From positions 24,518 to 88,517 of the forward strand of contig NZ_JAVJSQ010000018.1 in the NCBI RefSeq assembly GCF_040219335.1: a stretch of 64,000 nt of DNA. The letters are read 5' to 3'. The notes under the pieces were generated by a model, which was not told where the DNA came from, searched no databases, and saw only the letters and a program-made list of their open reading frames with translations. Shown here piece by piece: positions 1 to 64,000 of the stretch. Within the stretch, counting starts at the first letter, position 1. Each line of letters opens with the position of its first letter. The position numbers and the translations under genes were made by a program. This DNA comes from Gimesia sp. GTDB lineage: Bacteria > Planctomycetota > Planctomycetia > Planctomycetales > Planctomycetaceae.

Positions 1-140
1 GGGATTGCGTTGGGACCAAACCGTTCTCTGCGGGATTCAACCTCGAATCGGTCCAGCCCTTTTTGCGGATCGCTGTCTAGCAGCGTAATAATCTCTTCCG
101 CATCGAGCTGGTGTAAATGTTTTTCGAATAGTATCTCCAT
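1..140 (-). CDS. P-type cation-transporting ATPase, N-terminal end only (gene continues past the left edge)
   Basis: Reverse-strand ATG at 138-140. Translation MEILFEKHLHQLDAEEIITLLDSDPQKGLDRFEVESRRERFGPNAIP fits the Cation_ATPase_N pattern (GL..E...R...GPN) of type II P-type ATPases. Not in the ORF track because it is open at the window edge. Confidence 0.6.
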   Translation of the reverse strand, partial: MEILFEKHLHQLDAEEIITLLDSDPQKGLDRFEVESRRERFGPNAI

Positions 141-216
141 GGTATACCTTCATTATTCGAGCAGTTTCACAGCATCTTGAGGTAACGCAGCTAACTGGAA
201 AAGGACAGAAGCATTT

Positions 217-876
217 TTAGCCGTTTTCCAGTAGCCATTGAACAGCGGAGCGGGACATCTCAGCGGCATTGTTGAGGCCCAGTTTGCGTTTGATGTTGTT
301 GCGGTGGGAATCAATGGTGTGGGGGCTCAGGAAGAGTTGCTCTGCGATCATACCACTGGTGAGACCTTCACCAATCAGCCGGAAGATTTCGAGTTCTCGA
401 TCGGTCAGACTTTCGATTGGGGTTTTGGTTGCGTCTACACCATCCAGTGACTGCTTGATCAGCCTGCGGCTGATATCAGGGCTCACAAAGTGTTCTCCGC
501 GCAGCACAGTGTGAATCGCATCGATTACTTTTTCATTTGATTCCTGCTTGTTCAGGTAGCCCAGCGCTCCTGCGCGCAGAGCGCGCTCTGCATACAGTGA
601 CTCCTGAAACCCGGAAACAACGAGCGTCTTGACGTTGGGGTGTCTCAGTTTGATCTGCTTGACGAGCTCGATACCATGCCCGCTTTTCAGTGCGATATCA
701 ACAAGTACCAGATCAGGACTTAATTCAAAAACCAGTGAAATGGCTTCCTCTTCGGTGCCTGCTTCACCACAGACCTCCATGTCATCCTGAAAATTGATGC
801 GCGTTGCCAGGGCTTCCCGGACCAAGGGATGATCATCGACGATCAGGATTCTCGCAGGCATGTTTTGCGTAGACAT
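217..876 (-). CDS. NarL/FixJ-family response regulator (REC + LuxR-type HTH)
   Basis: ARILIVDDHPLVREAL, DLVLVDIAL and a C-terminal LTDRELEIFRLIGEGLTSGMIAEQLFLSPHTIDSHRNNIKRKLG. Start trimmed to ATG at 876 (MSTQNMPARIL), 3 nt after the stop of the upstream kinase (879). Confidence 0.9.
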   Translation of the reverse strand: MSTQNMPARILIVDDHPLVREALATRINFQDDMEVCGEAGTEEEAISLVFELSPDLVLVDIALKSGHGIELVKQIKLRHPNVKTLVVSGFQESLYAERALRAGALGYLNKQESNEKVIDAIHTVLRGEHFVSPDISRRLIKQSLDGVDATKTPIESLTDRELEIFRLIGEGLTSGMIAEQLFLSPHTIDSHRNNIKRKLGLNNAAEMSRSAVQWLLENG

Positions 877-878
877 GT

Positions 879-2927
879 TTAGCTCTCCTTGAGCAGTTTG
901 GTCGGTACGAGACATCTGATCGATGCCCCGCCGGACGGACCGGCTTCTATGTGGAATGTTCCACCTGCGACTCCACATCGATACTGCATGGTCCTTAATC
1001 CCATTCCCATTTCTCGATTCGATTGATCCCTGTCTTTGTCAGGTCTGATTCCAATGCCGTTATCGTTCACTTCAAGTACGACATAATCTTCGTCACCTTC
1101 TAATATAATACTGATTTCTGTGGCTTGACTGTGGCGCAGAGAGTTACTGGTCGCCTCCTGTGCGATTCGATACAAGTGGGTGGCTGTGGCATTGTCGGCA
1201 AGCACGACGCTTGCAGAGGACTCGAACCGGCAAGTGACGCGAGGATGTGTATTAATCGAGGCTGAGAGCTCTGCGAGTGCCGCCTGCAATCCACGAGGCT
1301 CAATCTGCACAGGCATTACGCCGTGGGCCAGACGTCTGACATGTACATTCGTCTCGTTGAGTAGTGAGGAGATTCTCGCTGCTAAAGCCCGCAGTCTGGA
1401 AAACTCAGCTGTTTGTAAGTGGCGTGCAGTTTCTTCAGTCGATTCCTCTGGGATCGCATCCAGAAGTTCGACAAGCGTGCCTGCAAACAAAGCCAGTCCA
1501 GTCAATTCCTGACCAATCCCATCATGCAGTTCCTGCCCGATTCGTCGCTGTTCATCCTCAGCAATCTGCAGAACGTGAGCCTGAAGCTGTTTGCGTTCGG
1601 AGATATCGTGGACAATCCCGGTGAATACCTGCAAATGGTCGACTTCAGTGATCGAAATTTCGATGGGAAATGTCGAGCCATCTTTCCGGCGGCCAACCAG
1701 TTCACGGACTGAGTCGAGAATTCGGGGTTTGCCGGTTTGTAGATACCGTTTAATATAGCTGTCGTGCTCTTCGCTATAAGGAGCCGGCATGAGCATACTC
1801 ACGTTCTGGTTGATCATTTCATTCCGGGTATAACCGAATAATCTCTCCGTTGAGCGATTTATGGTCTGGATCACCCCCTGGCTGTCTATCGAGATGATCG
1901 CGTCAAGGGCCGAATCCAGAATCGCTTCAAGATGACTGCGTTCCGCTCGTATTTCCCTCGTGCGTTGCTGCACAGCTTCTTCCAGATCAATCGTACGTTG
2001 CCGGAGCTTGGCGTTCTCAACCCGGGAGTGGGTATCATCGAAGACATACCCTTTGAGCCGGATAAGATTTCCCTGTTCATCGAAGGTTCCAATAACAGTC
2101 TCAACAACGTGCAGGGTTATGCCGTCATTGCGACGGGTAATGCGTTCAAATCGATCGAGTGTTCCCATCACACGGATTCTCTCGATGAACGCAGTCCATG
2201 AATACGGATCTGAGTAAAAGTCCTGCAGACTGCTGCCGACCGCCTGTTGCTGACTCACAAAACCGAACATGTCGACAAACGCACGATTGCACAGCAGTAT
2301 TTCACCATCAGGCGTGGCGAGATAATCACCTGTGAGGTCGTCGTCAAAGAGTAAGCGATAATTTTCTTCACTTTGTCGAAGAGATTGCTGTGCAAGTTTT
2401 GTTTCTGTGATATCCCGCAACAGCGCGTCATAGGCGGTTAATTGACCGTCAGCATCATAGTAAGGAATGATCAATTTCCTGAGCCAGCGGAGCTGTCCAT
2501 CTTTCCGCCGGATACGGAATTCAGACGGCTTTGGCTGCTGCCCTGAAAGAACCTGTTCAATTTGGCGCTCGATATCAGAACGGTCATCCTCAAGGACTAG
2601 ATCGATCCACAGACGGTGATTAGCGGCATACTCTTCAGGCCGATACCCGGTGATTGCAGCGCACTTCGGCCCATGTTGCTTTTCTACTACCTGTCCTTCA
2701 TCCAGCAGAACGTGGTAGTGATAGTCAGCGACGGCGTCTCGTAATTGATGGTAGCGGGACTCGACTGCCGGTTGCATTTGCCGATGTTGTTTCTCAACCA
2801 TAATTTGGACGTGCTTCTCGCTGAAAACGGTTTTCGATGAGCCCGAAAGGGGACGTCTATTCAAGCCCTTACAAAAATTATACAAAGCAGATTTCTGCCG
2901 TGAATAGCGGAATCCGCCATTCCTCAA
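879..2927 (-). CDS. PAS-domain sensor histidine kinase (HisKA_3/NarX-type)
   Basis: Several PAS-like repeats, H-box region ELHDGIGQELTGL, HATPase region VNDNGIGI...GMGLRTMQYR. Operonic with the regulator at 217-876. Start uncertain; an alternative Met is at 2801. Confidence 0.85.
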   Translation of the reverse strand: MRNGGFRYSRQKSALYNFCKGLNRRPLSGSSKTVFSEKHVQIMVEKQHRQMQPAVESRYHQLRDAVADYHYHVLLDEGQVVEKQHGPKCAAITGYRPEEYAANHRLWIDLVLEDDRSDIERQIEQVLSGQQPKPSEFRIRRKDGQLRWLRKLIIPYYDADGQLTAYDALLRDITETKLAQQSLRQSEENYRLLFDDDLTGDYLATPDGEILLCNRAFVDMFGFVSQQQAVGSSLQDFYSDPYSWTAFIERIRVMGTLDRFERITRRNDGITLHVVETVIGTFDEQGNLIRLKGYVFDDTHSRVENAKLRQRTIDLEEAVQQRTREIRAERSHLEAILDSALDAIISIDSQGVIQTINRSTERLFGYTRNEMINQNVSMLMPAPYSEEHDSYIKRYLQTGKPRILDSVRELVGRRKDGSTFPIEISITEVDHLQVFTGIVHDISERKQLQAHVLQIAEDEQRRIGQELHDGIGQELTGLALFAGTLVELLDAIPEESTEETARHLQTAEFSRLRALAARISSLLNETNVHVRRLAHGVMPVQIEPRGLQAALAELSASINTHPRVTCRFESSASVVLADNATATHLYRIAQEATSNSLRHSQATEISIILEGDEDYVVLEVNDNGIGIRPDKDRDQSNREMGMGLRTMQYRCGVAGGTFHIEAGPSGGASIRCLVPTKLLKES

Positions 2928-3299
2928 ATGGTGTTAATATCTATTGTAGAAGTTGCCATGCTATGGATAATTTTACGATATTGGGGTCAGAATTCCGCCA
3001 CTAAAAAGCGCGAGAATCTGACACACAGCCAGGGACATAGGCCGTTTCAATGCTGTGATGCGGACAGGAACAAGTTCATGAAGAAAAGCGGCAGAATAGT
3101 TCAGGAGCCAGGAGTTCAAATCGTCGCAGTTAATCTGAGCCTTGGAATAACAGTACGGATTTTCCAGTAGATCTATCCCAGCTCGACGAAGCAGATCGTC
3201 TGAGTGTTCTGATGATCTGCGATAGTAGTAACAGCGGTTCGACACAATAAACGAACTGGTTGCTAAACAAACTTTGATCAATTAGCAGGGAGGAGTGTA

Positions 3300-3674
3300 A
3301 TGAGTACTGCCACTTTGAACCAAATGAAGATGACTGACTTAGATGGTCACGCAGGTAGCGAACACAGGACTTCCATGAATGTCGGGCATCAAACAGAGAC
3401 AGAGCTCATAAAGGGGCAGCCTTCTCTCAAAACTCTCCCGGTGAGCGCTGGCGAAAGAGGGGTGTGCAGCTTGTCCGCCGCCAGTGCTCGCCATCTATTA
3501 CATTCCAGTGATTACGGAGAGATACGTTGCCTGGAATGTGAAGCACAAGCAGAAGTTCTGATCCTGCGTGGCCAGGTAACATCCTGGCATCAGAAGCAGG
3601 TAGCTCAAGAAACCGTCCGAAATGTTCCCGGCTTCATAAAAATATTGAATTATGTGGAAGTCGTCCCGCTATAG
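3300..3674 (+). CDS. BON-domain protein
   Basis: C-terminal VLILRGQVTSWHQKQVAQETVRNVPGFIKILNYVEVVP matches the BON pattern (G.V.L.G.V.S...K..A...V..V.GV..V.N.l.V). GGAGG lies upstream of the ATG. Confidence 0.6.
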   Translation: MSTATLNQMKMTDLDGHAGSEHRTSMNVGHQTETELIKGQPSLKTLPVSAGERGVCSLSAASARHLLHSSDYGEIRCLECEAQAEVLILRGQVTSWHQKQVAQETVRNVPGFIKILNYVEVVPL

Positions 3675-3764
3675 TCGATAGAGAGGCGACCAGGCCATTC
3701 GCGGAAAGTTGCGCAGTAATCTCAACAGGCACTCATAACGTTTTCAGTTTTTTGGAGGAGTACG

Positions 3765-3965
3765 ATGCTGGTCTTGACTCGTAAGCGTGGTGAAAGAGTT
3801 GTTATCAGTGATAACATCAAGCTGACAGTGGTTTCGATTCGGGGGAAACGAGTGAAACTGGGTGTGACTGCACCGGCAGATGTCAGCATCCGCCGGGACG
3901 ATCTTTCTAAAACAGCCAATAGGGGGGCTTTGCTTGAAGAAAGTTGTCCCACCCGGGGGTCTTAG
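3765..3965 (+). CDS. csrA: Carbon storage regulator CsrA
   Basis: MLVLTRKRGERVVISDNIKLTVVSIRGKRVKLGVTAPADVSIRRDDL is a clear CsrA/RsmA fold sequence. The SD GGAGGA (3754-3759) carries two GGA motifs. Confidence 0.9.
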   Translation: MLVLTRKRGERVVISDNIKLTVVSIRGKRVKLGVTAPADVSIRRDDLSKTANRGALLEESCPTRGS

Positions 3966-4244
3966 CTCTGGTCCAAGTCACTGCGGTCATCAGCATGATA
4001 CAGATCAGTTTGCCCATTCGTTGAGTCTCTGGGAAGGATGTGTTTTTTTCAAATCACTTACCCGATTGCCTGTCGCTTCTACCAAGGGCAGGATTTGGTT
4101 GAATCATGTTTCATCGAAAAATATACTGAATGGGTGATTAAAGGATGATTTTTAGAAGTATTTCAGGTAGCAATATGATCTGATAACTGAAAATCACCTT
4201 CAGGGGCAACAATCCACTATTAAGGATGGAGTAGATCAGAACGC

Positions 4245-5171
4245 ATGCAGCGGTTTAAAAAAATTCTTGTGGGTGTTGACCTGTCATCAGGAGATCACCT
4301 CGTTTCAGATGAGGTTTCACCTGCCTCCCAGGAAGCGGTAGACCGCGCCATCTGGTTGGCCGGATCGAATTCTGCAGAGCTCACATTCTTTTTTACCCTG
4401 GATGTTTCTGCTGAAACTCAACGGATGATTGAAGAGTCTAATGAGAAGGACTCTATAGTCACAACTGCTCAACAAGTATTGAACGGACTGGTGTCGCAAG
4501 CGAAAGAATCAGGAATCAAGGCTGACAGCGAGGTCTGTTTCGGCAGAAGCTGGCGACAGATAATTCTGAAGGTGGTACTTGATGGATACGATATTGTGAT
4601 AGCGGGAACCCGACACCTGGGCCCGTTCAAATCAATATTGCTGGGCAGCACTGGCGTGAAGCTCTTGAGACTATGTCCATCTCCTGTATGGATTACACAG
4701 CCACAATCAGATTCACAGATCAAATCGATCCTGGTTGCACATTGCTTGCGTCCTGTTGGCGATCTCGCTCTGGAGCTAGGGGCCGCCATGGCGGAATTAC
4801 ACGGTTCGGAACTCCATGTAGTTCACTCACAGGAACATTCGGAATTTGACTCCTGGCATTCTACTTTCCAGCATGAGGAACGCAATCTGAGAACTCCCCT
4901 CGAAGTCAAACGCCATATCGAATCTCAGCTTGCTGGTTTCCAGCTTAAAACTCATCCACAGATACATATCGTCACTTCCACACCACCAGATATCGCAGTT
5001 CTGAGTCTGGTGGAAAAGCACAATATCGAGTTGCTTGTTATGGGCACCATCGCACGTACGGGCATCAGTGGATTAATAATAGGGAATACAGCTGAAAAAT
5101 TACTTCCACAAATCAACTGTTCTGTTTTGGCAGTTAAGCCTGCTGATTTTGATTCACCTGTGACAGGCTGA
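4245..5171 (+). CDS. Tandem universal stress protein (UspA-family, two Usp domains)
   Basis: ILVGVDLS... and ILVAH... starts of two Usp domains. C-terminal VMGTIARTGISGLIIGNTAEKLLPQINCSVLAVKP is the Usp ATP-binding motif. Confidence 0.85.
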   Translation: MQRFKKILVGVDLSSGDHLVSDEVSPASQEAVDRAIWLAGSNSAELTFFFTLDVSAETQRMIEESNEKDSIVTTAQQVLNGLVSQAKESGIKADSEVCFGRSWRQIILKVVLDGYDIVIAGTRHLGPFKSILLGSTGVKLLRLCPSPVWITQPQSDSQIKSILVAHCLRPVGDLALELGAAMAELHGSELHVVHSQEHSEFDSWHSTFQHEERNLRTPLEVKRHIESQLAGFQLKTHPQIHIVTSTPPDIAVLSLVEKHNIELLVMGTIARTGISGLIIGNTAEKLLPQINCSVLAVKPADFDSPVTG

Positions 5172-5486
5172 AGCTGATAAAGTCTAAAGCAGTATCTATT
5201 ACCCTGGCTGTTGTCCTGGGAGCAATGAGTTAACCGTTTTTATCTCTAAACTGTCGGTATGGGGACATAAAGAATACTATATGCCGGGATGCTGGCCACG
5301 GCCTTATCCAATTTTTGATAAGATCTGGTAATAAAGACCGTAGGGATGACGTACTGTTTAACTGCGTTTAAGTAGCCCACGATTAAGTAGCGCACGATGA
5401 ATTCCGCATCAGATCTCTGTGTGTCATTGCAAAATATGATTCGCGTAATTCAGAGCCTGGTGATACTAACCTAAGAAATATTCAGT

Positions 5487-6143
5487 ATGGATAACTCCCG
5501 ATCATTCATTGAAGCTGATTCTCCACGCCCTTCCATACTACCTTGTTTTCTGCGTGGTTTTCTTGAGAATCCATTACGAGTGGCTTCGTTTCTTCCGAGT
5601 TCCAATTACCTGCAGCGAAAACTGAGTTCGCTGGAGTGTCTGCAGGCTGCTCAGGTGGTTGTTGAACTGGGGCCGGGTACCGGAGAGACCACGCGGGCAC
5701 TGCTCAATCAACTGCCTCAGCAGTCTATTCTGCTTTGTATTGAAGTCGTAAATGAATTCGTGAATCAGGTTCGACGGATCACAGATGCGCGAGTGATTGT
5801 TGAAAAAGGATCAGCATTAAATTTACGGCAGATCCTCAAACATTACCAGCTTGCGTCTCCTGATGTGATTGTTTCCGGGGTACCTTTTTCAGTAATGTCT
5901 CCCGAAGAGGGGCATTCCCTGATTGAATCGATTTATGACACCTTAGCGCCTGGCGGGAGCTTTGTCACCTATCAGTTCCGCAGTAGGGTCTGCGATCTGG
6001 CATTCGAATATTTCGGTAAGCCAAAGCATCGCTCCGTCGTTCTCTGGAACCTGCCTCCCCTGGAAATATTTGTCTGGCAGAAAAACACCACACACGGTTC
6101 TGTCTTACGTAATCATATCGACTTCGATTTTGACGCAACATAA
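5487..6143 (+). CDS. Class I SAM-dependent methyltransferase (phospholipid/rRNA-adenine methyltransferase-like)
   Basis: SAM motif I VVELGPGTGETT preceded by FL.NPLRVASFLPSS, typical of the small COG3963-like methyltransferases. Confidence 0.7.
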   Translation: MDNSRSFIEADSPRPSILPCFLRGFLENPLRVASFLPSSNYLQRKLSSLECLQAAQVVVELGPGTGETTRALLNQLPQQSILLCIEVVNEFVNQVRRITDARVIVEKGSALNLRQILKHYQLASPDVIVSGVPFSVMSPEEGHSLIESIYDTLAPGGSFVTYQFRSRVCDLAFEYFGKPKHRSVVLWNLPPLEIFVWQKNTTHGSVLRNHIDFDFDAT

Positions 6144-7208
6144 CTGACCTGCCCTGAGAGCGATAATAGGATTATGTGGATGAGTCATTTGAACAACTTG
6201 TTTCCATCCTTGAACCAGCTGAAATGTTAAGAATTAACAGTTGCTTTTACGTCGCATTTCGTGCGACAGCCGGGACGGTATAATTCTGCTCTCTCGCCCG
6301 GTCTTGCGTGTGGATATTGTGTTCCGCCAAAAAACATTGTCGATATTGCCCAAACGTTGTCAGTCCCAGGGCAATGCCAAAATACGCCAGCGCTTCCTGA
6401 GTAACGGTCGACCTGAAGACGATCGAAGAGGGGCGACCACTAATCATTTACGCAGCGCGCCAGGGAAAATCACTTCGCGGCCTGGTGAGAGAAATGCTGG
6501 CTCCAGGAATTCAAGAAATCTGCAAAGAGATCCAGATTCCGGACCCGTCCAGACGAAACCCTCAGATAATCACTGAAATCACCCAATTTTGGCAGATTTG
6601 CCCGTATCAGGCCCTGAGAGGCCCTGTATCGCATCGCAGGCTGGAAACGCCCGGTAAGGCCTTAAATGAAAAGATATCGCGAAATAGGGGCCATCCATTA
6701 ATCAGGGTTTCTACTAAGACGTTCCCCATGGACATCCTCTCGCGCGAACAGCAACAATCAATCGGCTTAATTAAGGAGGTTTTTCTCTGTGTAAAAGTTT
6801 TCAGGAAACACTTCAGACAATCGTTAAAATCCTACCGCTTCATCAACATGTACTATTGAGCCGTATATTATTTATTCATTTCCTCTACCCAGGCAAAATG
6901 ATCGTGCGATAATCCACATATGAATGATGTTTTATGTAGTGCTACCAATAGTCCTGTAATCAACCCGAAATTACAACTCTTGAATGTCATGTTGGTGGAT
7001 AACAAAGCTGGGAGAGCATTACTCTGTGCAAAACATGATGTAGGACACCGATAAGCCGCGACTGTCCCTCTAATCGTCCAATCGATTCTCCATCTCATCC
7101 ACGGTCGCCAGGATGTCCTGAAAAATTTAGTACGTTGCCTGGATCAGGCAACTCGAACAGCCTTATTTCTTTGCAAGAAAATGGGACCTGAATGGAGAAT
7201 CATTGATC

Positions 7209-7883
7209 ATGCAGAAAACACTTGGACTACCCCCGGATTATGATCCAGTCGTCTATATCATAGACGATGAGGAATCGGTTCGACTCTCTCTCGAAGAACT
7301 GATTAACAGCCTGGGGGTTAAATCAACTTCGCATGAATCTGCTGAGCATTTTCTAAAAGAAATTGAAGAGGAGTTAATTGGGTGCGTCCTGACAGATCTA
7401 AGGTTAATGGGATGTAATGGCATCGAGTTAATCAAACAGTTGAAATCGAAAAATTATGAACTACCAGTGATATTAGTTTCCGGGAATTTAGATGTCTCTG
7501 TGGCTGTTAGCGCAATCAATGAAGGAGCTTTCGCTGTCCTCGAAAAACCATACTCGGAACAGGAACTCTGGGACCATCTAATCGCAGCGATCAAGTATGA
7601 CTTTGACCATCGAGAAGATTGTCTCTGGGTTCAAAAGACAGCAGAAAAGTTCTCGGCTCTTACAGACGACGAAAAATCAACGATGTCCCTGCTGATCGAA
7701 GGGCATTCAAATAAGAAGGTTTCCCATCTGCTTGATGTCTCGCAACGAACTGTTGTGACTCGAAGAAAGTCGATTATGGAAAAAATTGAAGTCGACAACC
7801 TCATCGAACTCGCCAAAATCCTGACGGAATTGGAACTCAAACAGGCTCAGCTCAAATCCGATGTGATCGTGATTTCAGAATGA
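7209..7883 (+). CDS. FixJ/LuxR-type response regulator
   Basis: VYIIDDEESVR, CVLTDLRLMGCNG, ILVSGNLD, then an HTH (LTDDEKSTMSLLIEGHSNKKVSHLLDVSQRTVVTRRKSIMEKI). ATG at 7209 preferred over TTG at 7203. Confidence 0.85.
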   Translation: MQKTLGLPPDYDPVVYIIDDEESVRLSLEELINSLGVKSTSHESAEHFLKEIEEELIGCVLTDLRLMGCNGIELIKQLKSKNYELPVILVSGNLDVSVAVSAINEGAFAVLEKPYSEQELWDHLIAAIKYDFDHREDCLWVQKTAEKFSALTDDEKSTMSLLIEGHSNKKVSHLLDVSQRTVVTRRKSIMEKIEVDNLIELAKILTELELKQAQLKSDVIVISE

Positions 7884-7892
7884 ATTTGTACT

Positions 7893-7941
7893 CCGAAAGT
7901 ATGTCCGGGTAATATACATTTGCCGGACATACTTTCGGTTT
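7893..7941 (+). terminator. Rho-independent terminator after the FixJ-type regulator
   Basis: Perfect 16-bp inverted repeat ccgaaagtatgtccgg / ccggacatactttcgg (7893-7908 and 7923-7938) followed by ttt. Confidence 0.8.
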
Positions 7942-7984
7942 GCCAGGCTTTTGCAATTCAAGCTTCACCGTGATTACCAGTACT

Positions 7985-8209
7985 GGCTCACTTGGTAGCC
8001 CTGCCGCTTTCTACAGTCTCTGGGGGCTGAGTTGACTTGTGTGTCCCTGGACAATCAGGAGTTGGTCGATCCTATCGCCGTAGGGCGGCGATCTGGAAAA
8101 ACATGGTTCTGATTGCAATCATGCATGCGAACAACGTAGTCTGCACGATTCAGCCGATTAAAAAGTAGCAGCAATCGCCGGGGAAAATGGAATTCCCTGT
8201 AACACAGAG
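7985..8209 (+). pseudogene. Internal fragment of a NifS/IscS-type cysteine desulfurase gene (copy of about 52990-53212)
   Basis: DNA aligns by eye at roughly 80 percent identity to the intact gene at 52677-53819. Example: ggttctgattgcaatcatgcatgcgaacaac versus ggttctgatttcagtcatgcacgcgaacaat. The translation has an in-frame stop (..IQPIKK*QQSPGKMEFPV). Confidence 0.75.
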
Positions 8210-8327
8210 GTTCATCGCTGCGATGCTTGAGCAGATTGCACGGCCGGCAATATTACTGCCGCGTATCACGTGAAAGTGAAGCGAATTTATATATTGGATA
8301 ACGGGCGGGATCACAGAGAAAGTCTAC

Positions 8328-8366
8328 GCAGAGACCGTATTGGTCACTGAATAATACGGTCTCTGC
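8328..8366. other. Strong stem-loop (14-bp perfect stem), no U-tract
   Basis: gcagagaccgtatt (8328-8341) pairs with aatacggtctctgc (8353-8366). Confidence 0.5.
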
Positions 8367-8645
8367 GGTGATTATGGATTTCAACTACTGAATGCCAATA
8401 GAAGTGGAGAAAGTCACTTCGTTTTAGACATGGGAAACCACAATTGCTACAATCCATCCCTGGATCGGCTCTTATCTGATCTATATGTGAAATCCTAGAT
8501 TAACTTATTGATGATCAACGGGATCAAACCCTTATCAATCTGTAATCGGATAATTCATGTGACCGCAATGGAAGAGCAAAATGCTCTTATTTGCTTAATC
8601 AGCTATTGACGATTGTGGGTACATGCTCATGACTGGAGGAAGATA

Positions 8646-10460
8646 GTGACTATTAGAAATACCTCCGTGTCGCCGGATTGGTCCATTGATCAAATGAACC
8701 AATGGTTCCGAGTTCGAACAGCAACAATTGCCTCTGTATATGCTATTTCAGGCATCCTCTGGATCTTATTTTCGGACAGAATACTGATCGCCGTTGTGTC
8801 TGATCCCACACGAGTTGCTCTTTGGGGGACTTACAAAGGCATTGCGTTTGTTACGGTGACGACTTTACTGCTGGTCATTCTCCTGAACAGAACTTTCAAA
8901 ATTGCCAGTCAGGCTTATCGCGCTCTCAGTGAAGTTAAAGAGGCATTTCGAAATGAAAAAGTATTTGCTGACACGATGATCGAGTCCATGCCGGGAATCA
9001 TTTATTTCTATGACTCCGAAGGTTCTTTCCTACGCTGGAATAAAAACTTCGAGACTGTTTCCGGCTATTCAGACAGCGAGATCCGACATCTGCATCCCCG
9101 GGAATTTTTCCGTGGGAACGATATTTTGCGAGTTGAAGAACGCATTCAGGAAGTATTTACCCTGGGAGAATCTTCTCTGGAAGCATTATTTATCAACAAG
9201 CAGGGGACAGCAACCCCGTATTTTTTCACTGGCAGTCGCGTACTTTACAAAGGGAAGCTGTGTTTGGTCGGCATGGGAATTGATATTTCCGATCGGAAAC
9301 AGGCAGAAACCCAACTGGCCAGAAGCGAGCAGAAGTATCGAGAACTGGTCGAACAGGCCAACAGTATAATCCTGCGTTGGGATCGAAGTGGTCGAATTCG
9401 GTTTATGAATCGTTTCGGGTGTGAATTTTTTGGATACTCTTATGACGAAATTGTCGGTCAGAATGTGATGGGGACGATCGTGCCTGCCACGGAAAGTAAT
9501 GGGCGTGATTTGAGTTCACTGATCGAAGAAATCTGCGATTCTCCCGCGACACACGAACATCTGGTCAATGAGAATATATGCCGTAACGGGAAACGTGTCT
9601 TAATTGATTGGACGAATCGGGTTCAACTTAACGATTATGAGAATGTCACCGAGATTCTGAGTATCGGGACCGACATTACTGACCGCAGGCGAATCGAGGT
9701 GGAACGGCAGAAACGCGAGCAGGCCGAGGCTGCTGACCAGGTTAAATCGGCATTTCTGGCGACAATGTCTCACGAATTGCGGACCCCGTTGAATTCCATC
9801 ATCGGGTTTACAGGAATCATTCTTCAAGAGATGGCAGGACCACTCAATCAGGAGCAGCAAAAACAACTCACCATGGTTCAAGATAGCGCCCGTCATTTAC
9901 TGGCGCTTGTTAACGATGTATTGGATATTTCAAAAATTGAAGCAGGACAACTCGAGGTCTGTCAGGAATACTTTGATATCCATCAGTCGATCGATAATGT
10001 GCTCAGAATCATGCGTCCTCAGGTCGATAATCAAAACCTGACTCTGCAAACTCACCTTTCCCCCGAGCTAAGCCAGTTAAAAAGTGACCGACGACGGTTT
10101 GAGCAAATTCTATTGAATCTGTTGAGTAATGCCGTCAAATACACCGAAAAGGGAGGTATTCAGCTTAAAGCTGTTATCGTCTACGACAATTCCGGGACAG
10201 CATCTGCAAAAGAACTCTTGCAGATTCTTGTCTCTGACACCGGAATTGGAATTAAACAGGAGGATCTGGAACACGTCTTTCAACCATTCCGTCAGATTGA
10301 TTCGGGAACTTCGAGAAAACATGATGGAACAGGCCTGGGACTGGCGATTTGTAAGCGCCTGGTTGAACTGATGGGGGGGACGATTGACATCGAAAGCCAA
10401 TGGGGATATGGCACTACTTTAAGCGTGAAGTTACCATTTACCCCTGTGGAGAAAATATGA
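8646..10460 (+). CDS. Membrane PAS sensor histidine kinase
   Basis: TM segments, two PAS regions, H-box [19 protein letters not shown]-box [13 protein letters not shown]-boxes DTGIGI and [21 protein letters not shown] at 8646 follows GGAGGA (8635-8640). The ORF is open from 8613. Confidence 0.85.
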
Positions 10461-10843
10461 AGTCCCGTCTGTTGATCATTGAAGACAACCCCAATAATCG
10501 TTACCTGGTGACCTTTCTGCTGACGAAACGTGGGCATGAAGTGTTTGAAGCCGAAACTGGAACGAGTGGATTAGAGATGGCCATCAAAATCAATCCGGAT
10601 TTGATACTCCTTGATATCCAGCTTCCTGAGGTGGATGGCTACACCGTGATGCGTCACCTAAAACAGCATCCACAATTGAAATTGATCCCTATCGTTGCCG
10701 TCACATCCTATGCGATGCCTGGTGACCGGCAGAGGTGTCTGGATGCGGGAGCAGAAGGATATATTGAGAAACCGATAGATCCCAATTCATTCGTTTTCGA
10801 GGTTGAGCAATATCTTCATGCATCAGGCGAAGGGGGCCGGTGA
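10457..10843 (+). CDS. Single-domain CheY-like response regulator
   Basis: [40 protein letters not shown]. The ATG at 10457 overlaps the kinase stop (ATGA). Confidence 0.9.
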
Positions 10844-13800
10844 TGAGTCATGTATTAATTGTTGATGACGATGACAGAAATCTCTATTTTCTTCGAGTCA
10901 TCCTGCAAGGGAGTGGTCATCAGGTCGAAGAAGCAAAAAATGGGCAGGAAGCACTCACATGTGCTATGCAGAATGCTCCCGACCTGATCATTTCTGATCT
11001 TCTCATGCCCCAGATGGATGGTTTTGAACTGCTCCGAAAGTGGAAATCCCAGAAACAACTGCAGTCCATTCCATTCTTTGTCTATACGGCGACCTACACA
11101 ACTTCAGAAGATGAAGAACTGGCACTCGAACTCGGTGCCGACGCATTCCTGATCAAGCCAGCCGAGCCTGACCTGCTTAAGGCGAGAATTGACGAACTTC
11201 TCACTCCTGATGCTTCCGAGACGAAACAGCTGAAAAAACAGTCAATCAACAGCTCAAAAATACTGGAACAGTATTCTCATGTCTTAGTCCGAAAGCTGAA
11301 TGAAAAGGTCCAGCAGTTATCGCAGACCAACCTCTCCCTCGAACAGCTACTGGAGCAGCATCGAGAAACCGAAGTGTCGCTTCGTGAAAGTGAAGCACGC
11401 TACCGGGGACTGTTCAATTCGGTTACCGACCCCCTCTTTGTTTACGACAGGGAAACGCTTCGCTATCTGGCAGTCAATGATGCTGCAGTCTCTTCTTACG
11501 GGTATACCCGTGAAGAGTTTTTGACAATGACGCTCGAAGAAATTCGGCCTGCCGAGGAAGTCCTGCGTCTAAAAGAGATGCTGAGTAAATCAGGAACTGG
11601 CAAAGAACATCGAGGAATCTGGAAACATCGGCGTAAGTCGGATGAAATATTTGAAGTCGAGATCTTTGCGTATGGATTGGAGTTCGCAGGACGCCCCGCC
11701 TGCCTGGTCCAGGCCAGAGATCTGTCAGAGCAACGTCAGGCAGAAGCTGTAGCAGCCCAGACTTCAGAATTGTTGCAGGCCGTTGTTAATGGTGTCAATG
11801 ATGCTGTCTTCGTCAAGAATCGCGAAGGACAATACCTGCTGTTCAATCAGGCCGCAGCAAAATTTGTCGGTAAACCAATACAAGACGTTATCGGAAAGGA
11901 CGATACGGAAGTCTTTCCTGGTCCAGATGCACAACGCATTATGGAGAATGATCGCAAAGTCATGGAGTCGAACGAACTCCAGACGATTGAAGAAGTATTG
12001 GTAACAACCGAAGGTCCAAGAACATTCAGTGCCCATAAGGTCCCCTATCGTAACCAGCATGGCGATGTCATCGGTACCATTGGAATCTCACGGGATGTAA
12101 CTGAACAACGCGAAGCCGAACTGGCCAGGCAAGAAACCCAGGAGCGATTCGTACAACTTGCCGAGAATATTGAAGAAGTCTTCTGGCTGAGTGATCCCAG
12201 CACTTCCGAGATACTCTATATCAGTCCCAGTTTTGAACGGATCTGGGGATATCCCTGTCGTGAGCTCTATGAAAATCCCAATCTGTGGAAGGATATGATT
12301 CATCCGGAAGATCTGGCTCGAATCCAGCATTTGCTGCAGAATGAAGCCATTACAGGCTACGATGTCGAATATCGCATCAGCCGTCCCGATGAATCGATCC
12401 GCTGGATTTCTGATAAGGCGTTCCCCATCCGAGATCAACAAGGCAACGTATTCCGGGTCGCCGGCGTAGCTCAAGATATCTCGGAACGTAAAGAAGCCAT
12501 CATCGCTCTCGAAGCGAATGAGGCAAGATTTCGAATACTCGCCAAAGCGACTAACGATGCCATTTGGGATTGGGATCTCAAAACTCAATCATTGTGGTGG
12601 GGGGATGGCTTTGAGACTCTCTTTGGATTTTCTCGAGACGATGTCGAACCGACGATCGAATCGTGGTACAACCGAATTCACTCAGATGACAGGACCTGGG
12701 TCATCGATCAGGTCCATCAGGCCATCGAGTCCGGTGATGAATCCTGGGAAGGAGAGTATCGTTTCCTCCGCAAAGATGGCTCCTATGCTTATGTGCTTGA
12801 TCGCGGGCACGTGTTGCACGACGATAACGGAGTTGCAGTCCGTATGATCGGTGGCATGATGGACTTGACGGAACGTAAGCTGGCCGAGGAAACACTCCAT
12901 CTGCGTGATCGGGCCATTCAGGCGGTTTCACAGGGAATTCTGATAACAGACGCCAGTGACCCTGATAATGCGATCGTCTTCGCCAGCAAGGGTTTTGAAC
13001 TGATTACGGGATACTCGGCCCAGGAAGTCCTTGGCAGAAATTGCCGCTTTCTTCAGGGCACCAGGACAAATCCGGAAACCGTAACGCAAATTCGTAATGC
13101 GATTCGTGATCGCCAAAAGTGTGACGTCGAGATCTTAAACTATCGTAAAGATGGCACGGCTTTCTGGAATCAACTTTCGATATCCCCTGTTTATTCTCCC
13201 GAAGGGAAGTTATCCCACTTTGTGGGTATTCAGACTGATGTGACATCCCGGAAAAATCTGGAAGAACAGTTTCATCAAGCCCAGAAAATGGAAGCTGTCG
13301 GCAAACTTGCTGGAGGAGTTGCTCACGATTTCAACAATCTGCTCACCATTATCAACAGTTACAGCGAAATGCTTCTCGACGATCTCGGAGAGGATTTTCC
13401 GTTACGCGACTGGATTTCGCATATCTGGGATGCAGGTAATCGGGCGGAAGAACTCACGAAGCAGTTATTGACTTTCAGTCGGCAACATGTCATCGAACCC
13501 AAACTGATCGATTTGAACGAACTGGTCCGCGGCACGGAAAATATGCTGCACAGGTTGATCGGTGAGGATATTCTGCTTCAAGTCTCCCTGGAGCCCGGCC
13601 TCGATCAAGTGAAAATGGAACCAAGTCATCTGGAGCAGATACTGCTGAATCTGGCTGTGAATGCCCGTGATGCCATGCCTCGCGGCGGTACCCTCTCAAT
13701 TGCCACCGGTATGGTTGATCTGGATGAGACTTATTGTCAGATTATCCCGAATCTCCAACCAGGCCGTTTTGTTCTACTTACCATGAGCGATAGTGGTTCG

Positions 13801-14409
13801 GGCATTCCTGAGGAAGTAAAATCTAAAATATTTGAGCCGTTTTTTACAACTAAAGATGTCGGTAGGGGAACTGGGCTGGGTCTTTCAACCGTCCATGGGA
13901 TTGTGAAGCAAACTGGTGGGACGATCACCGTTTACAGCGAGATCGACCAGGGGACAACATTCAAAGTCTATCTGCCGGCTACTAGAACGCTTGGTGCTGA
14001 ACACTCCCCAAAAGCAACCACGTTTTCAGTTTCTCGCGGCACAGAAACGATTTTGGTCGCAGAAGATGAAGACGCGGTCAGGACGCTGACCGCTCAAATT
14101 TTGAGAAACTACGGGTACACAATCCATCTGACGTCCAATGGAAAAGAAGCGCTGGAATTCATGCAAACCAACGGAGATGCCGTTGATCTACTCATCTCCG
14201 ATGTCGTGATGCCTCATCTGGGCGGGCGTGAACTGGCTGAGAAAGTCCATCAGATCCACCCTAATTGCAAAATTCTGTTCCTGTCAGGTTACACCGATGA
14301 CGCGGTGATCCGACATGGCGTCTTGGCAACAGAGTTTACCTTCCTCCAGAAACCGTTTTCACCATCGAAGTTGGCCCAAAAAGTTCGTAACCTGCTCGAT
14401 CAGCAATAA
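10843..14409 (+). CDS. Hybrid sensor histidine kinase: REC - multiple PAS - LOV - HisKA/HATPase - REC
   Basis: N-terminal REC ([25 protein letters not shown]). Repeated PAS modules. Canonical LOV motif GRNCRFLQG (13033-13059). HATPase region ([31 protein letters not shown]). C-terminal REC ([25 protein letters not shown]). The start overlaps the stop of the upstream regulator. Confidence 0.9.
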
Positions 14410-14642
14410 TCAAACGATTCTACGGTCAGTAACAGGGGACGGCCTGCAACAAATGAAGCTCGAACCAGACTCGAACGCCTCTGAGCGATGATGCTTGCCT
14501 GATCACAGCGTCGCTTTGCTTCGGCCAATAATATTTTTGCGGCCCCACCCGCTTCGGCAGATTGAATCGCGAGTAAGCCCGTACTACGTTCGAATCCCTT
14601 GTTGATCCAGATCGTCAAGCCATGCCTGTCGGTAATGATCAC
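14400..14642 (-). pseudogene. Possible truncated PAS-domain gene remnant
   Basis: (V)IITDRHGLTIWINKGFERSTGL resembles the core of a PAS domain lacking its N-terminal strand. A stop lies immediately upstream, and only 80 codons are present. Confidence 0.3.
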
Positions 14643-14707
14643 GATATTGAGTTATTCGAGGATCTCATTTGGAATTCTGATGCGGTTTGAATGATATAAT
14701 AATCACT

Positions 14708-16447
14708 TCATGAATGGATCTGATCACTTTCCTTTATCTGGCTGACAATCGCTTCCAGTTCGTCAGAGGATAAAGGCGGAGTGCGGAGGATTTCTGTCAT
14801 CTGATTGGTTTTTTCAATGGCAGTCAGAAAGACATCCTGCGATTCCATTCTTCCTTTCTGGTAATACTCGGACAACAGCTGATTGACTTTAAGAATACGC
14901 TGGGGCACAGGTTGGTCGCACATTTCCGCGAACGCCTCCGCGACCTGCATGCAACGTACCAGCCCCTGCGTCATAATAGGCAGATTCAATTCGCTAGCAT
15001 CCCTGTGATGGGCATACACGGGTTGCACGATGGAAAACGGAAAGCCCCAGGCTTGCAGAACAGCAGCAGAGACCATGCCATGATCAGTATTCGTGACCAG
15101 GTTTTCGGAAGTGATGAACTGCAACGTGGGAATTGTTCGAACTCGTTTTACGACCCGCTCAAAATAGGCTTCGCCATAGTGCTCGGCCAGCACCAGGATA
15201 CCGATCTCCTGCAATATTCCCAGCAGATAGGCTGTTTCCGGAGGTACAGAATCGAAATAGCGCGCGACGGACTCTGCTGTGGCGGCGATCAGGGAGGTGC
15301 GTTTGAGGTACCAGTGTCGGAACTCTTCCGCCCAGGGCATCATCAGCTTGGAACGGACAGTTCGCAAACCAAGCGAGAGGCAGATTGCAATTGCCTTCCT
15401 GGGGCCCAGTAGCGTGACGATGCCTTTCAAATCTTTTTGTTGCGAAGAGGCAGCGACCTGAGATGAGTTTGCAACCTTAATCAACTCTGAAGTCAGTCGC
15501 GAGTCCGTTTCAATTTCGCTGACGAGTTGTGGAATTGAAATTTCGAGGGAGGAACGGGTGGCATGTTCTACCAGTCTGGTCAGTACATGTGGAATCGGAG
15601 GGACATCGCTGAATTCCGTAACCAGTCGGCGGGCTGCGGAGTCGATCATCAGACAGTGGTGGGACAGGCGTGACATATACCCGTATGCCAGATTCAGAAT
15701 TTCTGTTTCGTCGGTTTCTTCCTCTATCGTTTTTTCGACCCCCTGGCAGTTTTCAATATTGAGGCGAGCGAGTGAGTCTCGGGAGCCTCTCAAGAATGCA
15801 GGAATATTGATCAGGTCAGCGTGGAGTCGTTCCACGATTTGATTCCCGCGCAGAAACCCAGAAATCTCCTGGTCGATGATCAGCAAATCCACCCGCTTTT
15901 CATTCACAATTTCCAGCAGATGATCAGTGCTGAGAGCTACGATCACATTCAAGGGGGACTCAGCAGCAGCCAGGACGATACGGTGGCAGAACGCCGAGTC
16001 CGGACTCAGAACAATGACATTGTGTTTTGAGCCGGGACGAGTCGTGGATGTGTCATCTGCCTGAACCGGTGCGATGTTCTTACGCTTTGAGTCGGTTTTC
16101 CGGGACAGAATTTCCAGCATGTTTTGCGAAAATTCTTTGTATTTAATTGGTTTGCGATATAGGTGTCTGATTCCGCGCTTCCGCAAATCTTCATCGATCA
16201 GGGGCTGCATTATGCCGGTGAGGACGCAGATTTCCGTTTGCTGATCCTGAAGTTTCATGAGCTCGGTACATAGGATGTGACCGTTCATCACCGGCATTTT
16301 GAGGTCGGTGATAATCAGATCGTACCGATGGAGAGCGCACATCTCCATGGCTTTTTCGCCATTTCCAGCTGTATCACACTGAAATCCAGCCTGAGATAAT
16401 ACGCGAGACAGAAGTTCGCGGATCGCTGATTCATCATCAACGATCAA
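14708..16447 (-). CDS. Response-regulator receiver + degenerate REC-like region + HDOD domain protein
   Basis: IVDDESAIRELL, DLIITDLKMPVMNG. C-terminal HDOD-like PPIPHVLTRLVEHATRSSLEISIPQLVSEIETDSRLTSELIKVANSS...LLGPRKAIAICLSLGL. TTG start. Confidence 0.8.
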   Translation of the reverse strand: MIVDDESAIRELLSRVLSQAGFQCDTAGNGEKAMEMCALHRYDLIITDLKMPVMNGHILCTELMKLQDQQTEICVLTGIMQPLIDEDLRKRGIRHLYRKPIKYKEFSQNMLEILSRKTDSKRKNIAPVQADDTSTTRPGSKHNVIVLSPDSAFCHRIVLAAAESPLNVIVALSTDHLLEIVNEKRVDLLIIDQEISGFLRGNQIVERLHADLINIPAFLRGSRDSLARLNIENCQGVEKTIEEETDETEILNLAYGYMSRLSHHCLMIDSAARRLVTEFSDVPPIPHVLTRLVEHATRSSLEISIPQLVSEIETDSRLTSELIKVANSSQVAASSQQKDLKGIVTLLGPRKAIAICLSLGLRTVRSKLMMPWAEEFRHWYLKRTSLIAATAESVARYFDSVPPETAYLLGILQEIGILVLAEHYGEAYFERVVKRVRTIPTLQFITSENLVTNTDHGMVSAAVLQAWGFPFSIVQPVYAHHRDASELNLPIMTQGLVRCMQVAEAFAEMCDQPVPQRILKVNQLLSEYYQKGRMESQDVFLTAIEKTNQMTEILRTPPLSSDELEAIVSQIKESDQIHS

Positions 16448-17300
16448 GGCATGGTAGATGAAAGTATTTATCAGAGTTCCTCCCCGGGAATCGCTTCTAA
16501 TGAAGAAATATTGATGTGTCTGGGCTCAATATTTTATGATACTTCATTTACTACATCGTCATGCGAAAAAGTGTCGGTGAGTCTGTTTATTGGTTAAAAC
16601 TTTTTGGTATTAAGTTAAGGTCAATCCCTCATTATGCACAATGAGCAATTATGTTCGTAACGAGTGGAACTACAGATATAGACTGAATGTTATTATGAGC
16701 AATAAAAAGGCTTCGAGACAGAGTTCTCTTCATTTCGGAAATGCAAACAGCGGTTCGTCCCCCATTCCGCCACGGATAAGACTTTGGTACGCCGCTGCGC
16801 AACATGATCGGCAATGGTGACGTCACGGATGACTTGATTCTGATCACCGACTTTGATTTGGAGAGCCTAAGCCGTGGATCTCACTACAGAAGAGGGAAAC
16901 TTCATCTCTAGATCCAGAAATCATTTACGAAGAAACGCCCAGCGGTCAGTTCAGGGGGATCCAGCACGCGCTGTGCTTGATCTCGACAAAGCATACACTC
17001 GGCAGAATCTCTCAAACGACGGCAGACGAAAAACTCAAGCAAACAATCGCCACTGACGAAATTTATAAAAGACCACGTATTCGTCCCCCACTGACACATC
17101 AGGAAGAATCCTGCACAGACAGCTAAGGGGTTTCAACCGGCAGACGCTACGCTTTGATTTCAGACAAGCTCTCAATGTTGAGGCCTTTCTGATCTGGAAA
17201 CAACGGGGCAATCTGTTTTCTGAAATAGCAGTCCAACCATTGAATATCCAGCCAGACGGTAGTCTTATTCACTGCCTGTCTCCACCACGAAAGACGTCCA

Positions 17301-18137
17301 ATGCCAACTCAATATGCAACGATCTCGATCAGTCACCACGGTAAACTTCTCGACCGATTCTGCACGTTTTCGATCTTCCTGCTTTTACTCATGATGATCA
17401 ACACTATGGCTGCTCAACAGGCACCAGGAGCCGAGATCGTTTGTTTGACGGTGGATGATCCGAACAATTACGAAGCGGTCACGTTTCTCAATCGCTACGC
17501 GACGCAGGAGCTTCGGCCGGCTGGCCATAGTGTTACGATTCTGGAAGGCAATCAGCCGTTGCCAACAGATATTCCCGGGTTGCTCAAAGCGGTTCCACGG
17601 GCCGACCTGTTGATTGTATTTATACGACGGGCAACGCTGCCAGCCGAACAGCTCGAAGCGATCAAAAAACATCTCAATGCGGGTAAACCGCTGCTGGGGA
17701 TTCGAACGGCCAACCACGCCTTTTTGCCTCGGGGTAAGGATGCCAAGCCTCCTGAAGGAAGAGCGGTCTGGCCGGAATTTACACCGGCTGTCCTCGGCGG
17801 ACAAAACACCGGTTATGAGACCCAGGGGTTGCCTTATCGGGTAACACGCCACCCAGATGCTCCCGCGAAAACGCCGTTCTTGAAAGGAATCGACCCGTCC
17901 AGCATTCGCGGTTACAAGTCGCTGTACCTGGTCTTGCCACTTGCCAAAGATGCTACCCCGCTGCTGCTTGGTAAGGCGGAGACAGATACGCCGACCCAGC
18001 CGTTAGCCTGGTACCGCACCTACGGTCCCAAACAGGCTAAGGTCTTTTACACAAGCCTGGGCGCCCCCGAGGATGTCAAACAGCCTGATGTGATCCGGCT
18101 CTACAACAATGCGATCACCTGGTTGCTGGCCGATTGA
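17301..18137 (+). CDS. ThuA-like (trehalose-utilisation/class-I glutamine-amidotransferase-like) secreted protein
   Basis: N-terminal hydrophobic segment. LLIVFIRRATLPAEQLEAIKKHLNAGKPLLGIRTANHAF and a C-terminal ..FYTSLG....F.....L..NAI.W resemble ThuA-domain proteins. Confidence 0.55.
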   Translation: MPTQYATISISHHGKLLDRFCTFSIFLLLLMMINTMAAQQAPGAEIVCLTVDDPNNYEAVTFLNRYATQELRPAGHSVTILEGNQPLPTDIPGLLKAVPRADLLIVFIRRATLPAEQLEAIKKHLNAGKPLLGIRTANHAFLPRGKDAKPPEGRAVWPEFTPAVLGGQNTGYETQGLPYRVTRHPDAPAKTPFLKGIDPSSIRGYKSLYLVLPLAKDATPLLLGKAETDTPTQPLAWYRTYGPKQAKVFYTSLGAPEDVKQPDVIRLYNNAITWLLAD

Positions 18138-18195
18138 CGAGTCGTTTTTACACTACCCCAGGTAGGACTCGCAGGTGGACATGCAGTCCCCCGTT

Positions 18196-19572
18196 TTATA
18201 TTTTCCAGGGCGCGTGATAGGGGCGTTGCAGCATCTGATTGGCTGCTTCATCACCGATGAACTGTTCTTTCTCCGGGTCCCACTTTAGTTTTCGTTTCAG
18301 CCGCATGGCAATGTTACCCAGGTGACAAATACTGGCGGTAGAATGTCCGGCCTCAACGGGTTCGATGGGATCTTTCCGCGACTTGACGGAGTCAATGAAG
18401 TTCTGGTAATGATTCTCGCTGACGGGCAGGTGAATCTCATCGGCTGCGATTACTGAATTCTTGATGGCATCTGAGGATGCTTCCACCTCGCGCATATTAT
18501 TCACACTGAATTGAACCCAGCCTTCGGTGCCCTCGATGCGGGCTCCAAACCCGGGTTCCTGTGTACGACAAATAAACTCGATACCGTTGGCGTAGCGTGC
18601 GCGGAAGTCGGTTTTCATCGCGGTGGTGTATAGATGCCCTTTGGGCGGCCAGACAACCCCTGGTTGGTTCTCGAATTCCACCGGGCCAGTGCCGTCCATG
18701 TCCAGCGCCCACTGGATGATATCGGTTGAATGCGCACCGGTGTTGGTGACCTGTCCCCCTGAATAATCGAGATGGAAGCGGAAACGGTAGAAGCAGCGAT
18801 CGCTGTGATAGGGGGCCATCGGTGCGGGGCCTAACCACATGTTGTAATCAAAACCAGCGGGTACGGGCATTTCCGGCCAGCCTGGGCCTGGTCCTGCACC
18901 GCTGCCATTAATAATAGAAACCACGCGTTTGACCTCGCCGATGCGACCATTGCGTACCAGTTCACACATGCGGCGCACGACTTTATTCGAGCGATACTGA
19001 GAGCCGGTCTGTAAAATACGATTGTGCTTGCGAACCGCTTTGATCATCTGCTGACCATCATGGACGGTGAGTGACATGGGTTTCTGGCAATAGACGTCTT
19101 TGCCGGCTTCACAGGCTTTGACAGTCGCCAGGGCATGCCAATGATCGGGTAAAGTGATCATGACGGCATCAATGTCTTCGCGTGCCAGAACATCGCGAAA
19201 GTCACTGTAGGCATCACATCCCTGGTACTTCCCCGAACGTACCTTTTTGGCATAGTACTCATTCACTTTTTTCTGAGCGGGATCGCGTCCCAGAAAATGT
19301 TCTTTACGAGCATAGCCACCACTGGCCTTGTTGACGTCACAGACGGCAACCACCTGCGCATCAGCGAGCCGCAACATACCGGGCAAGTCGGCACGACTCT
19401 GGTTTCCACAACCAATCTGGGCAATGTTGATGCGGTTACTGGGGGCATTCGCACCAAAGACAGAACTGGGAACGATGGTCGGCACCATAAACGCAGTACT
19501 GGCGGTTGCTATGAAGTCACGTCGCGTCAGCTTGCTGCTGTTATTCTCAGGGGGGAGATTAATATTTTGCAT
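18196..19572 (-). CDS. Gfo/Idh/MocA-family oxidoreductase with twin-arginine signal
   Basis: TRRDFIATASTAF TAT motif, Rossmann-type INIAQIGCGNQ, and the typical EKPM-like CQKPMSL motif. Confidence 0.85.
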   Translation of the reverse strand: MQNINLPPENNSSKLTRRDFIATASTAFMVPTIVPSSVFGANAPSNRINIAQIGCGNQSRADLPGMLRLADAQVVAVCDVNKASGGYARKEHFLGRDPAQKKVNEYYAKKVRSGKYQGCDAYSDFRDVLAREDIDAVMITLPDHWHALATVKACEAGKDVYCQKPMSLTVHDGQQMIKAVRKHNRILQTGSQYRSNKVVRRMCELVRNGRIGEVKRVVSIINGSGAGPGPGWPEMPVPAGFDYNMWLGPAPMAPYHSDRCFYRFRFHLDYSGGQVTNTGAHSTDIIQWALDMDGTGPVEFENQPGVVWPPKGHLYTTAMKTDFRARYANGIEFICRTQEPGFGARIEGTEGWVQFSVNNMREVEASSDAIKNSVIAADEIHLPVSENHYQNFIDSVKSRKDPIEPVEAGHSTASICHLGNIAMRLKRKLKWDPEKEQFIGDEAANQMLQRPYHAPWKI

Positions 19573-19770
19573 AGCGGAGTACTCTCTTGGAAATTGAGTA
19601 TGGAGCCGGTCAAAGTTTGGCCTCTACACTAAATTGGTGGCCATTTTCACCATATCATTTTAGGCGTTGTTAATGCTATCAAAAGCTAGCCCATGCCGAC
19701 CTTTTTATCCAAGATTCCCGATATGGATTGAGTCTGAAGTTCCCCAGAAATAGTGGGCGCTGGAATTAGG

Positions 19771-19965
19771 TTATACTGCCTGCTCAAACATTTCGGGACT
19801 CTGATAGCCCAGAGATGAATGGTGCCTTTCACCATTGTAGAACACTTCGATGTACTCGAAGATACTGTGACGGGCTGATGCCCGTGTCTCGTATTTCTGG
19901 CGATGAATCAGCTCTTTCTTGAGCGTTGCAAAGAAGCTTTCCATCACGGCATTGTCCCAACAGTC
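19771..19965 (-). pseudogene. IS3-family transposase (OrfB) C-terminal remnant
   Basis: [59 protein letters not shown] is the conserved end of IS3 rve transposases. The catalytic core is missing upstream. Confidence 0.8.
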
Positions 19966-21100
19966 TCTTGAAAAACGGAGTAAAATAGAAAACAGTATCG
20001 CAACATTTATTTTCATCGGAGCGAATGTTGCAGGAGCAGCATGTTTTGAACTGATCACTCCGGGATGAATATGGACAAGATAAATTACCATTCTTTTTTC
20101 AGCATTTTTAAATTCTTTCGATCATATAAGTAGATCGGGTTTATGTCCGACTTCGTTCGAGAACTGGCCATCTTCAGCTGTCTGCTTTTCACCAGTTTCT
20201 GTTTCTGGAAAGTAGAGAAAGGTTGATTGCTGGTTCCGACAATCAGAGACTGCTCTCAGCAGAGGCGCGGCAGTACATCCTCCCTGACCACTTACACGGG
20301 TGGTGAAGACGCCACTTTATCATTGCTCGTGCCCGGGATAACCGTTGTGGATCTGGGTTTCTCCCTCTGTCTCTGGAAACAGTTCCTGTTCCGCTGAACG
20401 ATTTTCAGTTACGGCGTTACGTTGCCTTTTCATACAATGACGCGTCTGGATGCTGGAACTGAGTGGTAGATCACATCGGAGGAATATGGTGCCTGCGGGA
20501 GTCTGGATCAAAGGTAACGTCGCCAGGCTGGCTGCCCTCAGTTTTGACAGGAGGCTGTTTTTGACCTGGTCTGTTTTCCTGTCTGTTTCCGGCTTGCTGC
20601 GCTTATCCTGAATTGCATTTGGGCAGACCCTTGTTTCTGGTTGGGCGTTCTAAAGTTGGTCATGTTGGTTTTAAATTTTGGGAATCGGCGTGGGGGAGTC
20701 AAGTGGATGCTGCGTGTTGACCTGCTCCGAATGTGCAGTGAAAAGGGTTGAGTCTGCTTTGAATTGCTCTGAGTCTGCTCCGAAATGAATTGAATATGTA
20801 CGAGATATTGAGAACCGGTTCATTTTGTTCCGGTGACAAACTGGAAAAATCGACGGCGATTCAGGTGCTTCTGAGTCACAAGTGGGACAGGTTCCAGTGC
20901 ACGCATCATCCGCCTCGCGCGCGAAGCAGAATTACAAAAGAATACGATTCGGAAAGTGTCGATCAAGTGCAATTTGTTCCGTTCCAGAGACAGAACTGCA
21001 CTGGAAATCGGGAAGGGGTTGCATGCAAGCGCTGATCAAAGAGAAAATTAAAAGGGAAGGTTGCCATGAGAGGATCGCGGGGGCTGTGAGGGCAAAGAAA

Positions 21101-21130
21101 AACGGCTGCCCACTTTGGTGAGCAGCCGTT
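21101..21130 (-). terminator. Hairpin; reads as a terminator on the minus strand
   Basis: aacggctgc / gcagccgtt stem. The minus-strand reading is followed by tttctttg. Confidence 0.5.
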
Positions 21131-21132
21131 GG

Positions 21133-21147
21133 AGTGGAGGCGGCGGG
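21133..21147. repeat. 15-nt motif agtggaggcggcggg (copy A; copy B at 34307-34321)
   Basis: Exact 15/15 match between the two sites. Both lie immediately after a hairpin. Confidence 0.8.
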
Positions 21148-21258
21148 TGTCGCTCCTGAGGCGGATTTTCAAGCTGGAAATGAGCTCAGTAAGTAATTGA
21201 GAATTAGACACTTGGGTTGATGTGGCTAGCGGGAGACTTGCTTTGGGGATTTGCTGAA

Positions 21259-21287
21259 TCGGACACATTCGGACAACGAATCGGACA
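21259..21287. repeat. Three closely spaced TCGGACA motifs
   Basis: tcggaca at 21259, 21269 and 21281. Counterpart tcaga(c/t)a x3 at 34417-34443. Confidence 0.7.
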
Positions 21288-21400
21288 GGCAATGAGAGCG
21301 GTCTTGCTTCAGACAATAGCCATAAAAACTGGGGAAGACTATACGGAGTGATTAAGGTGTCACAGTTCATCCATTGCTGGAACGCTTTGACTAACCCAGA

Positions 21401-21445
21401 CGCGAGAACTCGCACGAAAATGTCTGGATTGTTGAGAACAACAGC
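21401..21445. repeat. Solo copy of the IS terminal inverted repeat (right-end orientation)
   Basis: cgcgagaactcgcacgaaaatgtctggattgttgagaacaacagc versus IRR gcgagaactcgcgcgaaaatgtcgggaatgtcatgacaaacagc (34101-34144), about 80 percent identical by eye. Confidence 0.65.
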
Positions 21446-21460
21446 GGTGTATAATCATTT

Positions 21461-22151
21461 CTACTCTCCCGAGACATTAACATAATGCGGAGTTGACCAT
21501 GCCAGGTGACCGTGGGCTACCATCAAGTTTCCAGGCAGGACGGGGGCATCCTTTGATTGCTCGAATCGCCAGTAAAACCAGTATCTGCCGGGGGGTAATT
21601 GTTTCAGCTGATATGTGGTATGGAACTCTTCAGTTCCTCTGCCTTTGATTTTTTTGATCTCTTTACCATCAAGAACCAGTGTGGCGGAAACAACAGGGCG
21701 CGTGCCAACTGCCTGCAATGATAATTCAACGTTACCATCCTGCGATTTGAAGGCCTCACCCATCAAAGCACCATTGGCGCGGGCATCGACGAAGAACCGG
21801 GAGTCGTTGGTGGCAAAGCAACGCCGTTTTTTCAGCGCATCAAAAATCGCATCCGCTGTGAGTTCTTCCACGTAGATGCCTGTTAAGGCACCACTCAGTC
21901 CTGATGCGCAACAGGATTTGATCACGGCTGTCCTCGAATGCATTCCAGGTAACCCGCGTTGAACCATTCTGCATGGTCACAGCGGACGGATGCGAGTCGT
22001 ACATTTTACTGTCCTCATTGATAATTACATCCACAGGTGTGCGTGATCGATCATCCGAAGCCGGTTCTGCACTTTGCAGGTTGTGAGCAAAGCACAGAAA
22101 TATCACTGAAAAAATGACAACAGAGATACGAATACGTTTCTGTATCAGCAC
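21461..22151 (-). pseudogene. Disrupted secreted protein (signal-peptide N-terminus and metallohydrolase-like C-terminus in different frames)
   Basis: ORF 21840-22151 carries a signal peptide (VVIFSVIFLCFAHNLQSAEP). ORF 21461-21967 carries GALTGIYVEELTADAIFDALKKRRCFATND, typical of the region after a PHP/DUF3604-type catalytic domain that is not present. The two ORFs overlap out of frame. Confidence 0.4.
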
Positions 22152-22762
22152 GACGGGAACCTTTCCATTGGACTCAAGAGGGCATCAGAAAAATCACAGG
22201 GCATCATTTTCTATGGGACTCTTGTAATTTTAAATGGCTCATCTTGAGATCGCTATCAGATGAAAGCAGAAAACGACCACCTGGTTCTGTAAGCAGAGTC
22301 CTTTGTGAAATACCGACTTCGGAGTTGTCAAGCCTCCGTGGCTGGCAAGATTTCAGGTTTAACTCCCATCTGGACAGTAGTACGTTGTGCGACCCAGACT
22401 ATAGTAACAAGCGGATAGTTGTGTGTTTCACCCAAAGACATACCCGCTGGCAAACTGAATCCTGATGCGAACCATGTTCCTGCAAAAACCGAATACAGAA
22501 AAAATTTACCAGTTTGTGCCGGCACAGGCTGGATTAGATTACACCTACCCGGATGATGGAGCCACTCTGTCTTTCTGTCTTTATCGCCTTTTGGGAACAT
22601 TGTGGATCACGCTCGTCTTGAGTCAGTTTCTGGTGAATTGATCTTCAAGTCAGCACTACGATATTGCCAGCAGATGCGCCTGTTGTGGGGCGATGGCTGG
22701 TCGTCAGACACCCGGGATTGAAGACTGCAAATTGAACCAATTAAGATATCTTAGGACAGATT

Positions 22763-22963
22763 ATGGATACGTTTGAAAATGGCACGTTGGCTGAGGAACA
22801 ACCGGAAATGGTTATGGCCAGGTGCTGGGAGTGTGGTGAGAAAAGACTATGTTATGAGCATCTGGTGTGTTGCACAGGAACGCGATTCCACACTTGTCCT
22901 GAATGCCGGAAAGCAATCGAGAGCAGGAGCGATGATTTCAATTTTCCGGTAAACTCAACCTGA
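22763..22963 (+). CDS. Small Cys-rich (zinc-ribbon-like) hypothetical protein
   Basis: CWECGEKRLC...CPECRK gives two CxxC pairs in 66 aa. There is no other support. Confidence 0.3.
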   Translation: MDTFENGTLAEEQPEMVMARCWECGEKRLCYEHLVCCTGTRFHTCPECRKAIESRSDDFNFPVNST

Positions 22964-23070
22964 GAGTTGTCCTCTCTGGGGACAACTCATCCCTCGTTAG
23001 CTTCTTGGATCTTTTCTATATACCGTGGATTTTACTTTCCGGGTAGATTTAATTAAGTGGCAACAACTAT

Positions 23071-24234
23071 ATGCAGACTCACTTCAATTCCGAATATCCG
23101 TCAGTTGACCATCTGAGAGCTAAAGCCAAATCGCGGATGCCGGGTTTCGCCTATGATTATCTTACGGCTGGGTGTTTTACGGAAATCAACCTGGCGAGGA
23201 ACAATGACGACATACGCAAAGTACAGCTCAGACCCTGGTATCTCCGCGAATTCAATGAAGCCGATCAAAGCACTAAACTGTTTGGTGAAACTTATGCAGC
23301 ACCATTTGGGGTTGCGCCCGTAGGTTTACAGGGTTTGATGTGGCCCAAGGCGTGCGAGTATCTGGCACAGGCTGCTGTCGATCACAATATCCCATTTACA
23401 TTATCCACCGTCAGTACCGCCAGCATTGAAGAAATCGGAAAGATCACGAGTGGCAAGTTCTGGTTTCAGCTTTACCATCCGGCAGAGGATGATCTGCGTG
23501 ATAAGCTGCTGGAAAGAGCGTGGGATGCGGGTTGCCGTACACTGGTAATTCTGGCAGACACACCAACATTCGCTTATCGCCCAAAAGAGATCCGGAATGG
23601 CCTGTCAATTCCTCCGAGAATGACTCCGCGGAACATCGTCCAGATGTTTTTGAGCCCATCCTGGGCAGTGGGACAACTTCTGGCCGGCAAGCCTGAGTTT
23701 CAGACGATGAAACCTTACATTCCTAAAGGTCTAAACATGAAGCATCTGGGCCTTTTTATGAACAAGACTTTCTCAGGACGACTTACAGAAAACAAGATTG
23801 CAGCGATCCGAGAAAAGTGGCAGGGCAACCTGGTCGTTAAAGGAATCGTCACTCCGGAAGACGCAGAGATCGTAGTCAAGCATGGTTTAGATGGATTGAT
23901 TGTTTCTAATCATGGTGGTCGACAGCTTGATCGAGGAGAGTCTACTATCGTTCCTTTATATAAACTCACACCGGAGTTTGGCAGCAAGCTGAAAATGATG
24001 ATCGATGGTGGAATGTACTCGGGAGCTGATATCGCATCGTCCCTAGCCTGTGGAGCGGACTTTGCCTTCATGGGCCGCACTCCCATGTTTGGCGTGTGTG
24101 CTCTCGGCAGGTACGGTGGTCACCACACGTTTGAAATGCTCAAAAAGCAACTGAAACAGGTGATGGAGCAGGTCGGTTGTGCGAGAGTTGAAAGGATGCG
24201 AGATCATCTGATTCGAGAAAGCGTCCCCGTCTGA
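23071..24234 (+). CDS. FMN-dependent alpha-hydroxy-acid dehydrogenase (L-lactate/mandelate dehydrogenase family)
   Basis: LVVKGIVTPEDAEIVVKHGLDGLIVSNHGGRQLD and DGGMYSGADI are family motifs. Confidence 0.85.
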   Translation: MQTHFNSEYPSVDHLRAKAKSRMPGFAYDYLTAGCFTEINLARNNDDIRKVQLRPWYLREFNEADQSTKLFGETYAAPFGVAPVGLQGLMWPKACEYLAQAAVDHNIPFTLSTVSTASIEEIGKITSGKFWFQLYHPAEDDLRDKLLERAWDAGCRTLVILADTPTFAYRPKEIRNGLSIPPRMTPRNIVQMFLSPSWAVGQLLAGKPEFQTMKPYIPKGLNMKHLGLFMNKTFSGRLTENKIAAIREKWQGNLVVKGIVTPEDAEIVVKHGLDGLIVSNHGGRQLDRGESTIVPLYKLTPEFGSKLKMMIDGGMYSGADIASSLACGADFAFMGRTPMFGVCALGRYGGHHTFEMLKKQLKQVMEQVGCARVERMRDHLIRESVPV

Positions 24235-24325
24235 AGACACATTCGGCAACTGCTAACATTGTGTATTAACGATGCGTAATTTAGTACACCTTATCTCATT
24301 GAATTTCCAGCCAGTACAATATTTT

Positions 24326-25402
24326 ATGCAATCTAATTCAAAAACAGGTGGGCCTAAGGACACACGTGTGGTGATCGTGGGAGCCGGTCCGATCGGGTTG
24401 GAACTGGCAGTCGCTTTAACTCGAAATCAGATTCCATACCAGATCCTCGATGCCGGTGCGATTGGTCAGACGATTTCCTGGTGGGCGCCTCAGACGCGAT
24501 GGTTCAGCAGCAACGATCGCATTTCCATAGCGGGTGTTCCCTTGCTGACACATGATCAGAACAAAGCCAATCGGGAACAGTATCTCACTTATCTTCGTAG
24601 TGTTGCAGAACAGTACCAGATTCACGTGCAATGCTATCAATGTGTCGTTGATATACAGCAGCGGGACTCAGGTTTTACCGTCATAACCGAGTCCACACAG
24701 GGACAAACCGGGATCGATTGTGAGACTGTTGTTTTGGCGGTGGGAGGGCTGGACCATGCACGCCGACTTGGTATCGAAGGCGAGGACTTACCGCACGTCG
24801 ACGGTTACCTGCGTGAGCCACACCGCTATTATGGTCGCCGGGTGCTGATTGTCGGAGGACGGAACAGCGCTGTCGAGGCGGCTTTACGATTATACCACGT
24901 CGGTGCCCATGTAAGTATCAGCTATCGAGGGAGAAATTTGCCCGAGGAGCACATCAAATACTGGCTCTATCCGGAAATCTCAGGACTCATTCGTTCAGGG
25001 AAGATTCAGGCATACTTTGAGACCCAGCCAGTTCGGATTACTTCAACCTATGTTGAACTTGAGGACGTGCAGCAGCAGGGTGAACCACAGCGGCATTATG
25101 CTGACGATGTACTGACACTGATCGGTTATGAACAGGAGAAATCATTGTTTCACCGGGCAGGCATCGAACTGGTGGGTGATAATCAGCAGCCACAGGTAAA
25201 TGAAGAGTCGATGGAAACCAACGTCCCGGGGATTTACATAGCGGGAACGGCTCTGGCAGGTACCCAGTCCAGTCAATACAGACTGTTTCTCGAAAACTGT
25301 CATCAGCATGTGGATCGTATTATGACCCGGCTGACGGGAAAGTCCGTGGAATCAGAAGATGGTGAATGGCAGAGGATGATTCAGGAGGCACCGGAGAGTT
25401 GA
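24326..25402 (+). CDS. YpdA-like NAD(P)/FAD-dependent oxidoreductase
   Basis: VVIVGAGPIGLELAVAL, a second dinucleotide fold VLIVGGRNSAVEAAL, and C-terminal PGIYIAGT. ATG at 24326 chosen. Confidence 0.7.
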   Translation: MQSNSKTGGPKDTRVVIVGAGPIGLELAVALTRNQIPYQILDAGAIGQTISWWAPQTRWFSSNDRISIAGVPLLTHDQNKANREQYLTYLRSVAEQYQIHVQCYQCVVDIQQRDSGFTVITESTQGQTGIDCETVVLAVGGLDHARRLGIEGEDLPHVDGYLREPHRYYGRRVLIVGGRNSAVEAALRLYHVGAHVSISYRGRNLPEEHIKYWLYPEISGLIRSGKIQAYFETQPVRITSTYVELEDVQQQGEPQRHYADDVLTLIGYEQEKSLFHRAGIELVGDNQQPQVNEESMETNVPGIYIAGTALAGTQSSQYRLFLENCHQHVDRIMTRLTGKSVESEDGEWQRMIQEAPES

Positions 25403-25582
25403 ATTCCAGATCAATCGTGCATCAACCACGATCTGGACGGCTTTTACCAAAAGGAAGTATGTAGCGTCCTTTACTTGCCTCCGGGCCATCAATGATCAAT
25501 CGACTCAGCAGTCGAATCCTCAATGCATGGTATAACTGGGGGAAAGCACAATCGCTACCTTTCGCAATATCCAGGAAGCTTA

Positions 25583-26587
25583 ATGATGAAAGTGGCAACT
25601 CGCAAACAAAATGTTGCAGTAATTGGTGCCGGGATTGGTGGACTGTGCTGCGCTCGCCAGCTTAGTGCTGCCGGATTCAGCGTCCGAATCTTTGATAAAA
25701 GTCGTGGAGTTGGTGGTCGGGTTTCCGTGCGACGTCACCAGACGGATATCGCGTTCGATCATGGGGCCCAATACTTCACTGTCGAGGATACGGAAATGGC
25801 TCAGCAAGTCGAAAGCTGGCTCACGGCCGGAGTTGTCGCTCCCTGGCAGTGTCGCATGGGGTCGCTCGATACGGGAGTCTGGAAGCCAACGAATTCAGAG
25901 ACGAGGCACTTTGTCGGTGTACCAGCTATGACGGCGATTGCGAAGCATCTGGCTCGTGACCTGAACCTGACTCTGCAAACTCGAGTGACGACAGTCGCCC
26001 GAAGCGAACATGGCTGGCAATTACTCGGTGAGGAAGACCGGGATCTCGGCATTTTTGATGTATTGATTCTCAACGCCCCAGCTCCCCAGTCGGCCAGCCT
26101 GCTGAAGGATTTTCCGGAATTCGCACAGCAGATTGACGCCGCTAAGTTCGCGCCCTGCTGGTCGGTCATGTTAGCTTTCGACCAGCGGTTGGATGTCCCC
26201 TGGGATGCTGCGACTGTTCATGATTCGTCACTTTCCTGGATCGCTCGCAACAGCAGTAAGCCAGGACGCCTGACAAAGCCGGATTGCTGGTTGCTGCACG
26301 GAAATCCTGAATGGTCGTACACACACTTGGAAGACGTAAAAGAAATTGTGATGGCCCAACTGATTTCCTGCTTTTGGGAAGCCATCGGCTTAGTGCCACG
26401 GCCCCATAGACTCGCTGATGTCCATCGTTGGCGATTTGCGTTGCCCAGCGAACCACTGGATCAAAAGTTCCTGTTTGACGAAGACTTAGGAGTGGGGGTT
26501 TGTGGAGACTGGTGCGTCGGACCACGCATTGAAAGTGCATATCTTAGTGGGCTCGCGCTGGCCGAAGAAGTCAGAATGCGTCACTGA
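25583..26587 (+). CDS. NAD/FAD-dependent oxidoreductase (renalase/COG3380-like)
   Basis: VAVIGAGIGGLCCARQLSAAGFSVRIFDKSRGVGGR, FDHGAQYFT, and C-terminal GVCGDW. Confidence 0.75.
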   Translation: MMKVATRKQNVAVIGAGIGGLCCARQLSAAGFSVRIFDKSRGVGGRVSVRRHQTDIAFDHGAQYFTVEDTEMAQQVESWLTAGVVAPWQCRMGSLDTGVWKPTNSETRHFVGVPAMTAIAKHLARDLNLTLQTRVTTVARSEHGWQLLGEEDRDLGIFDVLILNAPAPQSASLLKDFPEFAQQIDAAKFAPCWSVMLAFDQRLDVPWDAATVHDSSLSWIARNSSKPGRLTKPDCWLLHGNPEWSYTHLEDVKEIVMAQLISCFWEAIGLVPRPHRLADVHRWRFALPSEPLDQKFLFDEDLGVGVCGDWCVGPRIESAYLSGLALAEEVRMRH

Positions 26588-26861
26588 CTAAAAACATTTG
26601 ATCGTCTAGAAAAGTTTATGGTTGAGTGACTACTCTTTATTTCAACGCGACAACACTCGTTCCGTGTGTGGCTCCAAAGTTACGATTCGAAAGCGGGCTG
26701 ATTCTGAGAGCAGTGATGTCGATACTGCATAATCCATTTGAGTTCTCACCATTTATCTTATGACAGCTTACCACTAATCCAGGCGGAAATCAGGACTACT
26801 TTATTTAGGTAACCAGCCAAGATTCAGTTGAAGGGACATCAGGCAGCCTCCCTTGCAGGGA

Positions 26862-26975
26862 ATGGTATTGTTCAAGAATCGCAGAGGCATCTGACTTTTC
26901 CGAAGTCAACCGGTAACTCTGGTTCAGAGAACTGGATGAGATACTGAAAGGAATACTGTAACCCAGATTCTGTAT
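26862..26975 (-). pseudogene. Fragment of a response-regulator gene, paralogous to 28206-28319
   Basis: IQNLGYSIPFSISSSSLNQSYRLTSEKSDASAILEQYH versus IQNLGYRIPFILASGSLNHSSRLTAEKSGAFAILEKPY. The DNA similarity is visible (..ttcaagaatcgca(g/a)aggca..). Confidence 0.7.
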
Positions 26976-27315
26976 CCTCTCAGCTGAATGACTTCGTTTC
27001 CGGTAAAGCAGATTGCTTCCAACCGCCATACTGAAATATTCGCTGATAATCCATGGTTCAAAGGTATGTGCAATTACGCGATTTTTTAGGGGGACCTTTT
27101 ATTGTCGGCACTGTCGGCGGCAATCTTACACCATTTGGATCGTTTTAAGAGGCTTTAAACGTATCTGAGAGAAGTGTGACGGGCTTTTCCCGAGATGACA
27201 TATTCAAGCATTCATGCTAGGAGTGGACTGAGAGAATGCAACCCGAACTCACTATTAATGGTCACTGGAATTCCAGGAAAGGTGGTCGGATCAATTAAAA
27301 CATATGGATCTGTAA

Positions 27316-27810
27316 TCACTGCAGAGATAACAGGATTATAAGCATCAACGATGTCACGATAGCGGAAACTGTCCGGATCGCATTCCAATACTTCCATCGT
27401 TTTTCAAATTCATCGCGGGCAATTCTGAATTCATTTGCCTCCATCTCCTCTACACTGAGTGATTGCAGTTTATTGTTCAATGGAATATTTTTTGTCAGAG
27501 TTGGTAACTGCACAGCCAGAAGATACAGTGACGTGGCAATGACCAAGATTACCTGCTGAAACCGGGGTAAATCTGAAATGCCTAAAACCGTAAATATAAT
27601 CAGGGTGATCATCGAACCAATCCAGACCAGCATGAAAAGTGGTTGATTGTTCTGAATCACGCGATCCATGACTCGGAAGGCACATATGAAATCCTGGTCG
27701 CTCAGACTGCTGATGCCCGGCATAACGACAACGGCAAATGCGAAGAGAAAACCAGCGACTAAAGAGCACAGCAAAGTAGCTGCGACCAAAGCCATTTCTA
27801 AGAAATCCAT
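27316..27810 (-). CDS. DUF1772 (anthrone-oxygenase-like) membrane protein
   Basis: Four hydrophobic helices. LVAGFLFAFAVVVMPG...F...M...I.N..F resembles the DUF1772 N-terminus. Confidence 0.6.
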   Translation of the reverse strand: MDFLEMALVAATLLCSLVAGFLFAFAVVVMPGISSLSDQDFICAFRVMDRVIQNNQPLFMLVWIGSMITLIIFTVLGISDLPRFQQVILVIATSLYLLAVQLPTLTKNIPLNNKLQSLSVEEMEANEFRIARDEFEKRWKYWNAIRTVSAIVTSLMLIILLSLQ

Positions 27811-28136
27811 AGATTGCGATTCTGGTAAATTGATTTTGTGACAAAAAAATTGTTACCGACTCATGTAGACTTCATCCATGTAGTGATTTGCCAGTGTTTG
27901 GGTATCGGTCTCTGTGGTCTCCAGGTTTGGCTTGGTTTCAATCTCTTAAAGTGCGTGTAGAGGCAACAAGACATGGCAAGTCTGCATATTTGAAATTGAA
28001 CTGCATCTGCGCGTGTTTTTAAAGGCGAATCGTATGCTGATAATCTGATCGCAGCTTGAGAAGACAGCCTCTAAATATTCGATTCAGGTTAAGTCTGATT
28101 CACAAATTGTGAATGCATAAAACCCGCAAGCGATAA

Positions 28137-28535
28137 TCAATTCGGGAATCGGCCATCATTATGTTTCAGTGCGGCATAGATCGTTTCACATAAAATATCT
28201 GAAGGGTAAGGTTTTTCAAGAATCGCAAAGGCACCGGACTTTTCCGCAGTTAACCGGGAACTGTGGTTCAGAGAGCCAGATGCGAGAATGAATGGGATCC
28301 TGTATCCCAGATTCTGTATCTTCCGCAGCAGGTCAATGCCATTCCAGTTCCCTTCCAGCGCATAATCAGAGACCACACAGCCTGATATTGTGGGATCAGT
28401 TTCTGTGAGAAAGTCCTCCACTGAGTGAAATAACTCAGTTGGCAGGCCCCGAGTCTGGAGCAGAATGACAGTAGACTGAGCTACATCTTTGTCGTCATCG
28501 ATGATGTAAACTTTGTTTTTTCTTGAAAAATTCAT
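28137..28535 (-). CDS. Single-domain response regulator
   Basis: VYIIDDDKDVAQS, VVSDYAL.G.NG, PFILASGS, ILEKPY. Confidence 0.8.
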   Translation of the reverse strand: MNFSRKNKVYIIDDDKDVAQSTVILLQTRGLPTELFHSVEDFLTETDPTISGCVVSDYALEGNWNGIDLLRKIQNLGYRIPFILASGSLNHSSRLTAEKSGAFAILEKPYPSDILCETIYAALKHNDGRFPN

Positions 28536-28703
28536 CGGTCAGCGATCAGCAATAAATTCCAGCTGGCGAGACTTTCTTTTCACAGGCTGAAAGTAGTGCA
28601 CAAAACATGTCATACCGCGGAACGCTGGGGGGCATGAACTGACTGGGTGAATCTCGAGATAGAATCATTTTTTTAACAGCAGAGTAGGATGATATAGATC
28701 GTT

Positions 28704-29309
28704 TCAAGTTGGTTTTGTCTGGTACAGCTCAATCATTCCTTCAAATGTTTTGACTGCGGCATACATAATGCCTTCAAACTGCTGGGGCAGATCATCAATC
28801 TGATTGATGCTCTCCTTGAAGCGGTACCAGTCTTTGTACCATGGCTCTGGGGTGCAGAGAAAAAAAACGGCCCCTGTTGTGTCCTGAAGCGATAAAGCAT
28901 TCATCAGAGGCTCGGTTAAATACACTGAGCCCAGCCTCGATCCTTCCAGGACATACAATACACCAATCAGCGAGTATTTATTTTCCTGATACATGGCTGA
29001 TGTTTGCTGGAGTAGCTTTTGGGTTGTGGGATCAATGGCAGGCATGTCGCCATTCACAAGCAGGTTCAAATCAGCCTGAATGGTTTGCAGTCGAGAATAT
29101 TTATTTAGGTCGAAGAGTCCAGCCAGGGTACTGTCTGCTTGCCAGGTCGGCTCCAGGAAACGATGCAAATAGTATAGCTGTGCTAGAATCCAGGAATATT
29201 CTGGCTTCGAAATGATTCCATGCATCATACGAAATGCGAGATAAGTAGATTCGATCTGCTGGTGCAATTCATGAACCGCTTCCCGGATCTCCGTTGCGAA
29301 ATCTTGCAT
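28704..29309 (-). CDS. Heme-oxygenase-like protein
   Basis: N-terminal IREAVHELHQQIEST matches the proximal-His helix pattern (LR..T...H...E) of biliverdin-forming heme oxygenases. About 200 aa, all-helical composition. Confidence 0.55.
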   Translation of the reverse strand: MQDFATEIREAVHELHQQIESTYLAFRMMHGIISKPEYSWILAQLYYLHRFLEPTWQADSTLAGLFDLNKYSRLQTIQADLNLLVNGDMPAIDPTTQKLLQQTSAMYQENKYSLIGVLYVLEGSRLGSVYLTEPLMNALSLQDTTGAVFFLCTPEPWYKDWYRFKESINQIDDLPQQFEGIMYAAVKTFEGMIELYQTKPT

Positions 29310-29714
29310 TGAAAAGAGCTTTTAAAAGAGTTTAGATGGTTTGGGTGAAATAAAGGAAAACACGAGAAACCATTAACGGACATGCTGGAAGAGTTTTACT
29401 TTTAACATCTCCAGCGTGGACTCCATTCCTGTCAGCCCCACTCTTATTGATATTTGTAGGCAGATAACTATTCTTTACTAATGAAAGTCAATTGTTTTTA
29501 CAGATTTCTTATAAAAACAAGCCGATGTGTTTGTGGACTATCTGAAGCTGTGTTAGCTGTCGGTGTGCCTGTGCAGTGTAATTTAACGTACGAGATGTGC
29601 CTCTGTCTGATCTAGACTTTGGGCGAAGTGATAGCGTCGGCTAATCAAAAATGAGTGTGTTCGGAGTCATAGTTGGCGGCAAGGTAAACAATAGAGCACT
29701 GAGTCGTCTGACTG

Positions 29715-30011
29715 GTGTCATTCGTGGGGGCAGGTCAGCGCTGGTTTTCAGCAAAGCCCAGCATATACGAATACTTTCCTTTCGGCGCTGGGCCGCGTAG
29801 TTGTCCCAGTAATACCCTGGGGATGACAATCATCAAGGTCAGCCGGGCCACATACTTGCTGCCTGGGAGGAGATGTCCAATTTCGCTGTTGGTTTGCCTG
29901 CAACAGCGTTGTTTCCTGAAGATGAAATTCTGATTGTCTTTTATGCCGGTCCATCGGAAAATGAAACCAGCATTCACTGGCAATGCCTTCGCGCTTGAAC
30001 GTCAGAAGTGA
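29715..30011 (+). pseudogene. Cytochrome P450 C-terminal remnant
   Basis: QRWF....YEYFPFGAGPRSCPSNTLGM contains the P..RW and FxxGxRxCxG heme-thiolate signatures. About 350 N-terminal codons are missing, and there is an in-frame TGA at 29931. Confidence 0.65.
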
Positions 30012-30592
30012 CGTGATAAGAAATAGGACGAACGCAAAAGGGACTTATCGTGCGCCAGTCTATTTGTAACTAATGCATGAGTCGATGCTTTGCGAATCAA
30101 CCGCACAAAATGAAGTTTTACTGAGGTGATCCAATCAATAAAGCCGGTGTGGTTTCGCGGCCCCAGCTGACGGTCATTAAACCTTTGAAGTGTGAGGGAG
30201 AGCTCACGAATTTGCAAAGGTCATGGATCAGGGGCATCTCCTGATGAGCAGATATTTCATGTCAGACGCTGATCCCGCTGCCTGGTGGACTCTCCCCGGT
30301 TGTATTCACCCAGCAGTAGTGGTTTGGGGAGTATGATGAGTAAGAAATCAGAGCGTTTCATGGTTTATTCCTTCGTCTCACCAACAAAACTCGATCCATC
30401 CAAGCCCCGTTCAGGACAACCACAGGCACATACCATCATGATCTTACTTACCTGATTGCTCGCTGGCCGGGATTACCGCAGCACATACGTCATACAAGTA
30501 TCACGCTGGTGAAATCGGTCGAACGACAGTCTGATTGAGCCGTGTACAATACGGAGCTTTCACCGACTGCATGGGAAAACACTGAAATCTGA

Positions 30593-31042
30593 TTACTGAA
30601 TTTCCTTAAGATCGAAAGAGAATTCATTGGTCCCTGATTGTACATCGACAGTCAGTGGGCTGGTCTGAATCTTGCGAACCTTATTGGGGATATTAGGGTA
30701 TTCTTTTGGTTGTGCCGCTGGTTGATCCATACCGGGGGCGATTGGTTCTTCTGGAGGGGGATTGACAGTCACCGTATAATTTCCAACGGCGACCATTTCG
30801 ATCGTGGCAGTTCCTGATTCATCCAGTGGGCCTCCTCCACCTTCTCCTGTCTCTTCATTGACCAGGTCGACCTGTCCTTCTGGGACAGGATCACCGCCGT
30901 TGGTAATTGTGATTGAGATTTCACCACGGGGCTTGTCTGAACCTGGAGTTCGACTGCAGGCAGTATTCAGTGTGACAAGCAGGAGGCATAAGGCTAGCAA
31001 AGCGAAGAAACGGAAATTTTGTAAAGCAGCATTTTTTTTCAT
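30593..31042 (-). CDS. Small lipoprotein (carboxypeptidase-regulatory/Ig-like beta sandwich)
   Basis: Signal peptide with lipobox LNTAC. GNYTVTVNPP-type beta-rich body. Sits downstream of the DUF1559 gene, as is common in Planctomycetes. Confidence 0.65.
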   Translation of the reverse strand: MKKNAALQNFRFFALLALCLLLVTLNTACSRTPGSDKPRGEISITITNGGDPVPEGQVDLVNEETGEGGGGPLDESGTATIEMVAVGNYTVTVNPPPEEPIAPGMDQPAAQPKEYPNIPNKVRKIQTSPLTVDVQSGTNEFSFDLKEIQ

Positions 31043-31134
31043 CGCGATTCCAAGAACATAAATGGGAGATCTTAAGGGGGATCACCCTCCCCGGACCGAA
31101 GCCCCAGGGGAGGTGATTCACTAACACCTATGGT

Positions 31135-32136
31135 TTAGAATTCTCCAACGACCTGTCCATCGTCACGTACACATAATTGGCGGAGCGTGTTCATGTCGAT
31201 GTTTTCTGATAGGAAGCGAACGGAGCCATCGGTCAGTACGGCGTGTACGCCACCCACGTGATGTGAGTTAATGACCGTGTTAGCAGAATAGGCACTGTTG
31301 GCGTATCCCGGGGCTCCAGAGGACCAGAATGCATTAGGAGGGTTCCGCACGGTGGTAGTCCCGGCTGTGTACCAGAACCCGCCAGAGCTAAGAGGCAACG
31401 GCGTGCCGGCATTCCATGTAGAAAGGCTCGCGTTGGCCCACCCGTGCCAGGCCCCCAGTGCATTGGCACCCTTTTGAGCTCCATTCACCTGACCGGACTG
31501 TTCAGCGAGGATCAAGGTATTCGATGTTCCGTCGGTACAGTCGCGGAAACGGATGCTTTTGTAGGGGATCATCATTCCAGTGTTACAGTTGCTGGAACTG
31601 CTCGCCAGCACGTCACCGGTGCAGACATTGGTGCGGCCCACAGGATCGGGGGTAGCACCAGAGATACCGACGTAATCGACGATCATGCTCTGCAGGCTGG
31701 GATTGGACGTACTGTCAGAAAGACTGTAGTCAGTGGTATTAGTCATACCGAAAGGGTTAGAGGGGCACTTGTAAACGGGGAGACGCACCGAATACAGCAC
31801 CGTATTCCCTGGGAAACCGCTGTGGGCATAGTAACCATTCGGACGTGTCAGCTGAGAATAGATGTTGGCTTGATCAAGGTAGGGGAGAATCGCGGCTCGC
31901 CAGTTAGAATACGAGCCGGTCTGGGCCCCGATGGGGAGTGCCTGAAAATTGTCATTGTAATTATGCAGGGCGAGTCCCAATTGCTTCATATTGTTTTTGC
32001 AGGTTGAGCGGCGAGCTGCTTCGCGCGCCTGCTGGACTGCCGGCAGGAGCAGGGCGATCAGAATCGCGATGATGGCGATCACGACCAAAAGTTCAATTAA
32101 GGTAAATCCTCTTCTCAGTTTTCTTGGTGGGTTCAT
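31135..32136 (-). CDS. DUF1559 protein with prepilin-type N-terminal methylation motif
   Basis: RRGFTLIELLVVIAIIAILIALLLPAVQQAREAARRSTCKNNMKQLGLALHNY and C-terminal HHVGGVHAVLTDGSVRFLSENID. Confidence 0.9.
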   Translation of the reverse strand: MNPPRKLRRGFTLIELLVVIAIIAILIALLLPAVQQAREAARRSTCKNNMKQLGLALHNYNDNFQALPIGAQTGSYSNWRAAILPYLDQANIYSQLTRPNGYYAHSGFPGNTVLYSVRLPVYKCPSNPFGMTNTTDYSLSDSTSNPSLQSMIVDYVGISGATPDPVGRTNVCTGDVLASSSSNCNTGMMIPYKSIRFRDCTDGTSNTLILAEQSGQVNGAQKGANALGAWHGWANASLSTWNAGTPLPLSSGGFWYTAGTTTVRNPPNAFWSSGAPGYANSAYSANTVINSHHVGGVHAVLTDGSVRFLSENIDMNTLRQLCVRDDGQVVGEF

Positions 32137-32542
32137 GGAGTGCCTCTTCTTTAAAAGGGTAGGATCATGTAAGGAAGGAAAAAGTTATGGACTCAGACGT
32201 ATGAAGTAATGAGATCTAAACTTGTTGCACTGAGTTAGTTGGTAGCGGATACCAGGTAGGAGTTTCTCAGGTAATAACTTTACTATTTAATAAACAAGCT
32301 TAATATAAGTGTGGGCTTATGTTTTTTCAATAGTCAGTTTCGGTTAACATTTCGTTTATCAAAACAATGTTGACCTGCTGCCAGTTAAGACACCATTTAC
32401 ACGCCTTAATATTCTGTTCTTTTCATAGTTTTTCTACTAAGCCGTTGGAGCGGAGCGGAAGCGGGCGAGAAGGACAACTTTGCTTCCGGCACCGGGGCTC
32501 TGTAGCCCAGTGAACTGTGCGGCCTGATGGAAACGTCATTCG

Positions 32543-34145
32543 TGCTGTTTGTCACGACATTTCCTACAAATTCGCGCGAGTTCTCGACACTCTCATACCA
32601 CCATATGACGAAGATCTCTTCCCTCGGGCACCTTGAATCACCAGAATCTGGGCATGTCCAACAGCAAACGCAGGCAGCGTACCTATGACCATCGACTGAA
32701 AGAACTCGTTCGCTCCACCGGCAACATTGATGTCGCTCTTCAACGTGGTGTCCCTCGATCTACGGCCCGAGGCTGGCTGACAAAGAACATGTCCGGCGTA
32801 ATCACCGTCGACGTCTTAGATATGAGTCTGGTAGAACTACAACGTGATGTGGTCGCACTGCGTCGTCGCAACGCCAGACTTATTGCTTTGCTGCGTCTGA
32901 TCATCACCGTCATGAAAGTGACTCACTTCACACTGTCACAAATTCGGCTTCCGCAAGAAGCCCAAAAGCTCCGAGTGCTGCAGGCCATCGAATATTCGCG
33001 AAAGCATTTTCCATTGAAAACTGTCCTGCGTGTGATCGGTCTGTCGCACGGTCGCTACCGTGAGTGGAAGCGGGTTGAATGTGGTCTGGATGACCTGCCA
33101 TCGTGCCCTCGATCGTCACCACATCAGCTCACTGCCGCAGAAATGAGAACGATTCAGGAAATGGTCACATCTGAAAAATACCGTCATGTAGCAACCGGGA
33201 CACTGGCACGCCTGGCGGAACGAATGGGTAAGATGTTCGCTTCTCCGTCGACCTGGTACCGTCTGGTCCGAATCCACAAATGGCGGAGAGTGCGGTCACG
33301 CGTTTATCCTGCAAAGCCGAAAGTGGGGATCCGTGCGATACGGGCCAATGAAATCTGGCATGTTGATACGTCATTAGTCCGGCTGGTTAACGGGGGCCGG
33401 GCTTATATTCACGCGGTGATCGACAATTACTCACGGCGCATTCTTGCCTGGCGTGTACTTGATCGCTTCGAGCCGGGCATCACCGCCCGGTTATTCCTGG
33501 ACGTATCGCAGGCCACGACTGTGGGAAAGCCAACCGTGTTCGTCGACGGTGGTCGTGAGAACTATAATGCGGCCATCGATGAGGTCATCGAGTCCGGTCT
33601 ATTGAAAAGAGTTCTGGCACAGACCAAAATCCAATATTCCAACTCGCTTATCGAATCGTGGTGGCGTGTGCTTAAGCATCAATGGCTTTATTTCCATGAA
33701 CTGGATTCCGCGCAAGCGGTTGAAAACCTGGTGGCTTTCTACGTCGAGCAATACAACACGTATTTACCACATTCCGCGTTCCAGGGGCAGACTCCTGACG
33801 AGATGTACTATGGGACGGGGCAAGAGATACCGGGGCAACTGCAGGAAGCGCGTATCGCAGCGAGAAAATCACGGATGGAGTCAAATCGATCTCAGAGCTG
33901 TCGGATGTGTGAGGAACTTCTCGCGGTCAGTAATTGAGTGTGAGAGTGGCAGGATAGATTTAACAGGTTAGTCGTTCACCGTTGATGATCTCCACCGGGG
34001 ATTTCACCCTGCGATCGTTGGCTCACCGTGTAAGTGCTATTTGGTGCGGCGATGATGGTTCCAGCGTTTCGTTGCCGAATGGACTGGGTTTTTCCCAAGT
34101 GCGAGAACTCGCGCGAAAATGTCGGGAATGTCATGACAAACAGCA
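32543..34145 (+). mobile_element. Insertion sequence, about 1.6 kb, with about 48-bp imperfect terminal inverted repeats
   Basis: IRL TGCTGTTTGTCACGACATTTCCTACAAATTCGCGCGAGTTCTCGACAC (32543-32590). The reverse complement of 34099-34145 is TGCTGTTTGTCATGACATTCCCGACATTTTCGCGCGAGTTCTCGCAC. TG...CA termini and a single transposase ORF inside. I saw no clear target-site duplication. Confidence 0.75.
32654..33937 (+). CDS. DDE (rve/integrase-core) transposase, IS481/IS3-like
   Basis: N-terminal HTH-like region. Catalytic core WHVDTS (D), VFVDGGRENYN (D), LIESWWRVLKHQW (E). Confidence 0.85.
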   Translation: MSNSKRRQRTYDHRLKELVRSTGNIDVALQRGVPRSTARGWLTKNMSGVITVDVLDMSLVELQRDVVALRRRNARLIALLRLIITVMKVTHFTLSQIRLPQEAQKLRVLQAIEYSRKHFPLKTVLRVIGLSHGRYREWKRVECGLDDLPSCPRSSPHQLTAAEMRTIQEMVTSEKYRHVATGTLARLAERMGKMFASPSTWYRLVRIHKWRRVRSRVYPAKPKVGIRAIRANEIWHVDTSLVRLVNGGRAYIHAVIDNYSRRILAWRVLDRFEPGITARLFLDVSQATTVGKPTVFVDGGRENYNAAIDEVIESGLLKRVLAQTKIQYSNSLIESWWRVLKHQWLYFHELDSAQAVENLVAFYVEQYNTYLPHSAFQGQTPDEMYYGTGQEIPGQLQEARIAARKSRMESNRSQSCRMCEELLAVSN

Positions 34146-34152
34146 GGGCAAA

Positions 34153-34253
34153 ATCGGACCCCGAAAAGCCCCTTATCGGACATTTAATAGGACTATTTAT
34201 CGGACTTTTACCCAAATAGGGGGTGTTGGGACAGCGGTATTGGGACGGCGGGA
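34153..34253. repeat. GGAC-repeat array (six GGAC plus one GGAA in about 100 nt)
   Basis: GGA at 34156, 34178, 34190, 34202, 34229, 34243 and 34251. Two near-identical 14-mers: ttatcggacattta (34173-34186) and ttatcggactttta (34197-34210). Confidence 0.8.
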
Positions 34254-34274
34254 ATTCGTAAGCACAATAAAAAT

Positions 34275-34302
34275 GGCCACTTACCAGTTTCGGTAAGTGG
34301 CC
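34275..34302. terminator. Bidirectional-looking terminator hairpin
   Basis: ggccacttacc / ggtaagtggcc 11-bp stem. Preceded by aaaa, followed by ttt. The minus-strand reading is followed by atttttatt. Confidence 0.6.
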
Positions 34303-34306
34303 TTTA

Positions 34307-34321
34307 AGTGGAGGCGGCGGG
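34307..34321. repeat. 15-nt motif agtggaggcggcggg (copy B)
   Basis: Exact match to 21133-21147. Confidence 0.8.
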
Positions 34322-35125
34322 AAAGAGTTTTGGGAGATGTGGCGTCGCTCTAAGTGTCATGATGGTAATTGTTTGTATGAATCATGTTTTTTTGTTTTTT
34401 CTCGAAATTCGTAAAAATCAGATACGAAATCAGACACATCAGACATGGGGGAGATGTGCATGGAGTGATATTAGTGGAGGTGAGTTGCCTCAAACCCGTA
34501 TTCTGATGCATGTGTAGGTCTTGGATAGAGCTACAGGAAGCTAAGAAGCTGTCCGCAACCTCTCGGTATATCTGCTTCATTCGCTCATTTTACTCAGTGA
34601 GCGGGGCAGGATCGTCAAAGGGGCGATCGGACCACTTGCTGCACCCGCTCGCAATCCTTGAGACAGCAGGTAAGCAGATAGGAATTCAGTTCCTGAGATC
34701 TCGTGATAAAGGCACAGGAGTAGTCCATCTCCGCTGGAGCGTTTTGACGCGGCTCTAGACTGCTGGTTTGGCTGGCAGGCATCAGATATATCACATGCGA
34801 CTACAGACCTAGGCAGCGTCCTCCGGCGCCTTCAACTGAGGGGAGATGCCCTCATTGAGAGTGGAGGCGAGGTTGTGAATCAATGGATTGAAGCCCAGTA
34901 TACACCTCAAGATGACATCGACTCCATATGCGAGGAATTCTTCCTCAGTGGTGAGTAGGACGGCCAATGCCTAGTCCTGATGGGTAGCGTAAAGGATGGG
35001 AAGACGGCTCTGCAAAACCGCTACGATCGACTTGCTCGCAACGAAGGCAAGCCGCCCGTAGCAATCCTTCGCTACGGTTACCATTAATGTACTCTTTTCT
35101 ACATTGTCATTCTCAATCTGAGCAA

Positions 35126-36598
35126 CTACTTACATTCCAGCATCACGAGTGTCAGATCGTCGTTTGGTGAAGCGTTATTACGGTAGGCGGCTATTGCGTC
35201 GTTGATCCGCATTGTATCTGCCAGTGGAGAATTTTTTGTTCCAGGAGAGAAGAGCTCAGTCAGTCGATGCACTCCGAAAAGCGTGCCATCAGAGTTTGCT
35301 GTTTCTGTGACTCCATCACTGAAGAGTAAGATACGATCTCCTGAAGAAAGTATGGTATGCCTCTGTTCCCAGTCGGCTTTCAGATCGATTCCAATCAGCA
35401 AGCCTGTGCTTTTCAACAGTTCAACATTTCCAGATACTCTTTTCAAAATTGCCGGTAAATGGCCTGCGCTGACCCAGGTCAATTCACGTGACTCCGGTTC
35501 CCAACGTGCCAGGATTACTGATGCAAAATTGCCGGGCAGTATCGCAGCAGTAAATTGCCGGTTTACTTCTTTCATAATAGCAACTGGATCAAAAGGAGGG
35601 TTCTCAGAAGCGGCCAGCAGGAGCGATTTCAGCATCGCTGCCCCCATCGCAGCCGGAACGCCGTGTCCGCTCACATCAGCAATACAGATGAACCATGATC
35701 CATCCGGTAGAGGCAGGAAATCGTAGTAATCTCCGGCGACACTGTCAGCCGGTTCAAATATGTGGGCTGTTTCGAGCTGTGGGATCTGTACGCCATGTGG
35801 CAAAAGATACTGCTGGATCTTTCTTGCTTTTTCCATCTGGCTGCGTCGATCACGATCATTTTCCTTTAATGCCACGCTCATGGAATTAATAGACGAAGAG
35901 AGTAAGTTCATCTCACAACTACTGAAAGTGGGAGCGACAGCATCAAAATTCCCTGATCTAATATTCTCGACTGTAATTAACAGCTGATCCAGTGGTCTAC
36001 CTACGATTTTCAGCAACACGAGATTAACAATTCCAGCAGCGATCATTCCTAAAGCCCCGAGCACAGCAAGCTGAACCAGAACTTTGGATCGTATTGATCG
36101 ACGTACATTATTTAATGTTTCAATGACAAAGACGCTGGCCTCTCTGCCTGGTTGATATCCGATGACAAGCTGGTGTTGCTGGAAATCATCTAGTTTAAAA
36201 GAAGCCGGATTGGAAAAATCAAACTCCGTCAAGATAGACTCAGCCCCAAGAGGATCACCGCCAGCCTGTATATATTCCCCCTGTAAGTTGACAATGATGC
36301 GATGGCCAGGAGATGCCGATTTTCTCATTTTATCACAGACGTTGTTGATATAACTTTGAACGTCATGATCTTGATGGTCCTGTATTAAATGTGAAACAGC
36401 AGACTGGATAGCAATGGCTTCATCATTCAAACCGGTTCGCATCTGTGCTGTCGCATTCTCGATTTCCCGAAAATATTGAAAAATCAACAGAACTGCCAAT
36501 GCAATGCTGAGAGTCAGGTTTACAGACAGCAGCAGCTGAAACCGGATCGTACGCGGTTGTTTCCACAAACCTCTGAATCTGGCCAATAAATCTGACAT
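35126..36598 (-). CDS. HAMP-domain PP2C/SpoIIE-family protein phosphatase
   Basis: Two TM segments, a HAMP region (LLKIVGRPLDQLLITVENIRSGNFD), and SpoIIE motifs GDYYDF, ADVSGHGVPAAM, LLFSDGVTE. Confidence 0.85.
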   Translation of the reverse strand: MSDLLARFRGLWKQPRTIRFQLLLSVNLTLSIALAVLLIFQYFREIENATAQMRTGLNDEAIAIQSAVSHLIQDHQDHDVQSYINNVCDKMRKSASPGHRIIVNLQGEYIQAGGDPLGAESILTEFDFSNPASFKLDDFQQHQLVIGYQPGREASVFVIETLNNVRRSIRSKVLVQLAVLGALGMIAAGIVNLVLLKIVGRPLDQLLITVENIRSGNFDAVAPTFSSCEMNLLSSSINSMSVALKENDRDRRSQMEKARKIQQYLLPHGVQIPQLETAHIFEPADSVAGDYYDFLPLPDGSWFICIADVSGHGVPAAMGAAMLKSLLLAASENPPFDPVAIMKEVNRQFTAAILPGNFASVILARWEPESRELTWVSAGHLPAILKRVSGNVELLKSTGLLIGIDLKADWEQRHTILSSGDRILLFSDGVTETANSDGTLFGVHRLTELFSPGTKNSPLADTMRINDAIAAYRNNASPNDDLTLVMLECK

Positions 36599-36803
36599 GA
36601 TGTGCCTTCAGTCGTTTCTGTCTCATAGAATTGGAAATAAGCAGTAAACATCTCAAGAATGCTTATTTAAGAGAAAAGAGATGCTGACTTTTTAATTTAC
36701 GCTGGATCTGAAAATGAAGTTCCAGGGGTGTTAAATTCCAGGAGCCATCAATTAATGATCAAGCAGATCATACAGCGCGCATAGAGAATGCAATGAGGAG
36801 AGA

Positions 36804-37193
36804 TCAGGTCAACCAGCTACAAAGAACTTCCTGCTGGTGTAGATTAGGCAGAAATGAGGTCTGGGAGGTCTTTATTACAGTGCGAACCTGCGAATGTTGA
36901 ATGCAGGCGACTTGCGTTATCAACTGAGTGGTTGATAACCGGGAAAACACGGTTTTTGATGGCGTGCGAGTTTTATCTGGCGTAACAGGGAGTTCTTTTT
37001 TGACAGAACACCGACAATGCAACTGCTGGCAGATAGCAGCGCAGCAAATCTGTCTTACTTCAAGCGAAGTGGAACAGCAACATGCCTCTGTAGTACAACC
37101 ATTACTTGACTGCACCGAAGAGGCAACTCCTCCGAAGATGGTGGCTGCCACTAGAATCCAGGAAATCAGAGTTTGTGTACTGGTCTTAAACAC
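36804..37193 (-). CDS. Small secreted Cys-rich protein (hypothetical)
   Basis: Signal-like N-terminus, then CTTEACCCSTSLEVRQICCAAICQQLHCRCS. Same architecture as 37783-38175 and 43209-43673. Confidence 0.45.
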   Translation of the reverse strand: MFKTSTQTLISWILVAATIFGGVASSVQSSNGCTTEACCCSTSLEVRQICCAAICQQLHCRCSVKKELPVTPDKTRTPSKTVFSRLSTTQLITQVACIQHSQVRTVIKTSQTSFLPNLHQQEVLCSWLT

Positions 37194-37782
37194 TGCTGCA
37201 CCGATTTTAAAGGAATGACTCGTTTGTTTTAGGTATCAGACTTACAACAGTCAAGCCTGAATATAGACTACGTCAGGCAGAATAAATCTCACCTGCTGCA
37301 GAACGACTGCACATGCAGTCTGGATCGCGGTTTGTAAATGTTTTACTCGCTAGGCTAAAAACATAAAGTTGCAGAGAAATGTGTAGCAATCAGAAACCTG
37401 GCAAAGAGCTAAATGAAAAGGCGGGGCCTTTCGATAAATTTAAGCGATAGGGATTGCCACCATTTTCCCAGTTGGTTTTGATCTTGGCAGATCGCAGTGA
37501 ATCCTCTAGGATACGTTCCTTTGAATTTTGTCGCGGTAGTCTGGGGGGTATGCCTTGGTTGCACAGCCCTCAAAATCTTTGTTGAAAGCTCTCAGGCTAA
37601 TCAGCAGAATCATCATCACTGTCCAGATTGAATCAAGTGGCGGAACTCTGCATGTCGATGTCAGAAGTGTTTGCCGTGATTTTTCGAGTGGTACGAGAAT
37701 CCTATCCAGTGCCCCTTGATATCTGAGTGACAGGCACGGCCCCGGTAGAATTCTGGAAATCCCTTTTACGTTTAGAGTTGTG

Positions 37783-38175
37783 ATGAAACTGCTTCGCTTG
37801 TTCATGATCGTTCTACTGCTGCAACCTTGCCCGGTCTGCTGGGGGCATGGATTGACCGCACACGGAGAAGCATCTCAACACGACTCCGGCGACTGCAAAG
37901 CGGTTTCTTCAAGCTGTCCCTGTTGTGCTCAGTGGAAACAAAAACAGGGAGTTCAGCAACAGTTACCACAGGATGACGAACATGATTGTCCCTGCACGTG
38001 TCATGTTTCAGACGAAGTATTCGCCTTTACCGGACCAGCGGTACATCTCGAAAGTTGCACTCATCCTGTGACGCTGGTCGTTAGTCTGGATCAATCCTGC
38101 CACTTCATAACTCATCTGAATAACGTAGCAAATGATACTTCACAGGCCGCTGTGATACTCCCGCTGCGCTTATAA
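37783..38175 (+). CDS. Small secreted Cys/His-rich protein (hypothetical)
   Basis: Signal-like MKLLRLFMIVLLLQPCPVCWG, then CKAVSSSCPCCAQW...HDCPCTCH. Confidence 0.5.
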   Translation: MKLLRLFMIVLLLQPCPVCWGHGLTAHGEASQHDSGDCKAVSSSCPCCAQWKQKQGVQQQLPQDDEHDCPCTCHVSDEVFAFTGPAVHLESCTHPVTLVVSLDQSCHFITHLNNVANDTSQAAVILPLRL

Positions 38176-38412
38176 ATTTCTCTCGGGCTCGCTTGCCTGC
38201 TGGCAGTGACGGTCACTGATTGTCCAAGGCGTTATTATCGCCTGGCCGTCTCTTTGGATTCAATGCTGATTCAAATGATACCTGCTGCGCCTGTATCTGT
38301 TTAAATTAAGCCGCACTCCGCTGTCTTTGCATGCATTTCAGGTCGAGTCCATTACCTCTTTTGCAGATCAAAATCGTATTCAAAATCAAAAACAGGTAAG
38401 GAAATTTATAAT

Positions 38413-39198
38413 ATGAAGACTCACACTCTTGTAGGACTGTTTAAAAACAATGGTATCCGTCTGCTGGCCGCAGGCACTCTGCTGGTTTCCCTGTCGAACG
38501 TCTCCCTGGCTCAAAATGCGCCACAGGCAGCAGCATTGAGCAAGGCAGAAGCATCACGTGCTTCCGCAGCGAAACAAAATAAATACACGTTTATCATGTT
38601 CTGGAAAGACCAGGATACAACCACCAAAAGCATGTGGAGCACACTGCAGCAGAATCTGTCCGACAAAAACACAGCGTCCGTTGTGGCGGTTAACACAGGC
38701 GATCCCCAGGAACGCAAGATTATTGAACAGTATGGAGTCTCACGCGCGCCCATGCCGCTTACGCTGGCAGTTGCTCCCAATGGGGCGGTCACCGGTTCCT
38801 ATGTGAAACAGATCAACGCTGACTATATTCAGCAGGCTTTCGTGTCCCCCGCCAAATCCCGGTGCATGCTGAATCTGCAGAGCCGGAAAATGGTGCTGTT
38901 GTGTGTAAGTCCCTCCGGTCAGGCTGGCGTCCCCAAGGGGGTTCAAAATTTCAAATCAATTCCCTGTTACAAGAACGCGGTGGAAGTGATCAACGTTTCA
39001 CAATCTGAACCGGCCGAACGCGACTTTCTGAAAGAGCTGAGAGTGCCCGCATCACAGAACTCTGCCGTTGTTTTCATGGCACCTCCCGGGGTGATGGTTG
39101 GAAAGTATAACAGCAGTGTATCCAGCCAGCAGCTGATTGCCGAACTGAAAAAAGCAGGTAAAAGCTGCGGCGTGGAAGGCTGCAAGCACTGTAAATAA
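38413..39198 (+). CDS. Secreted protein with two thioredoxin-fold-like halves lacking CxxC and a Cys-rich C-terminus
   Basis: Signal peptide ..VSLAQNAP. KYTFIMFWKD...VVAVNTGDPQERKIIEQYGVSRAPMP resembles a Trx-like fold. C-terminal KSCGVEGCKHCK. Confidence 0.45.
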   Translation: MKTHTLVGLFKNNGIRLLAAGTLLVSLSNVSLAQNAPQAAALSKAEASRASAAKQNKYTFIMFWKDQDTTTKSMWSTLQQNLSDKNTASVVAVNTGDPQERKIIEQYGVSRAPMPLTLAVAPNGAVTGSYVKQINADYIQQAFVSPAKSRCMLNLQSRKMVLLCVSPSGQAGVPKGVQNFKSIPCYKNAVEVINVSQSEPAERDFLKELRVPASQNSAVVFMAPPGVMVGKYNSSVSSQQLIAELKKAGKSCGVEGCKHCK

Positions 39199-39238
39199 AC
39201 CAGCACATCACAATCACACATTCAAAAGGAGGTCTCTC

Positions 39239-40459
39239 ATGAAAATGAGAACAATTGTCTGGAAAGAAATGAAAGAGCGTCCTACGGCGCTGATTGCCAG
39301 TCTGCTGGCGATCATTCTGAGTGTGACGGCGCTGGTCGCGATCCGTAACGTCACGATTTTCTCAGAGCAGGAGGTCGCCGGTAAACTCGACGAACTGGGA
39401 GCAAACGTACTGATTCTCCCTGAAGGAGTCACGCTGCAGGACTACTATGCAGCAGACATGCACAAGGAAACCATCCCCGAAGAACACGTGGCTGAGCTGG
39501 CACTGGCGGGACTGACCGGAGTGGAGGCAATGACGCCCAAACTTTGTGTTCCCACCAGGCTGGATGATCGCAACGTGATTCTGACAGGTATCCTGCCACA
39601 GTCTGAAATTCAGAAGATGAATGCCTGGTCGGGGGGAGGGATGCTTTTTAAGAAACATGAAGGCTGTAAAGCCAAGATTAACGTGGCCGATGAAAATCTG
39701 GATGCCCCTGAATCTCTGGCAGAACGCCGGGCATTACAGCATCTTAATCAATCGGAAGTACTGCTTGGCGCTGATTTTGCTGCCCGTCAGGGGCTGAAAG
39801 AAGGCGATCAGCTCCAGCTTCTGGGGGAAACGTTTGACGTGCTCAGCGTGCTTCCTGCAACGGGGACAGTCGATGACAGCCGGGTGTTTGCGCACCTGCA
39901 CACCGTGCAGCGGTTGTCAGGGGCGGGCCCGGTTGTGAATATCATTGAGGTCATGGGCTGCTGTGAAGATGTTGCCAACGGCCTGGTAGGGGAGTTGCAG
40001 TCGCTGTTGCCCGACACCAAGGTAGTTACGATTGCCAACGTCGTTGAAACTCAGGTTTCGATTAACCGGATGATGACCAATCTGTCGTACCTGTTCCTGG
40101 CGATTCTGGTTGCCGTTGGCGGTGTCAGCATGGCCAGCGCGAGCTTCGCGAATGTCATGGAACGTCGCCGTGAGATCGGAACCCTGATGGCCCTGGGGGC
40201 CACACCCCGATTTGTGACCCGACTGTTCCTGGCCAAGGCGGCACTGCTCGGTCTGGCCGGTGGGATCAGCGGATATGTTCTGGGGAGTCTGATTGCGGTC
40301 TTCCTCGGACCGGCATTTGCAGATGTCTCGGTATTTCCTGTCCCCAGTCTGGCAATCATTGCCGCTGCGGTTGCGGTACTGGTGACACTGGCCGCCAGTT
40401 ATTTCCCGGCGCGTCAGGCATCCCGCCTCGACCCCTGTCTCTGTTTCAAGGAGGTCTAA
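39239..40459 (+). CDS. ABC transporter permease, FtsX/MacB-type
   Basis: One N-terminal TM, a large periplasmic domain, and a C-terminal FtsX-like 3-TM bundle (REIGTLMALGATPRFV...). Confidence 0.85.
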   Translation: MKMRTIVWKEMKERPTALIASLLAIILSVTALVAIRNVTIFSEQEVAGKLDELGANVLILPEGVTLQDYYAADMHKETIPEEHVAELALAGLTGVEAMTPKLCVPTRLDDRNVILTGILPQSEIQKMNAWSGGGMLFKKHEGCKAKINVADENLDAPESLAERRALQHLNQSEVLLGADFAARQGLKEGDQLQLLGETFDVLSVLPATGTVDDSRVFAHLHTVQRLSGAGPVVNIIEVMGCCEDVANGLVGELQSLLPDTKVVTIANVVETQVSINRMMTNLSYLFLAILVAVGGVSMASASFANVMERRREIGTLMALGATPRFVTRLFLAKAALLGLAGGISGYVLGSLIAVFLGPAFADVSVFPVPSLAIIAAAVAVLVTLAASYFPARQASRLDPCLCFKEV

Positions 40460-40463
40460 CCAG

Positions 40464-41156
40464 ATGTTAAAGTTGGAATCTGTCAAAAAAGTATACCGCA
40501 AAAAACAGGACGAAGTGATTGCCCTGGACACGACCGATATCGAGATCGCACAAGGTGAGTTTGCTGCGATCATCGGCCCCAGCGGGAGTGGTAAGACAAC
40601 ACTGCTTTCCATGCTGGGGGCAATGTCAGCTCCTTCCGAGGGACGCATTCTGCTCGACGACGAGTCAATTTATGATTTGCCGATTGAACAGCGTGCCGAA
40701 GTCAGGCAGAACAAGATCGGGTTTGTCTTCCAGACATTCAACCTGGTCCCGTATCTGACGGCAATCGAAAATGTTCAGGTCCCGATGATGTTGTCGCAAA
40801 AGTTCAAAACTGAGCGGCAAGAGCGGGCGGAAGAATTGCTTGCTCAGGTGGGGCTGCAGGATCGCCTGCACCATAAGCCGAGTGAACTCAGTATCGGACA
40901 GCAGCAGCGTGTCGCGCTGGCACGCATGCTGGCCAATGATCCTACGATCATTCTCGCCGATGAACCGACAGGAAATCTAGATCCGGAGACTCGTGATCAG
41001 GTTCTCGCTTTCCTGCGTCAGTTTAATGAGGAAGGTCGCACGATCATCATGGTGACGCATGATTTATCCGCTGCGGAGTGTGCCCGCAGAACCCTACGTC
41101 TTTCTGAAGGTCGTATCCAGGCAGGTTCCGAACAGGATCTGTTGAAAACGGCTTAA
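40464..41156 (+). CDS. ABC transporter ATP-binding protein (MacB/LolD-like)
   Basis: Walker [10 protein letters not shown], signature [15 protein letters not shown], Walker [13 protein letters not shown]. Confidence 0.95.
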
Positions 41157-41295
41157 TGAAAGTTTGTTCCTTGGTCGCCAGGCTCGAGTCCTCTCCGTTC
41201 GCGAGAGGGCTCGAGCGCTGGATATGAAATATTATTAACTCTGACCGACGACAAAGCGGGACAGGGACGTACATATCAGGTTCAGGAGAACTGAG

Positions 41296-42972
41296 ATGCA
41301 TGGATTGCCGAAAATGTTAATGAAATTCAGTACCCTCGGATCGCATTCGGCCAGGATGTTTCAACTGATCCTGATTCCCGCTCTGCTTTTAACTTCCTGT
41401 GCCTCAGATCGCGGGCAGATGGCTGCAAACCAGCGAGGTTCCATTCAGCCAGAGAGGCCGTTGGCAGACAACGAGCAGAGTGAGTCTCAGGCCGCACAAG
41501 TCGCTATCTCAGCTTCTGAAGTCGACGCCAGAGAACCTGCAGAAACCATACCCGGCGAATCGCGGGAAAAGTTGACTTTGACATCCTATCACGAAGCTTT
41601 TGAGGGAAAAATTCCACCACCGCCTGTCCCACCGGCTGGAGGACCGGATGTCCCAGAAACAGATCCTGAGGAAAATGCTTTGACGCCAGCCAGCCGGACA
41701 ATGAGCCTGGGCGAACTGGAGCAGATCGCACTGTCGAATAATCCCACCCTGGCTCTGCAACGGGCAGAGGTCGAGAAAGAACGGGGGAACTGGACTCAGG
41801 TTGGTCTCTATCCCAACCCAACCGTGGGGTACGTCAACTCCACAACCAGCAGTAATGGTGATACGCAATCAAACGGTATCCTCGTGCAGCAGACATTTAT
41901 TACCGCTGGCAAACTGGACAAAGCCCGGGCAACTGAAACCTACGGTATCCAGACATCGGAACTCCAGCTGGATGCCCAGCAGATGCGTGTCATTAATGAT
42001 GTCAGACTGCGTTATTATGATGTGCTCGGAGCGCAGGAACAGTTAAAACTCGTGGAGGAGATTGCGCAGCTTTCAAAACAGACCCTCGATGCGGCTGAGA
42101 GGCTTAATAAGGCCGAGCAGGTTCCACGAACAGATTTATTACAGGCCAAAGCACAGTATGCTACAGTCAGGGCTGCACTCACTAACGCACATACCGACTT
42201 CGAAACAGCCTGGCAAAAACTCGCTGTGATTGTGGGCTGTCCGGAATTACCGCCCAGTAAGCTCATGAAACCGGAAGATGATTTGCCGGAATTTGATCTG
42301 GAGGCGGAATGGCAGCGTCTCTTGTCTGAAAGCCCCCAGTTACTCACGGCGGAAAGCCAGATCGGCGTTGCCCGCGGTCAACTGGCCAGTGCAGAGGCAG
42401 CCCCGGTTCCCGATCTAACTTTGCAATTTGTAACTGACTACAATTCAGTCGGAGACTATGCAACCTTTAATACCCTGATGGCACTGCCGCTCCCACTCTT
42501 CAATCGCAATCAGGGAGGCATCTATAATGCCGTTTCCGAAGTGAACCGCTCCGAGCGCGAGCTGGAACGGGTGCGACTGGTATTGCGCGATCAGTTGATC
42601 TCCTCTTACCGTGATTACATGCTGGCACGCAACCAGGCGGAACAGATGCGTGAGGAAGTGCTGCCCGATCTCAGGGAAGCACTGGAACTGATGATCAAAG
42701 GCTATGAGAGTGGCCAATTCAGTTTTCTGGCCGTGCTCAATGCACAGCAGAACAACTTCCAGTCGAATCTGGAGTACATTGATGCTTTGAACCGGGCACA
42801 TCGATTGTCGGTCGAAATTTCCGGTTTGCAGATGACCGGAGGCTTGAACCCGGCGACGATCGGAACGGCGATTCAGGAGGCTGGCGGCGGCGGAAGATTG
42901 CGAGCGGTCCAGCAGCAACTACAGAAACAAAGCAACGCGAATCTGAGTAACTTTGCTCCCGCAGCACTCTAG
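41296..42972 (+). CDS. TolC/CzcC-family outer-membrane efflux protein
   Basis: Lipobox LLTSC. Two OEP repeats (LSLGELEQIALSNNPTLAL..., RLRYYDVLGAQEQL...). Confidence 0.85.
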   Translation: MHGLPKMLMKFSTLGSHSARMFQLILIPALLLTSCASDRGQMAANQRGSIQPERPLADNEQSESQAAQVAISASEVDAREPAETIPGESREKLTLTSYHEAFEGKIPPPPVPPAGGPDVPETDPEENALTPASRTMSLGELEQIALSNNPTLALQRAEVEKERGNWTQVGLYPNPTVGYVNSTTSSNGDTQSNGILVQQTFITAGKLDKARATETYGIQTSELQLDAQQMRVINDVRLRYYDVLGAQEQLKLVEEIAQLSKQTLDAAERLNKAEQVPRTDLLQAKAQYATVRAALTNAHTDFETAWQKLAVIVGCPELPPSKLMKPEDDLPEFDLEAEWQRLLSESPQLLTAESQIGVARGQLASAEAAPVPDLTLQFVTDYNSVGDYATFNTLMALPLPLFNRNQGGIYNAVSEVNRSERELERVRLVLRDQLISSYRDYMLARNQAEQMREEVLPDLREALELMIKGYESGQFSFLAVLNAQQNNFQSNLEYIDALNRAHRLSVEISGLQMTGGLNPATIGTAIQEAGGGGRLRAVQQQLQKQSNANLSNFAPAAL

Positions 42973-43208
42973 GTCCACTCGAATTCTTTGAAGTCATCAT
43001 TGCAGTTCAGCAGCTCCTGAAATCTCCGGTGAGATTCAAGCACAGAATAAGTTCCGATCAGTCAACTGGAAACGCAAATCAGAGGAGTATTCATCGTGAG
43101 CGGTGAAACAGGGGGGATTCTTGTCTCAATGCGATTCGTCAGGGATGGCATTGATCTCCTGTTCAACCCGGTCTATACTTAGAATAAGTTAGGCAAACAG
43201 GGTTTAAT

Positions 43209-43673
43209 ATGTACATGCAGCACATGATCAATATCGTAATGACCGTCCTGGTGATCGTATGCCCCTATCTTCCATGTAGGGATACGTGTCTGGGATCGTG
43301 TGCCGCTGCGCAGTCTGAGTCGGCACCCGCTCAGAAGTCTGCAAGTGCAAACTGTTGCCATCACAGAGATTGTGAAGATCAGAAACAGCATTCTGGGAAT
43401 CAGGAACAGAGTCCAGTCCAACCCCAGTGCCCCCAGGATGGCAAACTGCCAAATTGTTTTTGTGGGGGGGCCGTAATCACGACGATGGTCGACTGTCCCA
43501 GTCTGATCGAAGCTGATTCTCTGGCTGAATTTCTCCTTGTCGACCTCAACGACGCCGCGCACATGTCAACCAGGTCCGTCTGTCTGAGGGACAATCCCCA
43601 TCGAGGCTGCCACTTCCCGCCGTACTCTTCCGGGCGGGAAATCTGTCATTTATCAGCCTCCTATCTGCTCTAA
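43209..43673 (+). CDS. Small membrane/secreted Cys/His-rich protein (hypothetical)
   Basis: Hydrophobic N-terminus with VCPYLPCRDTCLGSC, then CCHHRDCED....CPQDGKLPNCFCGG. Located directly upstream of the RND adaptor. Confidence 0.45.
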   Translation: MYMQHMINIVMTVLVIVCPYLPCRDTCLGSCAAAQSESAPAQKSASANCCHHRDCEDQKQHSGNQEQSPVQPQCPQDGKLPNCFCGGAVITTMVDCPSLIEADSLAEFLLVDLNDAAHMSTRSVCLRDNPHRGCHFPPYSSGREICHLSASYLL

Positions 43674-43817
43674 AGCGTCCGACACGAGCATCGTAGATTA
43701 TCCGTAATTCCGGATGAGTTTGCGGTCATTTCTTGACTTCCGTGTCTGTTTCCAACCGCTTAATTACCTTATTACTAGGCTCCTGCTTCTCAACTATTGA
43801 GCAAGAAAGGACATCTC

Positions 43818-45461
43818 ATGAGTCAATCTGTCATAGGTCGACCCTCCGTAAATCCAGATACGTCTGCGCCTGACTCTCCAGCTCCAACTGATCAACGTCC
43901 CCACGGACTGGTCTGGAAGCTTGGCCGCTGGTTCCTGGATGGGTTACCCACCATCATCGTCATGTCTGTATTAGTCGCCATCGGTTACTACGGGCATACC
44001 CACCATTGGAAAATCCCGACGTTTGCAGAATTCACGGGGCAGGCGAAGCCTGTAGTCAAGGACTGGTGTGAGGAGCACGGGGTTCCTGAATCCAAGTGTG
44101 TAATCTGTAACCCTGACTTGATGCCTGCCGGACCCGATTATGGCTGGTGCACTGAGCATGGTGTCAACAACTGCCCGTTGCACCATCCCGATGTTGCTGA
44201 ACTGAAGAAGACACCAGTGATTTCTGCGGCAACAATGCAACAGGCGGATCGTGCTCTCGCACTGCGAGAACGACCAGATAACAATGCCGCCTGTAAGGTG
44301 TATCAGAAACGAATCCAGTTTGCTTCCAATGAGGCGGTTCAGCAGGCTGGCGTCGATGTTGAACTGGTCGACCGGGAGCCGGTGACCGAGTGGGTATCAG
44401 GGACAGGCGAAATCCGCTACGACCCGACACGTCTGGCAAACCTGTCTGCACGTGTTCCCGGCACAGCCTGGCGCGTGCTCAAGAATGTGGGAGACCGGGT
44501 TCAGGAAGGAGATATTCTCGCGGTCGTTGATGCAGCAGAGGTGGGACGTCTCAAAAGCGATCTGGTGAAAGCGATTGTCGCCGAGAACCTGGCACGTAAA
44601 AACTTTGAACGACTGAATGGACTGCGCGGATCGGTCCCCGGGAAAGATATTCTGGCTGCAGAAGCCATTCTGGCTAAAGAGGAGGCTGAAGTTCTGAGTG
44701 TTGAACAGTCTCTGGCTAATCTGGGTCTGTCAGTGGATGTGGCTTCGATTGCAAATCTCAACAAGCAGGCCATGATCGATCGCTTACGTTTCCTGGGTTT
44801 TCCCGAAAAACTGGCAGAACAGTATCGATCCCAGACCGCTTCGGCCAACCTGATCCCGGTTCGCAGCTCGATGAACGGCGTGGTTACGGAGCGGAATGTG
44901 GTTTCCAGTGAGGTCGTCACTCCAGAGCGAACGCTGTTTGAAGTGGCAGACCCCAGCTGGATGTGGCTGATCCTTAATGTCCCCCTGGAAGAGGCCTCAT
45001 TGATCCAGGTCGGGCAACAGGTCCGGTTTCAACCCAATGGAAGCCGTAAGGAAATTACCGGAAACCTCAGCTGGATCAGCACAGCTGCTGATAAACAGAC
45101 GCGGATGGTAAAGGTCAGGGCGGAAATCGATAACGCTGACGGGCAGCTGCGTGATGAGACCTTTGGCGCGGGACGCATCATTCTCAGACAGGAAAAACAG
45201 GCGGTTGTGATTCCCCGGAGTGCTGTGCACTGGGAGGGCTGCTGTCAGGTGGTCTTTGTTCGTAATAAACACTACTTCGACAGCCCGGAGAGCCCTAAGG
45301 TCTTTCAGCTGCGAAATGTTCGAACTGGTTTTGTGAACGGTGATCGCGTGGAAATCATCGCCGGCTTACTTCCCGGAGAGGTGGTCGTGACCCAGGGGAG
45401 TGACGTTTTGCGGGCACAACTTCTCAAGAACAGCCTCGGAGAAGGCTGTTGCGCTGAATAG
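43818..45461 (+). CDS. RND efflux periplasmic adaptor (CzcB/HlyD family) with N-terminal Cys/His motif pair
   Basis: TM anchor, DWCEEHGVPESKCVICNPD and GWCTEHGVNNCPLHHPD, a lipoyl-like EGDILAVVD, and a beta-barrel C-terminus. Alternative TTG start at 43797. Confidence 0.85.
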   Translation: MSQSVIGRPSVNPDTSAPDSPAPTDQRPHGLVWKLGRWFLDGLPTIIVMSVLVAIGYYGHTHHWKIPTFAEFTGQAKPVVKDWCEEHGVPESKCVICNPDLMPAGPDYGWCTEHGVNNCPLHHPDVAELKKTPVISAATMQQADRALALRERPDNNAACKVYQKRIQFASNEAVQQAGVDVELVDREPVTEWVSGTGEIRYDPTRLANLSARVPGTAWRVLKNVGDRVQEGDILAVVDAAEVGRLKSDLVKAIVAENLARKNFERLNGLRGSVPGKDILAAEAILAKEEAEVLSVEQSLANLGLSVDVASIANLNKQAMIDRLRFLGFPEKLAEQYRSQTASANLIPVRSSMNGVVTERNVVSSEVVTPERTLFEVADPSWMWLILNVPLEEASLIQVGQQVRFQPNGSRKEITGNLSWISTAADKQTRMVKVRAEIDNADGQLRDETFGAGRIILRQEKQAVVIPRSAVHWEGCCQVVFVRNKHYFDSPESPKVFQLRNVRTGFVNGDRVEIIAGLLPGEVVVTQGSDVLRAQLLKNSLGEGCCAE

Positions 45462-45478
45462 AAGGGAATCGAATTCTT

Positions 45479-48400
45479 ATGCTCAACTGGCTGATTGATT
45501 TTTCACTGCGGCACCGTGCCCTGGTCATTTTGTGTACCGTGGTATTTGCAGGCGTCGGGGTGATTTCACTGAAACACCTCGACATTGATGCGTTTCCCGA
45601 CACGACGCCGGTATTGATTCAGATCAATACGGTAGCGCCGGCGCTTTCACCCGATGAGGTGGAGCGACAGATCACATTCCCGGTGGAACAGGCGATCAGC
45701 GGTCTTCCCGGGCTGCAGGACCTGCGCTCGATTTCCAAGTTCGGTCTGTCCCAGGTGGTCGTGATTTTTGAGGATGGTATCGATATTTACTTTGCGCGGC
45801 AGCTGATCAGTGAGCGGCTGAGCACGGTACAACTGCCGGAAGGTATTCAGCGACCACAGATGGGACCGGTCTCGACCGGCCTGGGAGAGGTCTTCCATTA
45901 TGTTTTGACTTATGAAGGAGTCGATTTTTCCCGGCTCCCGGACGAAGAGCGAGTCAAACGACTGACGGAACTGAGAACATTGCACGACTGGGTCGTCAAA
46001 CCGCAGTTGCGTTCGGTACCCGGCGTCGCTGAGGTCAACAGCTGGGGGGGCTACGAGAAGCAGTACCAGGTGCGCCTCGATCCAGACCAGATCATAAAAC
46101 ATGAACTGACTTTTGACCAGGTGGCACAGGCACTGCGTGATAATAACCAGAACGTAGGCGGGGGGACAATTTCCGATCGCAGCCAGATGCTGCTGGTCCA
46201 TGGGGTGGGGCGGACCGTCAATCTGGAACAGATCGATAATGTCGTCATCACGTCTCGCGATGGAGTGCCGATCCGCGTCAAAGATGTGGCGGAGGTACAG
46301 ATCGGGCATGAAATCCGTCGCGGTACAGTAACCGCCAATGGTCACGGAGAGGCGGTACTGGGACTGGGCTTCATGTTGATGGGGGAAAACAGCCACGAGG
46401 TGACTCACGCTCTGAAAACCCGCCTGCAGGAAATCCGGGAGACTCTGCCCGCGGGCGTGGAAATCCAGACGGTCTACGATCGTACCGAACTGGTGGACCA
46501 CGTGATTGAAACCGTGCAGAAGAACCTGTTCGAAGGCGGTCTGCTCGTGGTGGCGGTGCTGTTTATATTCCTGGGGAATCTGCGTGCCGGTCTGATAGTG
46601 GCCCTGGCGATTCCTCTTTCGATGCTGTTTGCCTTTTCGGGTATGTTGAAGTTCGGTATCGCAGCGAGCCTGCTCAGCCTGGGGGCGATTGACTTCGGTC
46701 TGGTGGTAGACAGTTCCGTGGTGATGATTGAAAACTGTGTTCGCTGCCTGTCACACGGCACCGACGGTCGCAGTCGACTGGAGATCATCCGCGATGCTGC
46801 CATCGAAGTCCGCAAACCGACCATGTTCGGCGAGCTGATTATCATGATCGTCTACCTGCCGATCCTGACGCTGGAAGGCGTCGAGGGCAAACTGTTTCGC
46901 CCCATGGCATTGACAGTCATTATGGCCCTTGCTGGTTCTATGGTGCTCTCACTGACACTGATGCCTGTGCTAGCCAGCCTGTTCCTCCCGAAAAATCTCA
47001 AGGACAAAGAACCGCTGCTGATCCGCGTGCTGAAATGGCTGTATGCACCGGTGCTGCGGTTCACCATGCACCACAAAGCAGCAGTGATCGGTTTTGCATT
47101 CACAATCCTGTTTGTGGCCTTTGGCTTGATTGCCCCCAACCTGGGAACGGAATTTGTGCCGCGTCTCTCGGAAGGGGCCGTCGTGATCAATGTGGTACGC
47201 CTGGCAGGCACCGATCTGGAAGAAACAATCCGCTACAACACCCGGATGGAGAAAGTGCTGCTGGAGAAGTTCCCGGACGAGATCGTGCATGTCTGGAGCC
47301 GCGTCGGAATGGCGGAAGTCGCTACAGACCCCATGGGGACAGAATTGACCGACCTGTTCGTCACGCTGCGTCCCCGAAGTGGGTGGACGCGTGCCGACAC
47401 GCAGGAAGAACTGACGATTCTGATTCAGGAAGAACTCCGCGATCTGCCTGGCCCGCGTCTGGCGATGACTCAGCCCATCGAGATGCGGATGAACGAAATG
47501 ATCTCCGGGGTCCGTTCAGACGTGGCTGCGATTCTCTACGGGGACGACCTGGACCTGATGGTCTCCAAAGCCTCTGAAATTGAGCAGGTGCTCAAATCAA
47601 TTAAAGGGGCTGCCGACGTGAAAGTGGAGCAGGTCACCGGTCAGCCGGTGCTGGAAATCAACATCGACCAGGATGAAATCGCCCGTTACGGCATTCCGGC
47701 ACGGACCGTGCTCGACCTGGTGGAATCATTGGGCAGCAAGCATGTGGGAGAGGTCTATGAAGGACAACTTCGATTTCCGTTGATTATCCGTCTTCCCGAG
47801 CAGGCACGGACGGACCCGGAGGCAATCGGCTCGATTCTTGTCGCCACTCCTCAAGGAGAGCAGATTCCCCTGTCGCGACTTGCTGACATTGAGATCGTGG
47901 AAGGCCCGAATACCATCAAGCGGGAATGGTATCAGAGGCGAATCACGATCGAGGCGAATGTCCGCGGTCGCGACATGGGGAGCTTTGTCGCGGAAGCACA
48001 GCGGAAAGTCGATGAGCAGATTACCCTGCCAGCCGGACGTTACCACATCGAATGGGGTGGACAGTTCGAGAACCTGCAGCGTGCCCAGGCCCGCCTGATG
48101 ATTGTGGTGCCGGTCGCGATGCTGCTGATTTTCGGCCTGCTGTACATGACTTACAATAACCTGATCGATTCGATTCGCGTCTTTACCGGCGTCCCCTTCG
48201 CCTGGATCGGGGGGATCTTTGCGCTCTGGATCAGAGACATGCCGTTTTCGATTTCCGCGGCCGTGGGTTTCATTGCCCTCTCCGGTGTCGCGGTACTGGA
48301 TGACATGCTTCTGGTCTCAACCATCCGTCGACTGCGTCGCAGGGGCAGTTCGCTCAATGAAGCTGTCGAGGAGGCAGCCATGACCCGTCTGCGTCCGATC

Positions 48401-48673
48401 CTGATGACCACGCTGGTGGCCAGCCTCGGCTTCTTTCCCATGGCTTTCAATACCGGCATGGGAGCGGAAGTGCAACGGCCCCTGGCCACAGTTGTGATAG
48501 GTGGCGTCTGCAGTGCCACGATTATGAGTCTGCTCGTCTTACGTGTGCTGTACGTGGTCTTCAATCTGCCCGGCAGTCGCAACGAGGATGAGGGAGACGA
48601 TGACAATACTACAGAACCAACGCAACCGAATAATCCGGATTCCAGGCATGTGCCGGAAACGGCTTCGGTTTAA
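45479..48673 (+). CDS. Heavy-metal RND efflux pump, CzcA/CusA family
   Basis: 1064 aa with 12-TM RND topology and a family-typical N-terminus MLNWLIDFSLRHRALVI.. Confidence 0.95.
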   Translation: MLNWLIDFSLRHRALVILCTVVFAGVGVISLKHLDIDAFPDTTPVLIQINTVAPALSPDEVERQITFPVEQAISGLPGLQDLRSISKFGLSQVVVIFEDGIDIYFARQLISERLSTVQLPEGIQRPQMGPVSTGLGEVFHYVLTYEGVDFSRLPDEERVKRLTELRTLHDWVVKPQLRSVPGVAEVNSWGGYEKQYQVRLDPDQIIKHELTFDQVAQALRDNNQNVGGGTISDRSQMLLVHGVGRTVNLEQIDNVVITSRDGVPIRVKDVAEVQIGHEIRRGTVTANGHGEAVLGLGFMLMGENSHEVTHALKTRLQEIRETLPAGVEIQTVYDRTELVDHVIETVQKNLFEGGLLVVAVLFIFLGNLRAGLIVALAIPLSMLFAFSGMLKFGIAASLLSLGAIDFGLVVDSSVVMIENCVRCLSHGTDGRSRLEIIRDAAIEVRKPTMFGELIIMIVYLPILTLEGVEGKLFRPMALTVIMALAGSMVLSLTLMPVLASLFLPKNLKDKEPLLIRVLKWLYAPVLRFTMHHKAAVIGFAFTILFVAFGLIAPNLGTEFVPRLSEGAVVINVVRLAGTDLEETIRYNTRMEKVLLEKFPDEIVHVWSRVGMAEVATDPMGTELTDLFVTLRPRSGWTRADTQEELTILIQEELRDLPGPRLAMTQPIEMRMNEMISGVRSDVAAILYGDDLDLMVSKASEIEQVLKSIKGAADVKVEQVTGQPVLEINIDQDEIARYGIPARTVLDLVESLGSKHVGEVYEGQLRFPLIIRLPEQARTDPEAIGSILVATPQGEQIPLSRLADIEIVEGPNTIKREWYQRRITIEANVRGRDMGSFVAEAQRKVDEQITLPAGRYHIEWGGQFENLQRAQARLMIVVPVAMLLIFGLLYMTYNNLIDSIRVFTGVPFAWIGGIFALWIRDMPFSISAAVGFIALSGVAVLDDMLLVSTIRRLRRRGSSLNEAVEEAAMTRLRPILMTTLVASLGFFPMAFNTGMGAEVQRPLATVVIGGVCSATIMSLLVLRVLYVVFNLPGSRNEDEGDDDNTTEPTQPNNPDSRHVPETASV

Positions 48674-48707
48674 TTTTACTGGTCAATGTACCATCAAAGG
48701 AGAAAAA

Positions 48708-49115
48708 ATGACTGACGTATCATGGACTCGGTGCCTGGCAATCCCAGCGATTGTGTGTGGACTTCTGGTGATCACGGGGTGTGCGAAAAGTGGAGAGGAA
48801 GCCGCTCCCGTGGCCAAGGCCGAAGAAGAACATCATGAGCATGGCGAAGAAGGGCACGATCATGGACACGAACACGGAGAAGAGGGGCATAATCTGCACG
48901 GATTCTGGTGTGCTGAGCATGGCGTTCCCGAGGAAATCTGTGCCCAGTGTAATACCAAACTCGCCGCGGATTACCAGAAGAAAGGGGACTGGTGCGAGGA
49001 GCATAAACGCCCCGATTCGCAGTGCTTCATCCATCATCCCGAACTGGAAGAAAAATTCATTGCCCAGTACGAGGCCAAGTTCGGTGAAAAACCGCCCGCA
49101 CGTAAGGATAAATAA
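48708..49115 (+). CDS. His-rich lipoprotein with two WCxEH...C motifs (putative periplasmic metal-binding protein)
   Basis: Lipobox VITGC, EEEHHEHGEEGHDHGHEHGEEGHNLHG, FWCAEHGVPEEICAQCN, DWCEEHKRPDSQCFIHHPE. Start trimmed to ATG at 48708. Confidence 0.75.
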   Translation: MTDVSWTRCLAIPAIVCGLLVITGCAKSGEEAAPVAKAEEEHHEHGEEGHDHGHEHGEEGHNLHGFWCAEHGVPEEICAQCNTKLAADYQKKGDWCEEHKRPDSQCFIHHPELEEKFIAQYEAKFGEKPPARKDK

Positions 49116-49163
49116 GATCCGCGAGCAGAGAAAAGCGGAATCACAGTCGATTAGCAGCCAGGT

Positions 49164-49187
49164 AACCCGCCCGAATTCAAGCGGGTT
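49164..49187 (+). terminator. Hairpin after the His-rich lipoprotein gene
   Basis: aacccgc / gcgggtt stem followed by gcctgttctgtttt. Confidence 0.45.
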
Positions 49188-49617
49188 GCCTGTTCTGTTT
49201 TACGCTGTCGCACTGCTGATCTGTTCCTTGATGACTGGCTGCCAGAATGCCGCTTCAGATCCGTCTTACTCCAGTTTGCCTGAGGTTACTGATTCGAATT
49301 TTCAACAGTCGGTCCTGGAGGAGGATCAGCCAGTGCTGGTGGAATTCTGGGCTCCCTGGTGCCGCCCCTGTATCGAGATGATCCCCCTCCTGGAAGAGGT
49401 GTCAGAACAATTTGCGGGACGCGTGAAGATTCTCAGAATGCGCATCGACGAGAACCCGGCTACTGCTGCCAAATATGAAATCGACGCGCCCCCCGCGTTC
49501 CTTCTCTTTAACGAGGGGAAGGTCTTCAATCGCCGACTCGGGAAACAAACACAAGCACAACTGACGAGACTCATAGAGAAAGTCTGCGCAGAAACTGCCT
49601 CGACTACTGAAAAATGA
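49186..49617 (+). CDS. Thioredoxin (possibly lipoprotein-anchored)
   Basis: VLVEFWAPWCRPC active site. The TTG at 49186 would give a lipoprotein-like leader PVLFYAVALLICSLMTGC. An alternative ATG at 49231 would give a cytoplasmic form. Confidence 0.8.
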   Translation: MPVLFYAVALLICSLMTGCQNAASDPSYSSLPEVTDSNFQQSVLEEDQPVLVEFWAPWCRPCIEMIPLLEEVSEQFAGRVKILRMRIDENPATAAKYEIDAPPAFLLFNEGKVFNRRLGKQTQAQLTRLIEKVCAETASTTEK

Positions 49618-49773
49618 TTCACCTGGCAGCAATTCCCGGATCACAACAGCTGAGGAACAATAAAAATGTCGAAAACGACTTTGTTTTAGACACGGGTCAC
49701 CGCAGTGGTTACGGTCAAAAATAATCTATGCCTGGAATGGTTTCAGGTTGCTCCAGATGGGAAATCTCGGTTT

Positions 49774-51969
49774 ATGAGTCAGGAAACAAACGAACTTGTC
49801 TTCAAAATCCAGGATATGGATTGTGCCGAGGAAGTCACCATTTTAAAAAAGGTAATCGGTCCCCTGGTGGGAGGTGAAGAACACCTGTTCTTTGATATCC
49901 TTAATCGCAGGATGACGATCACCTCCAACGAGCAGACGGTTTCCCGGGACGAAATCATCGTCGCCGTTAAGCAGACCGGCATGCGGGCTGAGCCCTGGGA
50001 TGCTGAGAAAAAAACAGACTCTGCTTCCTTCTGGTCGCGTCACGGAAGAACCGTGGTTACCAGTCTCAGTGGTGCCATGCTGGGCACCGCATTCCTGACA
50101 CACGTATTTCTAGCAGACAGCTTCGGAGCCGCCCTGGGAGCGGAAGAAGCCGCCAAAGGGATAATTCCACTACCGGTCCGCATTCAGTATCTGGTGGCAA
50201 TCGTCACCGGAATCTGGTTCGTGCTGCCCAAAGCCTGGTTCGCTCTGAAACGTTTACGCCCCGACATGAATCTGCTGATGTGCGTGGCGGTGATCGGTGC
50301 ACTGCTCATTGATGAGTGGTTTGAAGCTGCTGCGGTGGCATTCCTGTTCGCTCTTTCTCAACTGCTCGAAGCCTGGAGTGTCGGCAGGGCACGCAGGGCG
50401 GTCGCCGCACTCATGGATCTCTCCCCCACTATTGCCCATGTGCGTGATGCAGACGGAAATGAAAATACAGTCCCGGCGGAATCCGTCTCGGTCGGTACCA
50501 CATTTCTGATTCGTCCCGGTGAAAAAGTTCCACTGGATGGCACAGTGCTCAAAGGCACTAGTGAAGTCAATCAGGCACCGATCACTGGTGAATCGGTGCC
50601 CGTCGATAAACAGGCAGCAGACGAACTGTTTGCTGGCACGATCAATGGAGATGGACTCCTTGAAGCTGAATGTACCAAGCCGGCGGAAAATACAGTCCTG
50701 GCACAGATTATCCGTATGGTGGGAGAAGCCCAGTCCCGCCGCTCTCCTTCTGAACTCTGGGTGGAGAAATTCGCCAGAGTCTACACGCCCATCGTGATGG
50801 CACTCGCGCTGCTGGTTCTCCTCGGCCTCCCAGTGCTCCTTCAGGTCAGCTGGCACAATGCCATGTATCGTGCTCTGCTGCTGCTGGTCATCGCCTGCCC
50901 CTGTGCTTTGGTGATATCCACTCCGGTCAGTATCGTCGCTGCCCTGGCGGCAGCCGCCCGCAACGGTGTGCTTATCAAAGGAGGCGTGTTTGTGGAAACG
51001 CCCTCCCGTCTGCGGGCACTCGCATTAGACAAAACCGGAACACTAACTCGGGGGAAGCCGGTCGTCACGAAAATCGTTCCCCTCAATGGCCATGCCGAAT
51101 CGGAACTGTTGGAACGGGCAGCCGCCCTGGAATCGCACAGTAATCATCCCCTCGCGCTGGCCATCCTGGAAGCGGCGGAGGAACAGCAGATCGTATATGA
51201 AATGGCCGACAACTATCAGATCATCCAGGGAAAAGGAGCCACCGGGACTTTGAAAGGCCGAGAGTTCTGGCTGGGATCACATCGCTACCTGGAAGAACGG
51301 ATCGAAGATACTTCCGCAGTCCACGAGCAGCTGGAAGTTCTCTCCAATAGCGGTCAGACCGTGGTGGTAGTTGGAGATGAATCGCATGTCTGCGGCTTCA
51401 TCGCCTTAGCAGATCGCGTGCGGGAGACTTCAGCTGAAGTCATTCGCGAGCTGCACGCATCCGGAATCGAAGAGCTCGTCATGCTCACTGGAGACAACCA
51501 GGGTACCGCCCGCGCCGTTGCTGACGAAGTCGGCATGGATCAGGTATATGCAGAGCTGTTGCCGGAAGACAAGCTCCGCATCATTGAAACACTCGTCGAT
51601 GATTACGAGCATGTCGCCATGGTGGGAGACGGTGTCAACGATGCCCCGGCGATGGGACGCTCCAGCCTGGGCATTGCCATGGGAGCCGCAGGCAGTGATG
51701 TCGCCATCGAATCGGCAGACATCGCCCTGATGACCGATGACCTGACAAAAATCCCGTGGCTGATCGGTCATTCCCATAAGGCTCTGGGCATTATACGTCA
51801 GAACATCATCTTCGCTCTGAGCATCAAGGTCCTGTTCGTGATTCTGATGGTCTTGAACCACGCCTCGCTCTGGGCCGCCATCGCCGCCGACATGGGCGCG
51901 TCCCTGCTTGTCATTTTCAACGGCCTGCGACTGCTTCAGCTTCCCGCAGAAAACAAACAGTCCAACTGA
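49774..51969 (+). CDS. Heavy-metal translocating P1B-type ATPase (Zn/Cd/Pb-type CPC pump)
   Basis: HMA-like N-terminus, ACPCALVISTP, DKTGTLT, GDGVNDAPA. ATG at 49774 chosen. Confidence 0.9.
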   Translation: MSQETNELVFKIQDMDCAEEVTILKKVIGPLVGGEEHLFFDILNRRMTITSNEQTVSRDEIIVAVKQTGMRAEPWDAEKKTDSASFWSRHGRTVVTSLSGAMLGTAFLTHVFLADSFGAALGAEEAAKGIIPLPVRIQYLVAIVTGIWFVLPKAWFALKRLRPDMNLLMCVAVIGALLIDEWFEAAAVAFLFALSQLLEAWSVGRARRAVAALMDLSPTIAHVRDADGNENTVPAESVSVGTTFLIRPGEKVPLDGTVLKGTSEVNQAPITGESVPVDKQAADELFAGTINGDGLLEAECTKPAENTVLAQIIRMVGEAQSRRSPSELWVEKFARVYTPIVMALALLVLLGLPVLLQVSWHNAMYRALLLLVIACPCALVISTPVSIVAALAAAARNGVLIKGGVFVETPSRLRALALDKTGTLTRGKPVVTKIVPLNGHAESELLERAAALESHSNHPLALAILEAAEEQQIVYEMADNYQIIQGKGATGTLKGREFWLGSHRYLEERIEDTSAVHEQLEVLSNSGQTVVVVGDESHVCGFIALADRVRETSAEVIRELHASGIEELVMLTGDNQGTARAVADEVGMDQVYAELLPEDKLRIIETLVDDYEHVAMVGDGVNDAPAMGRSSLGIAMGAAGSDVAIESADIALMTDDLTKIPWLIGHSHKALGIIRQNIIFALSIKVLFVILMVLNHASLWAAIAADMGASLLVIFNGLRLLQLPAENKQSN

Positions 51970-52240
51970 ATTCCGGTCTCCTGTCAGTGGGGGTGGTTGC
52001 TGCGACTGGTAAAGCTTCCATCCGGTGTCTCTTTACTGGTAATCGCGTTAGAAATCTGATCGAGCTGTTTGCGATAGATCTCATCAGCAAAGCCAGCGTC
52101 TGAATATGTCGTTGCTACGATCTCTGCGGCTGCAGTCAGAAAGTCACAGGGGAAAAGTTCCCCTTGCAGGTCATATGCTCACGGAGAATCTCTCCTGATC
52201 GAGAGCGGTATGGTTGCAGCATCTTAGCAGTTGGTCTATT

Positions 52241-52260
52241 ATATTCGAAATATCGAATAT
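52241..52260. promoter_or_regulatory. Candidate ArsR/SmtB operator palindrome
   Basis: ATATTCGA-aata-TCGAATAT perfect inverted repeat 30 nt upstream of the arsR-like ATG. A third half-site-like cgaata is at 52262-52267. Confidence 0.5.
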
Positions 52261-52290
52261 GCGAATACTGACTAATTAAACAGGGACGCC

Positions 52291-52680
52291 ATGCTGGAAA
52301 CACAGGCAGCAGCAGAAGTATTAAAGGCCTTTTCCCATCCCACAAGACTGTCCATCCTGCAGGAACTGCTGGCAGGTCCTAAATGTGTAACGGACATGGA
52401 AGAGCTGTTACCGGCACGACAGGCAAACATCTCACAGCATCTGGGTGTGCTGCGGCATGCAAAGCTGGTTGATTATGCCCAGGACGGCGCACTCCGCTGC
52501 TATTATCTGTCTCGTCCTCGACTGGTCAAAGACATGTTGGCGTTAGTCGGCCGAGACGAGCCTATCGTAAAACGGACACCTGAAGAAATTCAGGCCCATA
52601 AATCGCGACTGGAAAAAGCCCGCCAGCGGGAAAAAAGTGCAAAGTCCTCAGGAAACACTCGTCAGCAGGCGACACAATGA
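52291..52680 (+). CDS. ArsR/SmtB-family metalloregulator
   Basis: FSHPTRLSILQELLAGPKCVTDMEELLPARQANISQHLGVLRHAKLV winged HTH. Confidence 0.9.
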   Translation: MLETQAAAEVLKAFSHPTRLSILQELLAGPKCVTDMEELLPARQANISQHLGVLRHAKLVDYAQDGALRCYYLSRPRLVKDMLALVGRDEPIVKRTPEEIQAHKSRLEKARQREKSAKSSGNTRQQATQ

Positions 52681-53819
52681 AAGAGCAGATCTATCTGGAT
52701 TTCAACGCAACGACACCCCTGGCAGATCAGGTTGCCGAGGCGATGAAGCCATATCTGCGCGAGGCACACGGTAATCCATCCAGCCTGCATTGGGCAGGTT
52801 TCCCGGCTCGTGATGCGATTGAAAAAGCCCGTTCACAGGTCGCGTCGCTGTTAAGCTGTGATGCGACGGAAATTGTGTTTACTTCCGGCGGAAGTGAGGC
52901 TAATAACCAGGCGTTGAAAGGAATCTATTTCGCGAGAAATTCTGATATTTCAGCTCCTCACTTTATAACCAGTCAGATCGAACATCCAGCGATACTTGAG
53001 CCCTGCCATTTTCTGCAGTCATTGGGGGCTGAGCTGACCTGTGTACCCGTTGACGGTCAGGGGCTGGTCGATCCGGTCGACGTACGACGGGCGATCCGAA
53101 AAAACACGGTTCTGATTTCAGTCATGCACGCGAACAATGAAGTCGGCACAATCCAGCCGATTGAAGAGATTGCAGCAATCGCCAGGGAAAATGGAATCCC
53201 CTGTCACACAGACGCCGCTCAGTCAGTCGGAAAGATTCCGGTCGACGTGGATGCACTGGGCGTCGATTTGCTGACTGTTGCTGGACACAAGCTCTATGGG
53301 CCCAAGGGAGTGGGAGCGTTGTATGTAAGCGAAGGGTTAGAGCTGGAGCCACTCATGCATGGAGCAGGGCATGAAGCCGGTCGCCGAGCCGGGACAGAAA
53401 ATATTCTGGAGATCGTCGGACTGGGAACTGCCTGCGATCTCGCCCGGCAGGCCCTGGAGCAAACACAGAGCAGGGAACTCCGCGATGATTTCTGGCAGAA
53501 GCTGAAGTCCGCATTCGGTGATAATGTTGTGCTGAATGGCCATCCGGAACTCCATTTGCCGAACACACTCAACGTCAGTTTCCCTGGTCATATCGGGGGA
53601 GAAATATTAGCTCGACTCCCCTGGCTGGCAGCATCCACAGGTTCAGCCTGTCACGCAGGGAGCGTGGAGATCAGCCCGGTACTGGCAGCGATGGGAGTCT
53701 CACAAGAGATCGGTCTGGGGGCCGTCCGATTCAGCCTGGGACGCACTACCACTCAAGCCGAAATTGATCAAGTCCTGGAAGGGCTGATCCAGATCATGGC
53801 CAAGAGTGCAGAACAATAA
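52677..53819 (+). CDS. Cysteine desulfurase (NifS/IscS, class V aminotransferase)
   Basis: IYLDFNATTP, GGSEANN, PLP-Lys region AGHKLYGPKG, catalytic loop STGSACHAG. The start overlaps the arsR-like stop (ATGA). Confidence 0.9.
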   Translation: MKEQIYLDFNATTPLADQVAEAMKPYLREAHGNPSSLHWAGFPARDAIEKARSQVASLLSCDATEIVFTSGGSEANNQALKGIYFARNSDISAPHFITSQIEHPAILEPCHFLQSLGAELTCVPVDGQGLVDPVDVRRAIRKNTVLISVMHANNEVGTIQPIEEIAAIARENGIPCHTDAAQSVGKIPVDVDALGVDLLTVAGHKLYGPKGVGALYVSEGLELEPLMHGAGHEAGRRAGTENILEIVGLGTACDLARQALEQTQSRELRDDFWQKLKSAFGDNVVLNGHPELHLPNTLNVSFPGHIGGEILARLPWLAASTGSACHAGSVEISPVLAAMGVSQEIGLGAVRFSLGRTTTQAEIDQVLEGLIQIMAKSAEQ

Positions 53820-53859
53820 GATTTAGACCTGTATTTACCATAATGAATAAGAAAGGATA

Positions 53860-54270
53860 ATGAATTCAATGAATGCTATGAAACCGTTACAGCTGGCTCT
53901 GTTCACCGCAGGATTACTCGTGAACACATTGAGCGGCGCAGAGCCTACCGATGATTCGCTGGCGACAGTCAAAAAAAATGTAGAGAAGGACAAAGCGGTC
54001 CTCGTGGACGTGCGTGAGAAGGGGGAGTGGGACAATGGTCACATCGCAGGTGCGACCTTTCTTCCACTTAGTGAATTGCGTAATGGAATCTCTAAATCTG
54101 CATTAGCAAAGAGGATTTCCAAAGATCAGATCATCTATACGCATTGTGCCGTCGGGATTCGCTCCTGCAGAGCAGCGGACTACCTGTTGAAACACGGCTA
54201 CGACGTGCGTCCACTCAAACCTGGCTATAAGGATCTGGTTGCGGCCGGATTTAAGAAGGCCAAAGAATAA
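53860..54270 (+). CDS. Rhodanese-domain sulfurtransferase, secreted
   Basis: Signal peptide, VLVDVREKGEWDNGHIAGA, active-site loop HCAVGIRS. Confidence 0.85.
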   Translation: MNSMNAMKPLQLALFTAGLLVNTLSGAEPTDDSLATVKKNVEKDKAVLVDVREKGEWDNGHIAGATFLPLSELRNGISKSALAKRISKDQIIYTHCAVGIRSCRAADYLLKHGYDVRPLKPGYKDLVAAGFKKAKE

Positions 54271-54302
54271 CCGGTCTGATAAATCTATTCGAGGAGACTG
54301 TC

Positions 54303-54656
54303 ATGGCAAGCTATCTGGTCATTCTCAATGGACCACCCTATGGCAACGAGCATTCTTACAATGGTCTCCGGCTTGCCGGCAGTCTCGTTCGGAAGGCGGG
54401 AAACGAGGTGAAAGTCTTTCTCCTGGGAGATGCTGCAGCGTGTGCCAGGTCAGGTCAGAAAGTCCCGCAGGGATACTACAATCTGGAACTCATGTTGCAG
54501 CAGTTTCATAAGCATGGGGGAGAGGTAGGTGTCTGTGCATCCTGCATGGATGCACGGGCCGTCACCGAGGATGAACTCATCAAAGGTTGTCAGCGCAGCA
54601 GTCTGGACGAACTTACGAACTGGACCATGGACGCCGACAAGGTACTCGTTTTCTAA
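54303..54656 (+). CDS. DsrE/DsrF-family sulfur-relay-like protein
   Basis: YLVILNGPPYGNEHSYNGLRLAGSL...VKVFLLGDAA...VCASCMDARA. Confidence 0.75.
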   Translation: MASYLVILNGPPYGNEHSYNGLRLAGSLVRKAGNEVKVFLLGDAAACARSGQKVPQGYYNLELMLQQFHKHGGEVGVCASCMDARAVTEDELIKGCQRSSLDELTNWTMDADKVLVF

Positions 54657-54735
54657 GTCAGCACAATCTATTTTTGACAGCCTCTCTCCCGAAATTCGCA
54701 ACTCACCGGAATTCTTTTTCTCAGCGAGTCAACTA

Positions 54736-55671
54736 ATGGATAATGTAGAGCCTACAACAGTGGTCATCGTCAGACTGGCCTGTTTCCTGTCGATCCTGAT
54801 CGGGATGGCGGTCTGGGAGCTGTTTGTACCTCGACGAAAGTTGGTGGCTGGCAAGCCCTGGCGCTGGACCAGTAATCTCAGCCTGGTGGTACTGAATGGA
54901 ACGCTGGTTCGAATCTTCATTCCAGTTACGGCTGTCGCGGCAGCAATGTATGCTGGTGACCATGAATACGGTCTGTTTTACATCGTCGACTGGCCGTTCT
55001 GGCTGGAGGTCTTGCTGGCCCTGATTGCCTTCGGCCTGGCAATCTATCTTCAGCATGTGATGTTCCACGCCGTGCCCCTGTTCTGGCGTCTGCACATGGC
55101 ACATCATGCGGACCTGGACTTTGATGTGACCACCGGACTGCGATTTCATACCCTGGAAATTCTGCTCTCATCCCTGATTAAATTGTCCGTAGTGCTGGTA
55201 CTCGGCCCACCCGTCATTGCGGTCGTTGCCTTTGAAATTCTGCTGAACGCAACCAGCATGTTCAACCACAGTAATATAAAATTACCGAAACAGTTTGATC
55301 GGTTATTGAGGTGGTTCGTCGTCACTCCCGACATGCATCGGGTGCACCACTCGGTCATCCACCGAGAGACAAACAGTAACTTCGGTTTTAATCTGCCGTG
55401 GTGGGATTACCTTTTAGGAACCTACCGTCCGCAACCGCAAGAGGGCCATGAACTGATGGAAGTCGGCGTGACGACTTTCACCGATGAACGGCAGGTTGAC
55501 CGCCTGCCAGGCATGTTGCTGCTGCCCTTTCACCGTGGTACATCAGGTCTGTTGCACACAGACAAGGCGGGACACAGTCAACCAACTGGTGACAGGAATC
55601 CGGAACGTGGTTTGTCGGATGACAATTCTAGAGGAGCCCTTGATGATAAGGAGATAAGAAGCGTTTCCTGA
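54736..55671 (+). CDS. Fatty-acid hydroxylase/sterol-desaturase-family membrane protein
   Basis: His boxes HVMFH, HMAHH and HRVHH within a 4-TM body. Start trimmed to ATG at 54736 to remove the overlap with the DsrE-like gene. Confidence 0.8.
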   Translation: MDNVEPTTVVIVRLACFLSILIGMAVWELFVPRRKLVAGKPWRWTSNLSLVVLNGTLVRIFIPVTAVAAAMYAGDHEYGLFYIVDWPFWLEVLLALIAFGLAIYLQHVMFHAVPLFWRLHMAHHADLDFDVTTGLRFHTLEILLSSLIKLSVVLVLGPPVIAVVAFEILLNATSMFNHSNIKLPKQFDRLLRWFVVTPDMHRVHHSVIHRETNSNFGFNLPWWDYLLGTYRPQPQEGHELMEVGVTTFTDERQVDRLPGMLLLPFHRGTSGLLHTDKAGHSQPTGDRNPERGLSDDNSRGALDDKEIRSVS

Positions 55672-56001
55672 CAGGCACTATACCACGGTCCCACAGGATA
55701 TGCTGAATGAGGCTGTATTATGGTTGGGTGATGAGCTTGGTGTAAAAGATATTTTTAATGAGCAGAAGAAATCTGTTGGGTAGAGCCAAAGGAGGCTACG
55801 AAACTGTCCGCAGCCTCACGATATATCGGCTTGATTCGCTCGTTTTTCTCGGGGAGCGAGGCAGGGCCGGCAAAGAGGGAATCAGACCACTTGCCACATG
55901 GGCGGCGCAGTCCAACTCCGGCAGGTGTGGCATCCCCCCACCAGTTAAGATGCGTGGCTTACAGGATCTGGGCAAATTTATGTAAGTGGATTGCAAAAAG
56001 A

Positions 56002-56051
56002 CACCTTGCTTTGGGAGCAAGAGGTCGCACGTTCGAATCGTGTCGCCCCGA
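56002..56051 (+). tRNA. tRNA-Pro(UGG) 3' fragment (anticodon arm to discriminator; 5' acceptor strand and D-arm absent)
   Basis: Anticodon arm cttgc-tttggga-gcaag (anticodon TGG, U33, G37), variable aggtc, T-arm gcacg-ttcgaat-cgtgt, then acceptor 3' strand cgccccg + a. No cggggcg or D-arm in the 100 nt upstream. Confidence 0.7.
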
Positions 56052-56093
56052 CTTTTAAACCCTTTCTGATAATGGGTTTATGGAATCGGAAAA

Positions 56094-56125
56094 TGGTCCA
56101 CTACCTACTGATCGGTAGTGGTCCA
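56094..56125. other. Stem-loop related in sequence to the 34275-34302 hairpin
   Basis: tggtccactacc / ggtagtggtcca (one mismatch). aaatgg(t)ccact(t)acc is shared with 34271-34285. Confidence 0.55.
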
Positions 56126-56538
56126 GTACGTGGTCCGTTATTCTGTGATTTTCTGTGTAAGATTACACCCTCTGAGACGCCCAGAATCGCTTCTCTAGCT
56201 CCTCGATCCCAACCGTAGGCATTCTCTCGCATTCTGCCCCTAAAACGCTCCTGAAGGCCTCTCAGGAGGCACATCGGTGATGAGCACCTCTGACGCCAGA
56301 AAAGATTTGACTGTCTGGTCACAGTAGGCGAAATTGAACATGTCTGTTCAGTGCGTATATTCTTAAATGCCCTGGACTCAGTTTTTAGTGCACTCTGCGC
56401 GATCGTAATTGCGCGTGATTTTCAGAGAATGATGGGATGAATCGCTAAGGGTCGGTCAGTTGTAACTGTATATCATGTTTGTTACTGTTATACGTCTGCA
56501 TACGTGTGTTCCCCACCATTTCAAAATAACTTAGGTAA

Positions 56539-56756
56539 ATGTCACCAACAGATGAGTATCTGTTGGTGGAATAGGTTGCGGAGCTGCTGGGAGTTTCGGC
56601 GAATACCAAACAGGCGTGGGCTGCTTCCGCAAAACTGCAGGAATATCGCCTCCGGTCAACAACTACTGACTCCTCAATAAGACAGATTTTGAAAAACTGG
56701 AGACTCAGGTCACCAATCCTCGACCAGTCAGGTCACAAGAACGAAAAGCAAAGTAG
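56539..56756 (+). pseudogene. Decayed excisionase/MerR-type HTH gene
   Basis: MSPTDEYLLVE*VAELLGVSANTKQAWAASAKLQEYR has an in-frame TAG at 56572. After a frameshift it continues as PVNNY*LLNKTDFEKLETQV. This is the usual pattern of small helix-turn-helix excisionase-family proteins. Confidence 0.6.
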
Positions 56757-56760
56757 CCAC

Positions 56761-59700
56761 ATGGTCCGATTGGAAGAAATCACGAAGGACGCGACCGTTA
56801 AAGGCATTCTCGCCAATGCGGCTGTGAAGATCATCGACGCGAAGCTGATCGGCTCAAATGCGTTGAAGGTTGTCTACGAAGCACCCGATGGGGCGACTGA
56901 TCAAGAAATCCTGTACCGTGATCGCGAGCCAACATTGGAACTTGTTGAATCTGGTCGACCGTGGAGCTTCACTGGGGATGGCAATCTCTTTCGTCTCGCC
57001 TCCGAGGCGTTGCGTATCCAGCTTGCGTATCTTTTTGACCCGGTGCTAGCGGTTCACTCTTCACTGGTCGAACCGTTACCGCATCAGATTACCGCGGTTT
57101 ATGAAGAGATGCTAACGCGGCAGCCTCTGCGTTTTTTGCTTGCCGATGATCCTGGAGCAGGAAAGACGATCATGGCCGGCCTACTGATCAAAGAGCTGAT
57201 CGTTCGCGGCGACCTCAAACGCTGTATGATCGTTGCACCGGGGAATCTAGTCGAGCAATGGCAAGACGAACTCAGCGACAAGTTCCAACTACCTTTCGAA
57301 ATCATGACTAACGACAAGTTCGAGTCGGCCTACAGCGGCAACTGGTTTTTGGAAAACGACTTGGTTATTTGCCGCCTCGACAAGCTTAGCCGAAATGAGT
57401 CAATTCAGGACAAACTAAAGGTTACGGACTGGGATCTGATTGTCGTTGACGAAGCTCATAAGATGTCCGCTTCTCTATTTGGTGGTGAGGTTAAGGAAAC
57501 CAAACGGCACAAGCTCGGGTTACTCCTACGAGAATTGACAAGGCACTTCCTGCTGATGTCCGCCACTCCTCACAACGGCAAGGAAGAAGATTTTCAGTTG
57601 TTTATGCGGCTACTCGACAGTGATCGTTTCGAAGGTTCATACGATCCAGCACGTCACAGTTGTGACGCCAGCGACATGATGCGGAGGATGGTGAAAGAAG
57701 ATCTGCTGAAGTTCGACGAAACACGACTATTCCCGGAACGAAAAGCTTATACTGTCGATTACAAGTTGAGCGATACCGAAGAAACCCTGTATGCGGAAGT
57801 GACAGAGTATGTTCGCAAGGAGTTTGACCGTGCGAAGGCTCTTGAAAATGATGGGCGAAAAGGAACGGTCGGCTTTGCGTTGACGATTCTTCAAAGACGT
57901 CTCGCATCGTCACCTGAAGCAATCTTCCAGTCGCTGCGCCGTCGGCGCGAGCGTCTCGAAAGTCGTCGCGAGGAGGTTAAGTTGCTGAAACGCGGAGGGG
58001 CGGCACAGATCGATTTTGATAAGAGTCTGCCATTACTCGAATCAGACGATGACGTTGAAGATTTCGAGGATCGACCAGGAGAAGAATTCGAGGATGCAGA
58101 GGAGAACATCCTCGATCAGGCGACCGCAGCGCAAACCATCTCTGAACTCGAATTGGAAATTGAACGACTCAAAGAGCTGGAAAATTTAGCAGGTGCCGTT
58201 CGCAGCAGCGGGAAAGATAAGAAGTGGGAGCAATTATCCTCGCTGCTTCAAGAAAATGAGCACATGTTTGATGAGCATGGGAATCGTCGTAAGCTAGTAA
58301 TTTTCACTGAACATCGTGACACACTAGGCTATCTGCAAGATCGAATCACGAATTTGTTGGGAATACCGGAAGCTGTGGTAACGATCAGCGGCGGCATGCT
58401 GCGCGAATATCGCAAGGATGCTCAGGATCGATTCACACAAGACAAAGAAACGTTGGTCATGATCGCCACAGATGCTGCTGGGGAAGGTATCAACCTGCAG
58501 CAAGCACACTTAATGGTCAACTACGACCTGCCGTGGAACCCGAACCGACTGGAGCAGCGATTCGGACGAATCCACCGTATAGGACAAACTAAGGTTTGCC
58601 ATCTTTGGAATCTTGTTGCCGGTGACACTCGCGAAGGTGATGTCTTTCGTAGACTACTCGAAAAGCTCGATGTAGAGCGCGACGCGTTAGGTGGAGCCGT
58701 CTTCGATGTACTCGGAAAGGCTATCGAGGGTCGTCGGCTACGTGACCTTCTCCAGGAAGCAATTCTGTATGGCAACCAGCCGGATGTCAAAGCCAAGCTG
58801 AAGGAAAAGGTCGAAGGCGCACTAGATCATGCTCGTTTGCGGGAACTGATCGAGGACCGCTCACTGGAACATGAGTCGATGGACACTTCGCGAGTGCGAG
58901 AAATTCGAGCCAAGATGGAACGCGCGAACGCGAGGCGATTGCAGCCTTACTTCATCGCTTCGTTCTTCCGCGACGCGTTTGCGCATCTAGGCGGAAAGCT
59001 AAAGGAGCGAGAGAACAAGAGGTTTGAAATCTCGCACGTGCCAGCGGATATTCGCAACCGGGACCGGCAAATTGGAACTCGCAATAAAGTGCAACGAAAG
59101 TACGAACGGATCACGTTCGACAAGTCTCTCATCAATGTCGAAGGTCAGCGGCAGGCCGCCTTCGTCTGTCCAGGACATCCGCTACTCGACACCTGCATCG
59201 ACCTGATCTTGGAGAGATACCGCGATCTGCTTAAGCAAGGTGCGATTCTCATCGATGAAACTAATTCATCCGAGGATGTTAGCGCCTTGTTCTACCTTGA
59301 GCACACGATTCAGGATGGTCGGATAACAGGAAACGGTGTTCGTCGTGCCGTCAGCCGTCAGTTACAGTTCGTAGCAATCGATCGCCAAGACAATGTCCAT
59401 TCTGCCGGATATGCGCCATACCTTGATTACCGACCGGCGACAGAAGAGGAGGGCAACGCTATCCAGCCGCTTCTCGACGAGGAATGGCTGACGCGAGATA
59501 TGGAAGAGCTGGCGATTGAGTACGCCATCTCCGAACTTGTTCCTCGCCATGTCCGGGAAATGCGTGGACAAAAAGACGCGCTGATCGACAAAACAAAGCG
59601 GGCCGTCACTGAACGGCTCACAAAGGAATACATGCACTGGGATAACCGGGCGCAGCAACTAAAAGCTCAAGAAGAAGCGGGTAAGACTCCTAGGCTGAAT

Positions 59701-60270
59701 TCTCGAAGGGCCGAGCAACGAGCCGATGACTTGCAGGCACGGCTGAAGAAACGACTGGATGAACTGGAACAAGAAAAGCAACTTTCTCCTAAAGCTCCAA
59801 TAGTCGTGGGGGGAGCTCTAGTCGTTTCGGCTGAAAAGCTGCGAAAGCTTAGCGGCTTGCCAGAGATATCGGAAACGATTCAAACCCGCGAAACGAAACG
59901 AGTCGAGGGAGTCGCTATGAAAGCGGTCATGGATGCTGAAGCAGCATTAGGCCACTCCCCGCATGATATCAGCAAGGATAACCGCGGTTACGACATTGAA
60001 TCCGTCGATGGACAAACCGGGCGATTGCGGTTCATAGAAGTGAAGGGGCGTGTTGTTGGGGCCGACACAGTGACGATCACGCGCAACGAAATTGTCACTG
60101 GAATTAACTCCTCAACGAGTTTCATTCTGGCAATCGTCCAGGTTGATGGCGAGAAGGCGTTACCCCCTCTCTATGTGCGAACTCCGTTTGAACGCGAACC
60201 TGACTTTGATATCACAAGCGTTAACTATAAGCTGAATGAGATGCTTCAGCGGGGAGCCCCACCCGCATGA
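56761..60270 (+). CDS. SNF2-family helicase fused to a C-terminal DUF3883 (PD-(D/E)xK nuclease-fold) domain
   Basis: Motif I [10 protein letters not shown], motif II [9 protein letters not shown], helicase-C [23 protein letters not shown], a coiled-coil linker, and C-terminal NRGYDIES...RLRFIEVKG...ITRNE. ATG at 56761 chosen; the ORF is open from 56689. Confidence 0.85.
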   Translation: [1169 protein letters not shown]

Positions 60271-60284
60271 GTGGAGTCCAATAA

Positions 60285-63200
60285 ATGATGCACGAGTCAA
60301 AAAGCGGATCACCGCCGGATTACTTCTATGGCATCCGTGACAAAGCACGCGGTCGTTGGGAACAGCTGGAAGCCGATCCGGAGCTGGCCGCTCCTTGGCA
60401 CCAGCTGTTCAAACAAGTGCAGAGTCCACGCCACATTGTCTCAGAATTACTTCAGAACGCTGATGATGCCGGGGCAACGGAAGCCGATGTAAAAATCGTC
60501 GATGGAAAGTTTGTCTTTTGCCACAATGGTAACGACTTCACAAACGACGAATTCGCCTCACTCTGTCGCTTTGGCTACTCCAATAAGCGGAGTCTCCACA
60601 CGATTGGTTTTCGGGGAATTGGCTTCAAGAGTATATTCAGCCTGGGAGACGAAGTTCAGCTTCGCACACCAACGCTTTCGGTATCATTTTTTCGTGAACG
60701 GTTCTCCGAACCTGTGTGGATCAATGATGACCCAACCCTTGATACACAGGTCAGTGTCACGATCAAAGATCAATTTCGTCAAAAGGAAATAGAAAAAAAT
60801 CTCGCTGACTGGTTGGCAAGTCCGGCGTCGCTGCTGTTCTTTGATTCCATTAGGCGGCTGCGTGTTGGTGACCATGAAGTTCGCTGGGATTCTGCCGGTG
60901 ACGGACCAGTACAGGGTTCGATATGGATGACGTGTTCGGCGGAGCCGGATAGGAAGTACCTTCTAATTCGCTCCCAGAATGAACCATTTCCTCCCGAGGC
61001 CGTCGAGGAAATCCGACAGGAGAGGATGATTTCCTCGGATGATGATGCAGCGTTTCCGCCCTGTCGCGTCGAGATTGTTCTCGGAATGGAAGGTCGGTTG
61101 TTCGTAATTCTGCCGACCGGTGTAAAAACCGAATTGCCGTTCGCTTGCAATGCGCCCTTCATTCAAGACCCAGCACGTGTAAAGATCAAAGACCCGGAGA
61201 TTTCGCCGACGAACCGATGGCTATTGAAGCGTGCCGGCGAACTCGCCGCTCAGTCAATGCTACAGTGGCTGAGTCGGAGTGATCTTCCAGCGTCGGATCG
61301 CTGCCAGGCGTATAAACTTCTTTCAGACGTGGACCGAGAAGATAGCACGATTGAGGGCTGTTGTGGGACAATTGTGGAAGAGGCCCTTGGCGATGTGATT
61401 GAGGACCGAGAAGTCTTGTTGACCGAAAATGAAACGATTGTCCAATCCGATCATTGCGTTGACGTCCCTAGCCGGTTGCTCTCGATTTGGACGGTGGAGC
61501 AGGTGTCTGCGTTCTTTGACCAGACTTCACGGCCGTTGCTTTCCCGCCACATTGCAGAAGATGACCGCAAAAAGTTGATGAATTGGAATCTCGTCAAAGA
61601 GATAGACAAGCATCACATTCTGAACGTGCTCAAAAACAAGCATCTTCCTCGTCCTGAATCTTGGCGGCAATTACTGTTGCTATGGGCATACGTCTCCTAT
61701 TACGTCTGCAAGTCTAACTACAATTGGAAGTCTTGGCGTAGTATTCGTATAGTACCCGTTCAAAGTAAAGATGTCCTCTACTCGGCTGATGAAGTTGTGC
61801 GGCTGGGCAAGAAGAGGCTTTTGCATTCGGAAGATGACTGGGGTTTTCTGTCACAATATCTGCTCGTTATTAATCAGAACTGGCCACGTTATCTTGCTGA
61901 GCAACGTCGCAAGGCTGATGAAGAGAAAGACGAAAGCCTGCTATCAGCCTGGGAAAAAGCACAGCGTGTTCTAGAAGCTCTCGATCTCGACGACTCCAGT
62001 GACGTGAGTCGAGTCGTCGCGGCTGTATCCGAAAAGGCGTTCGCAAACGACAAATACCCGATCGAAGATTGCATTCGAATCGCGCAGATTGCTGCGAAGC
62101 TCGGTGCGACGGTCACGGATCAGTTTCAGTTCGTCACTCAGGATGAGCTGCGAACAACGGTCGCTAAGACCATCCTAGTCGATCTTGACGGGCAGCTTGA
62201 TCTGTTTGTTGATGAACAGTGGTATGAGTGGCATGTCCTAAATGACGATTATAGTCAGTACTTTGTCTCTTGCTCCCAGCTTGAATGGGAGCAGTGGGTT
62301 GCAAGCAGCAAAAGTAAACTGCTCGGCTTTGTTCCACTGGAGAACTTTGTGCAGAAAGTCTATAGCCGCAGCAAGCTCAAAGCTCTTCTGAGGCAGCGGG
62401 GAATCACAACCGAGCCTGGGTACCAATACGTAACGCACGATTTCATCGTTGAAGATTGGGATTTCAACGAGTCCCACTGGAATGGATGGGAGCAGTCAGC
62501 CAGCCAGGATTCGACATACTGGTCAAAACTGTTGTTGCGGATTCTCAGGAATCCAGATTTATACTCGGGTAAAGCGACTTCAGCCAAGGTTCAGCAGATT
62601 GCAACCACAGGCAGACGGCGATCCATCATCCACGAGCCTGTCCCCTCGACCTGGCTGACTCGCTTCAGAGACCTGCCGTGCCTGATTGATACTCGTGGCC
62701 AGTGTCATAAGCCTGCTGAATTACTGCGTCGTACTCCGGATACGGAACCGTTACTCGACGTCGAGTTGTTCGTAAGAGCGGAAGATGACAATGAGCACAC
62801 TCGTCCACTGCTCAAGCTGTTGGGTGTCGGCGACTCGCCTCCCGGCCCCGATCGGCTTCTGGACCGACTGCGTGCGCTGGCAGGTGAGGATGATGTTCCC
62901 GTCTACGAACTCGAAAAGTGGTATCACCGGCTCGATCAGCTTTTTCAGAAGTGCTCGACGGCCGAATCGATAACAGTTAGGGATGCTTTTACCAGCGATT
63001 CATTGATTCTTTCACAGGACGGGAACTGGTACAGCAAAGCCGAAGTTTTTCTGAACTCCGCGGAAGACGATGTACCGGATGTGCCGCTGGTACATCCATC
63101 AGTTCGACACTTGACGCTGTGGCAGAAGATCGGTGTGGCAGAGCGACCAACCGCCGATCTCGCCATTGAATGGCTTAAGGAACTCCCCTCAGGAAACAAG

Positions 63201-64000
63201 CTGAGTGCGGATGAGCTACGACGAGTTCGCAACTTATTACCGCGATTCCCGCTGAAGATTTGGGAAGAGTGCGGGCACTGGTTGAGCCTTGACGGGATTT
63301 GGGTAGATGTTAAGTCCCTGAAATACTCGCTGACGATGCAGTCGCTCGTTGCGTGGAGACATCTTTTTCAACCAGTGAAACAAAACACGGCCGACCTGCA
63401 ACGGCTGGATGCGGAAATGTGCCAGCAGCCGCCATTCAGCGAGTTGCCTACCTTATCCAGTAGAATCGAAGACCGGTGTTTTGAAGGCTTGTTTGATCTG
63501 GAGGTACCCGTCGCAAAACCGTGGATGCTGTCTCTGGGAAATGGGATCGCCCGGATCGAACTTGACGAGCCCGAATATCAAGAGACTGTCCGCCGGCTTG
63601 GATCTCGGTTGGCCAGCTCGCTCTGGCAGGTCACATCTGGGCTCGAATCGGTGCCATATATTGATGGCACTCCTGCCGGTACCGCTCGCCCAATTCAAGT
63701 CCTGTGGAAGGATGACCGTCTGTATGTCGACGATCGACCCTTAGCTCAGTTATTCAAGGCAATCACTCAGGAACTGTCCCGCATGTTTGACCGCGGGGAC
63801 ATCGGTGACGCAATCCGAGCGTGCGTGGAACGAAGCCCCGATTTTATCCAGGACTATCTCGAGGAAAATTTTCGGTTATCACCTCCGGATTCCGACAAAA
63901 CCACCGAGGCTGAGGACGCTGCCTATCATGCATCATCCGGTGAGCAGCTCACAGATTCCGATCTGGAAAATTACCATAACACAGTGGAGGACATCGATCT
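60285..64000 (+). CDS. Very large sacsin/NO VEIN-type GHKL ATPase protein, partial (open past the right edge)
   Basis: I translated the frame by eye from ATG 60285 to 64000 (more than 1238 codons) and found no stop. N-terminus SELLQNADDAGATEADV (GHKL N-box) and TIGFRGIGFKSIFSLGD (G-motif). Starts 14 nt after the helicase stop. Absent from the ORF track because it has no stop in the window. Confidence 0.8.
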   Translation, partial: MMHESKSGSPPDYFYGIRDKARGRWEQLEADPELAAPWHQLFKQVQSPRHIVSELLQNADDAGATEADVKIVDGKFVFCHNGNDFTNDEFASLCRFGYSNKRSLHTIGFRGIGFKSIFSLGDEVQLRTPTLSVSFFRERFSEPVWINDDPTLDTQVSVTIKDQFRQKEIEKNLADWLASPASLLFFDSIRRLRVGDHEVRWDSAGDGPVQGSIWMTCSAEPDRKYLLIRSQNEPFPPEAVEEIRQERMISSDDDAAFPPCRVEIVLGMEGRLFVILPTGVKTELPFACNAPFIQDPARVKIKDPEISPTNRWLLKRAGELAAQSMLQWLSRSDLPASDRCQAYKLLSDVDREDSTIEGCCGTIVEEALGDVIEDREVLLTENETIVQSDHCVDVPSRLLSIWTVEQVSAFFDQTSRPLLSRHIAEDDRKKLMNWNLVKEIDKHHILNVLKNKHLPRPESWRQLLLLWAYVSYYVCKSNYNWKSWRSIRIVPVQSKDVLYSADEVVRLGKKRLLHSEDDWGFLSQYLLVINQNWPRYLAEQRRKADEEKDESLLSAWEKAQRVLEALDLDDSSDVSRVVAAVSEKAFANDKYPIEDCIRIAQIAAKLGATVTDQFQFVTQDELRTTVAKTILVDLDGQLDLFVDEQWYEWHVLNDDYSQYFVSCSQLEWEQWVASSKSKLLGFVPLENFVQKVYSRSKLKALLRQRGITTEPGYQYVTHDFIVEDWDFNESHWNGWEQSASQDSTYWSKLLLRILRNPDLYSGKATSAKVQQIATTGRRRSIIHEPVPSTWLTRFRDLPCLIDTRGQCHKPAELLRRTPDTEPLLDVELFVRAEDDNEHTRPLLKLLGVGDSPPGPDRLLDRLRALAGEDDVPVYELEKWYHRLDQLFQKCSTAESITVRDAFTSDSLILSQDGNWYSKAEVFLNSAEDDVPDVPLVHPSVRHLTLWQKIGVAERPTADLAIEWLKELPSGNKLSADELRRVRNLLPRFPLKIWEECGHWLSLDGIWVDVKSLKYSLTMQSLVAWRHLFQPVKQNTADLQRLDAEMCQQPPFSELPTLSSRIEDRCFEGLFDLEVPVAKPWMLSLGNGIARIELDEPEYQETVRRLGSRLASSLWQVTSGLESVPYIDGTPAGTARPIQVLWKDDRLYVDDRPLAQLFKAITQELSRMFDRGDIGDAIRACVERSPDFIQDYLEENFRLSPPDSDKTTEAEDAAYHASSGEQLTDSDLENYHNTVEDID

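What the first reader, a model, noticed from the sequence alone, without database searches (positions are those of the whole stretch)
56761..64000. SNF2 helicase-DUF3883 nuclease plus giant sacsin-type GHKL ATPase: candidate uncharacterised defence module
Seen in sequence:
- The first ORF is about 1170 aa. It has SNF2 motifs ([38 protein letters not shown]) and a C-terminal D..E.K restriction-endonuclease-fold domain (GYDIES...FIEVKG).
- Fourteen nt later a second ORF begins. It stays open for at least 1238 codons to the window edge.
- The second ORF opens with a GHKL ATPase head (ELLQNADDAGATE, GFRGIGFKS) of the sacsin / HATPase_c_3 type.
- The rest of that protein (about 1000 aa seen) has no motif I recognise.

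Established knowledge:
- Translocase + nuclease + GHKL/MORC-like ATPase combinations recur in anti-phage and restriction-like loci.
- SNF2 helicases occur in DISARM (DrmD). Helicase-nuclease fusions occur in Zorya (ZorD).
- None of the partner genes of those systems is present upstream. I see no methyltransferase, DUF1998, PLD or ZorABC, so this does not match a named system I know.

Context supports horizontally acquired accessory DNA: the pair sits right after a truncated tRNA-Pro and a decayed excisionase gene.
Basis: partly seen in the sequence, partly recalled or inferred. Interest (0 to 1): 0.85.

Follow-up and report, generated by a model that had tools for sequence, protein, structure and literature searches.

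The report
Hma defence helicase with GHKL partner
The first gene is HmaA, the tested helicase-nuclease of the known Hma (type-1 BREX-related) anti-phage system, and the giant sacsin-type ATPase after it is a conserved partner gene that the Hma papers I could search do not mention.

Summary
ORF1 (56761-60270, 1169 aa) and ORF2 (60285 to the window edge; 1442 aa in an identical contig) exist with the stated motifs.

The "unnamed system" reading is only partly right.
- ORF1 is a full-length HmaA (PADLOC 1658 bits), the SNF2 + NOV_C nickase of the Hma system. That system has since been renamed the type-1 BREX-related system, and a Halomonas HmaA alone protects E. coli against T4.
- The "missing" methyltransferase lies downstream in relatives. 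In 57 of 65 related loci with enough flank, HmaB (DUF1156 methylase) and HmaC (HEPN-DUF499 ATPase) follow ORF2.

ORF2 is the new part.
- It belongs to a uniform family of about 1400 aa found in many bacterial phyla and in archaea.
- In 78 of 80 loci it sits with hmaA, usually directly after it, and in 48 loci with a 4-nt ATGA overlap.
- Seven loci keep the pair without HmaB or HmaC.
- Only its first ~480-540 residues resemble Tiamat TmtA. Its C-terminal domain weakly resembles a restriction-endonuclease fold.
- About 5% of Hma-bearing plasmids carry it, and none of the Hma or BREX-related papers I searched mentions it.

In this genome the locus looks eroded: the upstream HTH gene is a pseudogene, and a 30-bp direct repeat truncates the next gene.

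Verdict: a new variant of a known kind.

The parts
55979..56052 (+). 3' fragment of a tRNA-Pro(UGG) gene; probable old integration-site remnant
   Evidence: Rfam tRNA match at 55979-56043, 22.1 bits, which is below the gathering score of 29. ARAGORN finds no tRNA in the window. The sequence was read directly.
56133..56162 (+). Left copy of a 30-bp direct repeat (GTCCGTTATTCTGTGATTTTCTGTGTAAGA). The right copy lies 37 nt after the ORF2 stop, at window-equivalent 64650-64679.
   Evidence: There is one match in the window against 0 expected by chance. L001 has two copies, at 17-46 and 8534-8563. The right copy truncates a Schlafen-like gene after 12 codons.
56541..56757 (+). Pseudogene of a small HTH_17 (MerR/excisionase-type) protein. 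This gene precedes hmaA intact in a close relative.
   Evidence: Compared with the intact 72-aa gene at L088 822-1040, it has a TAG at codon 12, a 1-nt deletion and a TGA.
56761..60270 (+). hmaA: SNF2 translocase fused to a PD-(D/E)XK (NOV_C/DUF3883) nuclease, 1169 aa
   Evidence: PADLOC HmaA PDLC00659 scores 1658 bits over residues 1-1166. Pfam domains.
57070..57828 (+). HmaA SNF2/ResIII ATPase lobe (residues 104-356), with DDPGAGKT and the DEAH box
   Evidence: Pfam SNF2-rel_dom, ResIII and DEAD matches.
58243..58584 (+). HmaA Helicase_C lobe (residues 495-608), including motif VI [11 protein letters not shown]
   Evidence: Pfam Helicase_C, 76.7 bits.
59905..60159 (+). HmaA NOV_C/DUF3883 nuclease domain (residues 1049-1133), with D..E.K (GYDIES, FIEVKG)
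   Evidence: Pfam NOV_C scores 68.3 bits. The equivalent residues D1084, E1104, K1106 and E1121 are needed for defence and nicking in Halomonas HmaA (PMC11232893).
60285..64000 (+). ORF2: giant sacsin-type GHKL ATPase. Residues 1-1238 of 1442 are in the window; the stop codon is at window-equivalent 64611-64613.
   Evidence: Translations. The identical contig is L001. The exact protein, P0001, is named 'ATPase [Gimesia sp.]'.
60420..60668 (+). ORF2 GHKL/Bergerat ATP-binding head (residues 46-128). Conserved features are the N-box E54/N58/D61 and the G-rich GFRGIGFKS motif.
   Evidence: NCBIfam NF047352 scores 75.5 bits and Pfam SACS 35.3 bits. The head matches PDB MORC3 5ix1 at E 2.5e-4. These residues are invariant in the 15-sequence alignment.
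60369..61901 (+). ORF2 N-terminal module shared with Tiamat TmtA (residues ~29-539)
   Evidence: PADLOC TmtA PDLC03968 matches at E 1.4e-54 over residues 46-539, covering profile positions 73-566 of 1486. hhalign against a bona fide TmtA-like protein covers residues 29-476 only, with probability 99%.
61902..63890 (+). ORF2 middle region (residues ~540-1202): conserved alpha/beta domains with no recognisable relatives
   Evidence: The AlphaFold2 model of residues 321-1238 has mean pLDDT 83.8. Foldseek against the PDB gives nothing better than E 0.49. Pfam finds nothing.

Best explanation
What it is:
- The region holds the first two genes of an extended Hma (type-1 BREX-related, DUF499-centred) restriction-modification-like anti-phage system from a Gimesia-type planctomycete.
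- HmaA is the effector. It is an SNF2 motor that moves on DNA and carries a PD-(D/E)XK nickase. This has been shown for a Halomonas homologue.
- ORF2 is a ~1440-aa sacsin-type GHKL ATPase that is co-expressed with HmaA.

How it probably works (inferred):
- ORF2 acts as an ATP-driven dimerising clamp or licensing subunit for HmaA. The model is the way MutL and the MORC/paraMORC ATPases work with helicases and nucleases.
- It would bind DNA or a phage cue through its large middle region and its C-terminal restriction-endonuclease-like domain, and so control where or when HmaA cuts.
- In relatives, HmaB (an N6-adenine methylase) marks self DNA, and HmaC (HEPN-DUF499 ATPase) senses or scaffolds.

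State of this copy:
- In this genome the locus is partly eroded, and HmaB/HmaC may not follow directly.

Shown: gene identities, co-conservation, gene overlap and domain content. Inferred: physical interaction and the clamp/licensing role.
For: HmaA identity:
- PADLOC HmaA scores 1658 bits over the full length.
- The Pfam architecture is SNF2 + Helicase_C + NOV_C.
- Published work shows defence and nickase activity for a Halomonas homologue (PMC11232893).

ORF2 is tied to HmaA:
- An HmaA lies in 78 of 80 species-level loci found with the ORF2 family. These span many bacterial phyla and two archaea.
- HmaA is directly upstream in 64 of those loci. In 48 there is a 4-nt ATGA stop/start overlap and in 7 a 1-nt overlap.
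- When other cassettes are embedded (PDC-M38, PDC-S06, Schlafen-like), they usually lie after ORF2, between ORF2 and HmaB.
- Seven loci keep HmaA-ORF2 with no HmaB or HmaC within 10 kb.
- Pairwise divergence of HmaA and ORF2 is correlated, Pearson 0.73.

The rest of the system in relatives:
- Downstream genes are HmaB (1008 bits) and HmaC (1161 bits).
- The closest relatives, with HmaA 86-87% identical, have HmaA-ORF2-Schlafen-like-HmaB-HmaC.

ORF2 as a GHKL ATPase:
- The GHKL head has an invariant N-box and G-rich loop.
- Operons combining a GHKL ATPase, an SF2 helicase, a nuclease and a methylase were proposed in 2008 to loop and manipulate DNA (PMC2292703).
Against: - No experiment or interaction prediction links ORF2 to HmaA.
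- HmaA works alone in E. coli (PMC11232893).
- Close HmaA homologues exist without ORF2. Gloeocapsa plasmid HmaA is 61% identical and has other genes in that slot.
- Only 4 plasmids carry ORF2, against 75 that carry a full-length HmaA-like gene. ORF2 is therefore dispensable for Hma as a whole.
- ORF2 co-diverges with HmaA less tightly than HmaC does (0.73 against 0.97).
- The canonical GHKL DxGxG aspartate is an invariant histidine (H80), so ATP hydrolysis is not assured.
- What follows ORF2 in this genome is unknown beyond a truncated gene and a repeat.
Confidence: 0.6

Rival explanations
1. ORF2 is an autonomous, Tiamat-like single-gene defence system. It merely occupies the well-known 'embedding slot' between hmaA and hmaB, as Septu, PARIS and other systems do, and works independently of HmaA.
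For: - 63% of Hma systems carry embedded genes, and many of these are independent defences (bioRxiv 10.1101/2024.01.29.577857).
- ORF2 residues 29-539 are homologous to TmtA.
- Its layout is a GHKL head, a long middle region and a C-terminal domain with weak PD-(D/E)XK-fold hits (2w8m E 9e-3, Hjc, SPARDA). This parallels a real TmtA-like protein with a SACS head and a C-terminal HNH domain.
- Close HmaA homologues lack ORF2.
Against: - Embedded autonomous systems are normally found mostly outside their hosts. ORF2-family genes were found with an hmaA in 78 of 80 loci, with one unassessable and one possible exception.
- The conserved 4-nt overlap with the hmaA stop codon points to coupled expression.
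- Other embedded cassettes usually sit after ORF2, not between hmaA and ORF2.
- The pair persists where HmaB and HmaC are absent.
- The C-terminal domain lacks a well-conserved catalytic lysine; K1362 is conserved in only 60-90% of sequences.
Confidence: 0.28
2. In this particular genome the locus is a decaying remnant that no longer functions as a defence system.
For: - The upstream HTH_17 gene is a pseudogene with three lesions.
- The Schlafen-like gene after ORF2 is cut after 12 codons at a 30-bp repeat, and the same repeat lies upstream of the cassette.
- HmaB and HmaC are not seen.
Against: - Both long ORFs (1169 and 1442 codons) are intact.
- All catalytic motifs are present.
- HmaA alone is sufficient for defence in E. 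coli (PMC11232893).
- Seven other genomes hold HmaA-ORF2 pairs without HmaB or HmaC.
Confidence: 0.1
3. ORF2 is a housekeeping sacsin/Hsp90-like chaperone that happens to lie next to a helicase gene.
For: The only curated family hits are to sacsin-type ATP-binding domains.
Against: - It has a patchy, horizontally spread distribution on plasmids, next to integrases and other defence genes.
- It is strictly linked to hmaA.
- It has no DnaJ or HEPN chaperone-type partner domains.
Confidence: 0.02

Closest known systems
Hma system (HmaA-HmaB-HmaC; Payne et al. 2021), also called the type-1 BREX-related (DUF499-centred) system (Rakesh & Krishnan 2026)
   Same: - ORF1 is a full-length HmaA with SNF2, Helicase_C and NOV_C domains.
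- Relatives of this locus carry HmaB (DUF1156 N6-adenine methylase) and HmaC (HEPN_Swt1 + DUF499) in the same operon.
- Genes are embedded between hmaA and hmaB, as described for Hma.
   Different: - A ~1400-aa sacsin-type GHKL ATPase is a conserved fourth gene, fixed directly after hmaA.
- This component appears in none of the published descriptions I could search (PMC8565338, PMC11232893, PMC12839542, PMC3710099, PMC7641849, bioRxiv 2024.01.29.577857). I searched the full texts and those supplementary files that are held as text, where there were any.
- In this window HmaB and HmaC are not visible, and they may be missing.
Tiamat (TmtA; single-gene anti-phage system)
   Same: - The N-terminal ~450-500 residues (sacsin-type GHKL head plus the adjoining domain) are homologous (PADLOC E 1.4e-54; hhalign probability 99%).
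- Both are giant proteins of about 1400-1600 aa with a small C-terminal domain, which in TmtA-type proteins is a nuclease.
   Different: - ORF2 matches only a third of the TmtA profile. A real TmtA-like protein matches profile positions 27-1335.
- The middle and C-terminal parts are unrelated.
- ORF2 has no recognisable DUF3883 or HNH domain.
- ORF2 is not a stand-alone gene and is almost always next to hmaA.
MORC/paraMORC GHKL ATPases in restriction-modification operons (Iyer, Abhiman & Aravind 2008), and MutL
   Same: - A GHKL ATPase is encoded with an SF2 (including SWI2/SNF2) helicase, a restriction-endonuclease-fold nuclease and a DNA methylase.
- The GHKL head aligns with MORC3 and MutL.
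- This is the basis for the proposed clamp/DNA-looping role.
   Different: - The head is sacsin-type rather than MORC-type, with a histidine in place of the DxGxG aspartate.
- The protein is far larger.
- An S5-type transducer domain was not demonstrated here.
DISARM DrmD and Zorya ZorD
   Same: They share the SNF2 helicase core.
   Different: - NCBIfam DrmD scores 364 bits against a cut-off of 610, and ZorD 55 against 1500.
- No DrmA/B/C or ZorA/B/C genes are present.
- HmaA has the NOV_C nuclease, which DrmD and ZorD lack.

Membership tests
Hma / type-1 BREX-related system | SNF2 helicase fused to a C-terminal PD-(D/E)XK (NOV_C/DUF3883) nuclease that matches the HmaA model | tested here: met
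   PADLOC PDLC00659 scores 1658 bits over residues 1-1166 against profile positions 1-1170 of 1176. Pfam finds SNF2-rel_dom, Helicase_C and NOV_C.
Hma / type-1 BREX-related system | HmaB (DUF1156 N6-adenine methyltransferase) in the same operon | tested here: inconclusive
   The window ends inside ORF2. The identical contig L001 shows a truncated Schlafen-like gene and a repeat after ORF2. In relatives HmaB is present, scoring 1008 bits, and 57 of 65 loci with at least 8 kb downstream have both HmaB and HmaC.
Hma / type-1 BREX-related system | HmaC (DUF499 STAND/ORC-like ATPase, often with an N-terminal HEPN domain) in the same operon | tested here: inconclusive
   Not visible in the window. 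It is present in relatives, scoring 1161 bits with HEPN_Swt1 + DUF499.
Hma / type-1 BREX-related system | Protection against phage | not testable with these tools
   Shown only for Halomonas HmaA against T4 (PMC11232893).
Tiamat (TmtA) | Match along most of a TmtA profile | tested here: not met
   ORF2 covers profile positions 73-566 of 1486 only. A control TmtA-like protein from Halorubrum covers positions 27-1335 at 567 bits. hhalign homology stops at ORF2 residue 476.
Tiamat (TmtA) | Stand-alone single-gene system | tested here: not met
   ORF2-family genes lie with an hmaA in 78 of 80 loci.
Tiamat (TmtA) | Recognisable C-terminal nuclease (DUF3883 or HNH) | tested here: inconclusive
   No Pfam hit. 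hhalign against NOV_C is negative. The AlphaFold model (pLDDT ~97) gives only weak Foldseek hits to PD-(D/E)XK nucleases, best E 9e-3. The putative catalytic lysine is not well conserved.
GHKL (Bergerat-fold) ATPase, sacsin type | N-box (ExxxNxxD) and glycine-rich ATP-lid motifs, with a match to the sacsin-type models | tested here: met
   NCBIfam NF047352 scores 75.5 bits (cut-off 50) and Pfam SACS 35.3 (cut-off 32.8). E54, N58, D61 and GFRGIGFKS are invariant.
GHKL (Bergerat-fold) ATPase, sacsin type | Canonical DxGxG motif, whose aspartate contacts adenine | tested here: not met
   The aligned position is an invariant His80 in HNGNDF, opposite MORC3 DNGNG. From memory, this is usual for sacsin-type heads. 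ATP hydrolysis is therefore unproven.
DISARM (DrmD) | DrmD equivalog score, plus DrmA/DrmB/DrmC partner genes | tested here: not met
   NCBIfam DISARM_DrmD scores 363.6 bits against a cut-off of 610. No partner genes are in the window or in related loci.
Zorya (ZorD) | ZorD equivalog score, plus ZorABC partner genes | tested here: not met
   NCBIfam ZorD scores 55 bits against a cut-off of 1500. No partner genes were found.

The most novel reading that the evidence does not exclude
HmaA and the sacsin-type GHKL ATPase form an obligate two-protein machine.
- An ATP-gated GHKL clamp would license an SNF2 translocase-nickase.
- This machine could act without HmaB or HmaC, as in the seven pair-only loci and perhaps in this genome.
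- It would be the split-gene counterpart of the Tiamat and plant NO VEIN architecture, in which a sacsin-type GHKL head and a DUF3883 nuclease sit in one protein. The NO VEIN head is recalled from memory, not tested here.
- If true, this would give the first mechanistic handle on what sacsin-type GHKL modules do on nucleic acids.
Probability: 0.3. Interest if true: 0.7.

Novelty: new variant of a known kind. Interest (0 to 1): 0.5.

Why it matters
- A conserved, overlap-coupled fourth subunit in a subset of these systems gives a natural experiment on how the HmaA nuclease is controlled.
- It links Hma to Tiamat, another defence of unknown mechanism, through a shared N-terminal GHKL module.
- Annotation pipelines currently label this gene only as 'ATPase' or as a partial TmtA match, so four-gene Hma loci are probably being mis-scored.
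- The pair-only loci suggest that a minimal two-gene system may exist.

Tried and rejected
Attempts to see beyond the window:
- A megablast of 56000-64000 against all complete E. coli genomes found nothing. The window is from a Gimesia-type planctomycete, because P0001 is 100% identical.
- The 113-kb NCBI contig is not retrievable. Look-ups of P0001 returned only the 8.5-kb contig L001, and P0002 (Gimesia panareensis, 85% identical) is not on record.

Structure and homology searches:
- A Foldseek search of the ORF2 321-1238 model against the PDB gave no meaningful match, best E 0.49.
- The C-terminal model against viral structures added nothing.
- I tested whether the ORF2 C-terminal domain is a diverged NOV_C. 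hhalign gave probability 0.3%, so I rejected this.
- The search of 1.84 billion representative proteins returned only ORF2-family members in its top 150. It gave the family size but no distant architectures.

Apparent fusion:
- The apparent HmaA-ORF2 fusion in L065 (2575 aa) is a 2-nt difference in a metagenome-assembled genome that also contains an N. I treated it as a probable artefact and did not use it as Rosetta-stone evidence.

Literature:
- Searches for a sacsin, GHKL or HATPase_c_3 component of Hma or BREX-related systems found nothing, in the main texts or in the held supplements.
- Some supplements were truncated when stored and one paper has none held, so this absence is not proof.

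Alternative system assignments:
- DISARM and Zorya membership were considered and rejected on curated score cut-offs and missing partner genes.

Full report
**1.

ORF1 runs from the ATG at 56761 to the TGA at 60268-60270, giving 1169 aa. Pfam finds SNF2-rel_dom, ResIII/DEAD, Helicase_C and NOV_C (DUF3883), all above the curated cut-offs.

After a 14-nt spacer containing GGAG, ORF2 starts at 60285 and stays open for 1238 codons to the window edge. A Logan contig identical in sequence (L001) shows that the complete ORF2 is 1442 aa. The exact protein is on record as 'ATPase [Gimesia sp.]', which identifies the source as a planctomycete.

The ORF2 head matches the NCBIfam sacsin N-terminal ATP-binding-like domain at 75.5 bits (cut-off 50) and Pfam SACS at 35.3 bits (cut-off 32.8). 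HATPase_c_3 falls below its cut-off. A family profile aligns the head with MORC3 and MutL in the PDB, with 5ix1 at E 2.5e-4.

**2. ORF1 belongs to a named and tested system**

The PADLOC model HmaA (PDLC00659) matches ORF1 end to end at 1658 bits. DrmD, BrxH, DpdE and ZorD models score far lower, and the NCBIfam DrmD and ZorD equivalogs are below their cut-offs.

The history of the Hma system (helicase HmaA, methylase HmaB, ATPase HmaC) is as follows.
- It was named in 2021 (PMC8565338).
- The same operon had been predicted to be restriction-modification-like in 2013 (PMC3710099) and again in 2020 (PMC7641849).
- In 2024 a Halomonas HmaA alone was shown to protect E. coli against T4. Protection depended on helicase motif VI and on the D/E/K residues of the NOV_C domain, which nicks supercoiled DNA (PMC11232893).
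- In 2026 the system was re-described as the 'type-1 BREX-related' system, found in 2446 taxa (PMC12839542).

The window's HmaA keeps all of these catalytic motifs.

**3. The missing partner genes lie beyond the window in relatives**

I aligned 15 ORF2 homologues and scanned one genome for each of 185,579 species. This gave 261 matches, of which 80 loci were kept. They come from many bacterial phyla, plus Methanoperedens and a Methanosarcinaceae archaeon.

Clustering the neighbouring genes shows a conserved operon of HmaA (~1170 aa), ORF2 (~1410 aa), a ~960-aa protein and a ~1100-aa protein. The last two are HmaB (PADLOC 1008 bits; DUF1156) and HmaC (1161 bits; HEPN_Swt1 + DUF499). Of 65 loci with at least 8 kb downstream of ORF2, 57 carry both.

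The closest relatives have HmaA 86-87% identical and ORF2 68-72% identical. Their gene order is [HTH_17]-HmaA-ORF2-Schlafen/AlbA_2-like-HmaB-HmaC.

**4. ORF2 is tied to HmaA, not just parked in the locus**

Hma is known to host unrelated 'embedded' defence genes between its own genes, in 63% of systems (bioRxiv 10.1101/2024.01.29.577857). I therefore asked whether ORF2 is just another guest. Several results argue against that.
- An HmaA lies in 78 of the 80 loci. One locus cannot be assessed because the contig ends, and one (L067) shows no HmaA in 10 kb upstream.
- In 64 loci HmaA is directly upstream. In 48 the hmaA stop and ORF2 start overlap as ATGA, and in 7 more they overlap by 1 nt. Independent gene calls show the same 4-nt overlap.
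- Other embedded cassettes (PDC-M38, PDC-S06, Schlafen-like) usually lie after ORF2.
- Seven loci (L003, L017, L027, L032, L035, L037, L040) have HmaA-ORF2 but no HmaB or HmaC within 10 kb, even with profile searches. One of these sits beside a pPIWI_RE module and an Eco57I-like methylase.
- Pairwise divergences of HmaA and ORF2 correlate at Pearson 0.73. For comparison, HmaA-HmaB is 0.79 and HmaA-HmaC is 0.97.

Other results show that ORF2 is optional for Hma as a whole.
- 75 plasmids carry a full-length HmaA-like gene, but only 4 carry ORF2.
- A Gloeocapsa plasmid HmaA that is 61% identical has other genes in the same slot.
- A Bradyrhizobium plasmid shows the full WYL-HmaA-(3 small genes)-ORF2-HmaB-HmaC arrangement, with ORF2 annotated merely as 'ATPase'.

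**5. What ORF2 looks like**

The family is uniform. There are 354 clusters at 50% identity with E ≤ 1e-30, nearly all 1350-1500 aa long. Conservation extends along the whole length, with mean column identity 63%.

- **Residues ~29-539.** This part is homologous to Tiamat TmtA (PADLOC E 1.4e-54), but it covers only profile positions 73-566 of 1486. As a control, a Halorubrum plasmid protein (1561 aa, SACS head, C-terminal HNH) matches the same profile over positions 27-1335 at 567 bits. hhalign between that protein and the ORF2 family stops at ORF2 residue 476. ORF2 therefore shares a module with Tiamat but is not a TmtA.
- **Residues 321-1238.** These model confidently (pLDDT 83.8) as alpha/beta domains with no PDB match.
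- **Residues ~1203-1300.** This is an acidic, low-confidence linker.
- **Residues ~1310-1430.** These form a compact domain (pLDDT ~97). Its best structural matches, all weak, are PD-(D/E)XK nucleases: D212 (2w8m, E 9e-3, probability 0.98), Hjc and the SPARDA nuclease.

In that last domain the conserved polar residues are E1312, R1327 and E1347 (in an FPWE motif), with K1362 less conserved. Catalysis is therefore uncertain. The domain is not detectably related to NOV_C.

In the GHKL head, E54, N58, D61 and GFRGIGFKS are invariant. The DxGxG aspartate, however, is an invariant histidine.

**6. State of the locus in this genome**

- A 3' fragment of tRNA-Pro(UGG) lies at 55979-56052, below the Rfam threshold.
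- The HTH_17 gene that precedes hmaA in L088 is a pseudogene here, at 56541-56757, with two stops and a frameshift.
- In L001 the gene after ORF2 begins like the Schlafen-type gene of relatives (MADVQTPELWMQ). It breaks after 12 codons at a 30-bp sequence that also occurs at 56133-56162, upstream of the cassette, with one mismatch and 0 expected by chance.
- The HmaA-ORF2 pair is therefore bracketed by a direct repeat, and whether hmaB and hmaC follow is unknown.
- Upstream of the tRNA fragment lie metal-efflux and sulfur-handling genes.

**7. Mechanism**

The roles of HmaB and HmaC below are as published, not tested here.
- **HmaA.** HmaA homologues are sufficient effectors that need both the motor and the nickase (shown for the Halomonas protein).
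- **ORF2 (inferred).** Co-expression, the GHKL head and the 2008 analysis of GHKL-helicase-nuclease-methylase operons (PMC2292703) suggest that ORF2 is an ATP-gated dimerising clamp. It would load, restrain or license HmaA on DNA. Its middle region and C-terminal restriction-endonuclease-like domain would provide DNA or trigger recognition.
- **HmaB.** It marks self DNA.
- **HmaC.** It senses or scaffolds.
- **Main rival.** ORF2 may instead be an autonomous Tiamat-like defence that prefers this slot. I put this at about 0.28 because of the N-terminal homology and the optional distribution.

**8. Novelty and verdict**

None of the Hma or BREX-related papers I could search mentions a sacsin, GHKL or HATPase_c_3 component, either in the text or in the supplements held as text. 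PADLOC-DB v2 has no model for it beyond partial TmtA hits. This absence is not proof, because some supplements were truncated and one paper has none held.

- The finding is not an unnamed system.
- It is a known system with a conserved, apparently undescribed fourth component, plus a possible minimal two-gene form.
- I rate it a new variant of a known kind, with interest 0.5.

Noticed in passing
window 56133-56162 and L001 8534-8563 (window-equivalent 64650-64679): A 30-bp direct repeat with one mismatch brackets the HmaA-ORF2 cassette. The right copy cuts a Schlafen/AlbA_2-like gene after 12 codons. This may mark a deletion, an insertion or a recombination site. The contig ends there, so its full extent is unknown.
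   Followed up: partly
window 56541-56757; L088 822-1040: The small HTH_17 (MerR/excisionase-type) gene directly upstream of hmaA is intact in a relative but carries three lesions in the window. It may be a regulator of the operon rather than an excisionase.
   Followed up: partly
window 56096-56125: A perfect hairpin (GGTCCACTACC-N8-GGTAGTGGTCC) lies between the tRNA-Pro fragment and the left repeat copy. It gave a chance-level Rfam sRNA hit (E 0.29).
   Followed up: no
window 41296-55671: An upstream block of metal and sulfur genes: outer-membrane factor, HlyD-type adaptor, AcrB-type RND pump, thioredoxin, P-type ATPase, ArsR regulator, cysteine desulfurase, rhodanese and a fatty-acid hydroxylase. 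It ends at the tRNA-Pro fragment.
   Followed up: partly
L089 5842-10527 (Halorubrum hochsteinianum plasmid, WP_008580622.1): A 1561-aa archaeal TmtA-type protein with a sacsin-type head and a C-terminal HNH nuclease instead of DUF3883. It lies next to a cytosine methyltransferase and is annotated only as 'HNH endonuclease'.
   Followed up: partly
L017 61-17121 (Dehalococcoidia MAG): A pPIWI_RE module lies directly upstream of an HmaA-ORF2 pair that lacks HmaB and HmaC. An Eco57I-like methylase follows the pair and could be a replacement methylase.
   Followed up: partly
L015 5525-6403 and 26 other alphaproteobacterial loci; L083 3220-4083: A WYL-domain protein is conserved directly upstream of hmaA in 27 loci and is likely a regulator. 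Conserved large minus-strand genes (clusters C4 and C6) and integrases flank many of these loci, which suggests a shared mobile island.
   Followed up: no
L043, L054, L058, L059, L061 (~9492-9980); L047/L048 (8497-9477); L083 7603-8968: Small genes of unknown function (163 aa and 324 aa; three genes in Bradyrhizobium, one with a faint ASCH match) are inserted between hmaA and ORF2 in some alphaproteobacteria.
   Followed up: no
L065 6479-14203: An apparent 2575-aa HmaA-ORF2 fusion in a Brevundimonas MAG. It is caused by a 2-nt difference at the ATGA junction relative to L069, and an N lies nearby, so it is probably an assembly error.
   Followed up: yes
L084, L085 (IMG/VR contigs): Two contigs classed as viral carry the complete HmaA-ORF2-HmaB-HmaC operon. 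L085 has about 4 kb inserted between ORF2 and HmaB.
   Followed up: partly
L086 22598-23788; L088 17113-18303: A 396-aa gene after hmaC in the closest relatives matches the PADLOC defence candidate PDC-M65A (E 8e-56).
   Followed up: no
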